From positions 3,120-67,119 of the IMG/VR virus record IMGVR_UViG_3300046504_000032: a stretch of 64,000 nucleotides of DNA. The stretch is one strand, 5' to 3'. Below, piece after piece: positions 1 to 64,000 of this stretch; positions within the stretch are counted from its first letter, which is position 1; the number at the start of each line of letters is the position of its first letter. Under the pieces are notes generated by a model. The model was not told the DNA's origin. It did no database searches and worked only from the letters and a program-made list of their open reading frames with translations. The translations under genes were made by a program, and so were the position numbers. Origin of the DNA: a virus.

Positions 1-520
1 TAGCAGAAACTACATCTGCAATCTGTGGCTCGGCTTCAAACAACGCTACCAATTTTTGATTGGCTACTACTCCCCTGTCTCTGTAACCGATCAGATTATT
101 AACAAGTTCCTCATGTCCGTTATCATAATCTTCATCAGTCTCAAATTTCCTTTCGGGGTATTCTTTTGCAAGTCTGTCAGCGTATTTATGCTTCTTAACT
201 TCTTCTTTTATAGGCTTTTCCTCTTTGACTTCTCCTTCGATATGATCCTTGTTGATTGTTGATTTTTCATTGACCTCCTGAACTGTAACAGTCTTACCGT
301 CAATTACTTCACCTACCTTCTCCGCTACTTTAGTTCCCTCTTTGGATGCTACCTCTCCTGCCTCTGAACCTTCCCCGGATGCTTCCGCACTCTTACCGGC
401 TGTTGCTCCTGCGTCTGAACTTGTTGCTGCTGCTGCGGTCCCTGCTCCTGCATTAGAACCTGCTGCTGCGGCACCTGAACTTGCGCCTGCGCCTGCGCTT
501 GAACCACCACCATCTGCCAT
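1..520 (-). CDS. Probable capsid scaffolding protein, truncated by the window edge
   Basis: ATG at 520 opens a frame running off the left edge (MADGGGSSAGAG...EYPERKFETDEDYD...LFEAEPQIADVVSA). It has an acidic low-complexity N-terminus and an upstream -7 box. It is missing from the ORF track, and the function is inferred from composition and context. Confidence 0.6.
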   Translation of the reverse strand, partial: MADGGGSSAGAGASSGAAAAGSNAGAGTAAAATSSDAGATAGKSAEASGEGSEAGEVASKEGTKVAEKVGEVIDGKTVTVQEVNEKSTINKDHIEGEVKEEKPIKEEVKKHKYADRLAKEYPERKFETDEDYDNGHEELVNNLIGYRDRGVVANQKLVALFEAEPQIADVVSA

Positions 521-558
521 ATTAAATATGATTTTTAGGTTAAATATTTTAATCAGTT

Positions 559-566
559 CAAATCTA
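559..566 (-). promoter_or_regulatory. Bacteroidota-type -7 promoter box (TAGATTTG) for the scaffold operon
   Basis: Matches TAnnTTTG, 38 nt upstream of the ATG at 520. Confidence 0.65.
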
Positions 567-589
567 ATCTTAATAGTTTATAAAATAAT

Positions 590-622
590 TGTTATTTTGA
601 CTGTAATTTAGGTCAGTTTAAC
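590..622. promoter_or_regulatory. Imperfect palindromic operator, copy 1
   Basis: TGTTATTTTGACTGTAATTTAGGTCAGTTTAAC is 29/33 identical to 27811-27843. Confidence 0.7.
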
Positions 623-623
623 T

Positions 624-631
624 TATATTTG
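624..631 (+). promoter_or_regulatory. -7 promoter box (TATATTTG) for the HTH-terminase operon
   Basis: TAnnTTTG consensus 23 nt before ATG 655. Confidence 0.65.
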
Positions 632-654
632 CTCAAACCAAACCGTCCCTAACA

Positions 655-882
655 ATGGCAGAGATTTTTAATTCTACCACCAGGCAACGTCACGATGCAA
701 TATTCACGATCTATTGTCAATACATAACAGAGCTTGGAAAACAAGCTACTAAAGTGTCGAAAGAATCAATGTATGAAGAAGTTGCACAAAGAACTGGTTA
801 CTCCCGGGCCCGGGTAGCAAGGATTATAGCAATGAAATTCCGAGAAACAAAATCAACTGAGAATGACAAAGGACATAAATAA
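655..882 (+). CDS. Small helix-turn-helix protein, candidate late regulator
   Basis: MYEEVAQRTGYSRARVARII is HTH-like and the gene lies next to the operator. Confidence 0.6.
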   Translation: MAEIFNSTTRQRHDAIFTIYCQYITELGKQATKVSKESMYEEVAQRTGYSRARVARIIAMKFRETKSTENDKGHK

Positions 883-2854
883 GATCATTCTCGATAACGA
901 AACCCGTAGAGCTAAGATGAACGCCCCGTATAATCCCGGAACAGGGGAGGGGTCTCATCTGGAAAGGATCAAGGTAGATTTTTTCCATGCAAAAGTGCAT
1001 TATGTCATCTACTTTCCTAATCAGATGTTTAAGGAAATGCCTGGACTGCGTAAGCTCAAATTTGAGGGCTCCGTTGAAAAGGCTGTCAAATCAGAGGATA
1101 TACTTATCACACAAGCATTTATTAATGATCTGAACAGAGAACGGTTTAAGTATGATTTTGAGTTTTGGGCTTATATATGCGCTAAAATACAGGACAAAGA
1201 GAGTAAGAAGGAAATTCCTTTTGTGCTTAACCGGGCACAACGTAGATTGCTCTATCATCTTGAACAGATGAGATTAGCAAAGAGGCCTATTCGTGTTATA
1301 TTACTAAAGGCCCGTCAATGGGGAGGATCCACGCTAACTCAAGTCTATATGGCATGGATGCAATTGATCGTTAAGACTAACTGGCATTCCGCTATTATAG
1401 CCGATGTCGATGATCAGTCCCGGAATATCCGGGGTATGTATAAGAGGCTTGGCAGGTTATATCCTAAACAATTCGGGTCCATTACTTTCATCCCTTATGA
1501 AGGATCGAGCAAAACAAAGGTTATCCGGGAGAGGAATTGTATTGTTGGAGTAGGTTCAGCTCAGGAGCCGGACAGCCTGAGATCATACGACTTCTCTATG
1601 TTACATCTTTCTGAGGTTGGGATTTGGAAGTCCACGCCTCAGAGATCAGCAGAGGACCTTGTACAGAGTATAAGATCGACAGTCCCTACCATTCCGGATT
1701 CTTTAATAGTCATGGAATCGACAGCAAAAGGTGTGGGTAACTTCTTTCACCGAGAATGGCAGGCAGCAAAGAAAGGTACAAGTTCATACGATCCTGTGTT
1801 CGTACCCTGGTTCGAGATAGAGCGATACCAGAATCCTATTACTGATTATGATGAGTTCATTGCATGGATGAATGCAGAGATATCCGGATATGCAAAATTC
1901 CTATGGTCCATTGGAGCTACGTTAGAGGGCATCAAATGGTATTTCGATACGAAAAACGGTGAGAACTATGACGACTGGAGGATGAAAAGCGAATATCCGT
2001 CAAATGATACTGAAGCATTCCAATCGACAGGACGTACTGTATTCAGACCGGAATATATTGCCAATCTGAGAAAGACATGTCGCAAACCAGAATTCATTGG
2101 AGAATTGGTAGGTGATGCACAGACCGGACCTGATAGTCTGAAGAATATAGAGTTTAAAGACAATCCGAAAGGCAATCTATGGATATGGTCAATGCCTGAT
2201 ACCAAAGAACAGATCGCCTACAGGTATGCACTCTTTGGTGATATCGGAGGACGGACAGCAGGAGCCGACTATTCTGTTCTCCGGGTAATTGACCGGTACT
2301 GGATGATGACAGGAGGAAAGCCAGAGACAGTCGCTACATGGTGGGGACATCTCGATCAGGATATTTTTGCATGGGTAGCAGCTCAACTTGGAATGTTCTA
2401 TGGGTGTGGGTTACTTGCAATAGAAACAAACTCTCTGCGTACCAGGAAAGCAACCGAAGGGGATCACTTCATAACCATACTGGATGAGATAGCGCCTCAT
2501 TACTCCAATCTGTTTGCAAGGACTGACCCGGAGAAGATAAAGATGAAGGTACCTATCAAATGGGGATTCCATACCAACTCAGGCACAAAGTCACTTATCA
2601 TTAACACGCTTAATGCAGCTGCCAGGGATAGTACTTATGTAGAGACAGATGAGAGAGCCTGTGATGAAATGGAGACATTGGAGTATAAGGTAGATGGTTC
2701 TATTGGAGCTGTGGATGGGAGTAATGATGACCTGGCAATAACAACAGCAGGGGATGTGTGGCTCGCATTAAAGTACATGAGTTTGCCAGTTATCATTAAA
2801 CCATATATAACAGACAGAGATATGACGGTACAGAGTGAAGCAAGTTTTAACTAA
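863..2854 (+). CDS. terL: Terminase large subunit
   Basis: LNRAQ Q-motif, ILLKARQWGGST Walker A, LHLSEV Walker B, ESTAKG coupling motif, RNase H-like nuclease residues (FGDIGG, NDDLAI). Confidence 0.95.
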   Translation: MTKDINKIILDNETRRAKMNAPYNPGTGEGSHLERIKVDFFHAKVHYVIYFPNQMFKEMPGLRKLKFEGSVEKAVKSEDILITQAFINDLNRERFKYDFEFWAYICAKIQDKESKKEIPFVLNRAQRRLLYHLEQMRLAKRPIRVILLKARQWGGSTLTQVYMAWMQLIVKTNWHSAIIADVDDQSRNIRGMYKRLGRLYPKQFGSITFIPYEGSSKTKVIRERNCIVGVGSAQEPDSLRSYDFSMLHLSEVGIWKSTPQRSAEDLVQSIRSTVPTIPDSLIVMESTAKGVGNFFHREWQAAKKGTSSYDPVFVPWFEIERYQNPITDYDEFIAWMNAEISGYAKFLWSIGATLEGIKWYFDTKNGENYDDWRMKSEYPSNDTEAFQSTGRTVFRPEYIANLRKTCRKPEFIGELVGDAQTGPDSLKNIEFKDNPKGNLWIWSMPDTKEQIAYRYALFGDIGGRTAGADYSVLRVIDRYWMMTGGKPETVATWWGHLDQDIFAWVAAQLGMFYGCGLLAIETNSLRTRKATEGDHFITILDEIAPHYSNLFARTDPEKIKMKVPIKWGFHTNSGTKSLIINTLNAAARDSTYVETDERACDEMETLEYKVDGSIGAVDGSNDDLAITTAGDVWLALKYMSLPVIIKPYITDRDMTVQSEASFN

Positions 2855-2864
2855 ATATAATATC

Positions 2865-3242
2865 ATGGCAAACATTTTCAAGGATCTATTAACCCGAATC
2901 AAGATCGACTGGATCGAATGGAGAACTTATCAGCAATCAGTCTGGAACGTCAAGAGAGACAAACGGGCAATTAAGAGAGCTATCTACCGGGCATATCTAA
3001 AGAATCAGTCTGACGGAAGGACCTACTATATCCTCAGAAACCTTGGAGGAGGATTCGATGAAGTTAACTCTGAACAGTTAAAGAAACTCAAAAGCAAGGA
3101 TGTGAAGTATTTCCCGAGATACCAGGACTATAACACTATGCTCAAAGAATGTTTTGCTATCATTACCAGTAACAGTATCATTCGTAATTCCTATATAGAA
3201 ACCATTAAAACTATTAACCAAAATGACACAGAAAATAAATAA
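2865..3242 (+). CDS. Hypothetical basic protein
   Basis: ORF follows terL; ATG 2865 preferred over the overlapping GTG. Confidence 0.65.
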   Translation: MANIFKDLLTRIKIDWIEWRTYQQSVWNVKRDKRAIKRAIYRAYLKNQSDGRTYYILRNLGGGFDEVNSEQLKKLKSKDVKYFPRYQDYNTMLKECFAIITSNSIIRNSYIETIKTINQNDTENK

Positions 3243-3250
3243 ATATTTTG

Positions 3251-3258
3251 TATCTTTG
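3251..3258 (+). promoter_or_regulatory. -7 promoter box (TATCTTTG) for the HNH-AP2 leader
   Basis: TAnnTTTG directly before the structured leader. Confidence 0.65.
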
Positions 3259-3353
3259 GAATCGGATAGTCAGGAATAAGCTCCCTGATGATAAGGGGAA
3301 GCCAGAACTCCCCTTCCGATTCTTTTTCGCTCTGGTAATTTAATAAACTGGTT
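3259..3353 (+). ncRNA. Structured leader RNA (three-way junction with possible pseudoknot)
   Basis: Outer stem GAATCGGA/TCCGATTC and inner stems TCAGG/CCTGA and AGGGGA/TCCCCT. Loop CCAGA is complementary to downstream TCTGG. Confidence 0.55.
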
Positions 3354-3821
3354 ATGAAACTAATATCTTTAACGCAAGAGAAATTTGCCCAAGTCGATGA
3401 CTGGAACTATGACTGGTTAAACCAATGGAATTGGTATGCGGTCTTTAATGGATATACGTTTTATGCTGCCAGACATCCCAAAGGTGAAAATAGAAGAATA
3501 TTACTGATGCACCGAGAAATTATGAACACTCCTGATGATATGGAAGTGGACCATCAAGACCACAATGGATTAAATTGTCAGGAATATAACATGAGAAACG
3601 CTACTCATGGTCAGAATGGCGCAAATAGAACTCCATATGGTAGTTCTAAATATCTTGGAGTAAATTGCGACAAAGAATATGGATATATTAGAGCAAGTAT
3701 AAAAGTTAATGGGAAACAAAAAAACCTCGGTACTTTTAAGACAGAAGAAGCAGCTGCTAAAAAATATGATGAGGCAGCCAAGCTATATCATGGCGAATTT
3801 GCAAACTTAAACTTCAAGTGA
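3354..3821 (+). CDS. HNH homing endonuclease with C-terminal AP2 domain
   Basis: MHREIM...VDHQDHNGLNC..NMR HNH motif and SKYLGV...LGTFKTEEAAAKKYDEAA AP2 motif. Confidence 0.92.
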   Translation: MKLISLTQEKFAQVDDWNYDWLNQWNWYAVFNGYTFYAARHPKGENRRILLMHREIMNTPDDMEVDHQDHNGLNCQEYNMRNATHGQNGANRTPYGSSKYLGVNCDKEYGYIRASIKVNGKQKNLGTFKTEEAAAKKYDEAAKLYHGEFANLNFK

Positions 3822-4261
3822 TGGATTTCTACGTTATCAGAAGCAAAAAAAAATTAGACGAACTATTTGAGACATTAAAACAGCGTTCACTCCCAATGAA
3901 GATAGCTGTACAAGATGTATATCCGCTAAGATCATTGGAGGCGAATAAGTATTATTGGGGAATAATCCTATACTATATTAGCGAAGCCACAGGACATACA
4001 CCGGAAGAATGTCATGAAGGTTATCGTAAGAAGTTTAACTATACTCAGGAATTTGTTTATAATAGACGGACCAGGCAATATCAGTTTAAGATTGGTGCAG
4101 GAACTACAGTGGTTGATGAGCATAAGTTCTACCAGTTTATTTTTGCGGTGCGTGCTGATGCTGAATTAGAACTCCACATCTGTATTCCTCTGCCTAACGA
4201 GACCTTCGTTAATGAACTAAATTTTGATTTTGAACGCAAACATCAAACTAAAAGAATATGA
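3818..4261 (+). CDS. NinB-like protein
   Basis: RSLEANKYYWG...GHTPEECHE pattern. Confidence 0.6.
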   Translation: MMDFYVIRSKKKLDELFETLKQRSLPMKIAVQDVYPLRSLEANKYYWGIILYYISEATGHTPEECHEGYRKKFNYTQEFVYNRRTRQYQFKIGAGTTVVDEHKFYQFIFAVRADAELELHICIPLPNETFVNELNFDFERKHQTKRI

Positions 4262-4578
4262 AATGGCTTCTATTTCTAAGATTATGGTTAAAATATCCTT
4301 GTCTGCGAAAAGGCAGGACAGAAATCCATGAATGGTTTGGGCTGACCTATTCCAGTTATCTTGTACTACCAAGGTCTGTACTGCAGAATACTCCTGTTAA
4401 ATGGCAGCGCAAATTTGTAGCACTACTTGAGGAACTTGAGGACATGGCAAGTAATCTCAATGATCTCCCGGGAACATATACCGTTCAATGTCGGGACGAG
4501 AAAGGCCGATTTACCCATGACCCTTATTGTGATTATGACAGGGGCCGGAGAGAAGTTCAATTAAAATTAAAAATATGA
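4258..4578 (+). CDS. Hypothetical phage protein
   Basis: Coupled to neighbours by ATGA overlaps. Confidence 0.75.
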   Translation: MKWLLFLRLWLKYPCLRKGRTEIHEWFGLTYSSYLVLPRSVLQNTPVKWQRKFVALLEELEDMASNLNDLPGTYTVQCRDEKGRFTHDPYCDYDRGRREVQLKLKI

Positions 4579-4973
4579 GTTACGAAAATCCTGAGTACCG
4601 AGTATATGCTGCAGTTGCAACATATCTCAAATACCAGTACCCTAATGTGTTGTATCATTTTGATCCAACAGGACTGCATCTGACCAAGACTCAGGCCGGA
4701 ATGTTAAAAGCTATCCAGGGGGGTAAGGGTTATCCTGATCTATTCATAATAGAACCGAGCAAGAACGGTAAATGGAAGGGCCTGTTTATTGAGATCAAAC
4801 ATGCAGGGACTAAATTGCTTACAAAAGATTGTAATAATTGGAAGGATAACCATATTACTACTCAAGCTATGTATCTCGATTCTCTCAGAAAGAGAGGGTT
4901 TTTCGCTGACTTCTGTTGTGGATTTGATAAGTGTAAGAAAGTTATTGACTTATACCTGAAAGGTAGTATATGA
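4575..4973 (+). CDS. VRR-NUC / PD-(D/E)xK nuclease
   Basis: GYPDLFI...GLFIEIK...Q..Y...L...G motif. Confidence 0.85.
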   Translation: MSYENPEYRVYAAVATYLKYQYPNVLYHFDPTGLHLTKTQAGMLKAIQGGKGYPDLFIIEPSKNGKWKGLFIEIKHAGTKLLTKDCNNWKDNHITTQAMYLDSLRKRGFFADFCCGFDKCKKVIDLYLKGSI

Positions 4974-5365
4974 GCATTGAATCCGATCTTCAAAGGTTAA
5001 AGGAATGGTATTGGCATAACTGGAACCTTTGTCTATTCTGCAACCATTCTGTCAGGAGGCATGGCGATCTGGCTCACCTCATCCGTAGATCAGCATCCCG
5101 GGAAGTAATGACCTTAAAACTCAATACCGGACTTACTCACCGGGACTGTCATACAATTTTTGATGACAAACCAGACCAGGCTATTTACCTTCCCCGGTTC
5201 TACGAATGCATGTATTTAATCTTTTTAATAGATGACCAGTATTTCAATCAGATGGTTGGTACTCTGTATCCTGATATCTGGTTCCCGGACTTCTTCAGAA
5301 TAAGCAGTCTGCTCCCTACTCCCGAACATCATGGCGAGTTGCTTACATTAAAGCCATATATTTAA
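4970..5365 (+). CDS. Zn-binding HNH/NinG-like nuclease
   Basis: CLFC...DLAHLIRRS...N..LTHRDCH. Confidence 0.6.
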   Translation: MSIESDLQRLKEWYWHNWNLCLFCNHSVRRHGDLAHLIRRSASREVMTLKLNTGLTHRDCHTIFDDKPDQAIYLPRFYECMYLIFLIDDQYFNQMVGTLYPDIWFPDFFRISSLLPTPEHHGELLTLKPYI

Positions 5366-5422
5366 AAAAGCGACTGGTCCCCCTTGGTCCTAAGTCGCTC
5401 AAATACTCAAAATGTAATGTCC
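5364..5422 (-). ncRNA. Candidate small RNA ending in an intrinsic terminator
   Basis: -7 box TATCTTTG at 5434-5427, short non-coding body, stem AGCGACT/AGTCGCT followed by T6. Confidence 0.4.
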
Positions 5423-5470
5423 ATGTCAAAGATATAAAACTATCTTCACAAATAACCTACAGTCATTCAT

Positions 5471-5502
5471 AAAAAAAGCCCCTCACAATCAAGTAAGGGG
5501 CT
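5471..5502 (-). terminator. Intrinsic terminator downstream of the tRNA
   Basis: AGCCCCT/AGGGGCT stem followed by a T7 run on the minus strand. Confidence 0.75.
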
Positions 5503-5707
5503 ACGCCTGTTTCTATTTCAACCGGTTCTATTGCTATATTTTGTGTTCCGGGAGCAATTGTATATCATTGTGCAAAGAACATTCATCGGGTCCCCTATTT
5601 CCTTCGATCGTAAAGAAAAATCTCACCAAGCAAATCAGAGTTTTATTGCGATCGCACCTCCTTTCAACCTACTAAGACTTATCAGAGACCCCTCTCTTGG
5701 GTATTTG

Positions 5708-5781
5708 TAGCACAGGCAAGAGTCGAACTTGCGATCTCTTGGTTATGAGCCAAGCGAGACGGGCCACTTCTCTACTGTGCA
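5708..5781 (-). tRNA. tRNA-Met(CAT), initiator-like, CCA not encoded
   Basis: Cloverleaf TGCACAG TA GAGA AGTGGCCCG TCTC G CTTGG CTCATAA CCAAG AGATC GCAAG TTCGACT CTTGC CTGTGCT A. The 1:72 mismatch and A11-U24 pair match initiator tRNAs. Confidence 0.9.
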
Positions 5782-5850
5782 ATGTTAAAGAACTAAGGCA
5801 AATTTATTATATCCTTTTGACACTTCCAAATTTATTTCATAAAAAAATCC

Positions 5851-5880
5851 CTAGCAACTCGTACCAGGGACTAACCTAAA
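5851..5880 (-). terminator. Intrinsic terminator of the portal operon
   Basis: TCCCTGG/CTAGGGA stem followed by T7. Confidence 0.7.
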
Positions 5881-5904
5881 ACTAACCTAACCTATGAAAA
5901 AAAC

Positions 5905-7890
5905 CTATGCTACTTTACCTAAATCACCAGAAAACTTATTCACTACATTTGGATTTCCTTTTGCTGCCTCTATTGCCAGAGGATCATTCCCCTCTACTCC
6001 CGGTATCTGTCCCTGAGCTGCTGCAGCTTGCTTAGATCTTACACTCTCAAGTAACCGATCTGCAAATGGAAGTGTAGAATTCTCAAGGTACATCTCAAGA
6101 TCAATTAATTGCGACTGTAGCATCTCAAGTAATGTCTGATCAATCATACTACGGAATACAGGTGTGTTATTACCTGCGGTCACTACAAGTTCAAAGTCAA
6201 CGTCAATGATCTTTTTCGGGTCCCACATCTTAGCTTCCTGACTATATCCTTTCCCGGCTACTGCAAGGAACCTGGGCTCATTGTAGTACTGGCATATAAT
6301 CTTTAATGCCTTGGTGTCTCTATCCTGAATGAAATGGTTAAATGTCTGAATATAGTCAAGGGTGTTCAGGGATGCGTTCTGAGCTTCCTGAGCATATAGA
6401 GCTGCAGGAGTTCCTGATTTAGCCTGACTTCCCTGCATAGCTTCATGTACTCCTGATATCTGAGTTATTAACTGCATCTGAAGGGCAAGCATTTCATGAA
6501 TACCGATATTAGTTGAATTACTCGATATCTGTTCCGGTTTAGTCTGCGACATATTCGGTTTATAGATAATAACCCCATTGAACCTTGTCCATTCATCCGC
6601 AAATTCTTTCGGTGACATCCCTGCAGGTATAACATCCTCCGGTACCATCAGAACTCCTTTAGCGGAAGCTCCAATGATGAAGTCCATAAGGATAATTAAC
6701 CTGTTAATATATTTCTGCTGATCAATGATATCCTCTACAAACCCCCAAACTTCACCGTCCAGTAACGGATATAACGTCAATGCGTATGGGTGCGATTCAT
6801 GGTCATACGGGGTCTCTGATTCAAATAGCACCTGTCCGTATGGAGTAAGGAACTTAACATACCATGACTGCTCAAATACTTCCTCTGCTTCGATAAGAGC
6901 TATTTCCTCATCAGGCATCCCTACAGATCTTCCGAATTCAAGTCTCTGCCTGTTCATTATAGCAATCTCTTTGAGGGTTTCCGGAACTATTGCATAGGTA
7001 CCATCCATGAGATCATGAGCTTTGGTCCTCCATTCTCCTATAAGCTGCCACACTTCTATTATCCGGCAGCTGCTCGGGTCCCTGGGGATATAAAAATCAA
7101 GGTTATCCATCTTTGTAGGATCAAGACCAGTTTGATAAAGGAAGTCCTCTGAGATAACAGTCCTGTATAGCTTACGAATCCTTTCTTCTTCTGCCTTGCT
7201 CTTGGCAAATGTAGCCACTACGTCATCCAGTGTAGTATCAATTATCTCTCCTATCCTGCGGAGATCATTAAGTCTTACGTCTGACACATCAGAATTGAAA
7301 AATATCCTGTTTGGGTTCACGTTCTCTATATAGAGTTCCGGCTGATTACGTTCTCTCCAATAGCGGTAACTTAATTTCTGTATCGGTGCTCCCGAAAGAG
7401 AAAATTCCTCGAAAGCCCTTGCATCCAAAGTCTGTACACGATTTGTCTGTTCTGCAGCCTGTAACGCATTGGTAAGCATTTCAGATATCTTTGCATCCGC
7501 CCTGTCCCTGGCTATGATAACAGCTTGAGGGGGATTGCTACAATACTGACCAATAAGGTTTTTAACAAGCTGTCTGATCTGGTTCTGTTTAAGTGGAACC
7601 TTGCCTTGTTTCTTCAGATAGACCTCCTCTGTGATCATTTTATTACTATCAGGGTCCTTAACAAAATCGGACCATTGATCACCACGATAGTACTTGCGGC
7701 TCCTACGTCTGCGTTTACGGAAGTCTCTGAGACTTTCATAGTCGTTACGACATATATCAAGCAGTCTCATGTTCTCTGTGACTACCTTCATTTCATCAGG
7801 ATCGGCAGGAAGTTGTACCTGTTGCTGCTTTGTCCCTATTTTTGAAAGATTCCTTTTTTTGATGATTTGCTCATCTACATTGCGTATCAT
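5905..7890 (-). CDS. Portal protein (P22-like)
   Basis: 661 aa with YYRGDQW, NQIRQLV, G.VEDIIDQQKYINR and ISGVHEAMQG...SG patterns typical of podovirus portals. Confidence 0.88.
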   Translation of the reverse strand: MIRNVDEQIIKKRNLSKIGTKQQQVQLPADPDEMKVVTENMRLLDICRNDYESLRDFRKRRRRSRKYYRGDQWSDFVKDPDSNKMITEEVYLKKQGKVPLKQNQIRQLVKNLIGQYCSNPPQAVIIARDRADAKISEMLTNALQAAEQTNRVQTLDARAFEEFSLSGAPIQKLSYRYWRERNQPELYIENVNPNRIFFNSDVSDVRLNDLRRIGEIIDTTLDDVVATFAKSKAEEERIRKLYRTVISEDFLYQTGLDPTKMDNLDFYIPRDPSSCRIIEVWQLIGEWRTKAHDLMDGTYAIVPETLKEIAIMNRQRLEFGRSVGMPDEEIALIEAEEVFEQSWYVKFLTPYGQVLFESETPYDHESHPYALTLYPLLDGEVWGFVEDIIDQQKYINRLIILMDFIIGASAKGVLMVPEDVIPAGMSPKEFADEWTRFNGVIIYKPNMSQTKPEQISSNSTNIGIHEMLALQMQLITQISGVHEAMQGSQAKSGTPAALYAQEAQNASLNTLDYIQTFNHFIQDRDTKALKIICQYYNEPRFLAVAGKGYSQEAKMWDPKKIIDVDFELVVTAGNNTPVFRSMIDQTLLEMLQSQLIDLEMYLENSTLPFADRLLESVRSKQAAAAQGQIPGVEGNDPLAIEAAKGNPNVVNKFSGDLGKVA

Positions 7891-7893
7891 AGC

Positions 7894-10800
7894 TTACTTC
7901 ATTTTATATTGTTCCTTCAATGCTTTAATATCTACTATGCATTGCTGCATCAGATCATAGATTGGTTTGGTCCCCTCGACATCTGTAAAATCAACCTGAT
8001 CGGAGATCTCTTTGATATCCTTATCATAACTATCAACTATGTCCTGATACTGCTGATAGTAATTTGAACCTTCTGTAGCCTCAATCCCGGTAGTACTACC
8101 TCCGGCTTCTGCCTGTTGCTGATATGCCCTTTTCAGTCCTTTATGAACTCCTACAACATCCTTCAAATTATAGTAATCTGAGATTATGTTCCACTTACTT
8201 TCAGGTGTTTCTCTTAGGAATTTATTTACGAAGGGTATGTTTTTAAAGTCCACTTCCTGATCTGGCTTTAATGCTTGCGAGATAGTTGTGATAAGATCAC
8301 TAAATACAGCTCCCGAGCCACCCGTATAACCTTTGAATAGATGTTCGATGAATGATGGGTTTATATCAAGGAATCCGGGAACTTTCTTTTCTTCTCCTGT
8401 CTTATCAATATAGTATTTAGTAGCATTCTCGCCACCACCCCAACGGAACAACATATCGGTAAAGAACTTGGCTGCAGGATTCACATTGGATTTCCCAAGT
8501 CCTGAATTGGCAAGCAACTTCTTTTGTGCTTTATCGAAAGGTTCCCTGGCAATGGTATATCCCATGTAGTTGCGGTTTGTCGCAATCTCATAGAATGGTT
8601 TTATTATAGTAGGTACAATAGGTGCAAGACTAAATTCCCCCGTTTTACTGAACCCTCCAATATCAACAGGAGACATTGCAGATCCAAAGTTAAGCATAGC
8701 CTTAGTGATAGCTTCTTTAACAGTTGTTTTCCCCTGCGTGAGATCATAGGCAAGCGATCCGATACTCTTAAATCCTCTCCAAAATTGAGGTAGTGGAATA
8801 CTCAGGTACTTGTTCCCCTTCGATTCTCCGGAGATCAGTCTCGGCAGATTAGGCAATACAAGATAGTTTTCCCTCATGTAGGGATTGATATTGTAATAAT
8901 CATTCTCTGGATCCTGGTCATCGGTTGCATGGTTCAATAATGCTTCGAGAAATCCTAATGCCATAAATGCTGATGCTACTGCAGCAAACCGTTTTGGATA
9001 ATCCTTTCCGAGCTTGAAGTTCTTTTGTAAGCTCTGCCATGCTACATTCCAGAATGCGTAAATAGAATCATATAACTTACTCGATTTCCCTTTACGATTG
9101 AAATTAACTGAGGCCTCTTTTGCATCTGAGGCAGCTTCCTCTTTCGTTTTACCAAGATCAATAGAAGTAAGATAAACGGAGAATCTTGTTGCGTCCTCAA
9201 ATACCTGGTTCCACATGGAGATTATCTGAACAGATTCATGCATAAAATGTTTTATATCACCCCGGACTGTTCCCCTTCCCACCATGCGGTTTATTTCATC
9301 CATAAGATCTTTCTCAAGGTCCTCTGCAGAAAGCAAATGAGTAAATCCTGTTGCACCTCCGGTAAGATAAAAGTCCCTGAGCTTAACGTCATCAGGATTG
9401 TTCATATCCAGTTTATCACGTAGGAACCTGATTATAGACGGGAATGCCCTGTGGTAATTAACGACTATCTTTTGACCTGCATCACCTCTGATTAATTGGG
9501 TCATAGAGGCTTCCTGAACGTCACGAAGGAAGTTGGTAAACGGGAAAACAATATTCCATGAGGTATATGCTGCTTTTAAGAAATTGTTCATGTAGGATAA
9601 TCCGGTGACTGCCTGGTTAAGCGTTCTTGCATCCTTAACCTTGCTGAAGATGTTATGATACATAAAATTGCGCTTATTCATTGCCTGAGCTACCGAAAGC
9701 ATCTTACCTTTGAATATCATTACAACATCGCCTCCTTGTCTGCGTACAATGACTTCATGTTCCCGGGCTTGTTTCGGAACTCTTAATTTCTGATATTCGT
9801 TGTAGATCTTTGTTACTGCTTCGCCAGAATCAAACAATTCCTGTGAGGGACGGTCAAGCGTAGGCTCCCATTCATGAGTACCGTCTGGAAGATCGACCCT
9901 GATATAATATAGTTTTTTAACTGTAGCCAGATCATACAGGTCTGCGCTCTGCAGGTTGCGCATAAGAAGCCTTAGCATTGAAGTCTTAACTTCGTTATCT
10001 ACCTGTTCTCCTATTGCGCTGAATGCAACACTCTGCATGTATGCCAGAGGATTATCCGCAAGTGACTTTCTTCCTGTAGCGTGCATCAATGACTTCTTAA
10101 ATCCTTCACCCTTGACATATACCAGGTCCTTAGCAGCGCCCTCTCTCCATCCCCTGAGTGGAACAAAGTACTTGAACTGCTCAAGATACATCTGTTTCTG
10201 TTCCGGAGATAACTGCTGTCCGGCCTCCCATATATCAAGTATTGCAGATGAGGCATTGTGTATATTTGACCATAGTTCATCTATAAGGGGCTTTGATACC
10301 TGTTCCTCGAATTCATCCGATATTGTCTGAGCAAGTTCATCAGGATTAGTGAATTCGTCATTAACATCGAATGCCATCACTCCTGAATAATCTTTATCCG
10401 CGATTTCCTCTTTCAGCTCCGCGATATCCTGATCCGTAGCGTCAGGATTCTTCATAATAAACTCATCAATCTCCCTGGCTCTGAATACCATATTGCGCTC
10501 AATAGCGTGTTTGCTGATGATATATGGAAGAATATTCTCACCTGACATTCCCCCTTTGATGATCTTTGCTACCGATTCCTGGATTGGCTTCATCTTTGTT
10601 TTCATGAAGTCCTTGTAAAGAGTTTCCTGTCTGCCGAATGATAAACTTATATCCCTGTATGGTTTGGCATCATTAGGTTGCAGCCCTCCACGTTTAATGA
10701 TCTCCTCCTCAAACTTACGGACAGGGAGGTTATTATCCTGAATATATTCCCTGATGCCATTAACAGTTTCCTGCCAGTTACGCTTGGTCTCTGCCTGATT

Positions 10801-13800
10801 AGTATAGACTTTCCCTGCATTGGCAAGATGTTCCCCTACGAAAGTTGACTTTGGCCTGCGCATATAAGCGATCTGATTGAGGACATCTACCGGGGTGTTA
10901 TCATATATGACCATACTCTGATCTTTCTTCATACCGTCAATTCCTGCCCGGGACAAGAATAAAGAGGCTTCCCTGTCACTTCCATATAGATCGGTGATTT
11001 TATTATATAATGCCTCCCCTGAATGAAACGCACCTGAAACTGTTATATCAAATTTGTTTTCAGCATCCAATTGATTGACTATATTCTCCTGTTGATCATA
11101 GTCAATAGGTTTATCCCATGACAGGAAATTGAGTTCATCCGGAGCTTTCCCTTTTCCTACAAGTACCTTATACATTGCAGTCGGGTTTTTGGGTTCATTA
11201 TCAAAAAGATAATTCCTTGCGTCCTTAACTATTCTATAATGTCTCTCAAAGTTCTGGTACTTCGTCATCTTTGATTCAAGATAATCAAGGGCTTTATTGG
11301 AATCAAAATCATTATTTGCCAGGGCTTTTTCTATCCAGCCCGTAGCTTTTGTCCCTATCTGGCTCTCTGCCACTCCGAAATATGTCCGGTAGTCCTGATT
11401 GCCTTTCCCGATGGCTTCCTCTATTGCTCTTGATTCTGACGCATGTATTCCATAACCAAACCCACCCTCAGCCTTTCCGGTCCTTGTTGAATATGCTGTG
11501 AGTGCATCCAGGTAATCTCCAATATTGGCATAGTCTGTTACCTCTGGCTTATTATTAGTGAGGTTATCCTTGGCTTTTTTCAGAAGTGCCATGATCTCGC
11601 TTTTCGACATGGAAATATTCAATATCTTTCTGATCAGATTTCTTATGTACGCAATGATCCGTTGCCAGAGATTGGGATTTATCTGCCCGTTTCCTGCTAT
11701 GTACCCGATATATTCCTCGGCAACCGTTTTCCAATCACTCTCAGGGACGTTATACCTGTTTGCAAGTTCAACTACATCAACCGGTGACATACCTGTATAT
11801 GTAAGCTGCAGTACTCTCAGATATGGTTCCACTCCGAGTAATGCCTCAAGTCCATAGTGAGCGAATACCTCATGAGACATATTACTTACCAGGTCCGAGA
11901 CTGATTTATTGTCCTCAACTACTAAATAGACTTTCTTATTAGCCCTGTCATATACTGACGGGATCTCGCTTTTACGCAGGTCCCCGAATCGTTTTATCGC
12001 ATCTTTGACCAAATGCTTCGGTAATTCCTGTTTTGTTCTGACAATAATGATCGGTACTCCCGTATATTCGCTCATTATCTGAGCCCTGCGCATCATCTCA
12101 TGTTCACGCATGACTGCCACTTCCTCCCCTGCAAAGGTACCAGGAGTAGCCTGATATTTAGGGAACTGAGCATTATCCCAAATTGGGCGCATATTCTCGT
12201 CATTAAGGTCCGGTTCTTTTGGTCTGCGCATATATGACGGACTTGGTTCAGGAGAATCCTCAATATCCTCATCAAGAAGATTGTCCTTTGATGCATCAAT
12301 CTCATCAAATTTTTCCTTTATCATCCGGGACTTACTGGCTATTTCTTCAAGTATAAGGTCCTTTGTGGCCTCAAGGGGAGCTTCGTCATACTGTTTAATG
12401 TAATCAGTCAGTATCTCCCTTGTTTTTTCACCATGTTCCGGATTTGATACCTGTTCCCTGAGCCATGCGATCTTTTGATCTCTCGTAGGAGTTACTATCG
12501 GTTTAGGATTTTTATTCATCCCATTCTCAGTCTCCTCCTTCATTTTTTCTTCAAGGTCCCGTACTTCTCTTTCGGTATTATCAAGTTTCTCCTGTTGTGC
12601 AAACTTCTTTGTAAGAGTATTCTCGAATGTTGGAATATCGTTCTGATGCTGTGCCAGACGTTTTTCAACATCTTTCAGTTTACCGTCAAGGAAATTATTG
12701 AACTGAATCTTCAATGACTGGAAGAATCCTGCTCCGCTTGTGCAATATCCGGTTATCTTGGCTTCTGCACTACTGCTCTGTACCGGTTCAACCTGGTAAA
12801 CGAACCTGTCATTTCGACCATCATAAGATAGAAATATTGGAACAGGAATATCATTGATCTTCAGAATAGATGTTTTATTTTCGCCTACCCCGGCTTTAAA
12901 CAAATCAATCATTTTGGTCAGTTCAAGATTGAATCCTTCAAGTAATTTCTCACCCTGATATTGTTTTCCATTAAATGTGATTGACTTAATATTAAGCCCT
13001 GATGTAGTTCCTTCTCCCTTTCCCTCCAATGGTTTGAAATACTTCCTGATCAGTTCGGTTGCATTCTTAACGTCCATAAGTGCATCAGTCAGATAACCGA
13101 CTATTGTTCTGGCGTTTTGCAAACCTTTCTTGGCATCAATCATTCCACGTTCATAGTTCCGTCTGCCAGTCTGTAGTTTCTTGAGTTCATACATCTTCTG
13201 AGTATGGAGAATAGCATACTGACTGCCCGATAATGTAGCCATCATCTGAGCAAAAGTCATGTCGGTAGCATCTTCCTCATCAGCTGCATCATTAGCCTCC
13301 CGGTCAAGTTTATCGCCTTTCATCATCTGATTGATGAACTTCATTTTAATATCAAGCCTCTGGAAAGCTGTGGCATCGAGTGTCTTTTCAACGCCATAAG
13401 TGACTACTTCAACCGGTAGTCCCATATCCGCATGCTGATTACCCTGCCGGAGTATCCTACCATTGCGCTGTTCAAAATCCATTGGACGTATGGGTGCGTC
13501 AATATGATGAATTGCTTTAAGGAGATCCTGCACATTTACTCCTGTTCCCAATTTTCCGGTACTGCCGAGTACTATACGAACCTCTCCTTTGTTTACCCTG
13601 TCATAGATAGCCTCTCTCTGTCCTCCTGACTGATCTTTTATTATCACAATCTCCGTTGCAGGTACTCCAAGTTTCATTAATTTATCCCTTATATCCTCAT
13701 ATAAGTTGAACCGGGGAACCGTAGACCCGAGATCAGGTGATTGGAATATATCAGAAAAGACAAGTTGTGTTCCTTTATAGCTTGTGGTCTCGTCATAAAT

Positions 13801-16800
13801 TCGCTTAACCTGCTTCACAACCTCGTTTGTCTTACTTCCGGGATCGTCATAATTGGCTGAATTAATCAATCGGAGATCAATAGCCGCCTGTTTTGCCCTT
13901 CCAAATATAACCAGTGGTACATGGCGCTGCAGTCTCTTTTCTTTTCCGGGTAGTTGTTCCCATGCTTCAAGGATATTCTTGAATTTCTCCATAGCAGTTT
14001 TCACTCCCTCTGACTGTGGAATGATTATCTGCGTATGTTTCCCGTCCTTGAGTTTGGGAATAGTCTTTGCTTCCTTGAATTCCGGTACATCTTCTGTCAG
14101 GACTACATAAGAATTAGCTCTGAATAGTCTCATGAGCTCAGGAGCATTCTTGTATGACTTGAATCTCTTAACAACCTTAAACTTACCGGCTGCAGTAAAC
14201 TCCAATGAAGGTTCGATGGATCCAAAGGTGGATGCGAACTGATCAAAGGTATTGATATTATGTTTCTTTAAAATCTCAGGAGCAATGTATTTCATCATGG
14301 TCCATACTTCAGCCATAGTATTACTGATTGGAGTACCGGTAGATAAGATCACATTCCTTCCGTTCATTTTTTCCTGAACGAACTTAACCTTCATATACAA
14401 TCCGAATGCTCTCTTTGACCCCTTGGTGTCAATCCCTTTGATATTCTGAAGTGCAGTAGCAAATCCAAGTTTCTTGTAAGCATGTGCTTCGTCAACAAAT
14501 AATGCATCTACTCCCATTTTCTCAAATAGCCTGACATCATCCTTACGTCTGAAAGCCTGTTTCTCAAGTTGTGTTTCTTTACTCAGATTGCTTCTGGCTA
14601 TATCCTTTACCTTTTTGGTTTTCTTTTTGGTAGGATTATCCATTTTGAACATCTGCTCATTCAGGGCTTCGATTGATTTCTTGAGGTCACTTGCAATCGG
14701 GTTATTCCAGGAACCATCATCAACTTCATCAAGTACCTGCTGCAGTTCTGCTATCCTTTCCTGGATATATGCTCTTTCCCTGGCAGGATCATCAGGTATG
14801 AAGTCAAGGAAACTCTGCGGTATTATTATCGAATCCCAATCTCCGTATGCTATTTTATTGAAAATCAACTGTCTCTTTTCTGCCTTCATCTTATTCAGAG
14901 GAGGAGGAACGAGTATTTTTGCTGCAGGGTATAACTCCCGAAATGAATTAGAGAACTGTTCAAGTGTCGAATTCTGGACCACTATCATCGGTTTCTTTGC
15001 GAGTTTGAGCCTGCGCATTTCCATTGCAGTAGTGATCATTGTAAAAGTCTTACCTGTTCCAACCTGCATAGCAAGAAGTGTACTTTCTTTCAGGGAACGC
15101 ATCACCCCTACCCTTTGTATTCCATAGAGTTTTATATCTTTTGATGCTCCAGGGAAATGATCAAAGGAAGGTGCGTTATAGTTCTTCTCAATAAAGTCGT
15201 TATACTTAGCATTATATACCGTTTCGATCTGTTCAACGTATTCAGGTTTGTCATAGACATAATTTACGAAGGTATCCATGATATCATCCATCTTACCCTG
15301 TGCCTGAGCTGTAGCTTCAATATCTACCTTTTCAGTCTTGACCCTTCTTCCATCAACATAATCATAAGATGTTCTGACAACTCTCGGTGTGCGTAGATTA
15401 AGGGATTTCTCAACTAATTCCAATCCACTAAATTCCTCTGTACCTGCGGTTTTATTCTTAGCTCCGTACTGCCCGTCATGTCCCCTGACTATCCAATGCC
15501 CTGTTGCATTGCTATATTCGATAGTAGCATTAACGTCCAGATGATCTTTCACAAACTGCTTCACCATATCCCCGGGGATCCAGGGAGTGCCAAGACTGAA
15601 TTTTACTAACTGTCCCGGAATGTCTTTAGGAACCACCGATTTGAGTGCCTCAACATTCTTTAGATATAATGGATTGTCTTTTGATGCTTCGAGTGCAGTA
15701 TTGTATTTCGTTCTGACGAACCCTGAAAGGTAAGTGTCTTTATCCTCGATCTGTTCTGTTGCAGGATTGCGGAATACCAGACCTTCTTCGAGTAATTCTT
15801 GTGTAGCCTGTTCCTCTGTCATTCCCAGGATGGAAGCCATGTAAGGGATATCTACAGCATTACGATATGAGATTGAGATGTTAAGCGCATCTTCAACATT
15901 TCCTGCTGTAGTTGGTTCTATTACAGGGAAGTTGACCCTCTTGGTGAATATGTCAGATTTATCAATGAATTCTTTTCTGATATTTCTTCCATTCTTATCT
16001 AATTCAGAAGTATGAGAGACATTCTCAAGGGCTGCTACTGCGTTGTGTTCAGAATCATCCTCAAGGAATTCGAGTGCTTTATTGTTATTGATCTTACCAT
16101 AAGACTTAAAGAAACCGTCATATTCCTTATTAAGGTTGGCACGAACAGTCTCAAGTACTTTAGGGTCAGCATCGGGAGACTGTTCCATAGTGATCAGATC
16201 ATTTGCAAGTGATTTGATCTTCAGGTAGTCATCAGCGATCTTATTAGTCTTGTATGACTTGCCCTTTACTTTGATGGTTTTATCGTTCCATTCTGTAAGT
16301 GCAAGGTCTCCATTGACCACTTCATAGATCTTACCTCCTCTGTTTACTATAGTACCATTACGTTCCTCATCGTTTGCTGCTATTAGTTCTTCCGGGGGTT
16401 TATTTTCTGCAGTCTCCATGATGCTTTTTGGCATCGTGGCTATACGAGTTGCAAGTTCTGTGATGAGGTCTTTCCCTCTTATCGGTGCGAGTGTCTGACG
16501 GTCTGCTGAATATAATCCTCCTCCTCCGGCTTCATGTGCAAGCATCATCTTCCCAAGCATGTTATCAGGATTCTCTGCAAAATATTGATTTACTTCGATC
16601 TTAACCGGTAATCCATCTTTAGTCTCTGCATCACCGATTGGTACTGTTATTCGAAAGTCTTTAGCATTTGGACTGATGATATCACCGATACGTTTACGGA
16701 AGATCACTATGTCAGTTGTAACTTCTGTTCCTGCATTCTCAGCAAAGGCATTATTCGGAAGTCTTATTGCTCCTACAAAATCAGCATTACCCTCTGTTAC

Positions 16801-19800
16801 TACCCATTCCCTAAACTTTGCACTTGCCGGACTGTCAAGACTTGAATTAGAAGTGATAAACACTCCAATTCCTCCCGGCTTGAGCTGACGAATTCCTTTT
16901 GCAATGAAATAGTTATGCAGGTAGAACTTGGATATATCCTGATTCTTGGCATCGAATGGTGATGTTTTGCCAAATGGTACGTTTGTGATAATAAGATCTT
17001 GTGATGCAATAGGTTCATTGGATAATTCATACCCTTTCACATTCACTCTTGCCTGTGGATAGAGTTTCGTCATTATCCTGCCGGTGATACTATCAAGTTC
17101 GTATGCTTTGAGTATTGAATTGTCCTGCAGATATCCAGGCATTGCACCAAAGAAGTGACCTATACCTCCTGCAGATTCAAGTACATTACCTCCCCGGAAC
17201 CCAAGTTGTTCTGCCAGGTTCCACATCTGCCGGATAATAGGAATGGAGGTATAATGTGCATTGATTGTAGAATTTACAGCATTATTAAACTCATCAGGAG
17301 TTAATAGTGAGAGTAGTTTTTTATGATAGCCGCCATACTTTTTGTGCCATTCTTCATGCCACCTGGGTTCTGCCCATTTTCCCTGATCGAGAACTGTAGC
17401 AAGTCCTCCCCATCCGGTATATTTTGCAAGGATGTCCTTTTCTTCCGGAGTAGCATTCCGGTTTTCTTTCTCAAGTTTCTGAACTAATTCTATTGCAGAG
17501 ATATTGGCTCTTATCTTTGCAAATTCCCCTTTAGGAACGAATGCCTCATCAGTAATGACAAAGTTACGATCAGCTAAGTTTTCAGGCTGCGTTCTATTTC
17601 CGGTATCTGTCCTTTGAGTTCTCTCGACCACTCCGGAGGATCCTCGTCCCTCATCGGTGCTAAGAAGTCCGGTATTGTCGCCTCCTCTGCCTGGTTGCGC
17701 TGTCTCCCGGCTGCGATTAATTTCTGTATGTTCGCCTCCGCTTTGTCCACCATTGAGTTCAGGTAGTGTTGGAGTTTGTTCTGACGATACAGGTCCACCA
17801 GTTTCGGAAGGTCCCACTCCTCCAACCATTGGAGGTGTACCCTCGCCAGGGGTGTCTCGAATCCCTTTATCTCTAAGAGGTGTTGTGGCTTTTTCATGAG
17901 TGATATTTATATTATCAAAGTTACGTTTATCTGTAGATTTCTCATAAGAATCAGCAAATTTTTTAATTGTCCTTGCGAGTTCTCCGGCTGTAACATCGGC
18001 CTGAATCCATTGATTATTCATACCGGAATATTTCTTTGCCTTTGTGGTTAGTCTCCACAATATAGGACCATAACCCTGTCCATGTCCCTCAATTTTCCAT
18101 AATTCTGAATAATCTCCGGCAAATTCATTTGTCGGGTTGAACGGGATACTGACATACACACCGAGATCTGTTCCTGGCTTCCACAAAATAAAATGAGCAT
18201 CACCTCCTGCAGGTGCAAGATTTACATTGGAATATTCGATCTTCTTACCTTTCCTGTCGGTATCGTGTTCCCATCCAAGAAGTTTAGCGATCTCTTTTGA
18301 AAACTTAGTTACGTCTTTTTTGATGATGGGTTCAAGTCCCCTGTGAGGATATTCATGTGTACGATAATACTCCTCCGGTATTTTATATTCTCCGAGTAGT
18401 TGTAACTGGCTGTCGATCTCGGCTATCTGCCTGTCAATTTCTTCGGAAATTTGTCCTGCTTGTTCACGATCTGCAACATTCTCTGCTTGGTTGATGATAG
18501 CGCTTGCCTGATTTTCAATAGACGTAATGCTTTTTGATTCGGTTCCATTTTCTGTCTCCTCCTTTATTCTATTTGATTCTGTGATAGTCCTACCTTGATT
18601 TTTAAGATTATTCATCCATGTTTTCATGAATGAAAGTGTATCATTCATTCCTTTCTGGTCAATAACTTTACCTTCAGCAATAAATTCCTGATATATAGGA
18701 GGATTGCTTTGTTCAAAATTTAATGGCACTATAATATCAAGCGAAGGATATACTGCAATATCAATTCTTGGATCTGTCATTAAATCTCCTTCCTGAATGT
18801 AATTGTGCTCCATGATCAGACGATATGCCTTCGGGTCTGGAAATAACATGTGATATGAGCCAAGCGTTTGGGCTTCAATGACGAATGGCATAATAGCATC
18901 ACCACGTTTACCAGATTTAAAGTAATCTCCAACTTTAATACTTTTTAGGATCGGGATTGCTTTTAATATCTGTTTATGTGCTAAAAGAACACTCTGTCCA
19001 AAATGAGTATAAGGCATAGCATCCTTGAACTTCTGTAACTCCTTCTGTTCGGGTGTGAGTACTGGTTTCCCTTCAAACAGATCATTTACCAGTTTTAGTC
19101 CAAGTTTCTGTTTGATAGCAGCAACAATGCTCTCAGTATTGGTCCAGTCGAGTTTGTTATCCTTAATTAGTTGATTAATTTCACTATGATCAATGAGGTG
19201 ACTGGCATAGTCACGAGCCTTGATGAGATTGGTTTCCCAACCGTCTTTAGGTCTATATTCTATTGATTCCCCGGCAAATTCGGGTTTTGGTGAAGGCTGC
19301 TGCTCCGCACTACCGACACTTTCAGCCGGAGCAGTTTTCTCGCCTCCGTTTATTTCTTGCGTCTGCTCTCTGCCTGTTTCTGCAGATTGCTGAAGTGAGA
19401 GTTCATCTCCGGTACGTGTTTCTTCAAGGAGGACACTCTTTTCCGTTTCGGTAAGTTCTCCCTGTTGCTGCAAACTCTTGATTTCATCTTGTAGCCTCCG
19501 CTTTAAATCCGCTTCATCTATAGGTATATGACTGAAAACGGACTCTGGTTGTACTTCATTCTGGATATCATTATCGTAGAATGTAAAAGTTACATTATCA
19601 TTGTCTTTGTAAAGATCGTAAATCTTCCTGATATTAGCAAGAGAATTGGCAGATGTTTTTACATGGGTATCTATCCCTATGGACCTGCGTTCTTCTTTCA
19701 TCCTTGGAATAACGCCCTCAATATAGGCAGTAAATGGGTCTCTCCATACATAAAGTATATCAACTTCCTTTCCATTCTCAAGGGCTTTCTCGATACGTCC

Positions 19801-22800
19801 CTTACTGGTTTCGAAGTTAGCCATGTTACTGTCATAGATCAGATAAGGAGGATTTTCCTTTTCAAGTTTCAGGTTAAGGGCAGTTGTTTTTCCTGCACCG
19901 GTACCTCCGGCTGTCATTACAACATAATTATTCTGTTCACTTGCAGGTTCACCTTGTATCAGATCATCATACAGTTTCTTTGCAAAATCAGAAGCAGGGT
20001 CATGTACTGCCTGGGAGAATTCAGTCGGGTTATTGCGATAGTCAGGTGATAGCGACTTAGCATGATCACCAGATATCACATTCCCAAACTTACTAAGATA
20101 CTCAGCTTTGTATCTTTCATAGTCATCAGTCAGGGCTTTTGCGAACCTGTCGTGGACGATCCTGTGGATTCCTGTAAATTCCTGCTTACCTTCGCCTTGA
20201 GTTCTTTCAGGAGTTCCCTCTGCGCCTGCAGTATTGAGATTCCCTTTACCTCTGCCCTCTTTTGGACCAGTTGGTTGAATTGGTTTTTCAGTTGTTCCTT
20301 TGACATTTTCTAATGATTTTTTATAGGTTGCTTCATTATTTAACCATTCATTATTGAAATATTTACCGTCAATTTCCTTCCAGAGATCCAGGTCAACGGG
20401 TTTCATCGTGTTTGCCTTATCCCATCCCCACACCTTGAACTGATCTATCGGCATCTGCTTGATCTCACCTAATCCTCTCCACTTGGGTTCAAAATTTTGA
20501 AGATATCCTGCCCTTGCATCCCAATCACTTTCAAACCCTATCATTACCTTTGGCTCGTCATACTGTCCTGTATCAGGATTGATCTGATCAATGACGTAGA
20601 TATCCTGTCCTGGTTGTATATTGCCAAGATAAACATCCAAAGGTTCACCGTCAGGGGTAATTGTTCCGAGTATATGACCGTAATCATGGTTTAATGTCAC
20701 ACTCCATTTCTTACCACTTAGATCAGTCCCGGTCCTTATCATGCCCTTGGCTGTCTCAATGGAGATATCCATTCCAAGAATAGCGATATGCCCTTTCGGA
20801 TAAATGCCTGATTCTTTCTGAGCATCAGTAGGATTAGGTTCAACATCTTCCCGGGCTTCTTCGATCTCTCCCTTTATCTCATCTGCACTTTTTAGTCCCC
20901 CCGGGACCATCCTTGGTCCTTCATGTGTCTCATGTAGCAAGCGAGAATAGACTTTAAATAATTTCAGCATTGTAGGTTGCATCTCATCTGGCGAAGATGA
21001 TTGCCCTTTATAGAAAACATTTACTGAGGCAAAGTCAGGGTCCTCATCAACTTCAAACTTCCATCCCGCTTTCTCAACTCCGGATTCGATCTTTTTCATC
21101 AGGGCGATACCTTCTTCCCTGGTTTTAGGTTCGTCAATCTCTTGTTTAATGTCCTTCCAGAATCCCTCATAGTCAATCTTCGATTCAGCTTCCTCTTTTG
21201 CCAGTCTTGACATCTTGTCGAGAGGGGATTCTTCGGATGCAGGTATAAATCTTGGGTTATTATAAGCGTTCCAATCCTCGGGTCTATGCTGTACATCGGA
21301 ATCAGATATTAGCCTGAGTTTAGCCATACCTTTTTTGTCAGGTTCAATAACTTCATATTGTATGCCTGTGAACGTATCACGTATAAGATCACCTTTTTTG
21401 AAGTCCTTTGGATTTTGTTTCTCAATAGGTTTTGATGTAGGTTTTAACTTTTCAAGTATCTCTGTTAGTTTTGTGTTTTCTCCTTGATGTTCAATACCCC
21501 TACTGTCAAGTTCTCCGATTAATCTTGCAGCATAAGAAGATGGCAATGTTTTGACGAGTGCGCCTAGTTGATCTTTATGAAGTTCAATTTCTTTCTTGAT
21601 TGTTTCCATTGAAACATTCTCAGCATTAGAAACATCATCACGATTCATCCCGGGTCTCTCTGCTAGAATAGATTCTCTTACTGTTAATTTCTTCCCTTCT
21701 CTTTTCTTCAATACTGCAGCAAGTCTTTCTTTGCCAAGAGCTGAATTATCTTTTTGTAAGGATAGTAATTCATAATCTTTATTCTTTTCAGCATTATCAA
21801 TGATCTCTTGTTTCTGTCCTGCAGGAGTTTTTACAGTAGATATTACTTCCGGCTTCTCAATATTCTGTGTTACTATCTGCTGAATCTGTTTTTGATCCAT
21901 TCCGGAAATATCCTCATCACTATACCCAAGTCGTTTAAGTTTGGGCATTAAGAACTCCATTGGATTCAAGTTAATTATTGGTCCTTCCCTCCCCCCAATA
22001 ACAGGAGTAGCGCCTTCATGAGGCGCTTTCTCCTGCCCCCTCTCAGGCTTTGGTGCCTCGGCCTGAGCTTCCATTGGTTTTATATCGGGATAATATTTTT
22101 TTACCTCATCATAGATACCGGGATATTCTTTGAGTACTTCCGGAGGGACAGGTTTACCCTCTTTGATAGCCATTGCTACAGCGCCTTTATGACCGAACCA
22201 CCAAGGACCTACAGCTTTTCCTGATTCATCCCTCGGAGCCCAGGGCGACTTATAAGTGTCCTGATGCCATCCTGCTGTTGTCTTATCCTTCCATGCCTCA
22301 TATTGCTTCCCGGTCATCTGGTAGGGTTCTAAACCTTTGGGGTTTGTCTCTTTCAGATTTTTGGCTTCTTCAGCGGCTCTTTCTTCCTGGCTTGCAGGTT
22401 GCTCTTTCTCTTTGTTTTTTTTAACTGACTTTTCTTCCGTAACTGGTTTATTTTCAACAGAGGCACCCTTTTGGTCAGGGGTGACTTTAGGGGTGACTTC
22501 TGGTGTTAATGTCTTAATCTTATCATCGAGAGACTTCTGCAGATCGGGGTCAAGTATGATCTTTATTTTCTCAAGTGTCTTGAGTGATGAGGTATGGTTT
22601 ATTGCTCCCTCTATGGTAGAACGGTCAACCTCATCTTTCCCGATGAAGTATGACGTGACCATTTCCGGGAACTTCTTCTTGTACATCTTATCAAGTTCCT
22701 CGTCACCTTCAAATCTCAATCCATACAAGTCCTGTGGTGTCTCGGCTCCGATTATTGCGCCTTTGATATATCCTTTCGATACAGGGTTCCCGTCTTTCTC

Positions 22801-24732
22801 GTATATCGGAACGTCTGACTTGCGTACTTCTTTACCGTCAACCTTGACGGTTTCCTCTACGGGTTCCTCGAATTTGGCGTTTATATCCTTGAGTTTGTCC
22901 GGGGGAATTTCTATTGCTTCACCAAATTCTCCATTATCCTTAACCTCATTCACCTTGACGGTACCATCGAATCCTATCTCCTGCACCTCCCAATTCCGGC
23001 CCATGTAGGTTATCTCGTCCCCTACTTTTGCAGTCTTATGAGCGAGATCTTCATTAGCCTGTCTCTCGAGAGGGTCAATCGGTGCGCCAGTTTTTGGGTC
23101 TTTTATCGGTTCGTCTCCTGCGAATCCGGAGATATAACCCTTCTTTGCCCTGTAAGCATCGACCCCCATATCGACAAATTCCTGCGGGGTCATTGTCTTT
23201 TCAACCTTCCAACCATTGATAAACCGGCCTTCTCTGTCTATGATACGTACAAGTTTATCATTGACTATTATTGATCCGTCAACAGGATTACGTTCAATCC
23301 TGCTGAGTAAGGCGTATGTACCGTCATCAAGTACCTTAGAACCTTTCTGAAAATATCCCTTTCCGTCAACATCGGTCATCATGTTTACCGCTACCGGCTT
23401 ACCTGTCTTGGGATGAATCTCTGCCACTCTGTTCAGAAGGGAGGTCATTGTCCTTTCGGCATTATTGGTATATATCTCCTGTTCGATAACTGGCAATGCT
23501 TCCTGATTAGATTTCCACGCATCAAGAGCTTTCTCTCTCTCTCCATTGGTCATAGTGATCTGGTCAACGATATTTTCCCGGGCAATATCCTTAAAGTTCA
23601 TCTTACTGTCCATGACAGTTATCTTGTTTGGATCAGTTGGATGGTCCCCTACCTGTTCGTAAACTTTCCCGTCTTTATCCTGAATGATCGTTATTCCTGA
23701 TTTCTTGCGTCTCATGTAGTTGTAACTCTCATTCTGTGCTGCGGTTATACTACCAAGGAATGTGCCAAGGAACGCACCGTCCCGGAAGGACTTCAATCCA
23801 TCAGCAACGACATTCATAAGAGCGATCTTATCTTCCGGGTACTTGTTTAGGTTCTGCAGCATCTCCTGTGTCATAGTCATAACACTGAATGCTCCGCCTG
23901 TCTTGACTGCGTTCTTTCCTATTTTACCTGCCAGATTGAGATATTTTTGTGTTGCCCCTGGAACGTCTGCCAGGTATCTACGAAGAATATTTGATGCTAA
24001 TTCAGGATTTTCCCTGAGTACCGTTGAGGCAGCCGACCCTATCATTGAATTGACTGCCTTACCTCCGGCTCCTGCTACCTCTCCGGCAAGGTACATGATC
24101 AGTCCCGACCCAAGTCCAACAGCCTGTTTCTGAAACTCCGGTGTCTTGTGTCCTGTTTTTTCATCATAAAGTTCTGATTCGAGTATTGAGTTACCGTATG
24201 CACTTGTAGCGAAAGCAGCCATAGTCCCCTGTCCTATGATAGCAGGTATAGCAGCGAGAGAGGTACCCCCGGTAGCTAATGATGCAGCTGCAGACGCACC
24301 CATGCCTAATATCATTGGCATCCATGCACCTACTGAAGATAAGCCACTCTCGGTATAAATCTCATTATTCTTTTTTAGGTTCTCTCTTGCTTTTTCTTTC
24401 AGCACTTCAGATGCTATCATGCCATTCATCTGCCCTGTTCCCGGGAAACTGCCAGGCATTCCTACTATTGGCAGTATTTCTGCAAGGAATGACTGCAACC
24501 CTGATCCCATCTGTAACCAACCTTTTCTTGACTGTTCCCTGAACTTACTATCCTTGCTGAACATAAAAGGCCTCTCAACCCATTCATTATGCTGTGCTGC
24601 CTGTTCTGCTGTCTGCGGGTCAAAAGTAGAAGTAGGGAGTGGTGCTCCCGCTGTTTTTTTCTTCTGTATATCCGCTAATGACGGGAATCCTTTAGGTCCT
24701 GTCTGTAGGGTTTGATCTACTGTATCTGGCAT
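7894..24732 (-). CDS. Giant polyvalent virion/ejection protein (DarB-like methyltransferase-SNF2 helicase plus accessory domains)
   Basis: 5612 aa. Approximate domains: PPase-like 20420-20830; P-loop kinase AGGTGAGKTT near 19900; DUF1249-like 18590-18830; MTase VLESAGGIG and NVPFG 16440-17560; helicase VGTGKT/VDEAH/QRNGRILRQGN 13300-15150; HEVFAH metallopeptidase near 11860; LPD38-like C-terminus. Confidence 0.9.
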   Translation of the reverse strand: MPDTVDQTLQTGPKGFPSLADIQKKKTAGAPLPTSTFDPQTAEQAAQHNEWVERPFMFSKDSKFREQSRKGWLQMGSGLQSFLAEILPIVGMPGSFPGTGQMNGMIASEVLKEKARENLKKNNEIYTESGLSSVGAWMPMILGMGASAAASLATGGTSLAAIPAIIGQGTMAAFATSAYGNSILESELYDEKTGHKTPEFQKQAVGLGSGLIMYLAGEVAGAGGKAVNSMIGSAASTVLRENPELASNILRRYLADVPGATQKYLNLAGKIGKNAVKTGGAFSVMTMTQEMLQNLNKYPEDKIALMNVVADGLKSFRDGAFLGTFLGSITAAQNESYNYMRRKKSGITIIQDKDGKVYEQVGDHPTDPNKITVMDSKMNFKDIARENIVDQITMTNGEREKALDAWKSNQEALPVIEQEIYTNNAERTMTSLLNRVAEIHPKTGKPVAVNMMTDVDGKGYFQKGSKVLDDGTYALLSRIERNPVDGSIIVNDKLVRIIDREGRFINGWKVEKTMTPQEFVDMGVDAYRAKKGYISGFAGDEPIKDPKTGAPIDPLERQANEDLAHKTAKVGDEITYMGRNWEVQEIGFDGTVKVNEVKDNGEFGEAIEIPPDKLKDINAKFEEPVEETVKVDGKEVRKSDVPIYEKDGNPVSKGYIKGAIIGAETPQDLYGLRFEGDEELDKMYKKKFPEMVTSYFIGKDEVDRSTIEGAINHTSSLKTLEKIKIILDPDLQKSLDDKIKTLTPEVTPKVTPDQKGASVENKPVTEEKSVKKNKEKEQPASQEERAAEEAKNLKETNPKGLEPYQMTGKQYEAWKDKTTAGWHQDTYKSPWAPRDESGKAVGPWWFGHKGAVAMAIKEGKPVPPEVLKEYPGIYDEVKKYYPDIKPMEAQAEAPKPERGQEKAPHEGATPVIGGREGPIINLNPMEFLMPKLKRLGYSDEDISGMDQKQIQQIVTQNIEKPEVISTVKTPAGQKQEIIDNAEKNKDYELLSLQKDNSALGKERLAAVLKKREGKKLTVRESILAERPGMNRDDVSNAENVSMETIKKEIELHKDQLGALVKTLPSSYAARLIGELDSRGIEHQGENTKLTEILEKLKPTSKPIEKQNPKDFKKGDLIRDTFTGIQYEVIEPDKKGMAKLRLISDSDVQHRPEDWNAYNNPRFIPASEESPLDKMSRLAKEEAESKIDYEGFWKDIKQEIDEPKTREEGIALMKKIESGVEKAGWKFEVDEDPDFASVNVFYKGQSSSPDEMQPTMLKLFKVYSRLLHETHEGPRMVPGGLKSADEIKGEIEEAREDVEPNPTDAQKESGIYPKGHIAILGMDISIETAKGMIRTGTDLSGKKWSVTLNHDYGHILGTITPDGEPLDVYLGNIQPGQDIYVIDQINPDTGQYDEPKVMIGFESDWDARAGYLQNFEPKWRGLGEIKQMPIDQFKVWGWDKANTMKPVDLDLWKEIDGKYFNNEWLNNEATYKKSLENVKGTTEKPIQPTGPKEGRGKGNLNTAGAEGTPERTQGEGKQEFTGIHRIVHDRFAKALTDDYERYKAEYLSKFGNVISGDHAKSLSPDYRNNPTEFSQAVHDPASDFAKKLYDDLIQGEPASEQNNYVVMTAGGTGAGKTTALNLKLEKENPPYLIYDSNMANFETSKGRIEKALENGKEVDILYVWRDPFTAYIEGVIPRMKEERRSIGIDTHVKTSANSLANIRKIYDLYKDNDNVTFTFYDNDIQNEVQPESVFSHIPIDEADLKRRLQDEIKSLQQQGELTETEKSVLLEETRTGDELSLQQSAETGREQTQEINGGEKTAPAESVGSAEQQPSPKPEFAGESIEYRPKDGWETNLIKARDYASHLIDHSEINQLIKDNKLDWTNTESIVAAIKQKLGLKLVNDLFEGKPVLTPEQKELQKFKDAMPYTHFGQSVLLAHKQILKAIPILKSIKVGDYFKSGKRGDAIMPFVIEAQTLGSYHMLFPDPKAYRLIMEHNYIQEGDLMTDPRIDIAVYPSLDIIVPLNFEQSNPPIYQEFIAEGKVIDQKGMNDTLSFMKTWMNNLKNQGRTITESNRIKEETENGTESKSITSIENQASAIINQAENVADREQAGQISEEIDRQIAEIDSQLQLLGEYKIPEEYYRTHEYPHRGLEPIIKKDVTKFSKEIAKLLGWEHDTDRKGKKIEYSNVNLAPAGGDAHFILWKPGTDLGVYVSIPFNPTNEFAGDYSELWKIEGHGQGYGPILWRLTTKAKKYSGMNNQWIQADVTAGELARTIKKFADSYEKSTDKRNFDNINITHEKATTPLRDKGIRDTPGEGTPPMVGGVGPSETGGPVSSEQTPTLPELNGGQSGGEHTEINRSRETAQPGRGGDNTGLLSTDEGRGSSGVVERTQRTDTGNRTQPENLADRNFVITDEAFVPKGEFAKIRANISAIELVQKLEKENRNATPEEKDILAKYTGWGGLATVLDQGKWAEPRWHEEWHKKYGGYHKKLLSLLTPDEFNNAVNSTINAHYTSIPIIRQMWNLAEQLGFRGGNVLESAGGIGHFFGAMPGYLQDNSILKAYELDSITGRIMTKLYPQARVNVKGYELSNEPIASQDLIITNVPFGKTSPFDAKNQDISKFYLHNYFIAKGIRQLKPGGIGVFITSNSSLDSPASAKFREWVVTEGNADFVGAIRLPNNAFAENAGTEVTTDIVIFRKRIGDIISPNAKDFRITVPIGDAETKDGLPVKIEVNQYFAENPDNMLGKMMLAHEAGGGGLYSADRQTLAPIRGKDLITELATRIATMPKSIMETAENKPPEELIAANDEERNGTIVNRGGKIYEVVNGDLALTEWNDKTIKVKGKSYKTNKIADDYLKIKSLANDLITMEQSPDADPKVLETVRANLNKEYDGFFKSYGKINNNKALEFLEDDSEHNAVAALENVSHTSELDKNGRNIRKEFIDKSDIFTKRVNFPVIEPTTAGNVEDALNISISYRNAVDIPYMASILGMTEEQATQELLEEGLVFRNPATEQIEDKDTYLSGFVRTKYNTALEASKDNPLYLKNVEALKSVVPKDIPGQLVKFSLGTPWIPGDMVKQFVKDHLDVNATIEYSNATGHWIVRGHDGQYGAKNKTAGTEEFSGLELVEKSLNLRTPRVVRTSYDYVDGRRVKTEKVDIEATAQAQGKMDDIMDTFVNYVYDKPEYVEQIETVYNAKYNDFIEKNYNAPSFDHFPGASKDIKLYGIQRVGVMRSLKESTLLAMQVGTGKTFTMITTAMEMRRLKLAKKPMIVVQNSTLEQFSNSFRELYPAAKILVPPPLNKMKAEKRQLIFNKIAYGDWDSIIIPQSFLDFIPDDPARERAYIQERIAELQQVLDEVDDGSWNNPIASDLKKSIEALNEQMFKMDNPTKKKTKKVKDIARSNLSKETQLEKQAFRRKDDVRLFEKMGVDALFVDEAHAYKKLGFATALQNIKGIDTKGSKRAFGLYMKVKFVQEKMNGRNVILSTGTPISNTMAEVWTMMKYIAPEILKKHNINTFDQFASTFGSIEPSLEFTAAGKFKVVKRFKSYKNAPELMRLFRANSYVVLTEDVPEFKEAKTIPKLKDGKHTQIIIPQSEGVKTAMEKFKNILEAWEQLPGKEKRLQRHVPLVIFGRAKQAAIDLRLINSANYDDPGSKTNEVVKQVKRIYDETTSYKGTQLVFSDIFQSPDLGSTVPRFNLYEDIRDKLMKLGVPATEIVIIKDQSGGQREAIYDRVNKGEVRIVLGSTGKLGTGVNVQDLLKAIHHIDAPIRPMDFEQRNGRILRQGNQHADMGLPVEVVTYGVEKTLDATAFQRLDIKMKFINQMMKGDKLDREANDAADEEDATDMTFAQMMATLSGSQYAILHTQKMYELKKLQTGRRNYERGMIDAKKGLQNARTIVGYLTDALMDVKNATELIRKYFKPLEGKGEGTTSGLNIKSITFNGKQYQGEKLLEGFNLELTKMIDLFKAGVGENKTSILKINDIPVPIFLSYDGRNDRFVYQVEPVQSSSAEAKITGYCTSGAGFFQSLKIQFNNFLDGKLKDVEKRLAQHQNDIPTFENTLTKKFAQQEKLDNTEREVRDLEEKMKEETENGMNKNPKPIVTPTRDQKIAWLREQVSNPEHGEKTREILTDYIKQYDEAPLEATKDLILEEIASKSRMIKEKFDEIDASKDNLLDEDIEDSPEPSPSYMRRPKEPDLNDENMRPIWDNAQFPKYQATPGTFAGEEVAVMREHEMMRRAQIMSEYTGVPIIIVRTKQELPKHLVKDAIKRFGDLRKSEIPSVYDRANKKVYLVVEDNKSVSDLVSNMSHEVFAHYGLEALLGVEPYLRVLQLTYTGMSPVDVVELANRYNVPESDWKTVAEEYIGYIAGNGQINPNLWQRIIAYIRNLIRKILNISMSKSEIMALLKKAKDNLTNNKPEVTDYANIGDYLDALTAYSTRTGKAEGGFGYGIHASESRAIEEAIGKGNQDYRTYFGVAESQIGTKATGWIEKALANNDFDSNKALDYLESKMTKYQNFERHYRIVKDARNYLFDNEPKNPTAMYKVLVGKGKAPDELNFLSWDKPIDYDQQENIVNQLDAENKFDITVSGAFHSGEALYNKITDLYGSDREASLFLSRAGIDGMKKDQSMVIYDNTPVDVLNQIAYMRRPKSTFVGEHLANAGKVYTNQAETKRNWQETVNGIREYIQDNNLPVRKFEEEIIKRGGLQPNDAKPYRDISLSFGRQETLYKDFMKTKMKPIQESVAKIIKGGMSGENILPYIISKHAIERNMVFRAREIDEFIMKNPDATDQDIAELKEEIADKDYSGVMAFDVNDEFTNPDELAQTISDEFEEQVSKPLIDELWSNIHNASSAILDIWEAGQQLSPEQKQMYLEQFKYFVPLRGWREGAAKDLVYVKGEGFKKSLMHATGRKSLADNPLAYMQSVAFSAIGEQVDNEVKTSMLRLLMRNLQSADLYDLATVKKLYYIRVDLPDGTHEWEPTLDRPSQELFDSGEAVTKIYNEYQKLRVPKQAREHEVIVRRQGGDVVMIFKGKMLSVAQAMNKRNFMYHNIFSKVKDARTLNQAVTGLSYMNNFLKAAYTSWNIVFPFTNFLRDVQEASMTQLIRGDAGQKIVVNYHRAFPSIIRFLRDKLDMNNPDDVKLRDFYLTGGATGFTHLLSAEDLEKDLMDEINRMVGRGTVRGDIKHFMHESVQIISMWNQVFEDATRFSVYLTSIDLGKTKEEAASDAKEASVNFNRKGKSSKLYDSIYAFWNVAWQSLQKNFKLGKDYPKRFAAVASAFMALGFLEALLNHATDDQDPENDYYNINPYMRENYLVLPNLPRLISGESKGNKYLSIPLPQFWRGFKSIGSLAYDLTQGKTTVKEAITKAMLNFGSAMSPVDIGGFSKTGEFSLAPIVPTIIKPFYEIATNRNYMGYTIAREPFDKAQKKLLANSGLGKSNVNPAAKFFTDMLFRWGGGENATKYYIDKTGEEKKVPGFLDINPSFIEHLFKGYTGGSGAVFSDLITTISQALKPDQEVDFKNIPFVNKFLRETPESKWNIISDYYNLKDVVGVHKGLKRAYQQQAEAGGSTTGIEATEGSNYYQQYQDIVDSYDKDIKEISDQVDFTDVEGTKPIYDLMQQCIVDIKALKEQYKMK
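17574..17897 (-). CDS. Nested +1-frame gene inside the giant ORF (TnpV-like helical protein)
   Basis: 107-aa globular-looking ORF with its own TAACTTTG box (17923-17916) and AT-rich start. The host frame here is low-complexity linker. Confidence 0.65.
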   Translation of the reverse strand: MKKPQHLLEIKGFETPLARVHLQWLEEWDLPKLVDLYRQNKLQHYLNSMVDKAEANIQKLIAAGRQRNQAEEATIPDFLAPMRDEDPPEWSRELKGQIPEIERSLKT

Positions 24733-24739
24733 AGCATGG

Positions 24740-26059
24740 TTATTTAACTGCAGTAGAATCCTTTTGTGCTTTAATCATTTGCCTCCATTCCCTCATAATA
24801 TTATTGGCATAATCATCAGCATCTTTTGACGGTACTGTTCTTCCTATAGCTTTGTACCGGTCAATATATAAGGATTTTATCTGTTTCAGTTTTTTACCAT
24901 CTTCGATATTCCACTGTAGAATTGTCTGAGCATCTATCGTCACTTGCTCTTTTGATGCATCATCAAGATCAGTAACTCCGTCCGGTCCTTTGACTGCTGT
25001 TGGTTTTACTGGTCCTGTTGGTTGTGCAGGTTGGACTGTTTGACCTGTTTTTTGTCCGTATATGCCTTCATATACACCTGCAGGGAGCAGGTTATCTCTG
25101 ATGTAGTCCCAATTATCGGCAATAGCTTTACCCAAAGCCTCCGGCTGTGAGGTTTTGTTATTGGCGATATCTCTGAACACTTTCGCTAAGGTCTGGTCGT
25201 ATGGACTTTTCCCTATTGAGAGCTGTTGTACGATATGGGTTACTAACCCAGGACTGATATAGATTGTTTGTTTGGTATCCGGGGTGACGAATTGCAATGT
25301 CTCTTTATCCCCGGCTTTCGGAGGAGTGAATACGTCAATCTCCGGTTTTGCTCCACCAGGTAGCAGTCCTATACCCCTGTCAAACTTGGCCTTCTCCCTG
25401 GCTATCCCTACCTGTAGTTGTGCTTCTATTGCAGCCTGTACCTGTTTGCGTACTCCTTCTGCCTCGTTTTCCATCCCTCTAAGCCGGTATTGTTTCTCAA
25501 GCAGGGCGTTCTCCCTGATGAAGTTATCAAGTTCTTTCTCTGCAGCCAATGATTCCTGGTGAGATCTCTCGGCCTGTTTCTCTGCTTTATCTACTGCTGC
25601 TGCATCCTGAGCCATGCCATACTGCACGTCTGCCTGTTTAAGAGCCATTTTCTTTGTACTAATTCCTTCAAGTTTCTGTTTGTATTCTAGATCGCTTTTG
25701 GCATATTCATTGACAGCATTCATGATAAATGGGTTTGGAGCCCTTTGTCCTACGGGAGCTCCGCCACCTGCAGCAATACCTTCCCCGAGAAGTCTGAATG
25801 CTTCCCCGAGAGAGTTGGTGCGCATGATCTTCTGTTGTGTAGCCTGACTGGTCTCTTTCTCGGCTTTGGCTTTTGCTTCCTCATCTTTCCAATCGAAGAT
25901 AGCGGAATAAGGACCCGTCATATCGTTAGGTCCGGCTGCCTTAGCTGCCTTGATACGTTTGCGCACAGCTTCACTCCTGGCAAATTCATCGGCATAGTTT
26001 GTTCCTTTGATGACAGGGATGGGTGGATCCGAAGAAAAGTCTAATCTTGCCATATTCAA
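24740..26059 (-). CDS. Probable DNA ejection (internal virion) protein
   Basis: Helical and Ala/Gln-rich with a glycine-rich segment, directly upstream of the giant gene. Confidence 0.6.
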   Translation of the reverse strand: MNMARLDFSSDPPIPVIKGTNYADEFARSEAVRKRIKAAKAAGPNDMTGPYSAIFDWKDEEAKAKAEKETSQATQQKIMRTNSLGEAFRLLGEGIAAGGGAPVGQRAPNPFIMNAVNEYAKSDLEYKQKLEGISTKKMALKQADVQYGMAQDAAAVDKAEKQAERSHQESLAAEKELDNFIRENALLEKQYRLRGMENEAEGVRKQVQAAIEAQLQVGIAREKAKFDRGIGLLPGGAKPEIDVFTPPKAGDKETLQFVTPDTKQTIYISPGLVTHIVQQLSIGKSPYDQTLAKVFRDIANNKTSQPEALGKAIADNWDYIRDNLLPAGVYEGIYGQKTGQTVQPAQPTGPVKPTAVKGPDGVTDLDDASKEQVTIDAQTILQWNIEDGKKLKQIKSLYIDRYKAIGRTVPSKDADDYANNIMREWRQMIKAQKDSTAVK

Positions 26060-26700
26060 TCTCCTTTCAGGTGTTCTTTCTGCATATTAAGTAATCCGAT
26101 TATCCTGGGGATCTGTTCTTCTACCATGTGTCTTTGTTCTTTAGACATTACATTGGTATACTTAAAATTAACTCCGACAAAACCATCCTCTTTCCCGTCA
26201 AATTGCCGCATCAGGAAAAGATAACAAGACTTAAATTTCCATAACTCCATATCTCTTTTAAAGTTGAGATCTGGGCAATCGTTCACATCAGCCACGCAAT
26301 AATCATATAACGTAGCTAACTGCGCAAACGCCTGTGAATATCTGGAATTAAGGACTGCTACGCACTTATCCATCATAGGTAAATCTGTTCCTCCTGCAGT
26401 CTCATGGGTAAGAGTGAATTTCTTCATTGGTAGTCCGTTAACATAATTACCTCCGTTATGGAATCTGCCAATGACTATCTTAGTAGACTTCAATTCAAAT
26501 TTTAACTTGCATATGATCTTCTGTACAATAGTGCTATAACAACTGTCTTCTTTTACAGAATATTGATTTGCGTCATTTGCAATTTTGACTGCGGCTGGTT
26601 TGACTAACTTATAAAATTTGAGCCATCCCAAAGTCAATACGCCGATTAGGAGCAGTGTTATCACATCTATTGGGGTTCTTGAGTTAAATAAACCTGTCAT
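26056..26700 (-). CDS. Single-TM protein with GAF-like domain, putative T4 T-like holin
   Basis: N-terminal TM helix, then RFHNGG...KFTLTHE...GFVGVNF GAF-like pattern. Confidence 0.55.
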   Translation of the reverse strand: MTGLFNSRTPIDVITLLLIGVLTLGWLKFYKLVKPAAVKIANDANQYSVKEDSCYSTIVQKIICKLKFELKSTKIVIGRFHNGGNYVNGLPMKKFTLTHETAGGTDLPMMDKCVAVLNSRYSQAFAQLATLYDYCVADVNDCPDLNFKRDMELWKFKSCYLFLMRQFDGKEDGFVGVNFKYTNVMSKEQRHMVEEQIPRIIGLLNMQKEHLKGD

Positions 26701-27163
26701 TTCTTTATCTTTTTTACACCAATTCTTACATTGTCAATTATCTTTCTGGCAGAAGTGGAGTCCAGAAGAAACTCATTTCGTTCTTTTTTTTTTCACTTAC
26801 TTCAAAGATGCGTTGTACTTCCTGTAATTCTTCTTTTGTCGGAACTTTTCTCTCCATATAATCTTGCATATTTGAATTAATTATAGAAAGTCTTCTTACT
26901 CCTCTGTTTATGGTACGCAAACTATCACTGAAATTTTTAAAGTTATTGATCATTACACTTCTGAACGCTTTACCTTCCGCATGTTCTATTGAATCATACT
27001 TTATCCATGTGTCAATCCTTACCACTTGGTTTGTACTCTTGGTCCTTTTCTGTTCTGCCTTTACACCCTGGGTATATATCAGGATGACGATACTGGCTAT
27101 TGCGGTTGCTCCACCGAATACTCCTCCGATCCACTTAGCAAGATTTAAGACTTTTTCTGACAT
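26697..27163 (-). CDS. Membrane-anchored coiled-coil protein with short (stop 26738) and -1 frameshifted (stop 26697) forms
   Basis: N-terminal TM and an A10 run containing A_AAA_AAG. The -1 frame ends RIGVKKIKK and overlaps the next ATG. Confidence 0.7.
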
Positions 27164-27757
27164 TTACCTGAATGTTACTGCTGTATTACCCGAGTTTTGG
27201 AATGTTGCACCTGGTTTGTTCTTGAATAGTCCTTTGAGCCATTCATCTCCTTTGTTGAATGCTCCGTAAGAATCTGCCATAGAGAATGCGCCTGCGGCTC
27301 CCATTGCGTTACTGCCTGCATTCATTAAGTTAGCGGATTTTTGCATGGACTGGTTATAGTCAAGTCCGAAAAGGCTGTTTTCAGAAGCAAGATGTTCCCG
27401 TCTTAGGGCATCCTGACGTTCCTGACCGTAACCTGCAAGGTTTGTTATTGCTCCCACGAAAGGTCTCTGCATGGATTCTGCCTGGGCTACTGCTTTCTCG
27501 TCTGATGCTCCGGTTATCACGTTGCTTTGTGCAACTTTACGGGCATTACGAATATATTCCTGTGATAGTTGGCTGAGTGCCGACTTTGCCATCGGGGTAT
27601 TGAGGAAGTCAAGGTTAGAATCGTATTTATACTCAAGATCGAGTTCATTTTTCCTCGCTGTAAGTTTGCGCTGTGCCTCTTGTGCTGCCTGTCTGGCTTT
27701 GATACTGGCTACCATGCCAGTTGCCATAGAATAAATCGCCAATGCGGTGCCTATCAT
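27164..27757 (-). CDS. Probable small DNA ejection protein
   Basis: Hydrophobic Gly/Ala N-terminus followed by Ala/Gln helices; first gene of the ejection-portal operon. Confidence 0.6.
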   Translation of the reverse strand: MIGTALAIYSMATGMVASIKARQAAQEAQRKLTARKNELDLEYKYDSNLDFLNTPMAKSALSQLSQEYIRNARKVAQSNVITGASDEKAVAQAESMQRPFVGAITNLAGYGQERQDALRREHLASENSLFGLDYNQSMQKSANLMNAGSNAMGAAGAFSMADSYGAFNKGDEWLKGLFKNKPGATFQNSGNTAVTFR

Positions 27758-27810
27758 GATAAAAATAATTTAATCACCGTAAACTTAGGAATATTACTTG
27801 GTCTGTAAAG

Positions 27811-27843
27811 TGTTATTTTGACTTGAATTTAAGTCAATTTAAC
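27811..27843. promoter_or_regulatory. Imperfect palindromic operator, copy 2
   Basis: TGTTATTTTGACTTGAATTTAAGTCAATTTAAC with dyad TTGACTT/AAGTCAA, 23 nt from a minus-strand TAAGTTTA box. Confidence 0.7.
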
Positions 27844-27891
27844 GGTAAGTAGGTATAATTATTCTGCATCTTTGTATTTTAATCACTTTAT

Positions 27892-28446
27892 ATGCCACAG
27901 AAATATTCTGAGCAAGACATGGCCCGAGCCATTTTGCTTGTACTTGACCAGAGCTTGCCGATCAAGAAGGTAGCAAGGGAGATGGGTATTAATCTGAGGG
28001 CATTACAGCGTTACAAAGCCAGGTATCTTGCTGACCCTACCACGACAACTCTCCGGCAGATGTTTCCTACTGTCCGGGAGAATCCCCTGAAAGAGGATGA
28101 GCCAATAGTGAAGAAAGATAATCCTGTTGCTTCTGCTGAGGTGATGGATGCTACGGATAAGACATTGATAGCAAGGGCCAAGTTCCTGGATGATGTTCTT
28201 TCTACCAAACAGGTATTACTTGACCGGCTGAAAAAGGCAGGGGGTAAGTCGAATAACATTGATGCTTTGCATAAGGCTATCAAGACATTGGATGATCTTG
28301 AGACCAAGGTAGTGCCGGAAGGTGGCAATTCACCTGCAGCACAGGTAAAGACGCTCAATGTATTTCAACTATTCAATCAGCAACTAATAAACGAAGGATA
28401 TGAAGGACCTGAGATCCCGGATGCCGATATCGTTAAGAACGATTGA
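27892..28446 (+). CDS. HTH protein, possible terminase small subunit
   Basis: N-terminal HTH (IKKVAREMGINLRALQRY) followed by helical segments. Confidence 0.5.
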   Translation: MPQKYSEQDMARAILLVLDQSLPIKKVAREMGINLRALQRYKARYLADPTTTTLRQMFPTVRENPLKEDEPIVKKDNPVASAEVMDATDKTLIARAKFLDDVLSTKQVLLDRLKKAGGKSNNIDALHKAIKTLDDLETKVVPEGGNSPAAQVKTLNVFQLFNQQLINEGYEGPEIPDADIVKND

Positions 28447-31030
28447 CCGGAGGCATAATGACAATCTGCCTGATGGTGCATTACTGGAATTGATCAACAT
28501 GCGTGTCATCAATGGCGCTCTGCGTCCTATCCCGGAGAAGGAGCGACTTACTGACCCTAATCCTCAGTTCTCGGTGCTGTTCAAGCATGTCGTCAATGAA
28601 TCGGTTTATATCTTTTGGGGAATACTGAGTGATCATCTTGTCTATGAAGTTTATGAAGATGATGTCCTGATATATTCCGACATGACGTTTTATGATCTTA
28701 CAGGCGACAATATAAGTTTCGCTGCTCTTGGCAATGCGTTAGTGGTAAGTGTTCATGATACTGAAAAGACTATTGTTTTTCTTTTCAATCCTGATAGTCA
28801 GACCTACAAACTGTTTGATCCTTTACTGCCGGATATGCCTCTTGTCTCTTTGCAACGGGTAGTGTATAATACTGATGATGAGACTAAAGATTCTACTCTT
28901 ACTTCCGGTGATACCGATGCTGCAGATGTAGCTTTTAAAGGACTTGCACAAGATCAGATGGCAAGGATGATAGCAAAAGGTTATCTTGTAGGGAAATACC
29001 TGGTACGTTGTGCATGGGAGTTATTTGATGGTTCTCTTGTAATGCATTCTGTACCTGTTTGTGTTCAGGCGAGCGAGATAGAAGCATGGACACATACCGG
29101 AGCTTCATTATGGGCTAATACCGGGTTTGTCGGTTATAAGTTACAGCACAAGATTTGGATATCTTCATCTGATCTTTCAGCACTAAAAACACAATTCACA
29201 GGGATTGTCAAGTCGTTTAATATTTACCTGAGCAATCACCAGGTTCTTTTGGAGATGCATAGTGCAGCAATGGTAGCTAATCAGCATTATTCTATGACAT
29301 TACCTGACGGGGGTATCCCTACCGGTGATATAGATACCCTCATCCAGAATGAGGTAAATTATTTCAAGCTGCTCAGGATCCCTCTTGAGGAATTAGTTGC
29401 CGAGACATGGATCGATATCCCTTTATCGGACAATTCTTTGCTTAGTTCATCTGAGGTATTGACTGCCGGTAACTTATCTTTTCATCAGTTATATAGCAAA
29501 AATCTTTTCTCTTATAACCAGAGGGTTTTCCTTGGCAACATAAAGAATACGCTTTACAGAGGCCGTTCTCTCAGGGGTTTCCTGCAGCCGACTATAGAAT
29601 CCGGAGGCACATATTTTACCACAGATCTTCCATACAGCATTGGGATAGTTCAGGAGATAGAGACAGCGCAAGGCACTAAGCGTGTTTTTTCCGGATGGGA
29701 GGAGATAGACTACTATCGTAATGACATTATGGAGTTTGCCTTTTATTTCCATGACTATCTTGGTTATCCTGATGCCAGGGCAAAAAAGATGACTATTTAC
29801 CTCAAGGGTACTGATGGTGTCACTATCCGCAAACTTGGAGAAAAGAACCTTACTCAGGTCTATGGCATGAATTTCTCATACTACATGGGAGATAGTTTTT
29901 TATGTTCCGGTGAGGGATATCCAGGCTTTGAAGGTCCGTTTGGTGACTACCCGGTAGAAGCGTTTCCTGAGATACTCGATACTTATTGGGACGGTGACAG
30001 GGTACAAGCCACAGAATTTCAGAACCCTTACTACTTTCCTGCAATAAACTCATACAGGGTAGAAGGTTTCATACTCGGCATGGCTACTAATGCCATTGCT
30101 CTCTCTCAGGGTCAGTTCGGGCAGTTCCCTATCTTCACCTTTACCACCAAAGGGATATGGGTGCTCGACATAGGAGACGGGGATATACTCATCACAAGGG
30201 TTCGCCCTCTCTCGGGAACGATATGTACAAACGCTGAATCTATCCTAGGTATTGACGGAGGGGTTATCTTCATGAGCAACGAAGGACTGATGATACTCAC
30301 CGGTGCAAACTCTACTTCGATATCGGACATTATTGCAGGGGAATCCGATTCACCTCTTGTCGGAGTGAATGATTACGACCGCATTGTTGACAATCCAAAC
30401 ACCTACCAACCGGATGAATTCATCAATGACGATACCCCTTTCGCTATCTATGCTGAGAATGCCAGGATAGCTTTCACTATCGTTGCCCTGCTCAATGGAG
30501 AGATAGAAAAAGAAATAATAGTCAGCAATACGGACTACGACTACTCATACGTGTACAGCATCATATCAAAGACCTGGCACAAAATAACTCAGTCATGGGA
30601 CAGATTCCTCCACGACTACCCAAAAACATACGGGACCAAACAAATAGATTCTGACTACTTCCTCGATGACCTGTCAGCAGAACAGAAAGAAACAGACCAG
30701 GAAATACTCGTTCACCTCGAGACCCGTCCAATAAAATTCGGGGAAGATCTCTCTTACAAGAAAATTATCCGCACCCTGCTTTACGGATTCCTTAACCCCG
30801 TAAAAGAAAAACCATTCACATTCTACTTGTTCGGAACAGTCGATGACGAACATTGGTTCTCCCAACAGGCAAGCAACATAGTAACCCCGGGAGATAAAGC
30901 AATCCTCGGACGTACCCTGTTCTCATGTAAGAAATTCATCATTGTCATGGGAGGTTATGTCTATGACAACACTTTTATCTCCGGGCTTATTTCGGATGTC
31001 GAGAAACGCTACACCAATAAACTCAGATAA
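28400..31030 (+). CDS. Tail stabilisation / tubular nozzle protein (start possibly 28421)
   Basis: 876 aa, beta-rich, with FGQFPIFTFTTKGIW and GGVIFMSNEGL patterns and a C-terminal LETRPIKF. Confidence 0.75.
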   Translation: MKDLRSRMPISLRTIDRRHNDNLPDGALLELINMRVINGALRPIPEKERLTDPNPQFSVLFKHVVNESVYIFWGILSDHLVYEVYEDDVLIYSDMTFYDLTGDNISFAALGNALVVSVHDTEKTIVFLFNPDSQTYKLFDPLLPDMPLVSLQRVVYNTDDETKDSTLTSGDTDAADVAFKGLAQDQMARMIAKGYLVGKYLVRCAWELFDGSLVMHSVPVCVQASEIEAWTHTGASLWANTGFVGYKLQHKIWISSSDLSALKTQFTGIVKSFNIYLSNHQVLLEMHSAAMVANQHYSMTLPDGGIPTGDIDTLIQNEVNYFKLLRIPLEELVAETWIDIPLSDNSLLSSSEVLTAGNLSFHQLYSKNLFSYNQRVFLGNIKNTLYRGRSLRGFLQPTIESGGTYFTTDLPYSIGIVQEIETAQGTKRVFSGWEEIDYYRNDIMEFAFYFHDYLGYPDARAKKMTIYLKGTDGVTIRKLGEKNLTQVYGMNFSYYMGDSFLCSGEGYPGFEGPFGDYPVEAFPEILDTYWDGDRVQATEFQNPYYFPAINSYRVEGFILGMATNAIALSQGQFGQFPIFTFTTKGIWVLDIGDGDILITRVRPLSGTICTNAESILGIDGGVIFMSNEGLMILTGANSTSISDIIAGESDSPLVGVNDYDRIVDNPNTYQPDEFINDDTPFAIYAENARIAFTIVALLNGEIEKEIIVSNTDYDYSYVYSIISKTWHKITQSWDRFLHDYPKTYGTKQIDSDYFLDDLSAEQKETDQEILVHLETRPIKFGEDLSYKKIIRTLLYGFLNPVKEKPFTFYLFGTVDDEHWFSQQASNIVTPGDKAILGRTLFSCKKFIIVMGGYVYDNTFISGLISDVEKRYTNKLR

Positions 31031-31032
31031 CC

Positions 31033-31224
31033 ATGCCTTACGTCTCACAAGCTCAAGCCGCATACTTCAATATCCACAAAAAGGAACTGGAGAAAGAAGG
31101 AGTTAATGTCGAACATTGGAACGCTGCCTCCAAAGGTAAGCACCTGCCTAAACACACAAGCAAAAGCAAACACGAATTTGCCGGTGACGCATTGAAACAT
31201 CACGAACAATCTAAAAAACACTAA
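31033..31224 (+). CDS. Small hypothetical phage protein
   Basis: MPYVSQAQAAYF...W...KGKHLP pattern common in phages. Confidence 0.75.
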   Translation: MPYVSQAQAAYFNIHKKELEKEGVNVEHWNAASKGKHLPKHTSKSKHEFAGDALKHHEQSKKH

Positions 31225-31226
31225 CC

Positions 31227-31355
31227 ATGGGACAGACTGTCAAACAGAAAATGATCGCCAAATCAAAAAAGGCCGAAGAACACAAAACCAGAGTACCATT
31301 CGGTGCACTCCTCCCTTCCAACCCTCCTCTTGCCACTAAACCCAAAAAGAAGTGA
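31227..31355 (+). CDS. Small basic protein (42 aa)
   Basis: Fills the gap exactly; GTGA overlap with the next gene. Confidence 0.5.
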   Translation: MGQTVKQKMIAKSKKAEEHKTRVPFGALLPSNPPLATKPKKK

Positions 31356-31654
31356 GCAAAGTAATCAAACAAGATAACAGAAACCGGAACGATGACAGAG
31401 ATTACTACATCTTCGATTGTCCCGGCTGCAAATGCTCTCACTCTTTCTCCGTTCCTGCCTGGACCTTCAATGGTGACTATGAGAAACCAACTGTCGGTGG
31501 TAGCGTCCTCGTCAATGCTCACCTCCTCGAGATAGACCTAATGCAACCCGGAGTCCATCGCTGCCACTCATTCATCAAAAACGGAATGATAGAATTCCTT
31601 AACGACTGCACACATGACCTCAAAGGACAAACAGTCCCACTACCAGAACTATGA
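31352..31654 (+). CDS. Cys/His metal-binding protein (DUF6527-like)
   Basis: CPGC..H, WTFNGD..KPT, RCHSFI..G.IEFL.DCTH. Confidence 0.75.
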   Translation: MSKVIKQDNRNRNDDRDYYIFDCPGCKCSHSFSVPAWTFNGDYEKPTVGGSVLVNAHLLEIDLMQPGVHRCHSFIKNGMIEFLNDCTHDLKGQTVPLPEL

Positions 31655-31968
31655 AAATCAAAACAATGCCAAAAGTAATGCGTAGGCTAATGCCTCACGT
31701 ACTCGCGATAACCCTTTGCCCTTTCGGCATATACCTCAGAGATGTAGAATGTGGAGATAAATACACTATCCTCCACGAATCAATCCATTGGAAACAACAA
31801 ACCGAAATGCTTATCATCTTCTTCTACTTGTGGTACCTGATCGAATGGACTGTCAAAGGATTCAAGTACTACAACATATCATTCGAGAGAGAAGCATTCC
31901 GAAATGATACATGGCTCTACCTATCCTCACGTAAACACTTCGCTTGGTTTAAGTACATCAGAAAGTGA
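31651..31968 (+). CDS. Membrane-associated HExxH protein
   Basis: HESIH motif, hydrophobic segment and ISFEREA. Confidence 0.7.
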   Translation: MKIKTMPKVMRRLMPHVLAITLCPFGIYLRDVECGDKYTILHESIHWKQQTEMLIIFFYLWYLIEWTVKGFKYYNISFEREAFRNDTWLYLSSRKHFAWFKYIRK

Positions 31969-32092
31969 TCAGAACCTTTTTTTGTTGGAAAAATTTGGAA
32001 GTGCCTTTCAAACCATTTTAGAAAGTTCCAATACCCTACCCCCTTTTTTTATTTCACATATTCCCCTAATTTACACATCGGGCCGACTAAAG

Positions 32093-32132
32093 CCCCTCCC
32101 CCTCCTTGCCTTGTACCCCCACCCATACCCCC
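32093..32132 (-). other. G-tract cluster (G-quadruplex-capable) in a non-coding gap
   Basis: Five C-runs of 3-5 nt on the + strand within 40 nt. Confidence 0.5.
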
Positions 32133-32263
32133 GGCACACGAAAAAATGAGGTTTGGCAGTCAAGAAATAGGCAAAATTACACAGCAGAACATGAAAAAAG
32201 CATGGGAAAACAGGTCATCCCTGACAAAACCCATGCTTTAACAGCAATATCTGAGCAGTTTTG

Positions 32264-32605
32264 CTACAGATTCAGGAACGCATGCTCCAAATGTGCCTTA
32301 CCAAGACCGAGTACTTTGCCAACATGTGCCTTTAACTGGTCCAGATCGTCATAATCTAAGAGATCGTTACGCAAGAGGTGATACTTTTTGCGTAGTTTGA
32401 CCTTGATCAGGTTGAGATCGGGGTCAGAAACGGGCTTTCTTGCCTTCTTAGTAGGTTTCTTTGCATCCTCAGCAGGTACTTCTTCGTATTTCTCCTGTTT
32501 GGTCTGGTCAAGATCATCCCCCGGATAACTTGTTTTTACTTTTTTCGGGCTCTTTGTCCCTTTTTTCGGTTTTGTTGCCATGATCATAGCTTTTAAGTGT
32601 GACAT
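32264..32605 (-). CDS. Hypothetical Lys-rich protein
   Basis: 113-aa ORF with a helical C-terminus, divergent from 32666. Confidence 0.6.
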   Translation of the reverse strand: MSHLKAMIMATKPKKGTKSPKKVKTSYPGDDLDQTKQEKYEEVPAEDAKKPTKKARKPVSDPDLNLIKVKLRKKYHLLRNDLLDYDDLDQLKAHVGKVLGLGKAHLEHAFLNL

Positions 32606-32665
32606 TTGATATATCGGAATGCAAGTTACTAATATTTTAAGTATATTTGGTAATAAAACAACATT

Positions 32666-33013
32666 ATGAAACTAATAAGAGGGACTAAAGTATCTGAGGC
32701 TAACATACAGGCAGAGTTCTATATGGCCTGTAAAAGGCATAATATTAACTGTTATCTTGAGTATTCTGTGATTTGTACTACCAAAACCATGAGGAAAAAG
32801 CAGAGAAAATGCAGATTTGATGCAGTACTCTATGACAAAGAGGATAATATATTCGCAATAATAGAAATCAAATCATACCATACTCACCGACCCGGTAATA
32901 GAGCTACAGTACAACTATATCATTATGAGCAATACGGAATACCGGTCTTTTTAATAACAAGAATTGAAAATATAGAATCAACTATTAAATTAATTCTACT
33001 TTTGGTTCCTTAA
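32666..33013 (+). CDS. PD-(D/E)xK nuclease-like protein
   Basis: SEANIQ...RFDAV...IIEIKS...Q..HY; TATATTTG box at 32642-32649. Confidence 0.7.
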   Translation: MKLIRGTKVSEANIQAEFYMACKRHNINCYLEYSVICTTKTMRKKQRKCRFDAVLYDKEDNIFAIIEIKSYHTHRPGNRATVQLYHYEQYGIPVFLITRIENIESTIKLILLLVP

Positions 33014-33059
33014 CAATCTTCCTAAGAATAATACTAATACTATATTCTAAGTTCTAAGT

Positions 33060-33120
33060 TCTACGGTAGGATAGTCCTACCGGATTAAGAGATAGTCCTA
33101 TCGGACTATCCTACCGGTTT
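33060..33120. repeat. Cluster of short direct and inverted repeats (GGATAGTCC, CCTACCGG)
   Basis: GGTAGGATAGTCC and its reverse complement GGACTATCCTACC; GATAGTCCTA occurs twice. Confidence 0.6.
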
Positions 33121-33259
33121 AGTCAAAATCACTCTTGATCGCTCTCATCCTTAGACAGGCTTCATTGCGAGGGCACTCTTGTGGCACTTTTTGTCGGGAG
33201 CCTGGTCAACAATGGTCCAAAACGATCAAATAACAGGGGGCGACAATGCGAATCTATCA

Positions 33260-33550
33260 ATGTCATCTTATGTCATCCCAAGTAAGGAAATGGAGAAGAG
33301 ACCACACTCCAATGGAAAATGGGCGGGTGACTATGGGTCAAAACGACATAGAAACGACATCTAAATATTAGGTTACACACAGACTGTCAATGTATTACAG
33401 TTTTTATGTCATCAGGTGACAAAAGTGACATGAGGTAAAAAAGGGGTGACATTGTGATAGTTGATGTCACCCCCTGATGTTTTTGAGTGTTATATAGTTG
33501 ATAATAAGCAAGTGCACCCCCTGACATGAAAGATGACATTGAATGTCACC
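33260..33550. repeat. Array of TGACAT/ATGTCA motifs in both orientations
   Basis: About ten copies, including the inverted pairs GGGGTGACAT-N11-ATGTCACCCC and TGACATTGAATGTCA. Confidence 0.7.
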
Positions 33551-33595
33551 CTTCGGAGGATATTAACAGGCGTAAAAATAAATTGTTGTAAATTG

Positions 33596-33626
33596 TTTGG
33601 ATATTAACAAAGAATGCCTATATTTG
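33596..33626 (+). promoter_or_regulatory. Consensus Bacteroidota promoter for the early operon
   Basis: TTTG-N19-TATATTTG. Confidence 0.85.
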
Positions 33627-33648
33627 ACCTGTGAGAAACATCTGACAA

Positions 33649-33894
33649 ATGGAGAAAAAAGACCTAACACACAGACACATAGCGAGATACGGAAGGTTAG
33701 ACAGGATGAATCTGGTAAAGGAGATCATGAGTACGTTTGGATCGTATGATGGGTTGATGTGTTATTATCGTTACAGGATCAGGGAGGAATACGCAAATAT
33801 GTTTGGATGTCCGATAATATATGTTAAGGGGAGGGATTTGATTGAAGTAGAGGCGAATATCAGTAAGTTACTAAGAGATATAAAGTTATTTTAA
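33649..33894 (+). CDS. Early hypothetical protein
   Basis: First ORF after the promoter; CATCTGACAA directly before the ATG. Confidence 0.7.
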   Translation: MEKKDLTHRHIARYGRLDRMNLVKEIMSTFGSYDGLMCYYRYRIREEYANMFGCPIIYVKGRDLIEVEANISKLLRDIKLF

Positions 33895-33915
33895 TATTCA
33901 CCAAATCATCTGACA

Positions 33916-34296
33916 ATGAGTAATTACGCAACATTAACGAGTAAACACCCTGAACTGTTTGAATGCTTCTTTGCATTCTCTAATCAGCAGTTTGAGGAAG
34001 GTAAGATCAAGGCTAACATTGGGGATAAGAAGATTCTCTCCGGTGGTAGTGGTTTGTATGGTACAAAAGAAGGTATCACGAAATTACTTGCCGATTATGA
34101 CGCAAGAGACAAAGAGATTGCGGATACATGCAGCCCGCAGGACGTGTACAAGTATGAATTTGACAATCATGAGTGCAGTTATACGAATGAAGATACAGCT
34201 GCAATGGAGATTGTGGTCCGTATCTTTGGTAAAGAGAAGGCAAAGAGTGTGAAGCGTAGATTCGCATACGTTGAAGTTGAAGCAATAGAAATATAG
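33916..34296 (+). CDS. Early hypothetical protein
   Basis: FFAFSNQQFEEG...YEFDNHE pattern; motif at the start. Confidence 0.8.
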   Translation: MSNYATLTSKHPELFECFFAFSNQQFEEGKIKANIGDKKILSGGSGLYGTKEGITKLLADYDARDKEIADTCSPQDVYKYEFDNHECSYTNEDTAAMEIVVRIFGKEKAKSVKRRFAYVEVEAIEI

Positions 34297-34319
34297 TATT
34301 CATTTAATCTGACAAATCA

Positions 34320-34514
34320 ATGACAAACGTAGAAATGGTAAGAAACGGAAACATCCTGACGATAGTAGTTGATCTATCAGTCAAAGGAGAGATGAGTAAA
34401 TCGGGCAAGAGTATAGTTCTGGCCTCCACACTTGGGAATAAGAAGATAGAGGCAGACGATAAACTGGACAACGGACAGGCTATCTTTATAGGACTGAATG
34501 TTTACAAGCAGTAG
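34320..34514 (+). CDS. Small conserved beta-rich protein
   Basis: LTIVVDLS...SKSGKSIVLASTLGN...IGLNVY. Confidence 0.8.
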   Translation: MTNVEMVRNGNILTIVVDLSVKGEMSKSGKSIVLASTLGNKKIEADDKLDNGQAIFIGLNVYKQ

Positions 34515-34589
34515 CTTTAAAGGTCTCAAGCCCTAAAATGATGAGAGCCGGGGATCATACCCCGGTAAATCAACTAAAGCATCTGACAA

Positions 34590-34850
34590 ATGACAAACGG
34601 AATTATCAAAACAGGAGACACGATCTTATGGAGACCATGTTTCAACACACAGCCTCCGGTAGAGGCAGAAATAACAGGCATTGAGATATGCGAGAGACCA
34701 AGAAGCAAATATGGTAAGCCAGTTAGTTGGATACCGGCAGACGCAAAGGATTTCGCAGTATTCAGCCTATCCAATCATCACTGGTGTTATGGAGAACAGG
34801 TTGAGACCTTAGACGAACTGATATTAGATTACGAACTCTATTATTCATAA
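34590..34850 (+). CDS. Early hypothetical protein (SH3-like)
   Basis: IKTGDTILW start; motif before the ATG. Confidence 0.7.
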   Translation: MTNGIIKTGDTILWRPCFNTQPPVEAEITGIEICERPRSKYGKPVSWIPADAKDFAVFSLSNHHWCYGEQVETLDELILDYELYYS

Positions 34851-34853
34851 GCT

Positions 34854-35165
34854 ATGGCGCTCAAGTTACTCAGAGATATAACAAGGGAGACTTTGGCAGT
34901 CACAGACACCAAAGGGAATATCCAGATCATCACCCTGAAAGCCGGAGATATGTTAGAATTCCGGGTAAAAGGTAAGAGGTTCCGCTATGAGGTACCGCTT
35001 CAGGCCTGCTACAATATGGCACTGGTTTACACAGCACAGCAATTCTACCGCAGGAAACTGGCTAAGTACATACAAGACAAGAAAGATGGTCGCAGGGTGC
35101 GCAAACCACGCCCACTATCCCCCATCTTCAACGCAAGAGTTTATGAATGCCTTAAAATCAAGTAA
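34854..35165 (+). CDS. Hypothetical basic protein
   Basis: Operon packing. Confidence 0.7.
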   Translation: MALKLLRDITRETLAVTDTKGNIQIITLKAGDMLEFRVKGKRFRYEVPLQACYNMALVYTAQQFYRRKLAKYIQDKKDGRRVRKPRPLSPIFNARVYECLKIK

Positions 35166-35184
35166 TCATTAATACATCTGACAA

Positions 35185-35697
35185 ATGAACAAAAATGTAC
35201 AAACAGAGCTCCTGCTCGCAAGAAAAGACGGTGTATCGCATTGTAATACGTGCGATGCATCAACTTGGGACGGACAGTTCCACGATGCAATGTTGCTATT
35301 GCAGGCTAACCCCCCTGAAGATATTCAGGTGCGCTGCGTCATCAGACATGGCATACACGAATGGACACTCATTGACCTGAAACCGGATTCAAGGAAGGAG
35401 AACCCTGTTAATATCACCACTGAGGAAATAGACCGGATGACCGACAGACGCAAACCAATGGAAGTATTCGGTGCCTATCAGCACTTCCTCTATTACTTCG
35501 ATCAGGTACAGTATGAGAAAGAGGAACCAAACGGAGGACTGACAAACCATTTCGTTGAGAAACTCACAGGCCTGAGAGCAAGACATAACGACTACAACTC
35601 AATAGAGGTACTGGTCCGTTGGGTGCAGGAAATGAGCCAACACAATCAGGCAGACCTGTTAGAATACATCCTCAAACATCATTCTAACAAATGGTAG
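35185..35697 (+). CDS. Early hypothetical protein
   Basis: Motif before the ATG; operon packing. Confidence 0.7.
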   Translation: MNKNVQTELLLARKDGVSHCNTCDASTWDGQFHDAMLLLQANPPEDIQVRCVIRHGIHEWTLIDLKPDSRKENPVNITTEEIDRMTDRRKPMEVFGAYQHFLYYFDQVQYEKEEPNGGLTNHFVEKLTGLRARHNDYNSIEVLVRWVQEMSQHNQADLLEYILKHHSNKW

Positions 35698-35699
35698 CC

Positions 35700-35834
35700 A
35701 TGAGAGAGACGAGTTTAACACACAGCAAAAGTACTTCCAAGTACAGCAGACAGGAAAGAGCCTATATGGCTCTGCTCCTTGTTGCAATATTCACCATCTC
35801 AATTGTTGTTAACCTAATACTACACACACTATGA
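35700..35834 (+). CDS. Small membrane protein (44 aa)
   Basis: C-terminal TM segment; ATGA overlap with the next gene. Confidence 0.55.
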   Translation: MRETSLTHSKSTSKYSRQERAYMALLLVAIFTISIVVNLILHTL

Positions 35835-36712
35835 AAATCAAATATCGTGACATACGCCTGTCAAAAGCAAACTTAATCCGTCTGGACGAGATAAACGCTA
35901 TCATCGTCAGCTATCAGGACCAAGGATACAGACTGACCCTCCGGCAGCTATACTACCAGTTAGTAAGCCGGGACGTAATCCCTAACAACGTGAAAGAATA
36001 CGGCAAGCTATCTACCCTCCTCAAAGAGGGCAGGATGGCAGGCATAGTCGATTGGGACGCAATAGAGGACAGACTACGCAAGCCTGACCGCCCATCATGT
36101 TGGGAATCTCCGGTAGACATACTCGATGCATGTATCAGCCAGTACCGGTGCGACAGAATGATGGGACAACCTGTATATATGGAGGTGTGGGTTGAGAAAG
36201 ACGCACTATCCGGAGTACTCAAGAGAGTGACCGAGAAATATGGTATCAACATCATTGTCAATCGTGGGTACTCATCCGCTACCGCAATGCATGACGCACA
36301 CCGCAGGTTCAGAGAGGAGATACAAAAGATAGGAGCAGCCGAGATAAAGGTCATCTATGTAGGAGACTTCGACCCATCAGGACAGGATATGATCAGGGAC
36401 ATAACAGACCGCATTGCTGAATTCAATGGCAACTATGACTTCACAATCAACCCTATCGCCCTCACATGGGAACAGATCGAGACACACACACCACCCCCGA
36501 ACCCTGCCAAGATAAGTGACCCAAGGGCTAAAGCCTATATCGAAAGACATGGCAACGAATCATGGGAGGTAGACGCATTGCCCCCGGAAGTATTAGATCG
36601 CCTCTTAGACAACGCTATTCAGGCTGAATTAGACAGTTTCCAGTATGAGGAGATGCTCAAGGTCGAGAAAACACACATTGCAAGTCTAACCAAGGTAAGG
36701 AAACTGTTATGA
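35831..36712 (+). CDS. Topoisomerase VI subunit A-like Toprim protein
   Basis: LTLRQLYYQLV winged helix, EVWVEKDAL, GDFDPSG, WEVDAL. Confidence 0.85.
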   Translation: MKIKYRDIRLSKANLIRLDEINAIIVSYQDQGYRLTLRQLYYQLVSRDVIPNNVKEYGKLSTLLKEGRMAGIVDWDAIEDRLRKPDRPSCWESPVDILDACISQYRCDRMMGQPVYMEVWVEKDALSGVLKRVTEKYGINIIVNRGYSSATAMHDAHRRFREEIQKIGAAEIKVIYVGDFDPSGQDMIRDITDRIAEFNGNYDFTINPIALTWEQIETHTPPPNPAKISDPRAKAYIERHGNESWEVDALPPEVLDRLLDNAIQAELDSFQYEEMLKVEKTHIASLTKVRKLL

Positions 36713-36903
36713 AACATTCAACCCATACAGTCCTGAAGGAAAGGACACGCACAGCATACGAAGCCTATCTGAATGAGATAGGCATACCGGAGGACGACAA
36801 GCGCAGCAATGGAGGCAGGATACCAGACAGAGCGAAATATGGCACATGGCTCAGGAACCAAGACCCGATAGCTTTTAACGCAGGCTATAACGACTGGAAA
36901 TGA
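36709..36903 (+). CDS. Hypothetical protein
   Basis: YGTWLR..DPIAFN.GYNDW pattern; ATGA overlaps. Confidence 0.75.
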   Translation: MKHSTHTVLKERTRTAYEAYLNEIGIPEDDKRSNGGRIPDRAKYGTWLRNQDPIAFNAGYNDWK

Positions 36904-37085
36904 AAGATATCACATTCATTGACTTATTTGCCGGAGGCGGAGGCACCAGTACAGGTGCATTCTCCGTCCCCGATTCCCTGAAAGAACAGATCAAGGAGGA
37001 ATCCATCAAATTCTTGCAACGATGCAAAAGGCATTGTGAACGGAGCGAACGTAAACTAACCGAAAAACTGGAGGATTTAGAATGA
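36900..37085 (+). pseudogene. Remnant of a C5 DNA methyltransferase
   Basis: Begins TFIDLFAGGGG (motif I) but is only 61 aa and has no PC motif. Confidence 0.65.
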
Positions 37086-37357
37086 AAAGCGGCAATTTAA
37101 TTACAACTTTGTCTGTTTTGTGCTTTTGTCTGGCTATAATCGTGTTAGGATTCAATATTCACGACCAACCACCGGGCAAGCAGGCAAATAACGCACTCTC
37201 AGCGAGTCCAGATAGCATCTGGACGGTGAAAAAGACCATAAACTACCATGAATGGGTAGTTGAAGATAACCAGGGAAAGGAGTTTTTCCTATCTGTAGAG
37301 AATGGATTCGTCCCTTGTTTTAAAGTCGGAACAGTAATACATTTGACAAGAAAATGA
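37082..37357 (+). CDS. Membrane-anchored hypothetical protein
   Basis: N-terminal TM segment. Confidence 0.65.
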   Translation: MKSGNLITTLSVLCFCLAIIVLGFNIHDQPPGKQANNALSASPDSIWTVKKTINYHEWVVEDNQGKEFFLSVENGFVPCFKVGTVIHLTRK

Positions 37358-37375
37358 GAGCAGGATCATTAAGGC

Positions 37376-37411
37376 TTACCGGCCTGTATGTATGGGCCGG
37401 TAATCTCTTTT
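37376..37411 (+). terminator. Possible intrinsic terminator or attenuator
   Basis: TTACCGGCC/GGCCGGTAA stem followed by TCTCTTTT. Confidence 0.5.
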
Positions 37412-37501
37412 CCAAGTCCCGGAAGCGATATCTGCAATGGCAATGGAAAAGAAGATTGTGTAAGCTACACGAAACATTTGATAAACTAACAGACATCGAC
37501 A

Positions 37502-37741
37502 ATGACAGGGCACAAAGTAAATCTTAAAGGCAGGCTCCGGCAGCAGGTATTTTATGATGCTGTGCAGTTTGTTATAGACAAGATCGGTAAGGAAACAGTC
37601 ACCGGTCACTTTATCTTCATGTATAAAGGCAAAGAAGAATTCCCCATGAAGAAGGTCAGGTTGGGGGTTAATGAGGCAGCCCTGCTCAGTAACATCAAGA
37701 TCAGAACTATTGGAAAAACTAAGTATAACGAAACCGAGTAA
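37502..37741 (+). CDS. Hypothetical protein
   Basis: ORF abutting the ATPase gene. Confidence 0.6.
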   Translation: MTGHKVNLKGRLRQQVFYDAVQFVIDKIGKETVTGHFIFMYKGKEEFPMKKVRLGVNEAALLSNIKIRTIGKTKYNETE

Positions 37742-37743
37742 CT

Positions 37744-39777
37744 ATGAAGATCGAATTAAAATCGTTGACCCTTACGAATTTCAAGGGTATTAAGCAGCTA
37801 CAGGTCAATTTCGACCATGAGACAAGTATAGCCGGGCAGAACGCCACAGGAAAGACAACCATCTTTGATGCGTTCCTATGGTGCATGTTTGGCAAGGATT
37901 CTACAGACCGGAAAGAATTCGGGGTAAAGACAAAGGACAAAGATGGAAAGATTATCCCAATGATCGAACATGAGGTCATTGCGCAGCTGTCAATATGGGA
38001 TGGGGATAGCAACGACATCCCAAGGTCCGTAATACTCAAGCGCACCCTCCGGGAGAAATGGGTGAAGCCAAGAGGACAGGCACAGGCAGAGTTTGCAGGC
38101 AATGAGACAGTCTATACCGTTGATGCTGTACCCTGCTCACAGAAGGAATACATGGATAAGGTAGATAGCATCTGCAAAGAGAACTTATTCAAACTCCTGA
38201 CCAACCCTGCATACTTCCCGGCCCTTAACTGGAGCATACAGAGACAATCGCTGTTCTCCCTGATACCGGAAGTAACCTCCGGGCAGATAATGGACGCTAT
38301 CCCTGCCAAATTAAAGAAACAGGGCAGATTCGACTACCTGCTAGATATCCTCAATGCACACAAGAACCTTGAGGACGAAAGGAAGAAGTTGGCAGCAGAG
38401 AAACGCAAACTCAATGAGGAGCTATCCCTGATTCCGGCCCGTATTGATGAGGTGAACAGGGCAACACCCCAAGCGGAAGACTGGCCTATATTAGAACAGG
38501 CTATTAAAGATGCTGAGGCATTCATACTACGCAAGGAGGAGGAGAAAAGCAATAAACTGGCAAGTGTACAGGCAGAGACCAAGAAAAGAAGCGATCTTCA
38601 GGCTCAGATCAATACTGCCAAGCAGCAAATGACTGCCATAAAGAATGAGACTGAGGATTCCATCAGGGTAACAATGCGTGAGGCACAACAGAAACAGACT
38701 GAACATGACCGGTATTTATCAGATTATAATGATCTTATTCAGAAAACAGAGAATGCTCTCAAGGGCTATCGCCTTGACATGGAAAGCCTACAGGCACAAA
38801 GGACTACATTATTAGGTGAATGGCAGGGTATCTCCAAAGAACAATATACTCATGTTGTGCCGGGAGTATGCGAAACCTGTGGTCAGACATTACCAGAGGA
38901 CTTCATACAGAAAACTGATGAGGAGAACCGCAGTAAATGGAACGAAGGAAGGCAGACCCGGATAGATCTTAATAAAAGAAAGGGATTGAACTGTGCTGAA
39001 GCAATAAAACAAAAGCAGACACAGATTGATGAGACAACAGCCAAGATTGAAAAACTCAAATCTGATCTTGATGCAGTCCGCAAAGGATGGGAAGGAGACG
39101 AAACACCAAGCGAGATAATGGGAATGTCAGGCGTATCCCCGGCAGCTCTTTCTTTTGTTGCTCAGGTTGATGCTGCACTCAAGGAACATGAGGAATATCA
39201 GAAGTTAGTGAAGGATGGAGGCGCATTGGTTATAAAACTTGAGAAACTTGGCCCCATCAAAGCAGTCGATACTTCCGACATTGAAAAGGAGATCTCCTTT
39301 GCCCGGACCTCTCTCGATGAGAATAAGGTGAAACTTGGCAAAAAAGAACTGATAGCAAGGGCAGATCAGCGCAAGTCTGAACTTGAAGTCTCTCAGACTA
39401 CGTTATCTCAGAAGATCGCAGACCTTGAGCAGATGGAGTTCACTATTGAGACATTCATCAGGACCAAAGTTGACCTTCTGGAAGCACAAATTAACAAGTT
39501 ATTCAAGTTTGTTAAGTTCAAAATGTTTAACTTGCAGATCAATGGACAACTCGAAGAAACGTGTGAGGCTTCAATTGATGGGGTGCCATATTCTGACCTG
39601 AATAACGCAGCCCGGATCAATGCCGGGATAGATATAATAAACACCATGAGTACAGCCTATGGCATTATTGCTCCTATCTGGATTGATAACAGAGAGAGCG
39701 TGAATGAAATCATTGAGACCAGAGCTCAACTGGTCAGTTTATATGTAACACTTGATAAAGAATTAATAATCACTTAA
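37744..39777 (+). CDS. SMC/Rad50-like ATPase
   Basis: LTNFKG, GQNATGKTT, coiled coil with CETC hook, IWIDNRES. Confidence 0.9.
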   Translation: MKIELKSLTLTNFKGIKQLQVNFDHETSIAGQNATGKTTIFDAFLWCMFGKDSTDRKEFGVKTKDKDGKIIPMIEHEVIAQLSIWDGDSNDIPRSVILKRTLREKWVKPRGQAQAEFAGNETVYTVDAVPCSQKEYMDKVDSICKENLFKLLTNPAYFPALNWSIQRQSLFSLIPEVTSGQIMDAIPAKLKKQGRFDYLLDILNAHKNLEDERKKLAAEKRKLNEELSLIPARIDEVNRATPQAEDWPILEQAIKDAEAFILRKEEEKSNKLASVQAETKKRSDLQAQINTAKQQMTAIKNETEDSIRVTMREAQQKQTEHDRYLSDYNDLIQKTENALKGYRLDMESLQAQRTTLLGEWQGISKEQYTHVVPGVCETCGQTLPEDFIQKTDEENRSKWNEGRQTRIDLNKRKGLNCAEAIKQKQTQIDETTAKIEKLKSDLDAVRKGWEGDETPSEIMGMSGVSPAALSFVAQVDAALKEHEEYQKLVKDGGALVIKLEKLGPIKAVDTSDIEKEISFARTSLDENKVKLGKKELIARADQRKSELEVSQTTLSQKIADLEQMEFTIETFIRTKVDLLEAQINKLFKFVKFKMFNLQINGQLEETCEASIDGVPYSDLNNAARINAGIDIINTMSTAYGIIAPIWIDNRESVNEIIETRAQLVSLYVTLDKELIIT

Positions 39778-39787
39778 ATTTATTTGT

Positions 39788-40756
39788 ATGGCAGAAAAAA
39801 CAAAAGCGCAGGAGGCTAAAACCCCTGCACCAGGTAGTCAGGTCCCGGCAACAATCAAAGCCAGACTTGATGAATACGTCAACAGGACGTTAGAACACCT
39901 ACAGTCATTGGCAGAGACAGGCAATCTTGATCTGCCAAAAGACTACTCAATGGAGAATGCAATCAAGGGTGCGAGCCTCAAATTGCAGATGATTGAGGAT
40001 AAAAACCACAGACCGGCACTCGAAGTCTGTACCCCGACCAGTATTGTAAATGCCCTGATCGCTATGGCAGTTGATGGCCTTTCTGTTTGGAAGCAGCAGG
40101 GTTACTTCATTGTCTATGGTGATAAACTGAACTGGCAGCCGGACTACCGGGGACATATCCTTCTGGCAAAACGTCATGCAGACGTGAAGGAAGTTAATGC
40201 TCAGGTGATCTATACTGAGGATAAGTTCATCTACCAGGTAGATGCAGCTAATGGCAGACAGAAACTTATCAGTCATGAGACTGCACTCGAAAATCAGGAT
40301 ATAACCAAGATCAAAGGAGCCTACGCTATAGTTGTATTCAATGACGGTACCTCAGCTCTTACCGTTATGTCTCTGCCTCAGATCAAGAAAGCCTGGTTAC
40401 AGGGATTCGGAGGAGGAAACACAGCAGCTCACCAGAACTTCACTGATGAGATGTGTAAAAAAACCGTTATTAACCGGGCAACAAAGGTACTGATCGGTTC
40501 AAGTGATGATTCTGAGGTAGTGGATGAGGATAATAAACCTGTCAAGACCAGAGATGAGACTATCAAAAAGAAATCGGCAACAAAAGAACTCAATGTGACT
40601 GACATAAAATATGAGGAGGTCAAGGATGATTCTTATAAAGGAACTGCCAATGAAGGGAAAGGGGATGAGAAAACGCAGAATGAGGCAAAAAAGACGGAAG
40701 GAGAACCCGATAGTAGCTTAAAGGCAGGACCACAAACGGATGGACCAGGATATTAA
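39788..40756 (+). CDS. recT: RecT family single-strand annealing protein
   Basis: CTPTSI...GL...QGYFIVYG...YRG, IKGAYA, EMCKKTVI. Confidence 0.9.
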   Translation: MAEKTKAQEAKTPAPGSQVPATIKARLDEYVNRTLEHLQSLAETGNLDLPKDYSMENAIKGASLKLQMIEDKNHRPALEVCTPTSIVNALIAMAVDGLSVWKQQGYFIVYGDKLNWQPDYRGHILLAKRHADVKEVNAQVIYTEDKFIYQVDAANGRQKLISHETALENQDITKIKGAYAIVVFNDGTSALTVMSLPQIKKAWLQGFGGGNTAAHQNFTDEMCKKTVINRATKVLIGSSDDSEVVDEDNKPVKTRDETIKKKSATKELNVTDIKYEEVKDDSYKGTANEGKGDEKTQNEAKKTEGEPDSSLKAGPQTDGPGY

Positions 40757-40769
40757 CCCTATCCTAACC

Positions 40770-41510
40770 ATGAACTTACGGATATTAGGCAGCAGCAGTA
40801 AAGGGAACTGCTATTTATTAGTAGCGAAGGATCAGGTATTGATCATAGAAGCCGGTGTGAAACTTATTGAAGTCAAGAAGGCGCTATCGTTCAGGACTGA
40901 GGACATTGTTGGCTGCCTGATATCCCACGTTCATAATGACCATTCAGGATATATCAAGGAATACGCAGACGCAGGGATTACCATACTCACAAGCGGAGTT
41001 GTCAGATGCTCCAAGATCTTGAGCGAGTATGATAACAGAGTGAAGGTGGTATATCCTGAACATGGTTATAATATTGGATCATTCAAGATCATTCCATTCG
41101 AGGTACAGCACGATGTACCATGTTTGGGCTTCTTAATCAGTCACCCGGAATCCGGGAATATCATGTTTATAACTGATACTTATATGTGCGAGTACACCTT
41201 TCCGCACCTTAACCAGGTTATCATAGAGTGCAATTACTCTGATGATATCCTTGAACACAACATCATTTACAAGGGCCTCAATCCGCTGATGAGGCCAAGG
41301 CTACTCTATAGTCACATGGAGCTTGAAAGCTGCAAGAACGTGCTGAGAAGCCTTGATTTGACCAATGTGGTCAATATAGTACTTGTTCACCTATCCGATG
41401 GCAATTCAAACGAACAGCGATTCGTCTCCGAGATACAACAAGAATTCTGCAAGACTACTATTGCAGCCAATAAAGAGGTAGATATAAGTTTTAACTTAAA
41501 TCCCTATTAA
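40770..41510 (+). CDS. MBL-fold metallohydrolase (exonuclease partner of RecT)
   Basis: LGSSSKGNCY, SHVHNDH, HD, FITDT, IECNY, HLS; ATG 40770 preferred. Confidence 0.9.
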   Translation: MNLRILGSSSKGNCYLLVAKDQVLIIEAGVKLIEVKKALSFRTEDIVGCLISHVHNDHSGYIKEYADAGITILTSGVVRCSKILSEYDNRVKVVYPEHGYNIGSFKIIPFEVQHDVPCLGFLISHPESGNIMFITDTYMCEYTFPHLNQVIIECNYSDDILEHNIIYKGLNPLMRPRLLYSHMELESCKNVLRSLDLTNVVNIVLVHLSDGNSNEQRFVSEIQQEFCKTTIAANKEVDISFNLNPY

Positions 41511-41563
41511 AATGTTAGACAATCAAGTATTATATTTTAATTATTCACTAATTCAATTTTTAT

Positions 41564-41989
41564 ATGGAAAAACGATTATTACAAAACATGAGCGTCAAAG
41601 AGCGCCTTGAGACTTTGGAAAATTCTGCTGATAAAATAGAGAATTTTTCCTACACGAAACCTTTTACGCCTGATCAGATCAGAGTGTTCAAAGATGATCT
41701 CTCAACCAATATGATTGAGTACAATGTATTGGAGGACGAGTTAAATACCATTAAGGAATCATTCAAACAGAAGATGAAGCCCTTAAAGGATGAGACCAAA
41801 ATATTATTGACAAATATCCGCAATAAGGCTGAGTTTGTCAATGAGAAATGCTTCATAATGATTGAAGGCAATGAAGTAGGCTATTACAATGCTGAAGGCG
41901 AACTCGTCTATCAGAGGCCGATACTTCCAGGAGAAACTCAGAAAACAGTATTCTCTGTAGTGAGAGAAAAAGAAGGTACCAACGATTAA
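41564..41989 (+). CDS. Hypothetical coiled-coil protein
   Basis: Clear ORF with AT-rich start. Confidence 0.8.
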   Translation: MEKRLLQNMSVKERLETLENSADKIENFSYTKPFTPDQIRVFKDDLSTNMIEYNVLEDELNTIKESFKQKMKPLKDETKILLTNIRNKAEFVNEKCFIMIEGNEVGYYNAEGELVYQRPILPGETQKTVFSVVREKEGTND

Positions 41990-41999
41990 TTAATAACTT

Positions 42000-42734
42000 A
42001 TGAAAACAGAACAGATTAACATTAATGGACTCTCCGGGAATGAAATCATTTTCCGGGAAGGTAAGGCAAGGGATGAGTTCATTCCAAAGCCTATGGCTAT
42101 CTCAGGCATTATTGATGCTCCGCTGAGGTATATTGAGAAACAGATGAACAGTTTTCCGGTTCATCCATCTGTGGCATCGAAGACTGTTTATCTGGCAAGA
42201 CTTACAGTTAACAGGGAAGCTATGACTATCATCCTCTGTGTCGATCCTAAAGGCGAGGCTCCTGATACTGTAACAGGCAGCCTTGAGCTCCATGAGGACT
42301 TCACAAAGTTTGGTATCAACTCAGGTCTGGAAATGACCACAACCACTCTTGCAGAACTATTCAAGATGAACAGGTCCGCCTTTAAGGACAGGGAGGTAGC
42401 AATGAATCTGGTTAAAGAGCTCAGGTCATTTAAGGCCAAGGTTGACAAGCAGCTTGAGAAAACCGTTGATGACAGGGCAAACTACAACTTGCATAAGTCG
42501 CAGGCTGTCGATTCAAACATTCCTGAATCGTTCTACCTGAATGTCCCGATATTCAAGGGGCAGCCGTCCCGGAGTTTCCAGGTGGAGATCAATATCAATG
42601 CCGAAAGCCTTAATTGCAGCCTTATCTCTCCCGAGGTCAATGATTATATCTCAGACGAGAAAAACAAGATCATTGACGAGCAGGTCGAGAAGATAGAGGC
42701 CTTGGTCCCGGAACTGGTGATCATCGAAGTATAA
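42000..42734 (+). CDS. Hypothetical protein
   Basis: Clear ORF with IPESFYLNVPIFKG motif. Confidence 0.8.
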   Translation: MKTEQININGLSGNEIIFREGKARDEFIPKPMAISGIIDAPLRYIEKQMNSFPVHPSVASKTVYLARLTVNREAMTIILCVDPKGEAPDTVTGSLELHEDFTKFGINSGLEMTTTTLAELFKMNRSAFKDREVAMNLVKELRSFKAKVDKQLEKTVDDRANYNLHKSQAVDSNIPESFYLNVPIFKGQPSRSFQVEININAESLNCSLISPEVNDYISDEKNKIIDEQVEKIEALVPELVIIEV

Positions 42735-42740
42735 AGGTAT

Positions 42741-42883
42741 TCCCGGATAGTGTAATGGTGCATAGCCTTGGCGTTCTTTTCATAACCATTAGGTTGCCCT
42801 ACTGGTCATACTCTGATACCAGGGGCAGATTAAATAGTCACTGATTTGAGGCAGGATGGAGCGTTCGATTCGCTTCCCGGGAG
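42741..42883 (+). ncRNA. tRNA-like RNA with a 78-nt insert replacing the anticodon loop
   Basis: Acceptor TCCCGGA/CCCGGGA, D arm GTGT AATGG TGCAT, stem GCCTT/GAGGC, T arm GAGCG TTCGATT CGCTT. Confidence 0.7.
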
Positions 42884-42906
42884 CAAACTTAAATTAACTT
42901 AATAAT

Positions 42907-43611
42907 ATGGCAGACAAAATAAAAGATCCTGCAATTAATTGGTATATGGGAAACTATTATTCAAGTACCCGGATGATGTCTCAGGCTGAAAGAGGAGCAT
43001 ACATGGATATACTTGCAATGATGTTTGAGAATGGTCATCTGACCCATGCAGACGTAATAAAATTTTGTGAGGGATTCGAATATCCAAAGGTATTTGACAA
43101 ATTGTCTATTGATGAGAATGGTTTATACTACAACCGAAGGTTAGATAAAGAGATAGCAAAACGGGCAAAGAGTTACGATTCCAAACTCAAAAATCTGGCC
43201 ACCTATATCAAAGAACCTCCATTAAAGGGAAAGGGGAAAGTGGCAGAAAGTCCCATAAATGGGGAAAATTCGCTTCCAGATGCTCCCTCAACTCAAAATG
43301 CCGGGGATATCCCAAAAGAGAAAGCATCGAGGGCTGTGGTTTTTAAGCCTCCAACAGTTGATGAGGTTGCAGCATACTGTAAGGAGCGAAATAACAGTAT
43401 AGACCCTATTGCATTCCTCAATCACTATGAGGCAGTTGGTTGGAGATATGGAAAAGGACCAGGGAAACCAATCAAGGATTGGAAAGCCTGTGTGCGAACA
43501 TGGGAGGATAAAAGGAAAAAGGAATTGCAGACCAAAGGTATTGACCGGGGACAGAGAATTGGACAAATAATAGTAGATGGATCAATAGCACCAAAATTTA
43601 AAACAGACTGA
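42907..43611 (+). CDS. Replication initiator (DUF1376-like N-terminus)
   Basis: M..AERGAYMDIL, FKPPTVDEV, F..HYEAVGW, KDWKACVRTW. Confidence 0.8.
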   Translation: MADKIKDPAINWYMGNYYSSTRMMSQAERGAYMDILAMMFENGHLTHADVIKFCEGFEYPKVFDKLSIDENGLYYNRRLDKEIAKRAKSYDSKLKNLATYIKEPPLKGKGKVAESPINGENSLPDAPSTQNAGDIPKEKASRAVVFKPPTVDEVAAYCKERNNSIDPIAFLNHYEAVGWRYGKGPGKPIKDWKACVRTWEDKRKKELQTKGIDRGQRIGQIIVDGSIAPKFKTD

Positions 43612-43612
43612 T

Positions 43613-44257
43613 ATGGAACCAATCGACCCGAAACATTTAGACATGATCAACAAGGCTTTTGAAAAGCTGTCAGGGAATGGGCCTTACGAAAGGAGATCTA
43701 CAAAGATAGTTCTTGGAGTAAGGGATAAACTGATGCCAGTATTTACCGAATGCTTTACCATGTACGATAAAACGATACCTGAAGGAGGGTTCAAATGGCT
43801 GCCGGAATATGATAAGGTACTTGATTGGATGGCAGATAATCAGGGAAAGGGCTTATTCATGCAGGGTAGTTGTGGACGTGGTAAGAGCACTATTATTCTT
43901 GGAGTAATCAGACCTATGTTTGTCGCTATCGGTAAATCCCTTCCCGGATTCCACGCATCACTATTGCCTTCCAAAGCGATAGTCTCAGAGGAATGGAACT
44001 ATGAGAAATACCGGAAATGGAAATTTGCCTACATTGATGAACTCGGGACCGAGGCTATGGTCAATAACTATGGTGAGAAATTCGAGGCTTTTAATGAGAT
44101 TATCAATAAGGCAGAGCAGGATCTTGATATCCTGATCATCTCCTCTAATCTTAATAGTGAACAATTCCTGCAACGCTATGGAGACAGGAGTATGGACCGG
44201 ATAAACCGGTTATGTAAAGTCATTGAGTTCAAGGGTAGTTCATTAAGATCAAACTGA
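43613..44257 (+). CDS. DnaC-like AAA+ helicase loader
   Basis: GSCGRGKS, IDELG.E, SSNL, RYGDR..DR, G.SLR. Confidence 0.85.
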   Translation: MEPIDPKHLDMINKAFEKLSGNGPYERRSTKIVLGVRDKLMPVFTECFTMYDKTIPEGGFKWLPEYDKVLDWMADNQGKGLFMQGSCGRGKSTIILGVIRPMFVAIGKSLPGFHASLLPSKAIVSEEWNYEKYRKWKFAYIDELGTEAMVNNYGEKFEAFNEIINKAEQDLDILIISSNLNSEQFLQRYGDRSMDRINRLCKVIEFKGSSLRSN

Positions 44258-44258
44258 T

Positions 44259-44651
44259 ATGTTCCACGTACCAAATAAATACAGGAATCATACCGATTCG
44301 CATTATGGCTCGGATGACAGTATCGGCAATAGTGGACTATTTATAATTCCCTACCAGAAGAAGAATATGCTCGAGTATCGGGTATTGGCCTCTGATGGCA
44401 TGGGATGGGAACACGTATCAGTCAGTCTTTCCCTTATAGGAAGAAGATGGTCCTACGATGTCCTACGATGCCCTACGTGGCCTGAGATGTGTTATATCAA
44501 ATCACTCTTTTGGGATGAAGAAGATTGTGTTATACAGTATCATCCCTCAAAGAGTGAGTATGTGAACCGTCACCCATACGTGCTGCACTTATGGAGACCT
44601 ACGGATCCAAATATGCAAATTCCAATTCCAGACAAAATAATGGTAGGATAA
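44259..44651 (+). CDS. Conserved hypothetical phage protein
   Basis: GWEHVSVS...RCPTW.EMC.IK.LFW...YVN.HPYVLHLW. Confidence 0.85.
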   Translation: MFHVPNKYRNHTDSHYGSDDSIGNSGLFIIPYQKKNMLEYRVLASDGMGWEHVSVSLSLIGRRWSYDVLRCPTWPEMCYIKSLFWDEEDCVIQYHPSKSEYVNRHPYVLHLWRPTDPNMQIPIPDKIMVG

Positions 44652-44652
44652 T

Positions 44653-45222
44653 ATGGAACAAACGACAAATAAACCAAGCGCATACATAGCGCCAGGGCTG
44701 AGCAAGCGAATTACGCAGGTAATAGCTGAGGCATGGAATATACCGGAGGATATGGTACTCGGGAATACGGATGTTATTAACGAGAAACATCTCTCCCCTT
44801 TTTCTGCTCCCGGGAAAAGAAAAAGAGACAAAGGAGAAGGGAAACTTGATTATGTCAATGCCAGGAAATTCTATTTCTACGTCATGCTTGAGATCAAGAA
44901 GTATAAATACCGGGAACTGAAAGCGATCACAGGACGTAAAGTTGCGATGATGCAATACTCAAGAGACAAAGCAATATTTCACATGGCGCATGAGAAAGAC
45001 TATATGGCGAAAGCTCAAAAGGTACTTGATATAATTGCAACAGATAAAGTATTATTCCCAAAACCAATAATAACAATAGAAGCAAATGTCACAACTATTA
45101 GAAGGACCCAAACTGATGGAGATTCTGGCGCTGTACAACTGCCAGAAACGAATCCACGACCAACTGGTGAGCATGATAGTCAAGTCGAAGAAGGAATCCG
45201 GGAGACTTCGGGAGCTGCTTGA
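44653..45222 (+). CDS. DnaA domain IV-like DNA-binding protein
   Basis: YIAPG, V.ARKFYFY and a downstream HTH-like segment. Confidence 0.5.
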   Translation: MEQTTNKPSAYIAPGLSKRITQVIAEAWNIPEDMVLGNTDVINEKHLSPFSAPGKRKRDKGEGKLDYVNARKFYFYVMLEIKKYKYRELKAITGRKVAMMQYSRDKAIFHMAHEKDYMAKAQKVLDIIATDKVLFPKPIITIEANVTTIRRTQTDGDSGAVQLPETNPRPTGEHDSQVEEGIRETSGAA

Positions 45223-45475
45223 GGTAACTGATTGCAGGAGATACACGCTTGGTCACTACAAGACAAGGTACTTTGATGCTGCCTTTGATTTTCATTGGAC
45301 CAGGGCATCTAAAATCATTAAACCAGGCCATCCTCCTGAGCAGGATTCGCTTTCCCTGGGAGTTATTGCAGCAGAGGAACTAACAGAGGCCGAATTCAAA
45401 GAGAGATTGGAGAATAAGGCAGTACAACAGATCATAAATCAAGCGAAGGATATCATTAATCCACACCAGGATTAA
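45116..45475 (+). CDS. Hypothetical protein
   Basis: Overlaps the disordered tail of the previous gene; ATG 45116 preferred. Confidence 0.6.
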   Translation: MEILALYNCQKRIHDQLVSMIVKSKKESGRLRELLEVTDCRRYTLGHYKTRYFDAAFDFHWTRASKIIKPGHPPEQDSLSLGVIAAEELTEAEFKERLENKAVQQIINQAKDIINPHQD

Positions 45476-45512
45476 AACATTAATTGAGAGTTAAACTATA
45501 ATAAGAAATGAT

Positions 45513-45929
45513 ATGAAAACAAAAATTAAAATTGAAACGGAAGTCGAAATCGAATCTTTGGTCGTGAATGCAGGAGTCCGTTACTGGGAAGACGCAGAAG
45601 TAAATGGAGTTGAAGACACTAATGGCGACTTAATTCCATGTAGGTTAGGCGATATATGGTGTCCTCAAATCAATATTGATAGTGGAATAATAACCAACTG
45701 GAAACAGGGAATAAAGGCAAGTGTTCATTATAAAATTTGTGATGATGGCTGTTATTATCTTAAAGACGACAAAGGCAATATTGTTCTTTCAATAGAAAAT
45801 GACTATGTACCTACTCTTTTATGTCCAGTTGAAGAGGGTTACGGTGATTATATAATTATGGAAATTGATGAAAATGGGAAGATTGCAGACTGGGAACCCG
45901 ATATTCAAAGTTTTATAAATGAAGATTAA
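45513..45929 (+). CDS. Conserved hypothetical phage protein
   Basis: VRYWEDA.VNG, HYKICDDG.Y, YGDYII. Confidence 0.8.
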   Translation: MKTKIKIETEVEIESLVVNAGVRYWEDAEVNGVEDTNGDLIPCRLGDIWCPQINIDSGIITNWKQGIKASVHYKICDDGCYYLKDDKGNIVLSIENDYVPTLLCPVEEGYGDYIIMEIDENGKIADWEPDIQSFINED

Positions 45930-45961
45930 TTCCCCTCAGAGTAACGATAAATAAAACGACT

Positions 45962-46198
45962 ATGGCAAAAGTAAAATCAATTACAGAGGCATTTTCAATG
46001 CAGCCAAACGCATTTAGCGTCTGTGATATTAATCCTTCACATCATGATCATGATAAAGATTGTCTCATAGAGATAAGACTTGAAAGTATCCGTATTGACG
46101 GTAATCCTTATGATGTTTATAGCGGATATAACTTTGCAGGGCAAAGGACATTCCAATATTTTGCTAATACAGTTAACGTCACATATTATTATGAGTAA
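45962..46198 (+). CDS. Hypothetical protein
   Basis: Operon packing. Confidence 0.7.
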   Translation: MAKVKSITEAFSMQPNAFSVCDINPSHHDHDKDCLIEIRLESIRIDGNPYDVYSGYNFAGQRTFQYFANTVNVTYYYE

Positions 46199-46328
46199 CC
46201 CCGTAAAGATCAAAACTATGGCAAAGACAGACAAGGAACTGATAGAAAAGGCAAAAGATAAAAAAGTAGGGACATGTGGCAAGTGTTGGACATTCGATTG
46301 TGAAAATTGTATAATAAATGATGACTAA
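46191..46328 (+). CDS. Small Cys-rich protein
   Basis: CGKC..DCENC; overlaps both neighbours. Confidence 0.4.
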   Translation: MSNPVKIKTMAKTDKELIEKAKDKKVGTCGKCWTFDCENCIINDD

Positions 46329-47091
46329 AATTAAAGACATGAAAGCAGAAATTAAGGCAGAGCAATTGGAGAAGAAGATTGAGAAGCTGAAAGAGCTATT
46401 AAATGCTTATAAAAGATTAACAGAAGATGATAGTCCTATAAAGATAGGATGGCTTGATATTAAAAGACTTGAATCCGAGATTTCAGCACTCGAAGCCGGG
46501 CAAAGCGAGCCTGATAAAGAACCTCAGCAATATCATTTAAATTGTGATAAATGTGATGAACCCTATTGGAGTGTAGTCGCATTTCCTGAACCACAATTAT
46601 GTTCAAAGTGCATAGAAGCCGGGCAACCAGAAGATGAGATAGATTTAAATTATATTAAAATTCCACTACAAGGTAAATTAACTCATAAAGGTACATTGCA
46701 CCCTGTCGGGCAACCGCAAGTCAATCCTGATGAAACACACACTGATTTCTATGAACAATATGCAGAAAGACCGAAAGAACGCTTTTTAGGCGAAGTTCCG
46801 CAGAGTGATGAGAGCAAGCAGACTGAAGAAATATTTGAAGTGATATTAAATGTAATTTGCAACAGGGAACAACTTGTAAACTTGCCTTTTAGCTATAAGA
46901 AAACATTGGCTGCTGAGATCGTTGAGAAAGTACAATCCTTCCGCTCATCAGGACTAAGGGAGTTGAGCGACGAAGAAATTGAAAAGGAATTTCCAACAGA
47001 TGAAACAGTCCCCACATTTGAAATTGTTAGAACAAATAAAGCAAAACAGATAGGTGCAAAGTGGCTACGCTCAAAGATTGAAAAGAAATAA
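46318..47091 (+). CDS. Mosaic hypothetical protein with Zn-ribbon segment
   Basis: Coiled coil, CDKC...CSKC and repeated EAGQ linkers. Confidence 0.7.
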   Translation: MMTKIKDMKAEIKAEQLEKKIEKLKELLNAYKRLTEDDSPIKIGWLDIKRLESEISALEAGQSEPDKEPQQYHLNCDKCDEPYWSVVAFPEPQLCSKCIEAGQPEDEIDLNYIKIPLQGKLTHKGTLHPVGQPQVNPDETHTDFYEQYAERPKERFLGEVPQSDESKQTEEIFEVILNVICNREQLVNLPFSYKKTLAAEIVEKVQSFRSSGLRELSDEEIEKEFPTDETVPTFEIVRTNKAKQIGAKWLRSKIEKK

Positions 47092-47105
47092 CTAACTATT
47101 GAAAC

Positions 47106-47315
47106 ATGAAAACCAGAATTATCCTAACCTCTCTGCTCGTCACCGGCTTGATGGTGATGGCAGTTCTGCTCTCTGCAGGAATTGTTCTCTCCTTTGGTAT
47201 TGACATCAAATACCATATAGGCGTTGTCTCACCGGTAGCATTCGTAATCGCTGCCATTATCTTCGGATTCTGTACCAATAAAGCAATTGAAAGACTTAAA
47301 AAAATTTGGGAATAA
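47106..47315 (+). CDS. Two-TM membrane protein
   Basis: Two hydrophobic segments and a basic tail. Confidence 0.65.
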   Translation: MKTRIILTSLLVTGLMVMAVLLSAGIVLSFGIDIKYHIGVVSPVAFVIAAIIFGFCTNKAIERLKKIWE

Positions 47316-47418
47316 GCAAAGGGGACAATGTTTGTCCCCCGTAAATGTGATAAAAGTAAGTAAGAATGAGCAAAGATAAGTAAATATCAGTAAGTATTAA
47401 TAAATAAAAGTAAGTAAA

Positions 47419-48180
47419 ATGAATGAACTTGTATTAAACAACCCGGAAGGGAAAAGAGTGACTACCTCTCTGATAATAGCAGAGAAATTTCACAAATCAC
47501 ATGGTAAAGTATTGCGTGATATTGATAAGTTATCATGTAGTCAAGAGTTTAGACGAGCCAATTTTGGCTTGTCCTCCTATCTTAATGCTCAAAATAAAGA
47601 GCAGCCGATGTACTATATTACCAAAGATGGCTTTATGATGTTGGTATTTGGGTTTAATGGCAGGGATGCCGGTAAACTCAAGGAATTATTCATAACTGCC
47701 TTTAATGAAGGACAGGAAGCATTAGCTGTTCTTGATAATGATGATGCTGTTTTAGCAAGGGCATTTAATATTCTGGCAAACAAACAGAAAGCTCTTGAAA
47801 TGCAACTTGAACAAAAAACAGAACAGTTGGCTATTTCTGAGAAAGCGATCAAAGAAGCAGCTCCAAAAGTTCAATACCATGATGAAGTGCTACAATCCAA
47901 AACCGGGCATCCAATTACTGTCATAGCTGCTGACTTGGGAATTACGGCAAATAAACTGAATCGTATCCTTTGTAAAATGGGAGTGCAAAGAAGGGTAGGC
48001 GGAACTTATGTACTTTGTGAAAAACACCTTAACAAGGGATATGCTTCTTCTTATACCCATAAATACATAGATACTCTTGGGATAGAACAAACAAAGAGGT
48101 TAATGACATGGACTGAGGTAGGGAGGAAATGGCTTATTGAAGAATATAAAAAATATATAGCATCTCCTAATCTATTCTGA
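47419..48180 (+). CDS. rha: Rha family protein with KilAC antirepressor domain
   Basis: TTSL.IAE.F.K.H..VLRDI, Y.ITKDGF..LV.GF.G, APKV.Y.D, WTE.GR. Confidence 0.9.
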   Translation: MNELVLNNPEGKRVTTSLIIAEKFHKSHGKVLRDIDKLSCSQEFRRANFGLSSYLNAQNKEQPMYYITKDGFMMLVFGFNGRDAGKLKELFITAFNEGQEALAVLDNDDAVLARAFNILANKQKALEMQLEQKTEQLAISEKAIKEAAPKVQYHDEVLQSKTGHPITVIAADLGITANKLNRILCKMGVQRRVGGTYVLCEKHLNKGYASSYTHKYIDTLGIEQTKRLMTWTEVGRKWLIEEYKKYIASPNLF

Positions 48181-48181
48181 T

Positions 48182-49021
48182 ATGCAAAAAACGAAAATTG
48201 AATGGACCGATGCAACTTGGAACCCCATCATCGGTTGTCATAAGATCAGCCCGGGGTGCGATCATTGCTACGCTGAGCGCATGGCAAACAGAATATCCCA
48301 CATGAACACCTGGATCGGGGAACAATACCGGGAGGTTATTGGTCCTGATGGCAAATGGAATTGGAAAACTCACCTTGCGGATTCGCACATGGACTTTCCC
48401 CGGACCCTCAAGAAGCCCCGGAAGATCTTCGTTGGCTCCATGACTGATATCTTCCTTCACTCACAGTCAACAGACGGGAGACAAGATATTGTAAGGTTAT
48501 TCAACACATTCAGGCATAATCCTCAGCATACCTTCCAGATTCTCACCAAGAGGCCACATGAAGCTAAGTTATTCTCTGACTATATGCTGAAATATGGTCC
48601 GTTGGTAGGTATTCCTTGGTCTCTCCCTAATGTCTGGCTCGGGGTGACGGTCTGCAATCAGGAGGAGGCGAATGTCAAGATTCCTATTCTTCTTGATACT
48701 CCGGCAGCTGTCAGATTCATTTCAGTAGAACCGATGCTCGGAAAGATTGATCTCGAATACATGCCTACAGATAGAGGCATCTACAATGCATTAACTGGAG
48801 TTATAACTAATCCTGATATCGACTTTAAAAGAGATCATCTCGACTGGATCATTGTTGGGGGAGAGACAGGCCCGGGAGCCAGGCTGCTTAAATGGGAATG
48901 GGTGTATAATCTACTCGGGCAGGCACAGTCAGCCAATATCCCATTCTTCTTTAAGTCTTGGGGTAAACTCAAGATAGAACCAAATCAAATCGACACCTTT
49001 AAACAGTTTCCCAATGGATAA
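48182..49021 (+). CDS. Phage Gp37/Gp68 (DUF5131) protein
   Basis: TKIEWTDATWNPIIGC.KISPGCDHCYA, FQILTKR, FISVEP, WIIVGGETG. Confidence 0.92.
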   Translation: MQKTKIEWTDATWNPIIGCHKISPGCDHCYAERMANRISHMNTWIGEQYREVIGPDGKWNWKTHLADSHMDFPRTLKKPRKIFVGSMTDIFLHSQSTDGRQDIVRLFNTFRHNPQHTFQILTKRPHEAKLFSDYMLKYGPLVGIPWSLPNVWLGVTVCNQEEANVKIPILLDTPAAVRFISVEPMLGKIDLEYMPTDRGIYNALTGVITNPDIDFKRDHLDWIIVGGETGPGARLLKWEWVYNLLGQAQSANIPFFFKSWGKLKIEPNQIDTFKQFPNG

Positions 49022-49484
49022 CCCGAATGAATTAGAACGTCTGAGGAACTATAAGCCCTCCCTGGATGATCTCAAGATGAGATCGCCTAAGTTCGCATGG
49101 GCCCAGGAACAACCACGAACTCCTATTATTGTTATAACAGCATGGGAGGAAGTAGCAAGGGTTGGCGCAAAGATCTCTTTAAACAGTTTTAGTAGGATTT
49201 TGATATTCCTCCGGTTAAGGAAGAAACCTGTTAAAACTTACTGGATAGGAGCCAATATTGAGATAAAGGAACCACATCATCTATTGCCAAATGATTCTAT
49301 TATCTTCTATAACAGGCATGAATGCGTCTGGTATTATCTCGGCATTGTGAACGGCAAGCATAGAATTACCAGTAGTATTGATTTAGCAGATATACAGCCC
49401 TACACAGGCCCGGCCGTTATTATTGGAAATTCCTGGTCCGAGTTCACAAAAAATCCATACACACCAAAGGAGGCTTTTAAATGA
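49014..49484 (+). CDS. Hypothetical protein
   Basis: Operon packing. Confidence 0.65.
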   Translation: MDNPNELERLRNYKPSLDDLKMRSPKFAWAQEQPRTPIIVITAWEEVARVGAKISLNSFSRILIFLRLRKKPVKTYWIGANIEIKEPHHLLPNDSIIFYNRHECVWYYLGIVNGKHRITSSIDLADIQPYTGPAVIIGNSWSEFTKNPYTPKEAFK

Positions 49485-50122
49485 AAGGAATTTGCTTCAA
49501 GGAACCCCTGTTCCTCAAGGTAGTTGCAGGGCTAAAGACACAGACAAGAAGGATAATGAAGATGAGATTCAGGACATCAGATAACCTATCGCCTCTTAAA
49601 ATTGATCCCGATAATATCATATCGGGGCCCGATTATAATACAGATAGTCGTGGATTCCATGCTGATTTCCGTATTGGTCCAGGGATATATTGCGAAAGAC
49701 CAAGATATAAACCCGGAGAGATTGTTTACCTCAAAGAACCTTACTTTATATGGGAGCCGGAGCATTGCAATAGTATGTCAGAGCGATTCGCATACAAGTA
49801 TTGGGATAAGTCTTATAAGATGAAGGCCGATATTCAAGAGGCGATCCGAAAGGAAGAATTTGAACTTGGCTACGATACCTACTACTGGCACAATAAGCTA
49901 TTTATGAAGGCTGACTATGCCCGGTACTTCATTAAGATCACCGATGTAAGAGCAGAAAGACTGATCGACATATCAAAGGCTGATGCGATAGCAGAAGGAA
50001 TGGATCCTGACATCGCATTTTCGCAATTCGCGAATACATGGAAGTCGATACATGGCATAGATTCATGGGCCGACAATCCCTGGGTATTTGCCTATACATT
50101 TAAATTAACCAATAAACCATAA
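49481..50122 (+). CDS. ASCH/PUA-like protein
   Basis: G.KTQTRR, ITDVRAERL.DIS..DAIAEG, NPWV. Confidence 0.85.
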   Translation: MKGICFKEPLFLKVVAGLKTQTRRIMKMRFRTSDNLSPLKIDPDNIISGPDYNTDSRGFHADFRIGPGIYCERPRYKPGEIVYLKEPYFIWEPEHCNSMSERFAYKYWDKSYKMKADIQEAIRKEEFELGYDTYYWHNKLFMKADYARYFIKITDVRAERLIDISKADAIAEGMDPDIAFSQFANTWKSIHGIDSWADNPWVFAYTFKLTNKP

Positions 50123-50125
50123 ATT

Positions 50126-50590
50126 ATGCACGAAGACATTTTTAGATTCAGAAAACTGGTCAAGATCTTGACCGAACAAAAGAGGTGGACTGTAAAGAAG
50201 GTCTGCATGGAGGTAGATATCTCTACCGCAACCTTGAAAAAGCTACTTGGTTTCCCTCCGGATGAACTTAAACCCCAGGCATCAGTCCTTGGCAAGGTAC
50301 AGAACTTCATTAAGAAGCATATCATTGACCTTGATTACCCTGATCTTGCTTTAGATGCAGGTGGTTCTATAACTCATACAGAACAAATAAGACTCAGGGT
50401 CAAACCGGGAGTTATGGAGAGGAGACAGAGAGAACTTCAAGAGAGAGGGGAACTTATAGGAGAACTACCTCCGGTAAAAGGGTTAGATCCTCCCGAGAAG
50501 GTCCTTGATTTTTGGGGATACCTTAACGCAGCCCTACAGACTGCACCAGAACACGTATCCATTACAGTTCAAATACATAGCCGGATATGA
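50126..50590 (+). CDS. HTH domain protein
   Basis: WTVKKVCMEVDISTATLKKLL. Confidence 0.6.
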   Translation: MHEDIFRFRKLVKILTEQKRWTVKKVCMEVDISTATLKKLLGFPPDELKPQASVLGKVQNFIKKHIIDLDYPDLALDAGGSITHTEQIRLRVKPGVMERRQRELQERGELIGELPPVKGLDPPEKVLDFWGYLNAALQTAPEHVSITVQIHSRI

Positions 50591-51105
50591 ACCAAGATCA
50601 AAGAAAATTCCTGCTCGCCAGAGTTGAAAAGACTCACAAGGAGGAACTAAGGAAGCTCTCTGAGGAGAAACCATCAGAACCCTCCCTGAATAACTACCTT
50701 ATCGCAGCCATACTTGATAACAGCATTGAACTGAAAAGTTTGGATGATATAAAGAGTTCGATTCGCAAGAAAGTACTTGCACTTGGACCGCAAGAAACAC
50801 TTACCTCATCGCCTCATTCGTGGAGGGATAACCATGCGAGTTCGCATGAGATAACCCTAACTGCCGGAGTTATATTCGTTTATCCAAAGGCTTACCTTGA
50901 TGCTTATGCTGAATGGGAGGCTAAGGTAAAAGAGGTCGATCAGCGTATTGTAAAGCTGAATGCTACTACCGAGACCCTGCTCCTGAAAATTCAGATCGGG
51001 AGCAATACAAGTCTTGACCGGCTTGTAGATAGTGTGGATAATATGATTGATCTGACCCTGATGAATAATAAACTTATGCTTACTGACGGAAAGGAGGAGA
51101 AATGA
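50587..51105 (+). CDS. Hypothetical helical protein
   Basis: ATGA overlaps. Confidence 0.75.
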   Translation: MNQDQRKFLLARVEKTHKEELRKLSEEKPSEPSLNNYLIAAILDNSIELKSLDDIKSSIRKKVLALGPQETLTSSPHSWRDNHASSHEITLTAGVIFVYPKAYLDAYAEWEAKVKEVDQRIVKLNATTETLLLKIQIGSNTSLDRLVDSVDNMIDLTLMNNKLMLTDGKEEK

Positions 51106-51419
51106 TAAAAAAATGGATTGACAAACTAATGTTCAAGCTCGGGTATTTCCCGAGACGAAGGATAGAGGGTAAGATGCTTATAGTGAATGAGGAGAAATAC
51201 GAACTTGTGATCGTACATGACAATAAGGTAATTTCTCAAAGAGACATTATGGCTTCCTCTATCCCCTGGGAAATACATCGACAGAATATGGAATCCGAAA
51301 TGATAAAAGAAATTGGAACGCATATATGGAACATGGGAGAATTGGAATATGAAGCACCCAATAAGGACTTCTTTCATAGACTAAACTTCCGTATTTGTAT
51401 TGCAATTCGCAAAAAATGA
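51102..51419 (+). CDS. Hypothetical protein
   Basis: ATGA overlap. Confidence 0.7.
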   Translation: MIKKWIDKLMFKLGYFPRRRIEGKMLIVNEEKYELVIVHDNKVISQRDIMASSIPWEIHRQNMESEMIKEIGTHIWNMGELEYEAPNKDFFHRLNFRICIAIRKK

Positions 51420-51447
51420 GTATCTTGCACCGTAACCAATACAGTAA

Positions 51448-51861
51448 ATGATGAAAATTATCTTTATCCTTTTACTTCTACTGGTATCTTACAGGGCCTT
51501 TGCGCCTATTTCCCCTTGTATAACCATCGTCAAGCCGGAGGTCATCGACCCCTACAAGCAGCTCATCTATGCTATTGGCATGGTGGAAGGGAAATTAGAT
51601 ACCCTTGCGATTAATCCCGTTGAACAGGCCTACGGATACTTTCAAGTACGGGCCATTCGACTGGAGGATTATAACGCAAGAACTGGTAGTAATTATTCCT
51701 TACAAGACATGCTCGTTTACGAGAAAGCCGAGAGAGTATTCAGGTATTATGCCTCTCAGATCGGATTCAAGGACCCGGGCAGAATTGCAAGGAGTTGGAA
51801 TGGTAGTGGTCCTAAAACTTGGGATTATTGGAAGAAAGTGAGAAATTATTTAATTATCTAA
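51448..51861 (+). CDS. Secreted lysozyme-fold protein (lytic transglycosylase-like)
   Basis: Signal peptide, AIGMVEG catalytic Glu, AYGYFQV, IARSWNG. Confidence 0.75.
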   Translation: MMKIIFILLLLLVSYRAFAPISPCITIVKPEVIDPYKQLIYAIGMVEGKLDTLAINPVEQAYGYFQVRAIRLEDYNARTGSNYSLQDMLVYEKAERVFRYYASQIGFKDPGRIARSWNGSGPKTWDYWKKVRNYLII

Positions 51862-51871
51862 TAATTATTTC

Positions 51872-51879
51872 TACCTTTG
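51872..51879 (+). promoter_or_regulatory. -7 promoter box (TACCTTTG) for the small RNA
   Basis: TAnnTTTG with no ORF before the terminator. Confidence 0.7.
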
Positions 51880-51882
51880 TAC

Positions 51883-51960
51883 TTCATTACTGACTTTACG
51901 AAGTCAAACATTGTCAGATGTTGTAGTGAAAGAAAACCGGGTCCCAAAGCCCGGTTTTCT
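51883..51960 (+). ncRNA. Structured antisense small RNA
   Basis: Closing stem TTCATTAC/GTAGTGAA, hairpins TGACTT-TACG-AAGTCA and AACAT-TGTCAG-ATGTT; complementary to five early-gene start regions. Confidence 0.7.
51931..51960. terminator. Bidirectional terminator between the convergent arms
   Basis: Perfect 11-bp stem AGAAAACCGGG/CCCGGTTTTCT. Confidence 0.8.
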
Positions 51961-51996
51961 GCATTATTACCATGAGTGGGGATATCTCCCCTAAGA

Positions 51997-52848
51997 TTAA
52001 GGATCGGTAGCAGTTTCTGTATCTGAGTCGTCATTAAAGAACGGAGTGGCCCGGTACGACTTCATGCTCTGAAAATAACTCATCCTGAGATCTGAGATAG
52101 CATCTTTCAGTAATGCATCCTCTACTTTATAATCTTCCATGAACCGGTTGATCAAGTACCAATCCCGGAGAACGGTACCGATGAAACACTTCTCAAATAG
52201 AGCGTCAATGCCGAGTAATACATTGGTATCAAACTTACTCACGTCCAAAGCAGAATAGATCAGGATATAATTCTCTGTCTGAGCTGATACTGCATACTCC
52301 AAGCCGGTTATGTCACCACTAAAGGCAGCATCAATGACAAATTCAGTTCCGGTATTTGAAACTATCGTTGCTTCTTCGTTTTCCAACAGACCAGGTGAAG
52401 TAATAACCAGTTTCATCCCTGCATACTGGTTTGTTGTCATTGCCAATGAACTATCTGTAACAGTAAGCCCATCTACACTCACAGATTCTACAGCGCTTGC
52501 AAACTCCGGATCCCCGAATGGCACATTAAACCTGAATGCACTATTGATAGATTTGGAGAACCCTGATATCTCTTTGAATATCTTTGCAGATCCGGACTGT
52601 AGGAAGTCGAGAAACTCTACTCGTTCATCTTCCGTTATCTGGAATGCCTCAAGTTGAGAATTCCCCTGTTGGTCTTTCGCTAACTTGCCACGTAGCGCAC
52701 TACGCCTCTTTATTTTCTCAAACAATGCTTCCACCGGGAAAGCAAATAACAACAGGTAGGTATCGCCTACATTCCCGGCTCCCACGTCTGCAAGAAAATC
52801 CTCCAGGTTATAATAGAGTAAAGAATCGGCATTTAAAATATAGGTCAT
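51997..52848 (-). CDS. Probable structural protein (head-tail adaptor-like with beta insertion)
   Basis: Acidic helical protein with a central beta-rich module (NQYAGMKLVITS...IVSNTGT). Confidence 0.5.
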   Translation of the reverse strand: MTYILNADSLLYYNLEDFLADVGAGNVGDTYLLLFAFPVEALFEKIKRRSALRGKLAKDQQGNSQLEAFQITEDERVEFLDFLQSGSAKIFKEISGFSKSINSAFRFNVPFGDPEFASAVESVSVDGLTVTDSSLAMTTNQYAGMKLVITSPGLLENEEATIVSNTGTEFVIDAAFSGDITGLEYAVSAQTENYILIYSALDVSKFDTNVLLGIDALFEKCFIGTVLRDWYLINRFMEDYKVEDALLKDAISDLRMSYFQSMKSYRATPFFNDDSDTETATDP

Positions 52849-53384
52849 GGTTTAAAGAATTTATAGATTTTGTAACCCAGGAAAAGGAACGCTAAGGTAA
52901 AAATCAGTATGCAGATATTCCTGCAGGCCTTATAGAACGGAGGAATATACTTGACCGGAGGAAGTGTTATCGTCTGTTTAGAACTCTGGTATAAAGATTC
53001 CCAATGCTTACTTACTTTATCCGCGCTATCAAGTTTAAATGTGATTACCTGGTCTTTCTGTTCAAGTTGCATTTTAAGTTTTGAGTTCTCTATCCATGCC
53101 TGAGCTCTGGCATAAGTATTTTCAAGGACCATTGGGGGGACATTGATTTTTTCCGGAATCCCTGGTATTGGTTTCTCCTTCCAGATCGTATCTCCGGGGA
53201 TTTTGTAAGGGACCAACCTGTCTCTATAGATAATTGAATCCTTTATGACCAGGCTGTCATGATTGATCGTTACAGTCTGCGGAGGGAACTTCGCATTACA
53301 TTTCCTTTGGGTGACACAACTAATGGGTAATACCAAGAGGTAAAGAATGGGAATCATAAATGCCATTAAAAGTCTGCTTTTCAT
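52845..53384 (-). CDS. Lipoprotein with C-terminal TM, candidate unimolecular spanin
   Basis: Signal ending PISC, beta-rich middle and C-terminal TM; follows the endolysin. Confidence 0.6.
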   Translation of the reverse strand: MKSRLLMAFMIPILYLLVLPISCVTQRKCNAKFPPQTVTINHDSLVIKDSIIYRDRLVPYKIPGDTIWKEKPIPGIPEKINVPPMVLENTYARAQAWIENSKLKMQLEQKDQVITFKLDSADKVSKHWESLYQSSKQTITLPPVKYIPPFYKACRNICILIFTLAFLFLGYKIYKFFKP

Positions 53385-53395
53385 TTAAGTTGTCT

Positions 53396-53992
53396 TTATG
53401 GTTTATAACAAAACTCAGATCTCCCGATCTTCTTTAAATATTCTGGAATATCGAAGTTAGGACAATTCTTTTGATTATTCAACTGATAGTGTCCTGCTAC
53501 TTTGATTTGCTTATGATAACCTGTCTCTGTCAGAACATAGTTAAGGAGCGCCTCAATCTGTGCCTCTGTGTATAAAATCACCTCCGATCCCTTCATCGGG
53601 GGTTGTGTCAATGGTTTATTTACCCTCCCTCCTTCCAGGCATACATGGACGCCATTATAATTGTACCCCGGTTGGCCCCAGGTTTTCTCTGAGGAGGTAA
53701 TCTCATCATCGTCAACGAATGGAGTAATATTCTCTACCGAACCATCACGATAGATTAGATCTCTGTAGCCGAAACGGTCCCATCCTCTGCCCTGGAGTTG
53801 ACTTATCTCTTTCCCATTGATAATGTCATGAGGCAGCGCAAGCCGGTTATGGTATATCTTCCCGAGATAAGTTACTGTCCCGTCCGGATTATTGCATGGG
53901 CCCATGTGCCACTCCTTGAGAATTTCTTTCGAGAGAGGAAATGAAGGGTACGTATCGCTACAATGTATGACCAGGAATTGATACTTTGCCAT
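53396..53992 (-). CDS. N-acetylmuramoyl-L-alanine amidase endolysin
   Basis: VIHCS, GW...GY, VCLEGG, GHYQ...KNCP (T7 lysozyme-type Zn ligands). Confidence 0.9.
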   Translation of the reverse strand: MAKYQFLVIHCSDTYPSFPLSKEILKEWHMGPCNNPDGTVTYLGKIYHNRLALPHDIINGKEISQLQGRGWDRFGYRDLIYRDGSVENITPFVDDDEITSSEKTWGQPGYNYNGVHVCLEGGRVNKPLTQPPMKGSEVILYTEAQIEALLNYVLTETGYHKQIKVAGHYQLNNQKNCPNFDIPEYLKKIGRSEFCYKP

Positions 53993-54158
53993 TTCTTTGA
54001 GTATTGTTTTTAAGTCCGAAATTCAATAATGTAAGTCCCCATCGTTTTTTCTCTTTGTCAAGATAAAGATCGAACAATGTTATCTTCCCAATCCTGATCT
54101 TAATGTTGGCTTTCCCCCATTGTTTGGCTGTCGACTTCCAACTATTGATTATTTCCAT
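53958..54158 (-). CDS. Small hypothetical protein
   Basis: ATG 54158 (MEIINSW) overlaps the upstream stop region. Confidence 0.6.
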   Translation of the reverse strand: MEIINSWKSTAKQWGKANIKIRIGKITLFDLYLDKEKKRWGLTLLNFGLKNNTQRNGKVSIPGHTL

Positions 54159-54387
54159 TTGCTTTCTTTTCAAGCATTTCAGATTTATCGGCACTTCCTT
54201 TTGAAGAACCATAGAAGTATCCGACAACATCAGCAAACTTTGCACCGAGAACACCCAAAAGGATGAGAAGCACATCTTTATTATCCAATGGAGCAGGTTT
54301 GGTTATCAGGTAGGCAAGTATCCCAAAGAATCCCAGAACTATTAAAGCACCGAGAATATACATGTAGATGTCTTTTGCTGTTTTCAT
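54142..54387 (-). CDS. Two-TM holin-like protein
   Basis: Two TMs and VVGYFYGSSKGS..K. Confidence 0.75.
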   Translation of the reverse strand: MKTAKDIYMYILGALIVLGFFGILAYLITKPAPLDNKDVLLILLGVLGAKFADVVGYFYGSSKGSADKSEMLEKKANGNNQ

Positions 54388-54572
54388 AAGTTTTGAGTTT
54401 TAACGAAATGAGTATAAGCATACCAGATGAAGGACATAAATATTGCACCAGCAATAAAGTCAAGATAATGTTTGTCCAAACCAAAATACCAGATAGCAAA
54501 AAACAGAACCGGAAGTAACCATCTCCAGTTCTTTAGTAACCACAACAAAAATCTCTTTAAAAGTGCTTTCAT
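54384..54572 (-). CDS. Two-TM membrane protein
   Basis: Hydrophobic segments; ATGA overlap. Confidence 0.65.
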   Translation of the reverse strand: MKALLKRFLLWLLKNWRWLLPVLFFAIWYFGLDKHYLDFIAGAIFMSFIWYAYTHFVKTQNL

Positions 54573-54674
54573 AATTATAAATATTAATATAACTGATTCA
54601 GATTCACGAATTTTGCCTTATTTCTTCTCTATCTTGTGCGTCCATCATTTAAGATTTAAATTGGACCTGAAAAA

Positions 54675-56489
54675 TTAGTTTCTTTTTGAAAACCCATTTC
54701 CTATCTTCCCAAAACCACCATTCTTACTTTTGAGAAAATGCGTCCCTGTTGCCACTACCTGGTTGCTTATAGTTATCACCTGGTCATCATACACGCCTGA
54801 TCCGTCCTGTGCCGTTGCCCTCACTGTTACCGTTCCGTCTGTTAATGCTGTAAGAAGTCCACCTGAGCTTATCGAAGCTGTACCACTTCCATTAACTCTG
54901 CTCCATGTTACTGTCTGTATATCCGCATCAATTGGTAATATTGAGGCAAGCATCTGAAGTGTACCGTTGTCAACAGATATTGTAGTTGCACCTCCTGTAC
55001 CTGAGACTGTAATACTTGTAACTAATATCTCATCGCCTGCTGAATATTCAAAAGCCCCAAGATCAGGAGCAGAACCAGAATAACCTGTTAATACATTATC
55101 AACATAAATGGTAGCCGTCCCCGCATCTATTAAATCTGAATTTGCATTAAGATGACCAAAAGTAATGTCCGGCAATGATCCATCTGCCTTTCTCGGCCAT
55201 CTTAACTGAGCTGTATCCAGACTAACAAAATCAGCATCTGTTACAGTATAAGCAGGATTAGGGTCAGTATACCAATAATTACCAAGTCCTCTTTGTACCC
55301 ATGTATTATGATCCTGTAGTACATAAGTAGGATAATCAAAATTACATGACTTAAATACTGCCTGGTAGGTATCCCTTTGAGCGTATACTACATTGTTGCG
55401 AACAATATAAAGTGCCGGATCAATCCCACATCGATAATCTCCTCCGACATCTAATAAACCATTCCAGTCCTTATATGAAAAACAGTTATAAACTTCGTCA
55501 TATATACCATAACCAAAATCGTAAAGATTGGCGTGTTGAGGACCTGTACCAGTGCCCAGTCCGTATATGCCTCCGTATGCAGAAACAATATTGTGAATTT
55601 TTCTTTTACTGACAGAATATAAATGACTCTGTTCAAGTTTTAAAGCATTCCCGTCACCTTCAATCCTACCATTTGCCCACATCCAGCAGTCGTGCATATC
55701 TATTTGTTTTGTACTTCCGAAATCAATGGCATCGTCTGAGTTAAACCATGATCGACATCCTGAGATATAAGCTATCTTAAATGTATCGGCAACACTTCCC
55801 CCGCTTGTTATATTATATCCATCAGCCCTTCCGCCAACATGCCCCCCCGGAACTCCTATTCCCCAGTCATCTATGTTATTATAACTATCACAATTCACAA
55901 GATGAAGAGTATCATATGCTGAAATCCAAAAACCATTGCCTCCATTACCGGTCGAAGTCATGTTCTCAAGAGATACAACACCCCACGGGCCAATAGCTGG
56001 CCAGACGACACTAAATCCAGCAATCCATTGACCCTCTGTCGTCTGTTTGCAATTCCTTTGTGTTAATCCCTTAAATTTTAAATGTGTAGATTTATAAACA
56101 TCCACAGCCGATGTACTTGAACTGCTCGCAGGAAAGTTAATAGCATCTATAATTGGATAATTGCCACTGGCATAATCAGGAGGATAAGCAAAGAAACAAA
56201 TTGGATGACTAAAAGTTCCATCATGTCCATAAGTCCCGGCTAAATGATGAGCGGGAACTGTAATGTACCAAACTCCACCCCTGAAATATACTGTATCTCC
56301 AGCATCGGCTGTGTTAAATGCTTTCTGCCATGTAGCCCACGGCAAAGTAATTGAAGTTCCTGCGTTTGCATCTGATGCAGTAGAACCATACGTCGCATTA
56401 TAAGCAGGGTCTTGACAATAATAAACATGGTATTGTGCATTGACAGTAATACCAATAAACAGAAATAATATTAACAGTAACTTCCTCAT
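54675..56489 (-). CDS. Signal-peptide-bearing beta-helix polysaccharide lyase-like protein with Ig (Big_2) domain
   Basis: MRKLLLILFLFIGITVNAQ, AGDTVYFRGG, ADG/NSDDA/GDGNALKL PL9-like motifs, IDAG...APDLGAFE, C-terminal Ig domain. Confidence 0.8.
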   Translation of the reverse strand: MRKLLLILFLFIGITVNAQYHVYYCQDPAYNATYGSTASDANAGTSITLPWATWQKAFNTADAGDTVYFRGGVWYITVPAHHLAGTYGHDGTFSHPICFFAYPPDYASGNYPIIDAINFPASSSSTSAVDVYKSTHLKFKGLTQRNCKQTTEGQWIAGFSVVWPAIGPWGVVSLENMTSTGNGGNGFWISAYDTLHLVNCDSYNNIDDWGIGVPGGHVGGRADGYNITSGGSVADTFKIAYISGCRSWFNSDDAIDFGSTKQIDMHDCWMWANGRIEGDGNALKLEQSHLYSVSKRKIHNIVSAYGGIYGLGTGTGPQHANLYDFGYGIYDEVYNCFSYKDWNGLLDVGGDYRCGIDPALYIVRNNVVYAQRDTYQAVFKSCNFDYPTYVLQDHNTWVQRGLGNYWYTDPNPAYTVTDADFVSLDTAQLRWPRKADGSLPDITFGHLNANSDLIDAGTATIYVDNVLTGYSGSAPDLGAFEYSAGDEILVTSITVSGTGGATTISVDNGTLQMLASILPIDADIQTVTWSRVNGSGTASISSGGLLTALTDGTVTVRATAQDGSGVYDDQVITISNQVVATGTHFLKSKNGGFGKIGNGFSKRN

Positions 56490-58444
56490 TAATATACAGT
56501 ATATTTTGAGTTAAGATAATTCACTACCAATGTTTGATCCGAACCACTATCAATCTTAGTCCTGACCCACACTTCTTTTACTGATATATAAGCACCATTC
56601 GTTGCATTATCATCACCTATGACAAATTTAGCATATGTGCTTGTAGCAAGAGTACCAACTACCGCACTATTAGCATTTAGTTGTATTTTGGAACCATTTA
56701 GCGCATCTTCATTATATATTATCCTTAAAATATAATAAGTATCATCATTATAAAAAGATGCTCCAGTTGCAAAGGTTTCACCACCACCAATTATTGTTAA
56801 GGCAGTAGGTTCGGTTGCAGATTGTCTAAAACTATTAGAACCTAATTTAAATAAGTAGTCACTTGCAGTATAACCATGAACACTTATTACAGCATAAATC
56901 ATTGATGGCTGAGCATAAGAAAATGGGTCTGCTATCAAATAATCATCTGTGCCATCAAAATCCACCTCACCATTTACTGCGTCCCATGTTGGACGGGAAG
57001 TGAGAGTGCCTATTGCATGGTTATCATTCCCAGATATATCATTCCATTGATTTATAAGACTTCCTGTCAAGCTGAAATTATCGGCATCGGCAATAAGTGC
57101 TTCTTTTGTATAAGTATCGGATAATAAGAATGAAGGTGCAGAAACAGATGGAACAGGCATATTATTTGTCACCGCCTTATTAACCCAGTTAACAACCTTA
57201 TTTCTTGATGAGTCCTGTAACTTTTTACCTCCAGATACATTAGCTAATGTTGCAGTGTAATCAAGCAGATAAGTTGAGCCATAATTACCTACGCTGTCCA
57301 TTACTATATAAAGACTGTCATGTCCTATCAAACTCTTATTAATCCCGTAAGTATTGCCATCTTCAGTAATATGGAATGCTCCTTTATTTGGTATTGAATC
57401 CTGCCTTACATCAGTTGTGTCGAACATAACCAGAACAGTATCATCTGCAAAGGTTCCAAGTTCGGCACTGAGAAATACAGGAGCCTCAAAATCATGTCCT
57501 GCCCCTAAATAAGCAAGTATATTTGTTAATGTCCCCCGAAGATTAGTATTACTGTCCTTTAGACTATCTATCACCTGATAGAGATATGTGGTATCGTAAG
57601 AACCACCTCCATAATCATGCAGTTGTTTATAAGTAACATAATTCCCCTGACTTTGTTTTACTGAATCTGCGAGCGAAATACCTGTTGTTGCATTGGAGAG
57701 ATAAACATCCATAGAATCATTAATATTCTGATGTGTGGCATATCTTGTATTGGATTGTGTTTTTGTATATCTGGCAAGTAAACTATCTGCAAGTACAGTT
57801 ATAGTTGATTGTGCCTGATTATGTGCTGTTGGTGTCCGGGCATCAGAGAGTCTTGCATCGTTACCGGCTGTGAAATTCGTAGCTCCAGTGCCAAATGACC
57901 CCGTAGTTAATACTCCAGATGTAGTGGTAATTAAAGGAAGATTCGCTGTTGATCCTATTGCCCCGGCACTTGTTATATTTCCGTGTGCATGACTGGTATT
58001 AGCCTTTAAGTCTATGCGGGCAGATAAATGAGTTGTATCAGTCGATCCGCCGCCGCCGCCACCAACAGACCTCGCATAAGCTTTTGTAGCGACCGTATCA
58101 GTTGTACTTACTTTCTGCACACCAAGAAACACTGGGTTAAGCAGTCTCGCATATCGCTGAAGCATTGCTGTCGTATCTGTTTTAGACAACTTCAATCCAA
58201 TATTTGTAGTATTGGCATTGGTCTGAAGGATCGTACGGTTTGTCTTAGACATTGCACTACGTAGACTTTCACCTGTCCCAGAATTAGCACTTGTACCTAT
58301 GTTGATTGTATCAAGCTGATCGCCTATGTTCCTTGAGTGGGATCTTTTGACAATAGAACCACCATCAGTCTGTGACGTATAATAATATTTCGAACACCCT
58401 GCCAACAGGATCAGACTTGAGAATAAGATTAATAGCTTTTTCAT
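56489..58444 (-). CDS. Tail-fibre-like protein with lipoprotein signal and C-terminal lectin-like domain
   Basis: MKKLLILFSSLILLAGC lipobox; INIGTSANSGTGESLRSA, HAHGNIT and GNDARLSDARTPTAH fibre motifs; W.DISGN.NHA and FDGTDDYL ConA-like motifs. Confidence 0.7.
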   Translation of the reverse strand: MKKLLILFSSLILLAGCSKYYYTSQTDGGSIVKRSHSRNIGDQLDTINIGTSANSGTGESLRSAMSKTNRTILQTNANTTNIGLKLSKTDTTAMLQRYARLLNPVFLGVQKVSTTDTVATKAYARSVGGGGGGSTDTTHLSARIDLKANTSHAHGNITSAGAIGSTANLPLITTTSGVLTTGSFGTGATNFTAGNDARLSDARTPTAHNQAQSTITVLADSLLARYTKTQSNTRYATHQNINDSMDVYLSNATTGISLADSVKQSQGNYVTYKQLHDYGGGSYDTTYLYQVIDSLKDSNTNLRGTLTNILAYLGAGHDFEAPVFLSAELGTFADDTVLVMFDTTDVRQDSIPNKGAFHITEDGNTYGINKSLIGHDSLYIVMDSVGNYGSTYLLDYTATLANVSGGKKLQDSSRNKVVNWVNKAVTNNMPVPSVSAPSFLLSDTYTKEALIADADNFSLTGSLINQWNDISGNDNHAIGTLTSRPTWDAVNGEVDFDGTDDYLIADPFSYAQPSMIYAVISVHGYTASDYLFKLGSNSFRQSATEPTALTIIGGGETFATGASFYNDDTYYILRIIYNEDALNGSKIQLNANSAVVGTLATSTYAKFVIGDDNATNGAYISVKEVWVRTKIDSGSDQTLVVNYLNSKYTVY

Positions 58445-58875
58445 ATAATATAAAGTTTAAAATTCGAAGGTAAGTATTTATTTAAGTTCTGTAATGCAAT
58501 GTCAGGATGAACAATATCTATCGTTCCATTACCATCAATATCCATCCAGTCAGTCCCCGGTATCTGACAACCAAGAGTATCTTTCAAAAAGTTCCCGATA
58601 TGAATCATTATACCTTCCCTTCCTGGAACATCTTTAATCCAGAATACATTGGGATGCCCTTTATAAGAATATTTGATAACATCATAAACGCCAGAAGGTA
58701 TACAGGAAATATTATGTTCGTTATTCAACCAGGGAAGCTCCATACAGAAACACCGATATAATTCTGTAACACCGTCCATAACAAGATAAAGTCCCTGGGT
58801 TGAATCAATTTTATATTTCCGTATCAGAATAAGTTTTGGCATCTTATATTTTATAATCATTTCTGAACATTTCAT
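58441..58875 (-). CDS. DUF5675-like (L,D-transpeptidase-like) protein
   Basis: ELPW...SCIPSG.Y, DVPGR.GI.IH.GN...DT.GC. Confidence 0.85.
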   Translation of the reverse strand: MKCSEMIIKYKMPKLILIRKYKIDSTQGLYLVMDGVTELYRCFCMELPWLNNEHNISCIPSGVYDVIKYSYKGHPNVFWIKDVPGREGIMIHIGNFLKDTLGCQIPGTDWMDIDGNGTIDIVHPDIALQNLNKYLPSNFKLYII

Positions 58876-58885
58876 TTCTTAACTC

Positions 58886-59299
58886 TTATCGAATCAAACT
58901 ATGTAGACCTAAAGCTATAAGTACACCAATTATTGCGGCTATAAGCACACGAATAATAGTGCTGGGCCATCCGGCATATATCTCAAGGACTCTTAATCTT
59001 AAATCCTGTGTATCCTGTCTTTGTTCAAGCAATTTAAGCCTCTCTTTTATACATATCACATCGTTTCGTATCTCAGTAATGAGCTTATTCTGCTTTTCAA
59101 GAGATAAGAACATGCGTTCATTCTGTTGTTGGATGACCTCTGCGAGGGCTTTGGTGAGTTCCACTATGTTCTTATCAAAGGCTTTATTCCAATCCTCATT
59201 ATGTGCATCGAGAGACCTCTTTATGAATGCCCTGTCATCAATATTTAAAGACATCCCCTTGAGCGTCTTATCAGATACGGGAACTATTTTTTTCGCCAT
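58886..59299 (-). CDS. Coiled-coil protein with C-terminal TM
   Basis: Heptad region followed by a hydrophobic tail. Confidence 0.75.
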   Translation of the reverse strand: MAKKIVPVSDKTLKGMSLNIDDRAFIKRSLDAHNEDWNKAFDKNIVELTKALAEVIQQQNERMFLSLEKQNKLITEIRNDVICIKERLKLLEQRQDTQDLRLRVLEIYAGWPSTIIRVLIAAIIGVLIALGLHSLIR

Positions 59300-59397
59300 T
59301 GTTTTATTATATATAAGATAAATTTCAAAGTGTAGAATACCATTGTCAATGCCACAAATAATCCAAATCCAATTATGATATAAAGTCCTGCATTCAT
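59284..59397 (-). CDS. Small single-TM protein (37 aa)
   Basis: MNAGLYIIIGFGLFVALTMVFYTLKFILYIIKQWRKK; its ATG overlaps the -1 frame stop of the upstream gene. Confidence 0.6.
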   Translation of the reverse strand: MNAGLYIIIGFGLFVALTMVFYTLKFILYIIKQWRKK

Positions 59398-59824
59398 TTT
59401 ATCTTCTTAACTCCTATTTTCAAACTATCAAATGTTATCTTGGTATGTAAGGAATCATTAGCGAACTTGGCTCGTTGTTTTTTTTTAACTCATAATTCTC
59501 CATTTTCAGTCCTTCAAAGTATTTCATAAAGCTGTCTGTCTTGGTAAGATTATCCCTCCAATAAAGAATTACCGATTTCTGCAAAGCATTATGAGCGGCA
59601 GCATAGTTATCGACCTTTCTGTTATACCTCATTTGCCTTACCGCAATGGAGTCCAATTTAGTATCCATATTCTTTACGATAATCTTTAGATCGCCTGTTT
59701 CATTGGCTATATCTTCCTGTTTCCCCACCCAAGATGAAACCGCCCAAGCAGTACCTCCCACAAAAGCTATAGCCGATACAATACCCATAAAATAACCAAT
59801 ATATTTCATTAATGTTTTAAACAT
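59394..59824 (-). CDS. Membrane-anchored coiled-coil protein with short (stop 59435) and -1 frameshifted (stop 59394) forms
   Basis: N-terminal TM and an A9 run; the -1 frame ends KIGVKKIK. Confidence 0.7.
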
Positions 59825-60472
59825 TTACGCTACCTTAAGTCCTCTAAAATTATTCTTATTTCCCTTATTCCATGGAGTCGCTCCCTCTCTGCTTGGGGGT
59901 TTTATTCCATGCTGTATATTATATTCTCTTTGTTTCTGTTTAGTTTTTTCAGATGATCTCTGCCCTTTATTCCAAGCAGGTTGACCTAAGTGTTTTTCTC
60001 TATTTTTCCTTATAGATTCCAGTGAAGCCTTTTTGCCTTTTCTCCCAGAAGGTTTCCCCTTTCTGCTCATTTTAGCCAATGCCTCTTTAGAATAATTTCT
60101 ATGCTTACCCTTAAACGGAGATGCTATTCCTATATGAGATTTCCTGTTTTTTTCTACTATTTCTTTTGATCGTTTTATTCCTATATTACTATTGGCTATT
60201 AATCTTATATTAAACCAAGGATTTAACAAATCAATAAAATATTGTTCATTATTTATTATACTACTCTTTTCACATTCTAACAAAATCAAAAATGACAAAT
60301 CATCTATACCGTATTTATCATAATGTCGTTGAAGTTTAATTGAATGATGATTTCCTTTCTTTAATGAACTCAAATGACAGCGCCATCTTTGCGTAATATT
60401 TATAGCACTCCCAATATAACACCTATCGGGTTTTGTCTTAGATTGTATTTTATAAATTCCACTTATTTTCAT
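59825..60472 (-). CDS. GIY-YIG homing endonuclease with NUMOD3-type repeats
   Basis: SGIYKI...YIGSA...RW..H, EQYFID, PWNKG repeats; ATG 60472 preferred. Confidence 0.92.
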   Translation of the reverse strand: MKISGIYKIQSKTKPDRCYIGSAINITQRWRCHLSSLKKGNHHSIKLQRHYDKYGIDDLSFLILLECEKSSIINNEQYFIDLLNPWFNIRLIANSNIGIKRSKEIVEKNRKSHIGIASPFKGKHRNYSKEALAKMSRKGKPSGRKGKKASLESIRKNREKHLGQPAWNKGQRSSEKTKQKQREYNIQHGIKPPSREGATPWNKGNKNNFRGLKVA

Positions 60473-60491
60473 AATATAAAGATACAAAAAA

Positions 60492-60584
60492 TTACATCAC
60501 GCCCCAGGCAATTCCCCCAACAAGCGCAACTGCTGACGCTACTGCCATGAAGTAACCGATGTATTTTAATATTAACTTTAGCAT
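60492..60584 (-). pseudogene. Truncated duplicate of the 5' end of the 59824 gene
   Basis: MLKLILKYIGYFMAVASAVALVGGIAWGVM* compared with MFKTLMKYIGYFMGIVSAIAFVGGTAWAVS. Confidence 0.75.
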
Positions 60585-60651
60585 ATTATTTTTCGTTTTG
60601 CCTGTACCATTCTATTTTGAGTTCATCATGTTTTGTTCACGTCCGAAGCCA

Positions 60652-63039
60652 CTATATGGCTTTAAAATTATCTTTTGGCAAATCAACATAACCACCACCT
60701 GCAGTGTAACACATTATACCAACCTTAGTAGCTGCATTATGTGTGGCATCAGTAAAATTACTTACTAATCCATCATTGCCCCAATATGCTTTAATTACAT
60801 TGCCAATAGCTAAAACCCTTAATGTTCTCGTAACGCTTACCTCGTCTGTTATATAAGCAAAGCCCTTCACCGTAACTTCATCCAATACAAACTGAATATA
60901 TAACTGAAGCCCGTCTCTTTCTACACAACAATACCAGTGATTTGTTGCATCCACATATCGGAAAACAACTCCTACGCATAAATGAGCAGTAGGATCTGCG
61001 GGCATATCTATATCTATCGAAATATCAACATCTGCCTTGCCACATTCACAAACAACAAAGTTATTCCCGTTATTTGCATAATCCTTCAATGCCTTGTTTG
61101 TATTTATCTTCCACACTCCAACATCTTCAGCCCATCCTGCTCCTTTATCCATAGCGTGAGCGTTAAGCCTAACAGCATCATTGTCTGTAAAATTATCACT
61201 AAGTGAATAATTAGGATGAACCTCCCACGGTATTGAAAATGTATTATTTGGTGATTTATATACTGACAAATTCAATCTATCTGACAAACCCTGACCTGTC
61301 GGAGTTCCTGAACTTATTGAACCCATTAAATTTATATACCTCGTATTGTCGCCTTTATCATAATCTCTATTTGCCCAAAAATCTGCAAGTAGCTGATTCA
61401 CATTTGCACTCGTAAGAGTTACCGTTGTATGTACATACATCCAACATAATGCATGTAAGTTAGTTACATTCGGGAATGTTAATGTATTATTCCCTGTTAC
61501 ATAAACACAAAATAAATCCGTTAATCCCGCTATACTTCCTGTTACTGTATTACTGTTAGTACCTGATAATCTTAAATATTGCATATATATCAATCCACTA
61601 ACATCTCCCGATATGCTATTATTACCATCAACATGAACAAACTGTAAAAGTGTAAGCAATGCAATATTTCCAGATACAGTATTATTACCCCTTATTCCAA
61701 GTGACCAAATAGAAGTTAGATTATTTATGCTTCCAGTAAGTGTATTGTCACCCGTAACAAATATGTAAGTCAAATTTACAAGTCCTGCGATACTTCCAGA
61801 TAACGTATTATGTCCTTCAATCTCACCAATCCCAACTACTAATTTTCCCGCAACACTTAAGAGTGTCAATGAAGTTAATCCGCTTACATCCCCCGATAGT
61901 GTATTATCACCCGAAACTGACACATAAGTCAATCCCGTTAATCCCTGAATACTTCCTGTAATACTATTCTCACCCCTTACCTCCAAAAAAGTTAAATAAA
62001 TTAATGCCGTTACTGAACCACTTAATGTATTTGTTCCTGTTACACTTATAGCCGTCAGACTAACAAGATTTGATATACTACCAGTTAATGTCGTGTTAGA
62101 TTGAACACTTAAAAATGTCAATTTTGTTAATAAACTTATATCACCTGATAATGTATTCTTACCTGATATATAAATTGATGTTAAATTGATTAACTGCGTT
62201 ATGTCTCCGCTTAAGTTTGGACAATTAATACCCGCAACCCAATTATTCCACCTTATAATATATTTGTCTGGTAAGATAAAAGTAGATGTTCCAGAAGTAA
62301 CTTTAACATAAATAGTTCTATCAGCCCCGGTCGTTACATCCCACGTTGAAGATTCATCAACTGTTCCACCAGAATCAGAATAAAACTTTCCACCACCACT
62401 TAGAGTAACTGTAATATTCTTACTTACAGCTAATTTTAATAGTGCAACTCCTGAACCATCACCTGTTGAAGTTAATGTGAATATTTGTGGCGTCCAGTTA
62501 CTACCCCACCAAACACTCTCTCCCATAATCCTATTATCCTTCATGTACCCGTTTGGTGAAAGAACTCCTCCTATATCCCAATATTCAGCCCATAGCTTGA
62601 AGTCGGCATTAAGTTTATATTTGTCAGCAGCGGAAAGAACAACCCCTTCTTTAAGGATCCCGATGGCTGATACCTGGTAGGGTTCAAAGTCGGTGTACTT
62701 GATGAAGGTCCTCATAGTCTCGCTGATGATAAGATCAGAGAAGGGTCTCTCGACAACACCCCCATCGAACCAGTAATTATCATCACCGTCACAGGCGAGA
62801 TAAGTCTCATTATCCGGCACAGCAAAGGTAGCCTCGGTATCTTCAGGGATAAATTTTGAAGTAAAGTCCTTGTCTGTTACAGTAATGACATCATTCCCGA
62901 ATTCATTTTTCAGATCATCCCCGACAAAATTACCAATCCAAAGGAACTGGAAGTAGTCTTTCTTCTTCCAATATTTAAGCCAGTCCATGCTTGGACCTGC
63001 ACCTACTCTAAGTTTCCCTATGCCGATCTTTAAAGACAT
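60652..63039 (-). CDS. Tail-associated protein with leucine-rich repeats and C-terminal beta-sandwich
   Basis: Roughly eleven 22-aa repeats of the form LT.LT.LSV.G.NTLSGSI. Confidence 0.75.
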   Translation of the reverse strand: MSLKIGIGKLRVGAGPSMDWLKYWKKKDYFQFLWIGNFVGDDLKNEFGNDVITVTDKDFTSKFIPEDTEATFAVPDNETYLACDGDDNYWFDGGVVERPFSDLIISETMRTFIKYTDFEPYQVSAIGILKEGVVLSAADKYKLNADFKLWAEYWDIGGVLSPNGYMKDNRIMGESVWWGSNWTPQIFTLTSTGDGSGVALLKLAVSKNITVTLSGGGKFYSDSGGTVDESSTWDVTTGADRTIYVKVTSGTSTFILPDKYIIRWNNWVAGINCPNLSGDITQLINLTSIYISGKNTLSGDISLLTKLTFLSVQSNTTLTGSISNLVSLTAISVTGTNTLSGSVTALIYLTFLEVRGENSITGSIQGLTGLTYVSVSGDNTLSGDVSGLTSLTLLSVAGKLVVGIGEIEGHNTLSGSIAGLVNLTYIFVTGDNTLTGSINNLTSIWSLGIRGNNTVSGNIALLTLLQFVHVDGNNSISGDVSGLIYMQYLRLSGTNSNTVTGSIAGLTDLFCVYVTGNNTLTFPNVTNLHALCWMYVHTTVTLTSANVNQLLADFWANRDYDKGDNTRYINLMGSISSGTPTGQGLSDRLNLSVYKSPNNTFSIPWEVHPNYSLSDNFTDNDAVRLNAHAMDKGAGWAEDVGVWKINTNKALKDYANNGNNFVVCECGKADVDISIDIDMPADPTAHLCVGVVFRYVDATNHWYCCVERDGLQLYIQFVLDEVTVKGFAYITDEVSVTRTLRVLAIGNVIKAYWGNDGLVSNFTDATHNAATKVGIMCYTAGGGYVDLPKDNFKAI

Positions 63040-63041
63040 AA

Positions 63042-63512
63042 TTAAATTCCGTAACCGATATAAATATCTGTTGCTGTCGTTCCATCGCTGAATATCTTCC
63101 TTGCAATTTCAGGATCAAGGAAATAAACCTGTTCCTCGACTGTCTTGGTAAGGACAGCATCAATAACCCCGCCTCCATCTCCTGTTTCTGCTTCGTCTGC
63201 ATGAGTGAGTGCGAAAGTGAATGTGTATGGTGTAGGTATGTCTATTACCACGAATTCACCATTATAGTCAGCATGGTTAAGTCCTGATATCATTACTGAT
63301 TCACCAACCCTCAGACCATGATTTCCAAGTGTTTTAATGGTCGCCACGTTGGTATCTATCTGTCTTGAGATAGAGACAGCTGCAGCACTACCAAACGAAG
63401 AATACTTAATGTCCCCTGCGCCACTCCTTATGAAGAATCCTCTGGTATCTTCAAAATCCAATGCTGAGACATCAACTGGAATTACCCTGCGAATATTACC
63501 TGATACGTTCAT
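63042..63512 (-). CDS. Small structural protein with beta-rich insertion
   Basis: HGLRVGESVMISG...YNG.F.V...TFTF module common in virion proteins. Confidence 0.7.
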   Translation of the reverse strand: MNVSGNIRRVIPVDVSALDFEDTRGFFIRSGAGDIKYSSFGSAAAVSISRQIDTNVATIKTLGNHGLRVGESVMISGLNHADYNGEFVVIDIPTPYTFTFALTHADEAETGDGGGVIDAVLTKTVEEQVYFLDPEIARKIFSDGTTATDIYIGYGI

Positions 63513-63530
63513 GATATTATGAATTAAAGT

Positions 63531-64000
63531 TTATAAATTACCTTCTGATACCCATGTTCCTGGTGAGCCTCCTACTGTACAAATCCATCCCTTTGGTTGT
63601 CCTGACGATGGCGCTGAATTTTTAACATAGTCACCGGCAAGCCAAGTGTCCGTACCCGAAGCCGGTGTAGCTGCCCCATACCTCATAACATTTGCTACAG
63701 GTCTCGTTCCATCGCCAGATGTACTGCAATTCTCAATAAACCATTCTCTCCTAATTGTTTCTGAAGCGGTGGACTGATATACATTATACCATGCTCCTGT
63801 AACATTCATCAATGTACCGGAACTTGATACGTTCAATACGACTGAATATGTAGGGAAGTTTGTCCCCAATATCCTGATTCTGTTTATAAAATGGTTAGTA
63901 CCCCATATCTCTATTGCTTCGGTACACTTCGCATTATCAATTTCGATTAGAGTTAAACCGATAAGAGTAGTGTTATTCCCGGCAAGTCTGAAAACAGGAG
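63531..64000 (-). CDS. C-terminal part of a tail spike/fibre, truncated by the window edge
   Basis: Frame is open to the right edge; ends P.SGT.W..GD.V.N..P...QPKGWICT.GG.PGTW. Confidence 0.75.
   Translation of the reverse strand, partial: PVFRLAGNNTTLIGLTLIEIDNAKCTEAIEIWGTNHFINRIRILGTNFPTYSVVLNVSSSGTLMNVTGAWYNVYQSTASETIRREWFIENCSTSGDGTRPVANVMRYGAATPASGTDTWLAGDYVKNSAPSSGQPKGWICTVGGSPGTWVSEGNL

Follow-up and report, generated by a model that had tools for sequence, protein, structure and literature searches.

Embedding of one gene out of frame in a larger gene of the same strand is exemplified by phage lambda, where Rz1 occupies the +1 frame inside Rz and has a start of its own, both products being needed. 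DarB-like proteins, named after DarB of phage P1, protect the DNA of phages and plasmids against restriction as it enters the cell; they and other polyvalent proteins typically string an inorganic pyrophosphatase (InPase), a Zeta_toxin domain, a methylase, an SNF2 helicase and LPD38 together in one polypeptide. TnpV of the Tn4451/Tn4453-type clostridial mobilisable transposons is a helical protein of about 100 residues found on mobile elements, its gene standing free beside that of a large serine recombinase, and according to PMC3158075 it was postulated to act in excision from its likeness to lambda Xis. The fourth system considered here is the family DUF1896 (PF08989), with PG0816 of Porphyromonas gingivalis (PDB 2apl) as its structural representative.

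The locus described here was compared with all four. It lies in a window of 64,000 nucleotides (positions 3,120 to 67,119 of the IMG/VR virus record IMGVR_UViG_3300046504_000032), in which the following features are of concern:

5905-7890: portal gene (phrog_156, E 2e-72), with the giant gene directly upstream
7894..24732, minus strand: host gene of 5,612 codons for the 5,612-aa polyvalent DarB-like virion protein P0001
15136..17574, minus strand: beginning of the conserved N6-adenine methylase module, which follows immediately on the nested stop (alignments A2 and A5)
17559..17568, minus strand: second of two copies of the direct repeat CGTAACTTTG (10 nt; first copy 17916-17925)
17574..17897, minus strand: nested gene of 107 codons plus TAG, with ATG start, in the +1 frame of the giant ORF; product P0002
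17575..17931, minus strand: linker of the giant frame, at about residues 2268-2386 of P0001, of low complexity and predicted to be disordered
17898..17915, minus strand: AT-rich leader of 18 nt without Shine-Dalgarno motif
17916..17923, minus strand: TAACTTTG, candidate Bacteroidota-type -7 promoter box, read R-N-F in the giant frame

P0001 carries InPase, DUF6908, Zeta_toxin, Eco57I methylase (Pfam match at residues 2579-2645), SNF2-rel_dom, ResIII, Helicase_C and LPD38, and thus unites methylase, SNF2 helicase and LPD domains in one polypeptide as polyvalent proteins do; relatives of the host gene are named 'DarB-like antirestriction' in RefSeq. A sequence-only reading of the window had proposed that a same-strand +1-frame ORF of 107 aa, ending immediately before the methyltransferase domain, is overprinted in this gene, and both statements hold: the nested ATG is offset by 6835 nt (1 mod 3) in the giant ORF, the peptide quoted at that time corresponds to residues 18-46 of the nested translation, and the stop lies 3 nt ahead of the start of the conserved methylase-helicase module. 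From stop to stop the ORF comprises 110 codons (17574..17906) and is the longest off-frame same-strand ORF of the giant gene, the runner-up having 78 codons. The giant frame was described as Gly/Ser/Thr/Arg-rich filler at this place, an apt description of a linker which is rich in G/S/T/E/R/P and predicted to be disordered, and which nevertheless stays free of stops in relatives. AlphaFold2 predicted a helical bundle for P0002 (pLDDT 91.0, pTM 0.79; helices at residues 16-28, 30-38, 42-62, 67-79 and 98-104); for the giant-frame reading of the same DNA it gave pLDDT 64.9 and pTM 0.16 and no secondary structure.

Like Rz1 in Rz, the nested gene is located wholly within a larger gene of the same strand and in its +1 frame. 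It differs in that it belongs to an old and widespread family, while the disordered linker of the large gene looks younger, and in that its host is a polyvalent gene of 5,612 codons, the link between the two products being hypothetical. A word search of the text of Iyer et al. (2017; PMC5512222) turned up no mention of TnpV, of overlap or alternative frames, of frameshifts, or of linkers or low complexity, and no description of the nested gene was found in a literature search.

Judged from the single sequence, the openness of the nested ORF is mildly unusual and only suggestive (P about 0.01-0.05). The +1 span was open in 1.15% of gene-wide and 5.2% of local synonymous codon permutations and in 0.75% of codon-order shuffles, and local G+C is 0.53 as against about 0.40. 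Since these statistics are weak, the case for a nested gene rests on comparative data.

Homologues, whose absence would have spoken against the proposal, were readily found. Run exhaustively against 1.84 billion representatives, phmmer yielded 13 proteins at E <= 1e-3, the top one with 64% identity (E 5e-35), and the profile A1 (E <= 0.01) was applied to 14,459 ORFs (40 aa or longer) in all six frames of 233 loci and the window. It matched 73 distinct ORFs, every one of them a same-strand ORF in the +1 frame, and matches near the methylase start were present in 55 of 80 IMG/VR loci, 10 of 73 metagenome loci and 3 of 80 GTDB loci. With the broader profile A3 the matched ORFs were likewise in +1 (120/120), 53 of its 63 rows being drawn from those same loci. 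The giant frame was open across each of the 60 unique nested ORFs, for which the chance, with nested codons synonymously permuted, had a median of 0.11; both members of the pair, a small ORF and the same-strand ORF of another frame that encloses it, are thus kept open in relatives. In some loci the nested ORF, taken from stop to stop, begins as many as 75 codons before the ATG. The closest relatives are P0003 (68% identity) and the longer forms P0123 and P0124 (287-394 aa). Cultured phages that share the layout include Klebsiella phages SopranoGao and LASTA, Erwinia phage PEp14 and Pseudomonas phage Itty13.

Neither blastn of the region nor tblastn of P0002 against phage and plasmid collections gave a match, the same being true for tblastn of the nested peptide of locus L065 against plasmids, and a related-locus search using single proteins confirmed no relative, while alignment A1 contained no sufficiently conserved stretch for such a search. 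In the protein atlas the clusters nearest to the nested protein were unnamed (score 0.84-0.86) and serve as leads only. In none of the 12 cultured phages checked does the deposited annotation show anything but the giant gene at the nested site; this absence of a conserved protein is explained by gene callers, which forbid long same-strand overlaps. Many other DarB-like or polyvalent genes probably hide the same unlisted protein.

A comparison of selection in both frames had been suggested along with the proposal, and between close relatives the nested frame turned out to be the more constrained one. In 13 disjoint close pairs, for which the position test was run on profile-defined nested cores, differences at the first, second and third giant-frame codon positions numbered 133, 73 and 58 inside the nested core and 2694, 2128 and 5627 outside it (chi-square 115, P = 1e-25). 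Among the 264 differences inside the core, 123 were synonymous in the nested frame as against 52 in the giant frame. Moreover, the share of giant-frame position 3 changed from 0.41-0.43 upstream to 0.22-0.29 inside and 0.61-0.69 downstream of the nested ORF, so that the switch in substitution pattern coincides with the ORF borders. The window's own lineage behaves alike: compared with locus L002, differences at nested-frame codon positions amounted to 36, 32 and 61, and identity was 54/103 aa in the nested and 39/99 in the giant frame. The skew was absent in two of the 13 pairs (L086/L087 with 2, 1 and 3 differences; L015/L022 with 20, 18 and 17), and one of the 13 pairs had no difference at all inside the nested core. 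In the long range, mean pairwise identity was not higher in the nested frame (0.235 vs 0.248 in the giant frame; 1,711 pairs), a comparison which is uninformative because the low-complexity linker inflates identity. As far as substitutions between close relatives tell, then, purifying selection is stronger on the nested than on the giant frame, and they show a giant-frame linker that drifts freely in sequence but stays stop-free, so that the polyvalent protein reads into the methylase-helicase module. An ordinary position-3 pattern was observed in the pairs L068/L076 and L062/L068, where the ORF compared was one outside the linker.

The likeness to TnpV, noted by eye in the sequence-only reading, stands by transitive evidence, although P0002 itself reached only 13.1 bits (E 0.094) against Pfam TnpV (PF14198), for which 27 bits is the curated cut-off. 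Searched directly in Pfam and PHROG, P0002 returned no family at default thresholds, and a six-frame genome search with the Pfam TnpV model returned nothing at E <= 1. However, TnpV was listed for nine of ten relatives tested, three of which (L058, L035, L045) exceeded the cut-off with 28.2-28.6 bits, and 25 of the 63 family members matched the model at E <= 0.01; hhalign joined A1, representing the window's clade, to A6, representing the clade with the members that pass the cut-off, with 96% probability (E 4.4e-9, 67 columns). Judged by these profile comparisons, the nested family is a divergent branch of the TnpV superfamily (PF14198). In size (107 aa) and predicted helices P0002 agrees with the small all-helical proteins of about 100-125 aa which constitute TnpV; it is set apart by its gene, which, instead of standing free on a transposon or integrative element, is embedded out of frame in the virion gene of a phage, in a record of 67 kb.

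Among structures, DUF1896 was the best match of the nested model: VIA-align superposed it on 2apl over 63 residues (rmsd 2.6) with a Z of 6.5, which is within noise for helical proteins, and Foldseek gave E 1.9. Foldseek searches of PDB and BFVD with the model found nothing at E <= 0.001. By sequence, DUF1896 was matched by one of 63 family members (E 0.0012) and not by P0002, and hhalign of A3 against the DUF1896 ORF of locus L151 yielded a probability of 2.3%. In L151 this DUF1896 gene (112.9 bits) stands on its own immediately ahead of a homologous methylase gene, at the position which the nested gene has in the window. Sequence-profile matches of the nested protein in PDB comprised designed helical repeats only and were taken as spurious.

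Regarding expression, an ATG is conserved at the N-terminus of the homologous region in relatives, and GGAG or GAGG at -18..-5 preceded 33 of 60 nested starts as compared with 449 of 5,496 control ATGs (8.2%; P = 3e-20). Both findings support separate translation, which had been raised as a possibility. The motif is missing in the window and in all nine low-G+C (Bacteroidota-type) relatives; lack of Shine-Dalgarno motifs is usual for Bacteroidota genes. The promoter element postulated earlier, TAACTTTG at 17923-17916, is present and followed by 18 AT-rich bases before the ATG; it conforms to TAnnTTTG, which we take to be the Bacteroidota-type -7 promoter box. The window contains 74 copies of this motif (54.8 expected), nine of which lie within the giant gene on the minus strand, and in three of the nine low-G+C loci an exact copy begins 23-26 nt before the nested ATG. 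The box may be an internal promoter giving the nested gene its own transcript, as far as a motif match allows.

It is very probable, on these grounds, that the DNA at 17574-17897 is protein-coding in two frames, with a TnpV-like gene within the giant gene. The small protein would be made separately from its own nested ATG, presumably driven in most related lineages by the Shine-Dalgarno motif at the right distance, whereas the low-G+C Bacteroidota-type phage would rely on an A/T-rich leader and might obtain a separate transcript from the -7-like box 18 nt ahead of the start. Three other explanations have to be weighed against it. A programmed +1 ribosomal frameshift could lead into the TnpV-like segment and produce a truncated polyprotein with a TnpV-like tail, ending before the methylase. 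Such a layout is seen in Sinorhizobium phage PBC5 as deposited, where the TnpV-like part forms the in-frame C-terminus of orf33 (2,185 aa), with a methylase frame that opens separately; in PHROG 938 the segment occupies positions 2084-2173 of the 2185 in the profile, and the upstream extension of the nested frame in some loci fits as well. Either a fused form exists in PBC5 or the record carries a frameshift, and the layout may be due to a 1-nt error or mutation in one record from 2001. Given that frameshifting needs neither the conserved ATG at the N-terminus of the homologous region nor the Shine-Dalgarno motifs in 33/60 loci (8% in controls), we regard this explanation as very unlikely.

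Slightly less credible still is the assumption that the family is real and the nested ORF of the window phage an unexpressed relic, intact since the linker tolerates anything. It draws on a start without Shine-Dalgarno motif and a promoter that is a motif match; this absence is, however, common to all nine low-G+C relatives, the ATG and full length are intact, the predicted fold is of high confidence (pLDDT 91), and the differences from L002 gather at nested third positions, with the nested peptide better conserved. Least probable of all, and close to dismissible, is an ORF open by chance in a hydrophilic, G+C-rich linker, whose few codons with T at the second position (15/112) leave few +1 stops. 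A +1 ORF of at least 110 codons did occur somewhere in the giant gene in 26% of gene-wide synonymous permutations, but composition leaves the homology to the TnpV family, the suppressed third-position substitutions of the giant frame, the Shine-Dalgarno enrichment and the pLDDT-91 fold unexplained.

Under the preferred explanation of a gene coding within a gene, the small gene may once have been located just upstream of the methylase-helicase gene, until an upstream ORF in another frame read through it; the free-standing DUF1896 gene at the same position in L151 helps the supposition of a formerly independent gene. Since the small gene is invariably found together with the module's start, an accessory role for the methylase-helicase module can be guessed at, in which the protein might act as an assembly or packaging helper, a regulator or a DNA-binding partner, and it becomes a candidate cofactor, regulator or packaging helper for the DarB-like module in general. 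The regulator or inhibitor of the methylase-helicase or kinase domain envisaged in the sequence-only reading is likewise conjectural. A wider proposal, which we make tentatively and at less than even confidence, is that DarB-like methylase-helicase antirestriction proteins have in the TnpV-like protein an obligatory partner inherited along with them, encoded in their linker and invariably in the +1 frame, so that the two are never separated. It would have persisted in this way in phages and conjugative elements of several bacterial phyla, and would be a rare case of an old gene overprinted by a younger read-through frame. An embedded gene of an older and wider family under a disordered long frame is the reverse of textbook overprinting, and it suggests that giant polyvalent genes may grow by reading through their neighbours. 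As a minor observation, the two copies of the direct repeat CGTAACTTTG, each of which holds TAACTTTG, lie 357 nt (119 codons) apart on either side of the nested gene.

The source virus record of the window, 67,119 bp in length, was judged complete, and a large part of it is occupied by one giant gene, directly downstream of which a portal gene follows (phrog_156, E 2e-72). The product was regarded as a 'polyvalent', DarB-like protein because of its Pfam domains (InPase, DUF6908, Zeta_toxin, an Eco57I-type methylase, SNF2/ResIII/Helicase_C and LPD38). One segment of this gene truly codes in two frames: the linker there holds an embedded TnpV-superfamily gene which, to judge from comparison of sequences, many phages and elements have conserved. 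The features concerned are the following:

7894-24732, minus strand: giant gene, a single ORF of 5,612 codons, a quarter of the genome
17574-17897, minus strand, +1 frame of the giant gene: nested ORF, ATG, 107 codons, TAG
17923-17916, minus strand: TAACTTTG, candidate -7 box, 18 AT-rich bases between box and nested ATG
17916-17925 and 17559-17568, minus strand: CGTAACTTTG, 10-nt direct repeat, its copies bracketing the nested gene

A sequence-only reading had claimed a 107-aa ORF on the same strand in the +1 frame, ending just before the methyltransferase domain; the ORF is present from ATG to TAG, and its stop lies 3 nt ahead of the conserved N-terminus of the methylase module. The main frame had been taken for Gly/Ser/Thr/Arg-rich filler, in agreement with a giant-frame translation rich in G/S/T/E/R/P, for which AlphaFold2 with a matching 54-row alignment predicted no secondary structure (pLDDT 64.9, pTM 0.16), versus a helical bundle for the nested peptide with a 63-peptide alignment (mean pLDDT 91.0, pTM 0.79).

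Judged from the window sequence alone, the nested ORF exceeds chance only weakly. T occupies the second position in only 15 of 112 linker codons, so that +1 stops are rare by composition, and G+C locally reaches 0.53. When codons were permuted synonymously, the nested span stayed open in +1 in 1.15% of cases gene-wide and in 5.2% locally; shuffling of codon order left it open in 0.75%. A +1 ORF of at least 110 codons arises somewhere in the giant gene in 26% of gene-wide synonymous permutations. In synonymous shuffles of the giant gene the longest +1 ORF averaged 102 codons, against 78 for the next longest of the real gene outside the linker, where off-frame stops therefore seem to be enriched. 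Long ORFs also lie opposite the giant gene on the plus strand (22337-23008, 223 codons; 14588-15127, 179; 19528-20049, 173), which may be compositional.

The homologue search proposed along with the sequence-only reading was productive, with 13 database proteins and 73 +1-frame ORFs in related loci. The former came at E <= 1e-3 from a phmmer search that covered all of 1.84 billion representative proteins (best 64% identity, E 5e-35); most have about 100 residues, with a common and clear helical pattern. Eight of the ten homologue clusters looked up derive from contigs no longer than 2.5 kb, while P0124 (287 aa) is on a 79-kb and P0130 on a 10-kb contig. P0124 and P0123 (394 aa) carry an N-terminal copy of the nested peptide (58-64% identical), beyond which 180-290 further charged, helical-looking residues follow. 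Related loci were retrieved with an alignment of the methylase N-terminus (80 IMG/VR, 73 metagenome and 80 GTDB genome loci), and all six frames of these and of the window (14,459 stop-to-stop ORFs of at least 40 aa) were searched with a profile of the database homologues. Its 73 distinct matches (E <= 0.01) were without exception on the giant-gene strand and in its +1 frame; matches just ahead of the methylase start were present in 55, 10 and three loci of the respective sets. With a broader profile of 63 rows (E <= 1e-3) 120 ORFs were matched, 120 of them in +1 (64/80 IMG/VR, 30/73 metagenome, 25/80 GTDB loci), part of which hold by construction because 53 of the rows come from the same loci.

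The nested gene is constantly placed where the methylase-helicase module begins, whichever domain precedes, and this constancy suggests a putative role tied to that module. In GTDB genome loci (mostly Bacillota) it is usually situated farther upstream of the methylase (median 1.4 kb). Four loci (L091, L164, L184, L195) also showed weak +1-frame matches (E 0.003-0.01), 1.4-2.2 kb ahead of the methylase start, and some giant genes may carry the ORF at another linker, or two copies.

Selection on both frames was examined in 13 pairs of closely related loci, no locus being used twice (nucleotide identity 74-99.8%). Differences by giant-frame codon position 1, 2 and 3 numbered 133, 73 and 58 within the nested core versus 2694, 2128 and 5627 outside (chi-square 115, P = 1e-25), and among the 264 core differences 123 leave the nested protein unchanged, versus 52 for the giant protein, which bears out the earlier claim that the nested frame is the constrained one. 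Two pairs lacked the skew (L086/L087, 2, 1, 3; L015/L022, 20, 18, 17) and one had zero differences inside. Binned by position in 11 pairs, the two whose first member was a duplicate lacking a stored start being left out, the share of differences at giant-frame position 3 was 0.22-0.29 in the nested ORF, compared with 0.41-0.43 over the 600 nt before it and 0.61-0.69 downstream; the switch therefore falls at the borders of the ORF. In the window's own lineage, between the window and L002, differences at nested-frame codon positions were 36, 32 and 61, with 54/103 identical residues in the nested and 39/99 in the giant frame. The giant frame is open across all 60 unique nested ORFs, the chance of which under synonymous permutation of nested codons has a median of 0.11 per locus. 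From skew and openness together, both frames are evidently maintained, the nested one for its sequence and the giant one for being open.

Concerning the family, the TnpV likeness noted earlier by eye stood for the relatives and not for the nested peptide alone, which scored 13.1 bits against a Pfam threshold of 27; the TnpV model gave no match to the genome at E <= 1. TnpV was matched at E <= 0.01 by 25 of 63 family members, its cut-off was passed by three of ten tested, and hhalign linked the window's clade to that of the cut-off passers (96% probability, E 4e-9). Because of these relatives and this link the peptide was placed in the TnpV superfamily as a divergent representative, though, itself below threshold, it was not counted as belonging to Pfam TnpV. 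The closest solved structure to the model was PG0816 (DUF1896, PDB 2apl; Z 6.5, within noise for helical proteins), and sequence-level tests of a DUF1896 kinship failed.

TnpV is known, from a passage in PMC3158075, as a free-standing transposon gene, unlike the nested gene, which is embedded in a linker. In L151 a free-standing DUF1896 gene (1672-2118; 112.9 bits in Pfam) runs up to the start of a homologous methylase gene and so occupies the same relative position as the nested gene, and L092 has an ORF with weak likeness to TnpV (E 2e-4 against the broader profile) that precedes a stand-alone homologous methylase gene by about 700 nt. These few cases, taken with a giant frame that is disordered and drifts fast, fit a scenario in which a small gene upstream was captured by read-through. 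The copies of CGTAACTTTG are 357 nt (119 codons) apart, and the giant frame reads R-N-F at both. The candidate -7 box is inside the first, and the second lies 5 nt past the nested stop; the repeat may be fortuitous or a trace left by an in-frame insertion.

GGAG or GAGG stands 5-18 nt ahead of 33 of 60 unique nested starts; among the other ATGs of these loci the figure is 449 of 5,496 (P = 3e-20). In nine further loci such a motif precedes an in-frame ATG that lies three or four codons before the rule-chosen start. The nested starts of nine low-G+C loci, the window included, have no Shine-Dalgarno motif and instead an A/T-rich leader. TAnnTTTG is the -7 box of Bacteroidota promoters; it begins, in exact form, 23-26 nt ahead of the nested ATG in three of these nine (window, L002, L084), on a background of 0-7 motifs per 5-6-kb strand. 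As in the sequence-only reading, we hypothesise that the nested gene of the window may have its own promoter.

In the literature searched, judged from part of the titles and abstract openings, no description of a TnpV-like gene nested in a polyvalent or DarB-like gene was found, and a word search of the available text of the polyvalent-protein paper PMC5512222 gave neither TnpV nor overlapping, frameshift or linker. The nested peptide of Klebsiella phage SopranoGao, whose ORF lies in +1 of CDS 3115..16224, matches 21 records of 12 cultured phages (hosts Klebsiella, Erwinia, Pseudomonas, Vibrio, Sinorhizobium, Ochrobactrum, Agrobacterium and Microcystis), and in all 21 the giant gene alone is annotated under the match. 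In Sinorhizobium phage PBC5 (record 24700-27963; L236/L237) the giant gene is split as deposited: the TnpV-like sequence forms the in-frame C-terminus of orf33 (2,185 aa), and the methylase frame, open from L236:1233, overlaps orf33 by about 570 nt, a layout that reflects either a genuine fusion or a 1-nt error. This TnpV-like tail is included in PHROG 938 ('endolysin') at profile positions 2084-2173.

Follow-up and report, generated by a model that had tools for sequence, protein, structure and literature searches.

A conserved A run in the 3' part of phage membrane-protein genes as a candidate recoding site

In this work we describe a candidate recoding site in a phage gene, a run of nine or ten A's towards its 3' end, which recurs in a rare protein family. 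Judged from the sequences, the chances are about even that recoding really takes place at this run and that it is mainly the work of RNA polymerase slippage. The window that we analysed is a stretch of 64,000 nucleotides and extends from base 3120 to base 67119, the last one, of a virus record whose completeness is rated 100%. DNA of the window is contained in peat-metagenome runs. Every gene of the finding, at both sites and next to them, is carried on the minus strand.

Two sites in the window and their neighbourhood

Copy 1 of the gene is a frame-0 ORF of 141 aa (26738..27163), whose product has an N-terminal hydrophobic segment, one long helix and a disordered end that starts at an EKKKN motif. 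The proposed slippage site is an A10 run at 26784..26793 (T10 on the plus strand) within the frame-0 codons GAA GTA AGT GAA AAA AAA AAG AAC GAA ATG. An earlier note on this DNA had pointed to the canonical A_AAA_AAG in the A10 run and to a frame-0 stop at 26738, and both readings hold: the heptamer is in frame-0 phase (GAA AAA AAA AAG AAC) and the stop occupies 26738-26740. From the run the -1 frame can be read as a tail of 28 codons and a TGA (26697..26783; ERNEFLLDSTSARKIIDNVRIGVKKIKK*), which has no ATG, GTG or TTG of its own. As the note had also described, the TGA (26697-26699) overlaps the ATG (26698-26700) of the next ORF (26056..26700), and stop and start together form an ATGA at 26697..26700.

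The same design, with a homologous tail, was said to recur at a second site, and we find it there. Copy 2 is a frame-0 ORF of 129 aa (59435..59824), and its A9 run (59478..59486) is encoded as TTA AAA AAA AAC with A_AAA_AAC in phase. The -1 tail has 27 codons and a TGA (59394..59477; KQRAKFANDSLHTKITFDSLKIGVKKIK, also written (K)QRAKFANDSLHTKITFDSLKIGVKKIK), and the TGA overlaps, again as ATGA, the ATG of a 37-aa ORF with a single membrane segment (59284..59397). In an ungapped comparison 12 of 27 residues are identical between the two tails, and their Smith-Waterman score of 57 compares with 18.1±3.8 for shuffles, none of which reaches 57 in 5000 trials. On this comparison of sequences the two -1 tails of the window are clearly homologous.

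A third locus, L003, comes from a different metagenome contig and encodes a protein that is 81% identical to the database protein P0007. It has an A10 run with A_AAA_AAT in phase, and the TGA which closes its -1 frame (LQFRLGTSDTAKHEYNIRHEIIKK*) overlaps with the start codon (ATG) of a membrane ORF of 36 aa. The heptamers of all three loci are thus in the zero-frame phase X_XXY_YYZ. At each locus a TGA closes the -1 frame immediately before the run (directly 5' in both window copies, at the edge of the run in L003). The frame is then open for 24-28 codons up to an ATGA which adjoins the start of a membrane-protein ORF, while the +1 frame is interrupted by stops. The frame-0 stop lies 37, 35 and 8 nt upstream of the next start in copy 1, copy 2 and L003, respectively. 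Neither window tail contains an ATG or GTG, and the only TTG is found in copy 2, 9 codons before the end. Because of the TGA just 5' of the run and the missing ATG or GTG, the -1 frame could only be entered inside the run. An independent small gene in the -1 frame was ruled out since it has no start codon.

The gene downstream of copy 1 encodes 214 aa (26056..26700) with an N-terminal membrane segment and a lead to a GAF-like domain. Of the earlier label, a GAF-type holin, the GAF part finds support at the level of the fold in the ESM Atlas (score 0.98, TM 0.8-0.9 to widespread viral 'GAF/phytochrome' clusters), but no match in Pfam, and holin is a putative role. The protein also matches phrog_14038 (2.5e-5) and, at 23% identity, a relative from the crAss-like phage cr127_1 (E 9e-4). 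We regard the predicted GAF-like fold as a good lead, for which the membrane GAF toxin SpoIISA offers an analogy. Downstream of copy 2, the 37-aa ORF is followed by a coiled-coil protein of 137 aa with a C-terminal membrane segment (58886..59299) and by a DUF5675 protein (58441..58875; Pfam PF18925, 1e-18) at the end of a presumed lysis-type cassette. Should the A run meter a downstream gene, the metered protein would be holin-like at 59 kb and the TM-plus-GAF protein at 26 kb.

The gene order of L003 resembles this 59-kb cassette, with a family gene, a membrane ORF of 36-37 aa, a coiled-coil protein with a membrane segment and a further gene. A shared cassette was rejected, as the likeness is architectural only: the coiled-coil proteins match weakly by BLASTP (E 0.018), and BLASTP of copy 2 against L003 finds no similarity for the small ORFs or the last genes. 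The neighbours of the family genes are membrane proteins, DUF5675, a GIY-YIG endonuclease and a 5612-aa ORF. They are not major tail or tape-measure genes, which rules out a tail assembly chaperone of the G/GT type and agrees with the earlier note, which had set this site apart from the known tail-chaperone frameshift.

For the copy 1 protein, AlphaFold2 on our family alignment A2 predicts a helix at residues 2-106, a second one at 110-120 and disorder from the KKN motif onwards (mean pLDDT 77, pTM 0.37, and a pLDDT of about 53 from residue 121). The long-helix model has no match in the PDB by Foldseek at E<=0.001, the protein has no Pfam and no informative PHROG match, and the ESM Atlas returns only unnamed viral clusters, below 0.9, for its 141 aa. 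The hydrophobic N-terminus, read by eye, and the long helix are i-spanin-like features. When we scanned the three cassettes for a lipobox in every frame, only a 651-aa lipoprotein (56489..58444) and one chance ORF of 27 aa came up. We reject an Rz-type i-spanin because there is no small lipoprotein near the family genes that could be the o-spanin partner.

A rare family with two invariant lysines

By sequence similarity the gene is a member of a rare phage family. With phmmer, run exhaustively on 1.84 billion representatives, we obtained 24 proteins at E<=0.001, the query itself included. A 513-aa repeat protein (P0021) was judged spurious as a member, P0036 and P0037 came in through a profile search, and searches of a protein word index contributed little. 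When the family HMM is built with copy 2 left out, this copy scores 20.5 bits against it (E 2e-8 for Z=1, a single-sequence search space), which identifies copy 2 as a divergent family member; by BLASTP the bodies of copy 1 and copy 2 share only an 18-residue match.

On the DNA level, L003 is the only relative found in metagenome contigs, and none was found by sequence scans of viral contigs and genome contigs. One candidate in the viral contigs (L001) was a chance match inside an 804-aa ORF. A degenerate IGVKKIK(K)-ATGA pattern hits 7 loci in viral contigs, all by chance and without the run or the design. Among GenBank phages neither the two loci nor 4 family proteins have a match by blastn or tblastn. 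At the level of literature listings we found no paper on this family or on a frameshift beside a TM-GAF or holin gene.

The most striking property of the family is found at the run itself. The mean column identity of alignment A2 (25 sequences) is 25%, and its only invariant columns are two adjacent K; an N after the KK is conserved in at least 90%. We tabulated the motif for 28 sequences, of which 25 are proteins from databases and the other three are L003 and the two copies of the window. In 27 of these, [E/V/Q/L/I]-K-K-[N/S] is found 7-27 residues before the frame-0 stop, and every observed combination can encode at least nine consecutive A's. P0027 is the sole exception and ends in ...IKIEKIKK without the motif. 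The three members with DNA all use all-A codons (GAA AAA AAA AAG in copy 1, TTA AAA AAA AAC in copy 2, GAA AAA AAA AAT in L003), with run lengths of A10, A9 and A10, respectively. In the window AAA makes up 58% of the Lys codons, GAA 59% of the Glu codons and TTA 21% of the Leu codons; at this usage the joint probability of the three all-A sites is about 0.0026, assuming that the loci are independent and that L003 has a usage similar to the window. At other [ELQVI]KK[NKS] sites in window genes AAA AAA is used in one of six cases. The earlier note had proposed to look for a conserved slippery site in homologues, and the proteins and the three DNAs are both compatible with one.

The tail itself is conserved less widely. 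The IGVKKIK tail, which the note had suggested to follow in homologues, is not family-wide, since the L003 tail is unrelated to both window tails (p 0.13 and 0.79).

Which frame is selected, and what else could explain the run

The main rival to recoding is a plain frame-0 gene with a conserved A-rich junction, which we consider possible, although on the doubtful side. In this explanation only the frame-0 protein is made, and K-K-N is conserved as a motif of that protein. The open -1 frame and the similar stretch of 35-37 nt between stop and ATG would then be an A-rich initiation region, or a nucleotide-level element or module joint.

Several observations suit such a gene. The frame-0 tails of the two copies had been called dissimilar, which we cannot maintain: they score 24 against 13.3±3.0 (p 0.006) and share a hydrophobic-x-[T/I]-P motif that is common to the family. 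From this conservation we conclude that the unshifted product is functional. A 151-nt unitig of run X3, a fragment of a relative, matches the window only over 26697-26751, with 4 differences in 55 nt (93% identical), whereas both its flanks are divergent. Read by hand, 5 of 14 bases of its upstream flank differ from copy 1; three of the changes are silent when read in frame 0 (W T P L to R T P L), and none when read in the -1 frame. This suggests that the stretch overlapped by frame 0 is constrained mainly in frame 0. The downstream flank, likewise read by hand, runs through an ATGA into the hydrophobic start MISAILAFIWF. The identity over 26697-26751 exceeds what is expected for saturated synonymous sites, and a nucleotide-level element or a recombination joint at this position fits as well as coding and is a live alternative.

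The composition of the leaders also bears on the question. Our genome scan finds an SD-like 4-mer in 9 of 52 leaders compared with 21% of control positions, and this lack of enrichment points to a genome without SD use. The leaders contain 44% A and 12% G, so that a reading rich in K ahead of an ATG is to be expected in part. Without SD use and with such A-rich leaders, the host is presumably of Bacteroidota type. The unrelated tail of L003, the missing stimulatory fold described below and the in-frame A9 of another ORF also fit a gene that is not recoded.

There are four things which a plain frame-0 gene leaves unexplained. Firstly, it does not account for the fact that, at a mean identity of 25%, the only invariant columns are two K flanked by residues that extend the A run. 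Secondly, the all-A codons are present in three of three loci. Thirdly, the -1 frame ends on an ATGA in all three. And fourthly, 8 of the 12 identical tail residues are encoded by different codons in the two copies. When an equal number of substitutions is placed at random, as many residues are kept with p 0.019 for the whole tail and p 0.034 for the part past the frame-0 stop; for the part overlapped by frame 0 the same comparison of the two copies gives no signal (p 0.27). The case for coding in the -1 frame thus appears to lie in the paralogue stretch past the frame-0 stop, the recurrent open frame and the ATGA.

A second explanation places the variation in the DNA. Replication would alter the length of the run, and a subpopulation of genomes with A11 or A10 would encode the long form in frame. 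We hold this phase variation to be distinctly improbable. Homopolymers of 9-10 bases are mutable, and the design tolerates both frames, but the 3 DNA loci and the 27 predicted proteins with the motif are all in the short frame-0 state. The run length is also equal in the contigs of two samples, which is a weak argument because contigs drop rare variants. The Logan contig of run X1 (40,064 nt, depth about 12), the probable or possible source sample of the record, shows 0 differences and 0 gaps over 26000-27800. A 171-nt unitig of X2, from another sample and study, spans 26647-26817 with one substitution elsewhere and 0 gaps across the A run, and it reaches just 24 nt past the run, which is under the 31-nt bridging rule that was applied.

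As far as these contigs show, the run at site 1 is real and an assembly error unlikely, and the earlier concern about a miscalled A run is not borne out at contig level. Its author had also named an in-frame A9 at 3845-3853 and the intact 16.8-kb ORF as arguments against a general homopolymer error. We find both as described; this A9 and the runs of the two sites are the only three homopolymers of at least 9 bases in the window, and the 16.8-kb ORF is unbroken. A sequencing or assembly error would mean that the true genes have A11 and A10 and the tail in frame. One added A would indeed mend both sites, and our check of the run is at contig level, but such an error is very improbable given the independent Logan assembly, the gapless unitig of the second sample, the intact long ORF, the same out-of-frame A10 in L003 and, as the strongest argument, the family-wide conservation: homologues with the tail in frame would have spoken for an error, and instead all but one of the 28 family proteins, which come from many sources, reach their frame-0 stop soon after KK[N/S].

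Possible mechanism, known systems and significance

The shifting itself, its mechanism and rate and the coupling to the downstream gene are what we infer from these features. In the reading that we prefer, the A9-A10 run near the 3' end of the family gene would be a recoding site. Most molecules would give the frame-0 protein, a membrane-anchored long helix with a short disordered tail that carries the hydrophobic-x-[T/I]-P motif. A minority would shift to the -1 frame inside the run, most likely by RNA polymerase adding one A, with ribosomal -1 slippage or sliding on A_AAA_AAN as a possible unstimulated contributor. The shifted ribosomes would make a second isoform with a basic extension of 24-28 residues and terminate at the UGA that overlaps with the start codon of the following gene for a membrane protein. 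In a host without SD use, termination on this overlap would favour termination-reinitiation at the next gene. Such shifting could make two isoforms and might meter the downstream gene or the timing of lysis.

The choice of mechanism follows from what accompanies the run. E. coli dnaX has two stimulators, an upstream SD-like element and a downstream hairpin. We find neither at our sites: downstream of the run at the three loci there is no stimulatory fold (MFE z of +0.61, -0.02 and +1.34 against shuffles, pseudoknots aside), and by eye the loci share no SD-like element upstream of it. In the absence of a fold and of an SD-like element or SD use, a dnaX-style stimulated ribosomal shift is not supported. 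The review PMC5009743 reports that runs of 9 A or T lead to efficient slippage of bacterial RNA polymerase in vivo, and that slippage on nine A/T serves Thermus dnaX. We favour transcriptional slippage since such runs slip in vivo and one added A gives exactly the -1 reading. The same source describes A_AAA_AAG as the shiftiest heptamer in E. coli and as the site of the -1 ribosomal frameshift of E. coli dnaX. This heptamer is in phase in copy 1, while copy 2 and L003 have A_AAA_AAC and A_AAA_AAT. The shift in E. coli dnaX leads to a shorter product, whereas here it would lead to a longer one.

If it is real, the site would belong to a known kind of recoding, poly-A slippage, in a new gene family. 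The closest parallels are Thermus thermophilus dnaX (a 9-base A/T run) and Shigella mxiE, which also have a run of 9-10 A's inside an ORF; according to PMC5009743, added A's in the mRNA give these genes a second C-terminus with no need for RNA structure, and we propose the same here. The present case differs from both in that the protein is a membrane-anchored helical protein of a phage and that the shifted frame ends exactly on the next start. Ribosomes can also slide on iterated AAA lysine codons, which Koutmou 2015 (PMC4363877) reportedly presents as a non-programmed loss of output. Our sites share with that case a homopolymeric A stretch encoding lysines, but they have a conserved run and a second frame that is open as far as a defined end.

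Other parallels come from phages. Lambda-type G/GT genes produce two isoforms by means of a conserved -1 shift close to their 3' end. They lie among the tail genes and encode a soluble chaperone, to which the shift adds a long extension, whereas here the gene encodes a membrane-anchored protein beside small membrane proteins. In MS2, a frameshift in the coat gene with termination beside the L start activates the lysis gene, and Kastelein in 1982 and Berkhout in 1987 reportedly described this activation by frameshifting. Our loci resemble MS2 in that a stop in another frame adjoins the start of a membrane or lysis gene, so that only shifted ribosomes would end there and could reinitiate; this adjacency is found as ATGA in the three loci and, by hand reading, in the X3 fragment. 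With this precedent, a coupling by termination-reinitiation at the ATGA is plausible by analogy. MS2 is an ssRNA phage without a dedicated slippery run, whereas here an A run is conserved in a dsDNA phage and the coupling is putative. A stronger version would make the run a built-in meter: the small membrane protein would be translated mainly by -1-slipped ribosomes that end on the ATGA, and the slippage frequency would set its dose and timing. We consider this version unlikely.

To our knowledge, only a small number of conserved recoding sites has been described for dsDNA phages beyond the tail-chaperone shift. Should the present site not be real, it would serve as a warning that leaders rich in A and runs of lysine can pass for signals of recoding. 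If the recoding is true, it suggests a rule for annotation, which is not to call such genes broken but to add a second isoform, and it provides a testable case of slippage-metered translational coupling. If the meter reading were true as well, it would be a dsDNA-phage counterpart of the MS2 lysis-gene activation, conserved through a gene family. For the phages themselves, true recoding would mean a family-wide recoding site in membrane proteins of lysis-type cassettes, in uncultured soil phages whose hosts apparently make no use of SD sequences.

Junction and frame-0 tail in related phages

A 151-nt unitig from a metagenome of another peat sample (X3) matches the window only at 26697-26751, where the 55 nt are 93% identical, and its flanks on both sides of this match diverge from the window. 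The junction is the best-conserved piece among the related phages; possible explanations are a regulatory role or a joint between modules. Five database homologues of the copy 1 protein (the family gene at 26738-27163, minus strand), P0011 and P0029-P0032, form one 90% cluster. They are near-identical proteins, yet their frame-0 tails, those of the unshifted reading, differ beyond EKKNSGLS (...SLRIQSIPDISSTQ vs ...LIQYNLNKR). This looks like the result of small indels, which would make the frame-0 tail a fast-evolving stretch.

The 214-aa protein encoded downstream of copy 1 (26056-26700, minus strand) is TM-plus-GAF-like and a member of a viral family that is widespread. Its relative in the crAss-like phage cr127_1 (locus L013, 2053-2986) is preceded by a 116-aa protein with multiple membrane segments, whose C-terminal end, ...IKGVKNKTSKYNKNGDK, is read in frame and whose gene overlaps the start of the relative by 14 nt. 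No long A-run is present in this gene pair.

Neighbouring genes of the two copies

The copy 1 operon is immediately followed by a single ORF of 5612 aa (7894-24732, minus strand). Read by eye, it has P-loop, methyltransferase-like and helicase-like stretches in the style of a polyvalent protein.

Directly upstream of copy 2, the divergent paralogue at 59435-59824 (minus strand), we find a GIY-YIG/NUMOD3 homing-endonuclease gene (59825-60487, minus strand; Pfam 5.5e-8, phrog_314 4e-19), which may be relevant to the way in which the paralogous junction came to be duplicated. A predicted lipoprotein of 651 aa (56489-58444, minus strand) has the lipobox LLAGC and a weak LPAM_1 match (19.1 bits, slightly below the Pfam cut-off of 20), and stands between a DUF5675 gene and a following gene for a pectate-lyase-like beta-helix protein.

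Third homopolymer and translation initiation

The third long homopolymer of the window, an A9 run at 3845-3853 (plus strand), lies in frame, 9 codons into the ORF 3818-4261. This ORF opens with GTG, but translation may really begin at an ATG at 3896, in which case the run would fall in the leader. Across the whole window, Shine-Dalgarno enrichment was not found (9 of 52 leaders vs 21% of controls) and the leaders are A-rich (44% A, 12% G), which together suggest a host with Shine-Dalgarno-independent initiation, for example one of the Bacteroidota.

Follow-up and report, generated by a model that had tools for sequence, protein, structure and literature searches.

A putative structured small RNA unit in an uncultured phage of a Bacteroidota-type host, with predicted pairing to a tag at the starts of distant early genes

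The window analysed here is a stretch of 64,000 nucleotides (positions 3,120 to 67,119 of the IMG/VR virus record IMGVR_UViG_3300046504_000032) from an uncultured 67-kb phage with a Bacteroidota-type host. A predicted small RNA unit at 51872-51960 lies in a 135-nt gap (51862-51996) that separates two convergent operons. The features assigned at this locus are:

51448-51861, plus strand: 137-aa gene, left neighbour of the small RNA unit
51849-51879, plus strand: putative Bacteroidota-type promoter of the small RNA (TTTA, 19 nt, TACCTTTG)
51884-51960, plus strand: predicted small RNA of about 75 nt without a conserved ORF, delimited by the box and the U-run
51883-51890 and 51923-51930, plus strand: outer stem of the predicted fold
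51891-51906, plus strand: hairpin 1 (UGACUU-UACG-AAGUCA), variable in sequence, conserved in fold
51907-51922, plus strand: hairpin 2, the seed hairpin (AACAUU-GUCA-GAUGUU), antisense to the start tag
51931-51960, plus strand: bidirectional intrinsic terminator (A-run, GC stem CCGGG.../...CCCGG, U-run)
51997-52848, minus strand: 283-aa gene, right neighbour of the small RNA unit

According to Baez 2019 (PMC6847099), Bacteroidota promoters follow the consensus TTTG/TANNTTTG, revised to TAHHTTTG with a G at -5. The promoter box that a preliminary description of this DNA had placed before the unit is present as the -7 box TACCTTTG at 51872-51879 and is retained in the homologous units described below. 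The word TANNTTTG is frequent in the window (74 occurrences vs 54.8 expected), so the box by itself is weak promoter evidence, and promoter activity of 51849-51879 is presumed. The 5' end of the small RNA is placed at about 51884, as judged from the G at -5 of the box; the 3' end is the U-run behind the terminator stem.

Positions 51883-51960 fold with a free energy of -32.9 kcal/mol, compared with -13.3 +/- 2.9 kcal/mol for shuffled sequences (z = -6.72; -6.5 to -6.7 over two computations), and none of 200 shuffles folded as well. A three-way junction and terminator in an ORF-less unit, as first described, are thus borne out by the fold and by the reading frames, none of which is conserved: those opening at the AUG of the small RNA are short and, read by eye, not the same in any two of the three homologues. 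The terminator at 51931-51960 was not listed by a simple scan whose rule was at least five T in eight. Regarding hairpin 2, the initial assignment of a 6-nt loop (UGUCAG) has to be revised, since the minimum-energy fold has a 6-bp stem and a 4-nt loop; the seed is mostly contained in the stem, with only GUCA unpaired, and the conserved segment GUCAGAUG(U) corresponds to the loop plus the 3' arm. The Rfam comparison proposed beforehand was performed and no family reached its gathering score at the unit: at the gathering threshold the whole window yielded only tRNA-Met and twister-P3, and a search of 51800-52020 with E up to 10 gave 15 weak matches, the best of which had 20.7 bits against a cut-off of 40 bits, with C4 absent.

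The unit is present in two relatives, a 72.9-kb phage record (G001) and a 1.5-kb metagenome contig (L132). The homologue set therefore comprises three sequences, and by contig prefix G001 and L132 originate from one metagenome. In both, the unit lies directly 3' of a homologue of the 137-aa gene, while the downstream genes differ. A TAHHTTTG box followed by TA occurs in all three homologues (TATCTTTG in G001, TACTTTTG in L132); upstream of it L132 has TTTG and 20 nt, and G001 has no obvious -33 element (by eye). The terminator is kept in both relatives, and all three units fold well (-33 to -38 kcal/mol, z -4.5 to -6.5). The three-way junction is common to the window and L132, whereas in G001 hairpin 1 is followed by a nested hairpin 2. 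The counterparts of hairpin 1 are GUUGGG-UUCCC-CCCAAC in L132 and GGAGC-GACAA-GCUCC in G001, which are unrelated in sequence with the fold retained; by blastn, identity between the window and L132 is 73.7% across the gene end and the box, and no similarity is seen at hairpin 1. Hairpin 2, in contrast, is identical in 16 of 16 positions between the window and L132, and in G001 its 5' arm is altered to CGUC with pairing to the unchanged GAUG retained. The run GTCAGATG is the only one that is invariant in all three homologues, and it supplies eight of the 12 invariant columns from the box to GTGA. In a consensus fold of the three terminators, three of the 12 predicted pairs have both sides changed and the pair kept. 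MAFFT consensus folds (all three sequences; window plus L132) misalign hairpin 1 owing to indels and give poor pair counts in the 5' domain, for which the comparison of structure rests on single-sequence folds. Hairpin 1, the outer stem and the terminator thus change with pairing preserved, and sequence conservation is centred on the seed; a seed that is more conserved than the rest of the RNA, together with compensatory changes in structure, is the pattern of trans-encoded base-pairing small RNAs, seen here in three sequences.

These comparisons also bear on a different reading, in which the unit would not give an RNA of its own but would be a structured 3' UTR of the early/middle operon, with hairpins for stability and a terminator, and GUCAGAUG a protein-binding or processing site resembling an antisense copy of the start tag. 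The unit lies 10-17 nt past the stop codon of the last plus-strand gene in all three phages, and the frequency of TANNTTTG noted above would allow for a fortuitous box. However, the position of the box is constant in 3/3 homologues while the flanking non-coding bases vary, and the conserved run is exactly the antisense of a tag that is also retained in G001; a transcribed 3' UTR could, moreover, still pair likewise. This reading is considered quite unlikely.

Regarding further relatives, the phage collection contained no blastn match to 50500-53500. Among viral contigs, the exact 16-nt hairpin gave 55 matches, none of them related to the window by blastn, the exact 16-nt linker 23 matches and a degenerate seed-plus-linker pattern 12 matches, with G001 alone being genuine for the linker and for the pattern; the same pattern gave two matches among genome contigs, both by chance. 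Protein searches returned no relative with the 283-aa neighbour and one viral locus (G001) with the 137-aa neighbour. A 14-sequence alignment of the 137-aa protein yielded four viral loci, of which L136-L138 are without the small RNA unit; L138 carries a different hairpin-plus-terminator 3' of its homologue of the 137-aa gene. The 137-aa protein was also found at 25 metagenome loci, 23 of which were examined (L133 and L134 were left out because their contigs stop inside the 137-aa gene), and the unit was present only in L132 and in L110, which is the contig of G001. For P0002-P0014, 13 closer homologues of this protein, identities were 64-71%. Start-tag k-mer counts at the loci of 12 other relatives revealed no tag in more than three copies.

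The word complementary to the seed of hairpin 2, hereafter the start tag (CATCTGACAA), is found at early gene starts of the window, where the following features were assigned (ddG values are from cofolding with the small RNA, in kcal/mol):

33596-33626, plus strand: early promoter (TTTG, 19 nt, TATATTTG)
33637-33651, plus strand: tag copy 1 and ATG of an 81-aa gene, 12 nt complementary (33637-33648), ddG -3.4
33907-33918, plus strand: tag copy 2 including the ATG of a 126-aa DUF7659 gene, 12/12 complementary, ddG -13.5
34306-34322, plus strand: tag copy 3 (AATCTGACAA) of a 64-aa gene, 9 nt complementary (34307-34315), ddG -8.9
34580-34592, plus strand: tag copy 4 and ATG of an 86-aa gene, 10 nt complementary (34580-34589), ddG -9.7
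35174-35187, plus strand: tag copy 5 and ATG of a 170-aa gene, 11 nt complementary (35174-35184), ddG -13.3
37494-37504, plus strand: degenerate tag CATC-GACAATG (1 nt missing) at the ATG of a 79-aa gene, ddG -8.4

The five target sites and the gapped sixth site of the preliminary description were thus recovered with all coordinates and match lengths correct. Transcription would start near 33631, which would leave an 18-nt leader consisting mostly of tag. Copy 3 lies 4 nt upstream of its ATG, and copy 4 adjoins the 3' end of the twister-P3 ribozyme. In the whole record the exact tag 10-mer occurs four times on the plus strand, each time immediately 5' of an ATG, and twice on the minus strand; the reversed-pattern control gave no occurrence on either strand. 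Words of the type TGACA/TGTCA recur in the divergent control region (33400-33560) as well.

These repeats, and the fact that the DNA of hairpin 2 is an inverted repeat (AACAT N6 ATGTT), would suit a motif that acts on DNA, with a phage DNA-binding protein reading CATCTGACAA in either orientation and position 51911 as one more site. Against this, the distance from tag to ATG is 0-1 nt in four of the five window copies and four of the five G001 copies, tag copies stand on internal cistrons without promoters, the early-region copies are all in one orientation, and G001 loses the inverted repeat but keeps the RNA pairing. Action on DNA is therefore regarded as very unlikely.

The 5' domain of the small RNA is perfectly complementary over 9 nt or more to five of the 73 start regions of the window, compared with a mean of 0.32 for 3000 random 50-mers, of which a fraction of 0.0013 reach five; for G001 the corresponding values are five of 82 start regions and a null fraction of 0.003. 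In an unbiased 30-nt sliding scan of the window only two trans loci reach five start regions, namely the small RNA unit and 40981-41025 inside a hydrolase gene. A second 10-nt anti-tag lies in this coding region, at 40999; it was considered as a second regulator and rejected, being inside the hydrolase gene and absent from G001. A minus-strand 17-codon ORF after the motif was likewise dismissed, as it is lost in G001, where no ATG stands behind the motif. When the 73 window start regions are ranked by duplex, tagged early genes hold six of the first seven places; cofold ddG ranges from -3.4 to -13.5 kcal/mol at the six tagged starts vs 0 to -2.3 kcal/mol at ten neighbouring untagged starts. 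Tagged starts are no more open than others (unpaired probability 0.43-0.68 vs 0.42-0.75 for untagged starts). The signal in G001 is weaker: neighbouring control starts reach a ddG of -9.9 kcal/mol, and the small RNA locus falls outside the eight best 30-nt windows of the sliding scan. The top window of that scan (seven start regions) is antisense to a giant virion gene and is surely due to chance.

Chance might in principle also account for the whole arrangement, as a repeated start-site word with one reverse copy in a terminator-proximal hairpin. The reverse copy at 40999 shows that such copies arise fortuitously, and 9-mers that match A-rich start regions in antisense are not uncommon; but conservation within the unit is highest in the seed across three phages whose flanking 137-aa protein is only 59-75% identical, and the null fractions given above are low, which makes chance a highly improbable explanation. 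The complementarity to distant gene starts is beyond chance and retained in relatives, as in the small RNA class, and the core of the preliminary description, a separate small RNA whose hairpin-2 seed pairs with tags at early starts, is supported by the computational tests that were run.

G001 keeps the CATCTGACAA tag at four or five early starts, with four exact copies on the early strand that each directly precede an ATG, and with AATCTGACATG in addition. Between the window and G001, several of the tagged genes are found in one phage without a homologue in the other, which indicates that the tag is selected for itself. The window seed is complementary to AACAUCUGACAAUG; for the G001 seed GUCAGAUGUGU the complement is ACACAUCUGAC, found in two of the four G001 tags. 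As far as the two sequences tell, seed-tag complementarity is re-tuned between the phages. A relative with CATCTGACAA and without a complementary RNA had been named as evidence to the contrary; this check came out in favour of the reading, as G001 has the tag together with a unit that carries GUCAGAUG.

In G002, a third relative, at least 14 early genes bear another tag (AAGTAGTTATGA), to which no antisense of at least 10 nt was detected in any part of the 78 kb (94% complete). A trans-acting small RNA in G002 was considered and rejected, because the only non-coding match is a 9-mer in the leader of the first early gene, within chance expectation. This 9-mer may form a cis hairpin. Start tags can therefore exist without antisense RNA, and the primary role of the tag may be other than that of a small RNA target.

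G002 favours an alternative in which the RNA does pair with the tags and the outcome is not simple repression; the tag would primarily be a translation element private to the phage, with a protein or the ribosome as its reader. Outcomes of this kind would include double-strand-specific cleavage separating cistrons, stabilisation or activation of the mRNA, and titration of a tag-reading factor. The position of tags on internal cistrons of one operon, one of them behind a self-cleaving twister ribozyme, suggests that mRNA processing matters here, and the duplex in G001 ends 5 nt before the AUG. In the window, however, two of the targets have their AUG inside the duplex, which in the others spans -12 to -1; this is the classical geometry of an initiation block. 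No candidate tag-binding protein was identified, and the neighbouring proteins are without family matches. The alternative is judged unlikely.

The host context assumed in the preliminary description is consistent with the window, in which Shine-Dalgarno-like words precede eight of the 73 starts, as at random (10.4%), and leaders are A-rich; Bacteroidota are described as not using Shine-Dalgarno pairing (PMC6847099). The reading given slightly better than an even chance is that of a trans-acting phage small RNA that masks tagged initiation sites and serves as an early shut-off timer. According to it, the unit would encode a trans-acting RNA about 75 nt long and carry a host-type promoter for it (TTTA, 19 nt, TACCTTTG). 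The RNA would fold into a three-way junction followed by a bidirectional terminator that would close both convergent operons. The segment GUCAGAUG(U) would pair with the tag (A)CAUCUGACAA(A)UG, which occupies positions between -12 and +3 in five or six small early genes of the operon from 33631, and one RNA would probably turn down these five or six genes. The duplex would lie over the start codon or the bases directly 5' of it, and since this is the part of the mRNA that the 30S subunit must hold in a host without Shine-Dalgarno pairing, initiation should be blocked; decay of the mRNA after binding would also be possible. Being compact and strongly folded, the RNA would build up in the course of infection and silence the tagged early genes, so that its role would be that of a timer and not of a factor in lysogenic immunity. 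Neither an integrase or resolvase nor a lysogeny module was found in the whole record, and the variant of RNA-based immunity that had been put forward initially is thus less likely. From the sequence we infer transcription of the small RNA, its 5' end, its pairing in vivo, the direction of its effect and its timing.

Small structured phage RNAs are known from c4 of phages P1 and P7 (immI) and from the CI RNA of P4, in which short exposed segments pair with the phage's own mRNA. In P1, c4 pairs at the ribosome-binding region and shuts down downstream genes; it is excised from the transcript that also contains its targets, which are two sites within a single operon. The P4 CI RNA acts by termination and not by a block of translation. 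The RNA proposed here resembles both in being a structured phage small RNA with short segments that would pair with the phage's own mRNA, and differs from them in having its own putative promoter, about 18 kb away from its targets, and in addressing five or six separate starts by a shared tag. It also differs from the C4 family in the lack of an Rfam match in sequence or structure and of a detected lysogeny module. In T4, the translational repressor RegA and the endoribonuclease RegB use a feature common to the initiation regions of a group of early genes to shut these genes off; RegA and RegB are proteins, whereas the proposed reader of the shared feature here is an RNA. To our knowledge, the known phage antisense RNAs act on a single neighbouring target. 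Among these RNAs, sar of P22, OOP, aQ and PAK_P4as15 are described as pairing with phage mRNA near the start and reducing translation (PMC12197685); they are cis-encoded opposite a single target, whereas the RNA proposed here is encoded in trans and would address several targets by a seed of about 9-12 nt.

A published description of such a tag and anti-tag RNA was not found in a search of the main texts of openly accessible papers, nor in the review of phage antisense RNAs cited above. If the proposed reading is correct, a trans-acting phage RNA that controls the phage's own early-gene regulon via a start-codon tag would be a new design of temporal control and the first such case in Bacteroidota phages. 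The signals of translation initiation in Bacteroidota are poorly understood, and small RNA biology in this phylum operates, as far as we know, without the usual chaperones. A tag/anti-tag pair would constitute a compact orthogonal gene-expression switch for Bacteroidota.

The start tags may further be compared with the Start-Associated Sequences (SAS) of Cluster K mycobacteriophages, a short asymmetric repeat located a few bases before many non-structural gene starts (Pope et al. 2011, PMC3203893). SAS occurs in one orientation, in front of unrelated gene families and specific to phage lineages, with a single opposite-orientation copy away from gene starts (PMC3203893). Its partner was left open as 'RNA or protein', with no RNA partner proposed in the account of SAS given there (PMC3203893), and its function, open since 2011, was still described as untested in 2025 (PMC12699233). 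In Anaya, the reverse SAS lies in the loop of a conserved hairpin within a 385-nt non-coding gap; in Amohnition, the hairpin loop has drifted with SAS unchanged. The RNA proposed here, if real, would offer a concrete partner for start-associated repeats. A broader idea, tentative and rather doubtful, is that start tags and anti-tag small RNAs form a phage-private translation addressing, in which word and mirror drift together between lineages and which may explain the single reverse-orientation SAS. Early genes would be marked by a start-codon word, which would be possible because the host ribosome needs no Shine-Dalgarno site there, and the whole set would be switched off by one small RNA that carries the word in mirror form and whose gene lies at the opposite end of the genome. 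The start tag is an analogue of SAS and not a member: the SAS consensus GGGATAGGAGCCC contains the Shine-Dalgarno core and stands 3-7 bp before start codons (PMC3203893), whereas the tag CATCTGACAA(A)TG is without this core and belongs to a phage of a host without Shine-Dalgarno use. Instead of a single reverse copy the window has two, one of them inside a gene; like SAS, the tags lie close to the start (0-4 nt), in one orientation, before non-structural genes of unrelated families.

The virus record has a total length of 67,119 bp and is rated 100% complete; the window covers its bases 3120-67119. A + strand block (approximately 33.6-51.9 kb) starts with small early genes, followed by recombination and replication genes whose products include topoisomerase-like, SbcC-like and RecT-like proteins, a DnaC-like loader and a Rha/Ant-like regulator. 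Lysis and structural genes make up the - strand block that faces it; their products include tail-like proteins and an amidase-like protein (below the Pfam cut-off). A single ORF of 5,612 codons (7894-24732, -) encodes a giant virion-type protein; at the matching position of G001, a related phage record, there is an ORF of 5,421 codons. The 135-nt gap between the two blocks (51862-51996) contains the predicted small RNA gene, hereafter the unit. The preliminary description had placed the unit at 51872-51960, and this position, the coordinates of the targets and the lengths of the matches were all found to be correct. The features needed below are:

33596-33626, + strand: canonical promoter sequence of the first tagged gene (TTTG, 19 nt, TATATTTG)
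51872-51879, + strand: promoter box of the unit, TACCTTTG
51907-51922, + strand: hairpin 2, AACAUU-GUCA-GAUGUU, the reverse complement of the start tag

Downstream of the box come an outer stem, a pair of hairpins and a GC-rich terminator that has an A-run before it and a U-run after it. The unit folds with a dG of -32.9 kcal/mol (z -6.72), and none of 200 shuffled sequences was equally stable. The word of the promoter box is common (TANNTTTG occurs 74 times in the window vs 54.8 expected), and the box taken alone is weak evidence for the unit. In Rfam the unit matched no family, the c4 / CI family included.

The start tag, a short word, lies directly 5' of the ATGs at 33649, 33916, 34320, 34590 and 35185, and a copy with one base missing precedes the start at 37502. 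A DNA site is an unlikely alternative reading of the motif. The exact 10-mer CATCTGACAA has four + strand copies, all of them immediately next to a start codon, and two - strand copies (in hairpin 2 and at 40999); the reversed-pattern control has none. In Bacteroidota promoters the G of the -7 box is located at -5, according to the excerpted text of PMC6847099, so the leader of the first tagged gene would be about 18 nt long and consist mostly of the tag; the remaining tags belong to internal cistrons. SD-like words precede 8 of the 73 genes, which is the random level, and leaders contain 43% A; together with the promoter words this fits a host of Bacteroidota type, as does the label of one remote homologue, assigned to an Odoribacter MAG, of the 137-aa protein (encoded by the last + strand gene before the unit). 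Upstream of the early promoter, a divergent control region (33400-33560) is dense in direct and inverted GTGACA/TGTCAC words (e.g., GGTGACA, GGGGTGACAT, ATGTCACCCCC and GACATTGAATGTCACCC), which are candidate operator or origin repeats.

Regarding the possibility that tag and anti-tag match by chance, perfect complements of at least 9 nt to the 50-nt 5' domain of the RNA were found in 5 of the 73 start regions, whereas random 50-mers avoiding start regions gave a mean of 0.32, with a fraction of 0.0013 reaching five. When duplexes with all 73 start regions were ranked, tagged early genes took six of the top seven places. The six tagged starts gave net binding energies (intramolecular structure included) between -3.4 and -13.5 kcal/mol, against 0 to -2.3 kcal/mol at ten untagged neighbouring starts. 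A sliding scan of both strands yielded only two loci that match five start regions, the unit and 40981-41025. The latter contains the second exact anti-tag 10-mer (40999-41008, -; TTGTCAGATG on the + strand) within a gene for a metal-dependent hydrolase, and would therefore belong to the same long + strand mRNA; as a regulator, 40981-41025 (+) was judged a chance match, being inside a gene and not kept in G001. The statistics for G001 were weaker, with untagged controls as low as -9.9 kcal/mol, and the top site of its unbiased scan, antisense to the giant virion gene, was taken as chance.

Relatives were sought via the topoisomerase-like early protein, which retrieved 11 viral loci. The closest is G001, a record of 72,897 bp that has terminal repeats and in which that protein is 73% identical. 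G001 also encodes a counterpart of the 137-aa protein (59% identity), and directly 3' of this gene lies a unit homologue. It consists of TATCTTTG, the hairpin GGAGC-GACAA-GCUCC, the element CGCUAU-U-CGUC-CGUCA-GAUG-U-GUAGUG, an A-rich linker and a terminator. A third copy was found on L132, a 1.5-kb metagenome contig that encodes a C-terminal part of the 137-aa protein at 75% identity; this copy has TACTTTTG, preceded at 20 nt by TTTG, and both its outer stem and its terminator differ from those of the window. Its hairpin 1 (GUUGGG-UUCCC-CCCAAC) differs wholly in sequence from that of the window, whereas all 16 bases of hairpin 2 are identical. Nucleotide identity between window and L132 was 73.7% over the gene end and box and 84% over hairpin 2 and linker, with no detectable similarity over hairpin 1. 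Downstream of the unit, each of the three sequences has different genes; the unit therefore moves together with the end of the + operon. A mere 3' UTR is a less probable reading of it. Between box and linker, the sole run invariant in window, G001 and L132 is GTCAGATG. In the 5' arm of hairpin 2 of G001, CAUU is replaced by CGUC and pairing with the unchanged GAUG is kept, and the tag complement is shifted a few bases upstream (GUCAGAUGUGU vs ACACAUCUGAC, the latter occurring in two of the four tags of G001). With a seed fixed in sequence and a remainder fixed in shape, the three units vary in the way that a base-pairing RNA should. L138, from a more distant phage whose 137-aa homologue shows 51% identity, has another, different small unit of hairpin plus terminator after the gene (10333-10480). 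That unit contains UUUUUUCAUAGUUAAU and resembles the antisense of a generic start region; a repeated tag was not found in the 14 kb of this locus.

G001 carries four exact copies of CATCTGACAA, all on the early strand and just 5' of an ATG, plus one AATCTGACATG. The 170-aa and 86-aa proteins of the window have tagged counterparts in G001, whereas its 81-, 126- and 64-aa proteins, and the 82- and 74-aa proteins of G001, have none in the other phage. As the tagged genes are only partly homologous, the tag is maintained independently of the coding sequence. A relative with the tag and no complementary RNA had been named as the case against the proposal; G001 has both, and the comparison supports a small RNA predicted to pair with early start tags. 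The related phage G002 (78,044 bp, 94% complete) has a topoisomerase-like protein of 69% identity. At least 14 of its early genes (approximately 63.3-72.1 kb of the reversed record) carry another tag, which is stronger: AAGTAGTTATGA extended upstream by A-rich bases, (A-rich)CAAGTAGTTATGA. The 137-aa gene is absent, and no antisense of at least 10 nt was found in the whole record apart from the opposite strand of the tags themselves. Its best non-coding antisense, the 9-nt CATAACTAC in the approximately 110-nt leader of the first early gene, is within chance expectation and may form a cis hairpin over the tag and AUG of that gene. Start tags can thus exist without such an RNA, and may primarily serve another role.

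In the proposed mechanism, a trans-acting RNA of about 75 nt (51884-51960) would be transcribed from its own promoter and end at a shared bidirectional terminator. Pairing with CAUCUGAC in the tags would start from the GUCA loop and the 3' arm of hairpin 2, and the resulting 9-12-bp duplex over -12 to +3 (window) would block 30S binding. Tagged start regions are predicted to be no more open than others, which tempers this reading. A less probable alternative is pairing with an outcome other than a translation block. We regard the mechanism as stated as slightly on the probable side, judged from sequence comparison. No integrase or resolvase was found in the whole record, which makes an early-gene shut-off timer more likely than lysogenic immunity.

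A type-P3 twister self-cleaving ribozyme (RF03154; 34513-34581, +) was detected at 45.9 bits (cut-off 39.9) over its full length (1-73). It lies between two early genes, in a gap of 75 nt, its 3' end abutting tag copy 4 (34580); none of the 11 related loci (L062-L072) gave an Rfam hit at the gathering score. By cleaving itself, the ribozyme would sever the early polycistronic mRNA immediately 5' of a tagged start site. Ribozymes of RNA viruses reportedly aid translation initiation, according to a 2026 paper.

The tag behaves like the Start-Associated Sequences (SAS) of Cluster K mycobacteriophages, which in the excerpted text of PMC3203893 lie a few bases 5' of the start codons of non-structural genes from unrelated families, in one orientation, with one reverse copy per genome and a partner left as 'RNA or protein'; their function was still untested as of 2025 (PMC12699233, excerpted text). 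In Anaya (JF704106, record positions 25000-60835) the SAS consensus with at most two mismatches was found 16 times on the + strand and once on the - strand, the reverse copy being in the non-coding stretch of 385 nt that separates gp96 from gp97. There the + strand folds into two strong hairpins (dG -60, z -4.6); the second, a conserved one, has CCUCCUAUCC in its 10-nt loop (record 59799-59909; 34800-34910 of locus L150). Records of 133 Mycobacterium phages contain the segment. An alignment of seven of them shows compensatory change at 6 of 34 predicted pairs and the same loop in six. In Amohnition the loop has drifted and the SAS copies have not, which argues against strict coupling. An anti-SAS RNA is possible, and the observation is a lead rather than a result.

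Literature searches and one section of a 2025 review yielded no phage sRNA aimed at a shared start tag. P1 c4 and P4 CI are known RNAs with a logic like that of the unit, which differs from them in being trans-encoded, in having several targets and in not belonging to their Rfam family; the proposed mechanism would be a form of phage antisense riboregulation.

Follow-up and report, generated by a model that had tools for sequence, protein, structure and literature searches.

A run of nine or ten A as a probable recoding site near the 3' end of a family of small phage membrane-protein genes

Results

The window and its phage

The window, i.e., the whole stretch of 64,000 nucleotides that was analysed, represents bases 3120-67119 of a 67,119-base virus record that is rated complete and of which sequences are found in peat-metagenome runs. 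It has a G+C content of 41% and encodes a P22-type portal (5905-7890), tail-fibre-like proteins and a GIY-YIG homing endonuclease. Judged by the portal, the nearest named relatives are three Bacteroides phages of 64-68 kb (38-40% identity), one of which shares with the window the order of a giant open reading frame (ORF) followed by the portal gene. The giant ORF of the window, a single frame of 5612 aa on the minus strand (7894-24732), adjoins the portal gene, and Bacteroides phage BS-TP4 carries at the same position an ORF of 5391 aa that is annotated as hypothetical.

Two genes with a frame break at a run of A

The minus-strand ORF at 59435-59824, designated copy 2, encodes a protein of 129 aa with an N-terminal membrane segment (about residues 12-30), which would be the short isoform. 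Near its end it contains the sequence TTA AAA AAA AAC, with a run of nine A (A9) at 59478-59486 that represents the putative slip site and holds the heptamers A_AAA_AAA and A_AAA_AAC in phase. Frame 0 continues for 13 residues beyond K-K-N, ends in ...ELKKNNEPSSLMIPYIPR and is closed by TAA at 59437-59435. The -1 frame has a TGA one codon 5' of the run, then reads KKK QRAKFANDSLHTKITFDSLKIGVKKIK and stays open for 28 codons past the run, which gives an extension of K plus 27 residues (59394-59480, minus strand) that ends in IGVKKIK and lacks a start codon for its separate expression. Its TGA (59396-59394) overlaps in an ATGA the start codon (59397-59395) of a minus-strand ORF of 37 aa with one membrane segment (59284-59397). 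An earlier note, made from the DNA of the window by itself, had described the slippery sequence, the stop of frame 0 and the ATGA overlap in this manner, and all three were found as described.

The length of the run was verified in Logan contigs of three data sets, X1, which is possibly the source of the record, and the further runs X2 (58928-59546) and X3 (59379-59575), all of which read A9 with no gaps and no other letters. Because contigs of X2 and X3 also cross the run without a gap, A9 is not a slip of one assembly; the depth of X2 and X3 is about 3-4, and assembled contigs cannot reveal minority run lengths.

Copy 1 is a minus-strand ORF of 141 aa at 26738-27163, at about 32.7 kb from copy 2, which also encodes an N-terminal membrane segment. 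Its putative slip site, GAA AAA AAA AAG, contains a run of ten A (A10; 26784-26793, minus strand) with the heptamer A_AAA_AAG in phase. In its -1 frame a TGA directly 5' of the run is followed by KKK ERNEFLLDSTSARKIIDNVRIGVKKIKK, giving an extension of K plus 28 residues (26697-26786, minus strand) that ends in IGVKKIKK, and its TGA (26699-26697) overlaps in an ATGA the start of a 214-aa ORF (26056-26700, minus strand). The presence of a paralog with the same frame break and an IGVKKIK tail, as claimed in the earlier note, therefore stands with respect to layout and tail; its run is A10, and homology between the copies is concentrated around the site and the tail.

Pairwise alignment of the two -1 tails yielded 15 identities in 31 positions, against 22 in 135 (16%) for the bodies in a global alignment, and blastp of the two bodies reported the membrane segment only (E 0.04). 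The two window copies thus appear homologous mainly around the site and the tail, which corrects the earlier reading of their relation. The shared IGVKKIK is encoded by seven codons that differ at five third positions between the copies. Among the 29 ungapped codons of the tail region, the ratio of synonymous to non-synonymous differing codons is 7:15 in the -1 frame, 3:18 in frame 0 and 1:20 in the +1 frame. This excess of synonymous differences in the -1 frame and the higher identity of the tails support the proposal that retention of the break in two diverged copies reflects selection.

The window contains only three A/T runs of at least nine. Shuffled sequences give as many (4 pattern matches against a shuffle mean of 2.33), and the number of runs is therefore unremarkable, but their placement is remarkable, as copy 1 and copy 2 each contain one of the three, at equivalent positions. 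The third, an A9 run at 3845-3853 on the plus strand, encodes S-K-K-K-L near the start of the ORF at 3818-4261, and the other frames stop within 10 codons. As an in-frame Lys run with only short alternative frames it was rejected as a further recoding site; it would nevertheless be a likely place for RNA polymerase to slip.

Relatives with DNA sequence

Scanning of JGI metagenome contigs with copy 1 and its one homologue detected five loci (L003-L007), the last of which covers only the first 21 codons of the family gene. L003-L006 belong to two lineages (L003/L004 and L005/L006) and three JGI projects. All four contain GTA AAA AAA AAC, i.e., an A9 run, and have a -1 frame that is closed 2-8 codons upstream of the run and open for 31-35 codons after it. 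Their tails read KKKQ..(R).F..DS......D....I.IKKI[KR], and F..DS...D...I.[IV]KKI[KR] is the pattern they have in common with the window copies.

Together with the two window copies these loci make six cases with DNA, from about 4 lineages. A run of nine or ten A is present in all six (A9 in five, A10 in one), the -1 frame is closed 0-8 codons upstream of it and open for 30-35 codons, the frame-0 stop lies 41-44 nt before the -1 stop, and the -1 stop overlaps the next start codon (ATGA in four, TAATG in two). An ATG, GTG or TTG from which the whole tail could be expressed separately was found in none of the six. Tail identity between the cases compared amounts to 39-51%, versus 16-37% for the bodies. 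The tails of L003 and L004 differ by a single change, which is synonymous in the -1 frame but gives K instead of R in frame 0. Between L005 and L006, one indel cleanly adds a codon to the -1 frame, whereas in frame 0 it replaces I by TQ; tail indels between lineages are all multiples of three. Hence the layout recurs in four out of four further loci, which extends the case for selection beyond the window, and the -1 frame is under selection.

Among the metagenome relatives, the portal-side and lysis-side family genes share 81-83% DNA identity in the body and only 64% in the tail. The window copies show the opposite, with 16% protein identity in the bodies and 48% in the tails. L004 and L006 derive from one metagenome and may therefore be two paralogs of a single phage.

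Relatives known as proteins and codon usage at the site

A profile search of 1.84 billion representatives returned 20 proteins at E <=0.001, one of which is copy 1. The motif x-K-K-N (K-K-K in one) occurs at residues 113-135 in 18 of the 19 others, where it is followed by 3-26 residues that align with nothing. Three more members, obtained in a word-indexed search, all have the motif, so that x-K-K-N/K is kept in 21 of the 22 non-window proteins, the exception being a truncated entry of 75 aa. Alignments of 20-23 members have no invariant columns other than those of the two Lys, and the Asn shows a conservation of about 90%. In 21 of 21 proteins K-K is preceded by E, V, L, I or K, residues that all have codons ending in A. 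The run itself is known at the DNA level for the six family genes and is deduced from the residues for the other 22; these 22 proteins come from JGI, ENA and Logan gene calls, and some of them may be encoded by L003-L006. None of the 22 carries the tail in frame at its C-terminus, and a fused, unbroken form was found in 0 of 28 family genes (22 proteins, four metagenome loci and two window copies).

The all-A spelling is not a matter of codon bias, because AAA-AAA encodes only 17 of the 85 Lys-Lys pairs and TTA only 20% of the Leu codons in the 35 ORFs of at least 150 codons in the window. In each of the five A9 cases the Asn codon is AAC, whereas the window phage uses AAT more often (295 versus 607). 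This could reflect a requirement of the heptamer or simply the conserved Gln at the beginning of the tail. The near-identical members P0014 and P0025 part right after K-K-K and end after 3 and 17 residues, respectively; a difference in A-run length between close relatives could produce this divergence.

Copy 2 was not recovered by the copy-1 profile. Against a family profile built without it, hhalign gave a probability of 85% (E 6.6e-6) for residues 91-128, around the site, and blastp against member P0019 gave an E of 1e-5, which suggests that copy 2 is tied to the family only distantly. The word-indexed protein search with copy 2 returned only copy 2 itself. Relatives were detected neither in viral contigs scanned with copy 2, the 214-aa protein and the family alignments A4 and A5, nor in genome contigs scanned with family alignments A4 and A2, and among GenBank phages the only DNA matches were to homing endonucleases. 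The tblastn search with copy 1 and P0007 gave no match. Neither did the family profile against Bacteroides phage BS-TP4, where an empty answer proves little.

Gene neighborhoods

Downstream of the 37-aa ORF that overlaps the tail of copy 2, the minus strand encodes a 137-aa protein with a C-terminal membrane segment (58886-59299) and a 144-aa DUF5675 protein (58441-58875), a candidate endolysin of the peptidase type. DUF5675 is grouped on basis of structure with C82-like peptidase lysins in passages of a 2026 preprint (10.64898/2026.04.11.717860), and no sequence relative of the window protein was found in the PDB. This order mirrors that of L006, where a 55-aa membrane protein with two segments, the family gene and a 39-aa membrane protein are followed by a C-terminally anchored protein of 103 aa, a GH108+PG_binding_3 endolysin and a lipoprotein-like ORF. 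The 137-aa protein of the window occupies the place equivalent to the 103-aa protein of L006, to which it is 39% identical (E 2e-16), and the DUF5675 protein lies at the position of the GH108 endolysin.

The 214-aa protein encoded after copy 1 combines an N-terminal membrane segment with a GAF-like fold, the latter deduced from Atlas look-alikes (feature scores 0.97-0.98, TM about 0.8); this fold is common to many viral clusters in the Atlas, and Pfam did not detect GAF in the protein. It is 67% identical to a 219-aa protein encoded 3' of the family gene in L003, and copy 1 and the family genes of L003 and L004 all have the 214- or 219-aa protein downstream and a portal gene nearby. In L004 and L007 the family gene follows a gene for a multi-segment membrane protein of 103-109 aa. 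Family genes thus recur in two settings, one being a cluster of lysis type and the other a pair of membrane-protein genes close to the portal. The first is represented by copy 2, between holin-like small membrane proteins and the endolysin candidate, and the second by copy 1, before the membrane-anchored GAF-like protein near the portal. 'Holin-like' is a label that refers to membrane architecture and not to a family match; in PHROGs, the small proteins so labeled in L004, L006 and L007 remained unnamed.

Features of the proteins

Both copies have the N-terminal hydrophobic segment that the earlier note assigned to them. The coiled coil that it also assigned to both is weakly supported, as in a crude heptad test shuffled sequences reached the score in 1% (copy 1) and 15% (copy 2) of the trials. 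Both flanks of the membrane segment are positive, and the membrane topology is therefore ambiguous. The -1 tails have a net charge of +7 to +10, versus -2 to +1 for the frame-0 ends, and their last residues alternate between hydrophobic and basic. Pfam and PHROGs returned no match for either copy, and for copy 1 the Atlas offered no look-alikes other than viral clusters without names and generic helical proteins that stayed below the bar for naming.

As to a holin assignment, a single membrane segment and, in the window and L005/L006, a lysis-type context were observed; copy 1 is not beside an endolysin, and the family copies matched no Pfam or PHROG holin family. As to an inner-membrane spanin (i-spanin), an N-terminal membrane segment is present, the heptad signal is weak and the topology ambiguous, and a lipoprotein-like ORF lies beyond the L006 endolysin. 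An outer-membrane spanin (o-spanin) embedded in the -1 frame was rejected, since this frame has no start codon and no lipoprotein signal peptide, and a separate small gene in the -1 frame was rejected for want of a start codon as well. A tail assembly chaperone G/GT pair was rejected because the neighbors are membrane proteins, an endolysin candidate, a tail fibre and a portal; moreover, these chaperones are soluble, whereas the family protein has an N-terminal membrane segment.

Discussion

Recoding at the A run

The layout of a closed and then open -1 frame around a run of A is conserved across the family cases with DNA. Comparison of these sequences leads us to propose, with a probability of about 0.8, that the run has been selected as a recoding site, through which a long form of the protein is made. 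The family would then consist of small phage proteins with an N-terminal membrane anchor, a helical body and, at the 3' end of the gene, a programmed -1 site of nine or ten A. Standard decoding would produce a short form that ends 13-18 residues past the run in an unconserved and roughly neutral stretch, and a register moved back by one base at the run would produce a long form with a conserved tail of 27-32 residues carrying a charge of +7 to +10, the stop codon of which would fall on the start codon of the next gene. The production of this long form, the machine responsible for the shift and the ratio of long to short form are what we infer.

A -1 shift equals one extra A in the message, and slippage of the ribosome and of RNA polymerase therefore both fit; the term '-1 frameshift' of the earlier note should be corrected to cover either. 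According to passages of PMC5009743, runs of nine A or T cause efficient slippage of bacterial RNA polymerase in vivo. In the phage genes, RNA polymerase would most likely slip on the A9 or A10 template, so that a fraction of the transcripts gains one A and is translated in the usual way, and -1 slippage of ribosomes on the in-phase heptamers of the same run may contribute. Within the recoding reading we give about even odds to a mainly transcriptional event and appreciably lower odds to a mainly ribosomal one, with the rest assigned to both machines acting together. Conservation of the phase of the site across the family is predicted by a ribosomal mechanism and not required by slippage of RNA polymerase.

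Programmed frameshifting by the ribosome only, on faithful transcripts and as in E. coli dnaX or the phage G/GT genes, is unlikely in our estimation but deserves serious weight. Canonical heptamers are in phase in all six DNA cases (A_AAA_AAC and A_AAA_AAA in copy 2 and L003-L006, A_AAA_AAG in copy 1), the x-K-K-N phase is kept in 20 of 23 aligned family proteins, copy 2 included, and the use of AAC in the A9 cases, against the genome-wide preference for AAT, may point to such a site. However, no stimulatory RNA structure stood out, either as hairpin or as pseudoknot signal downstream, in 80-nt folds on each side of four sites (8 folds, z -1.2 to +1.6), and the alignments showed no Shine-Dalgarno-like or other common purine-rich element upstream. 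Moreover, conservation of K, K, N and a preceding codon ending in A means that all nine A appear to be conserved, which is more than either heptamer needs, and a run of nine A is itself expected, on the passages available from PMC5009743, to make bacterial RNA polymerase slip, so that faithful transcripts are improbable in the first place. It is also conceivable, albeit with a low probability, that only the short frame-0 protein is made, the stretch before the next gene being the translation-initiation or regulatory element of that gene and the open -1 frame incidental. The last 15 or so nt before the next start (AAAAAGATAA[AG]) are indeed the best conserved DNA of the tail, and A-rich leaders are usual before genes in Bacteroidota-type genomes. 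Such a leader would not explain the invariant K-K-N site throughout the family, nor a -1 frame that in six of six cases is closed just 5' of the run and open for 30-35 codons, nor indels that are all multiples of three; moreover, F..DS...D is found 15-25 codons 5' of the next start, and its residues persist despite synonymous changes (e.g., GAC/GAT).

The break might also lie in the DNA itself. Homopolymers are classic sites of sequencing error, and one extra A would heal both breaks of the window, so that a miscount would turn each gene into one unbroken ORF; however, the A9 run is crossed without gaps in contigs of X2 and X3 besides X1, the same break occurs in four contigs from three metagenome projects, and 21 of the 22 family proteins stop in frame 0 after the site, with the fused form seen in none, which makes this explanation highly improbable. 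Scarcely more credit can be given to a contingency locus, i.e., an on/off switch at the DNA level in which replication slippage varies the run and the long protein is made only by the minority of genomes that have an additional A. Long runs of A are mutable, and the divergence of P0014 and P0025 right after KKK could reflect such a difference in run length. Against this, not one of the 28 family genes shows the fused state, even if contigs cannot exclude minority variants, and the same 'off' length is seen in lineages that differ throughout the rest of the gene.

Putative role of the tail and coupling to the next gene

The gene context indicates that the family has its role in membrane or lysis gene clusters. 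The gene 3' of the tail varies by locus, being that of the 214-aa GAF-like protein, a 37-39-aa membrane protein or, in L005, a homing endonuclease. Since the tail is conserved despite these differing downstream genes, a common target of the tail, such as the membrane, the protein itself or a host factor, appears more likely than the product of the next gene. Our best guess is that the basic tail would alter the activity or the partners of the membrane protein on the cytoplasmic face, which may result in antagonistic or differently timed forms. The overlap of the long-form stop with the next start in all six cases makes it possible that the downstream gene is coupled to the slip; such overlaps are also simply common in packed phage operons. 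By analogy with known systems it may be speculated, with considerable reserve, that the A run acts as a setter of ratios, in which slippage would fix the proportion of neutral-ended to tailed forms, the forms would oppose each other like holin and antiholin or would gate partner membrane proteins, termination of the long form would couple the next gene in the manner of MS2, and the two copies would control two modules, one for lysis and one with the GAF-like protein by the portal.

Known recoding systems

Programmed recoding that leads to a C-terminally extended minor product is well known, with dnaX, G/GT and capsid genes as examples in passages of PMC5009743 and PMC10885494. The genes described here represent a new family that, to judge from the alignments, uses this known kind of recoding. 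The closest likeness is to dnaX of Thermus thermophilus, which, as passages of PMC5009743 describe, exploits transcriptional slippage on nine A/T, with a homopolymer of 9 on the coding strand, no need for RNA structure and two products that differ at the C-terminus. That gene is a cellular replication gene with the products tau and gamma, whereas the phage family encodes a membrane protein that the shift would lengthen by a conserved basic tail, and slippage is here only proposed.

The A_AAA_AAG sites of E. coli dnaX and IS elements resemble the site of copy 1, which has A_AAA_AAG in phase, and share the -1 direction. E. coli dnaX has an upstream Shine-Dalgarno-like element and a downstream hairpin, whereas folds and alignments of the phage sites display no such signals and the run is longer than the heptamer. 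A conserved -1 frameshift in the tail assembly chaperones G/GT of tailed phages was reportedly described by Xu, Hendrix and Duda in 2004. As in those genes, the frameshift rather than the sequence is conserved, and the long form, in the case of the new family by proposal, is a C-terminal extension produced by a minority event; the two are nevertheless related neither in sequence nor in position, since the family is not found between the major tail and tape-measure genes, and its proteins are membrane-anchored with an extension of only about 30 residues.

In phage MS2, a frameshift in the coat gene feeds the lysis gene (Kastelein et al. 1982, as cited in passages of PMC5009743 and PMC10885494). 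Shifted ribosomes there terminate beside the start of a downstream lysis gene, to which the overlap of the -1 stop with the next start of a membrane or other gene bears likeness; the MS2 shifted peptide has no function of its own, whereas the tail of the phage family is conserved as protein, and coupling in the family is hypothetical. The lambda S105/S107 holin-antiholin pair arises from a dual start, i.e., two N-terminal start codons, and its forms differ by one Lys. The likeness here is that one membrane-protein gene of a lysis cluster has two forms that differ by positive charge at one end, whereas the family would add +7 to +10 by a C-terminal change of frame, and any holin activity of its members is hypothetical. 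In a limited literature search on phage frameshifting together with holin, spanin or transcriptional slippage, no title among the matches listed dealt with a membrane protein of a lysis cluster.

In gene calls, all known family members end at the frame-0 stop, and the conserved tail is consequently missing from every database entry seen. The family adds to a short list of proteins of which the recoding site is the most conserved feature, and places such a site in membrane and lysis clusters of phages that are related by portal to Bacteroides phages, the lysis systems of which are poorly known. If the two forms do differ in activity, they would constitute a C-terminal, slippage-based counterpart of the dual-start holin/antiholin principle, and locking the gene in the short or the long state would offer a simple handle on the timing of lysis.

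Mobility of the locus

The family gene and the GAF-like gene of L003 (1166-2047) adjoin a portal of the Phage_portal_3 type, and the pair in the window lies near a P22-type portal; because the pair is thus found with different portal types, it travels between phage lineages. Homing endonuclease genes are associated with the family at two places. The GIY-YIG gene of the window (59825-60487, minus strand) lies directly upstream of copy 2 and is preceded by a 30-codon 5' remnant (60492-60584, minus strand) of another, diverged family gene that is cut off before the endonuclease gene. The remnant has only about 70% DNA identity to the start of copy 2, and it therefore represents an old allele and not a recent duplication. 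The GIY-YIG/NUMOD3 endonuclease gene of L005 (988-1635) has its point of insertion precisely at the ATGA junction that follows the tail. The family locus thus seems to be a repeated target of homing endonucleases.
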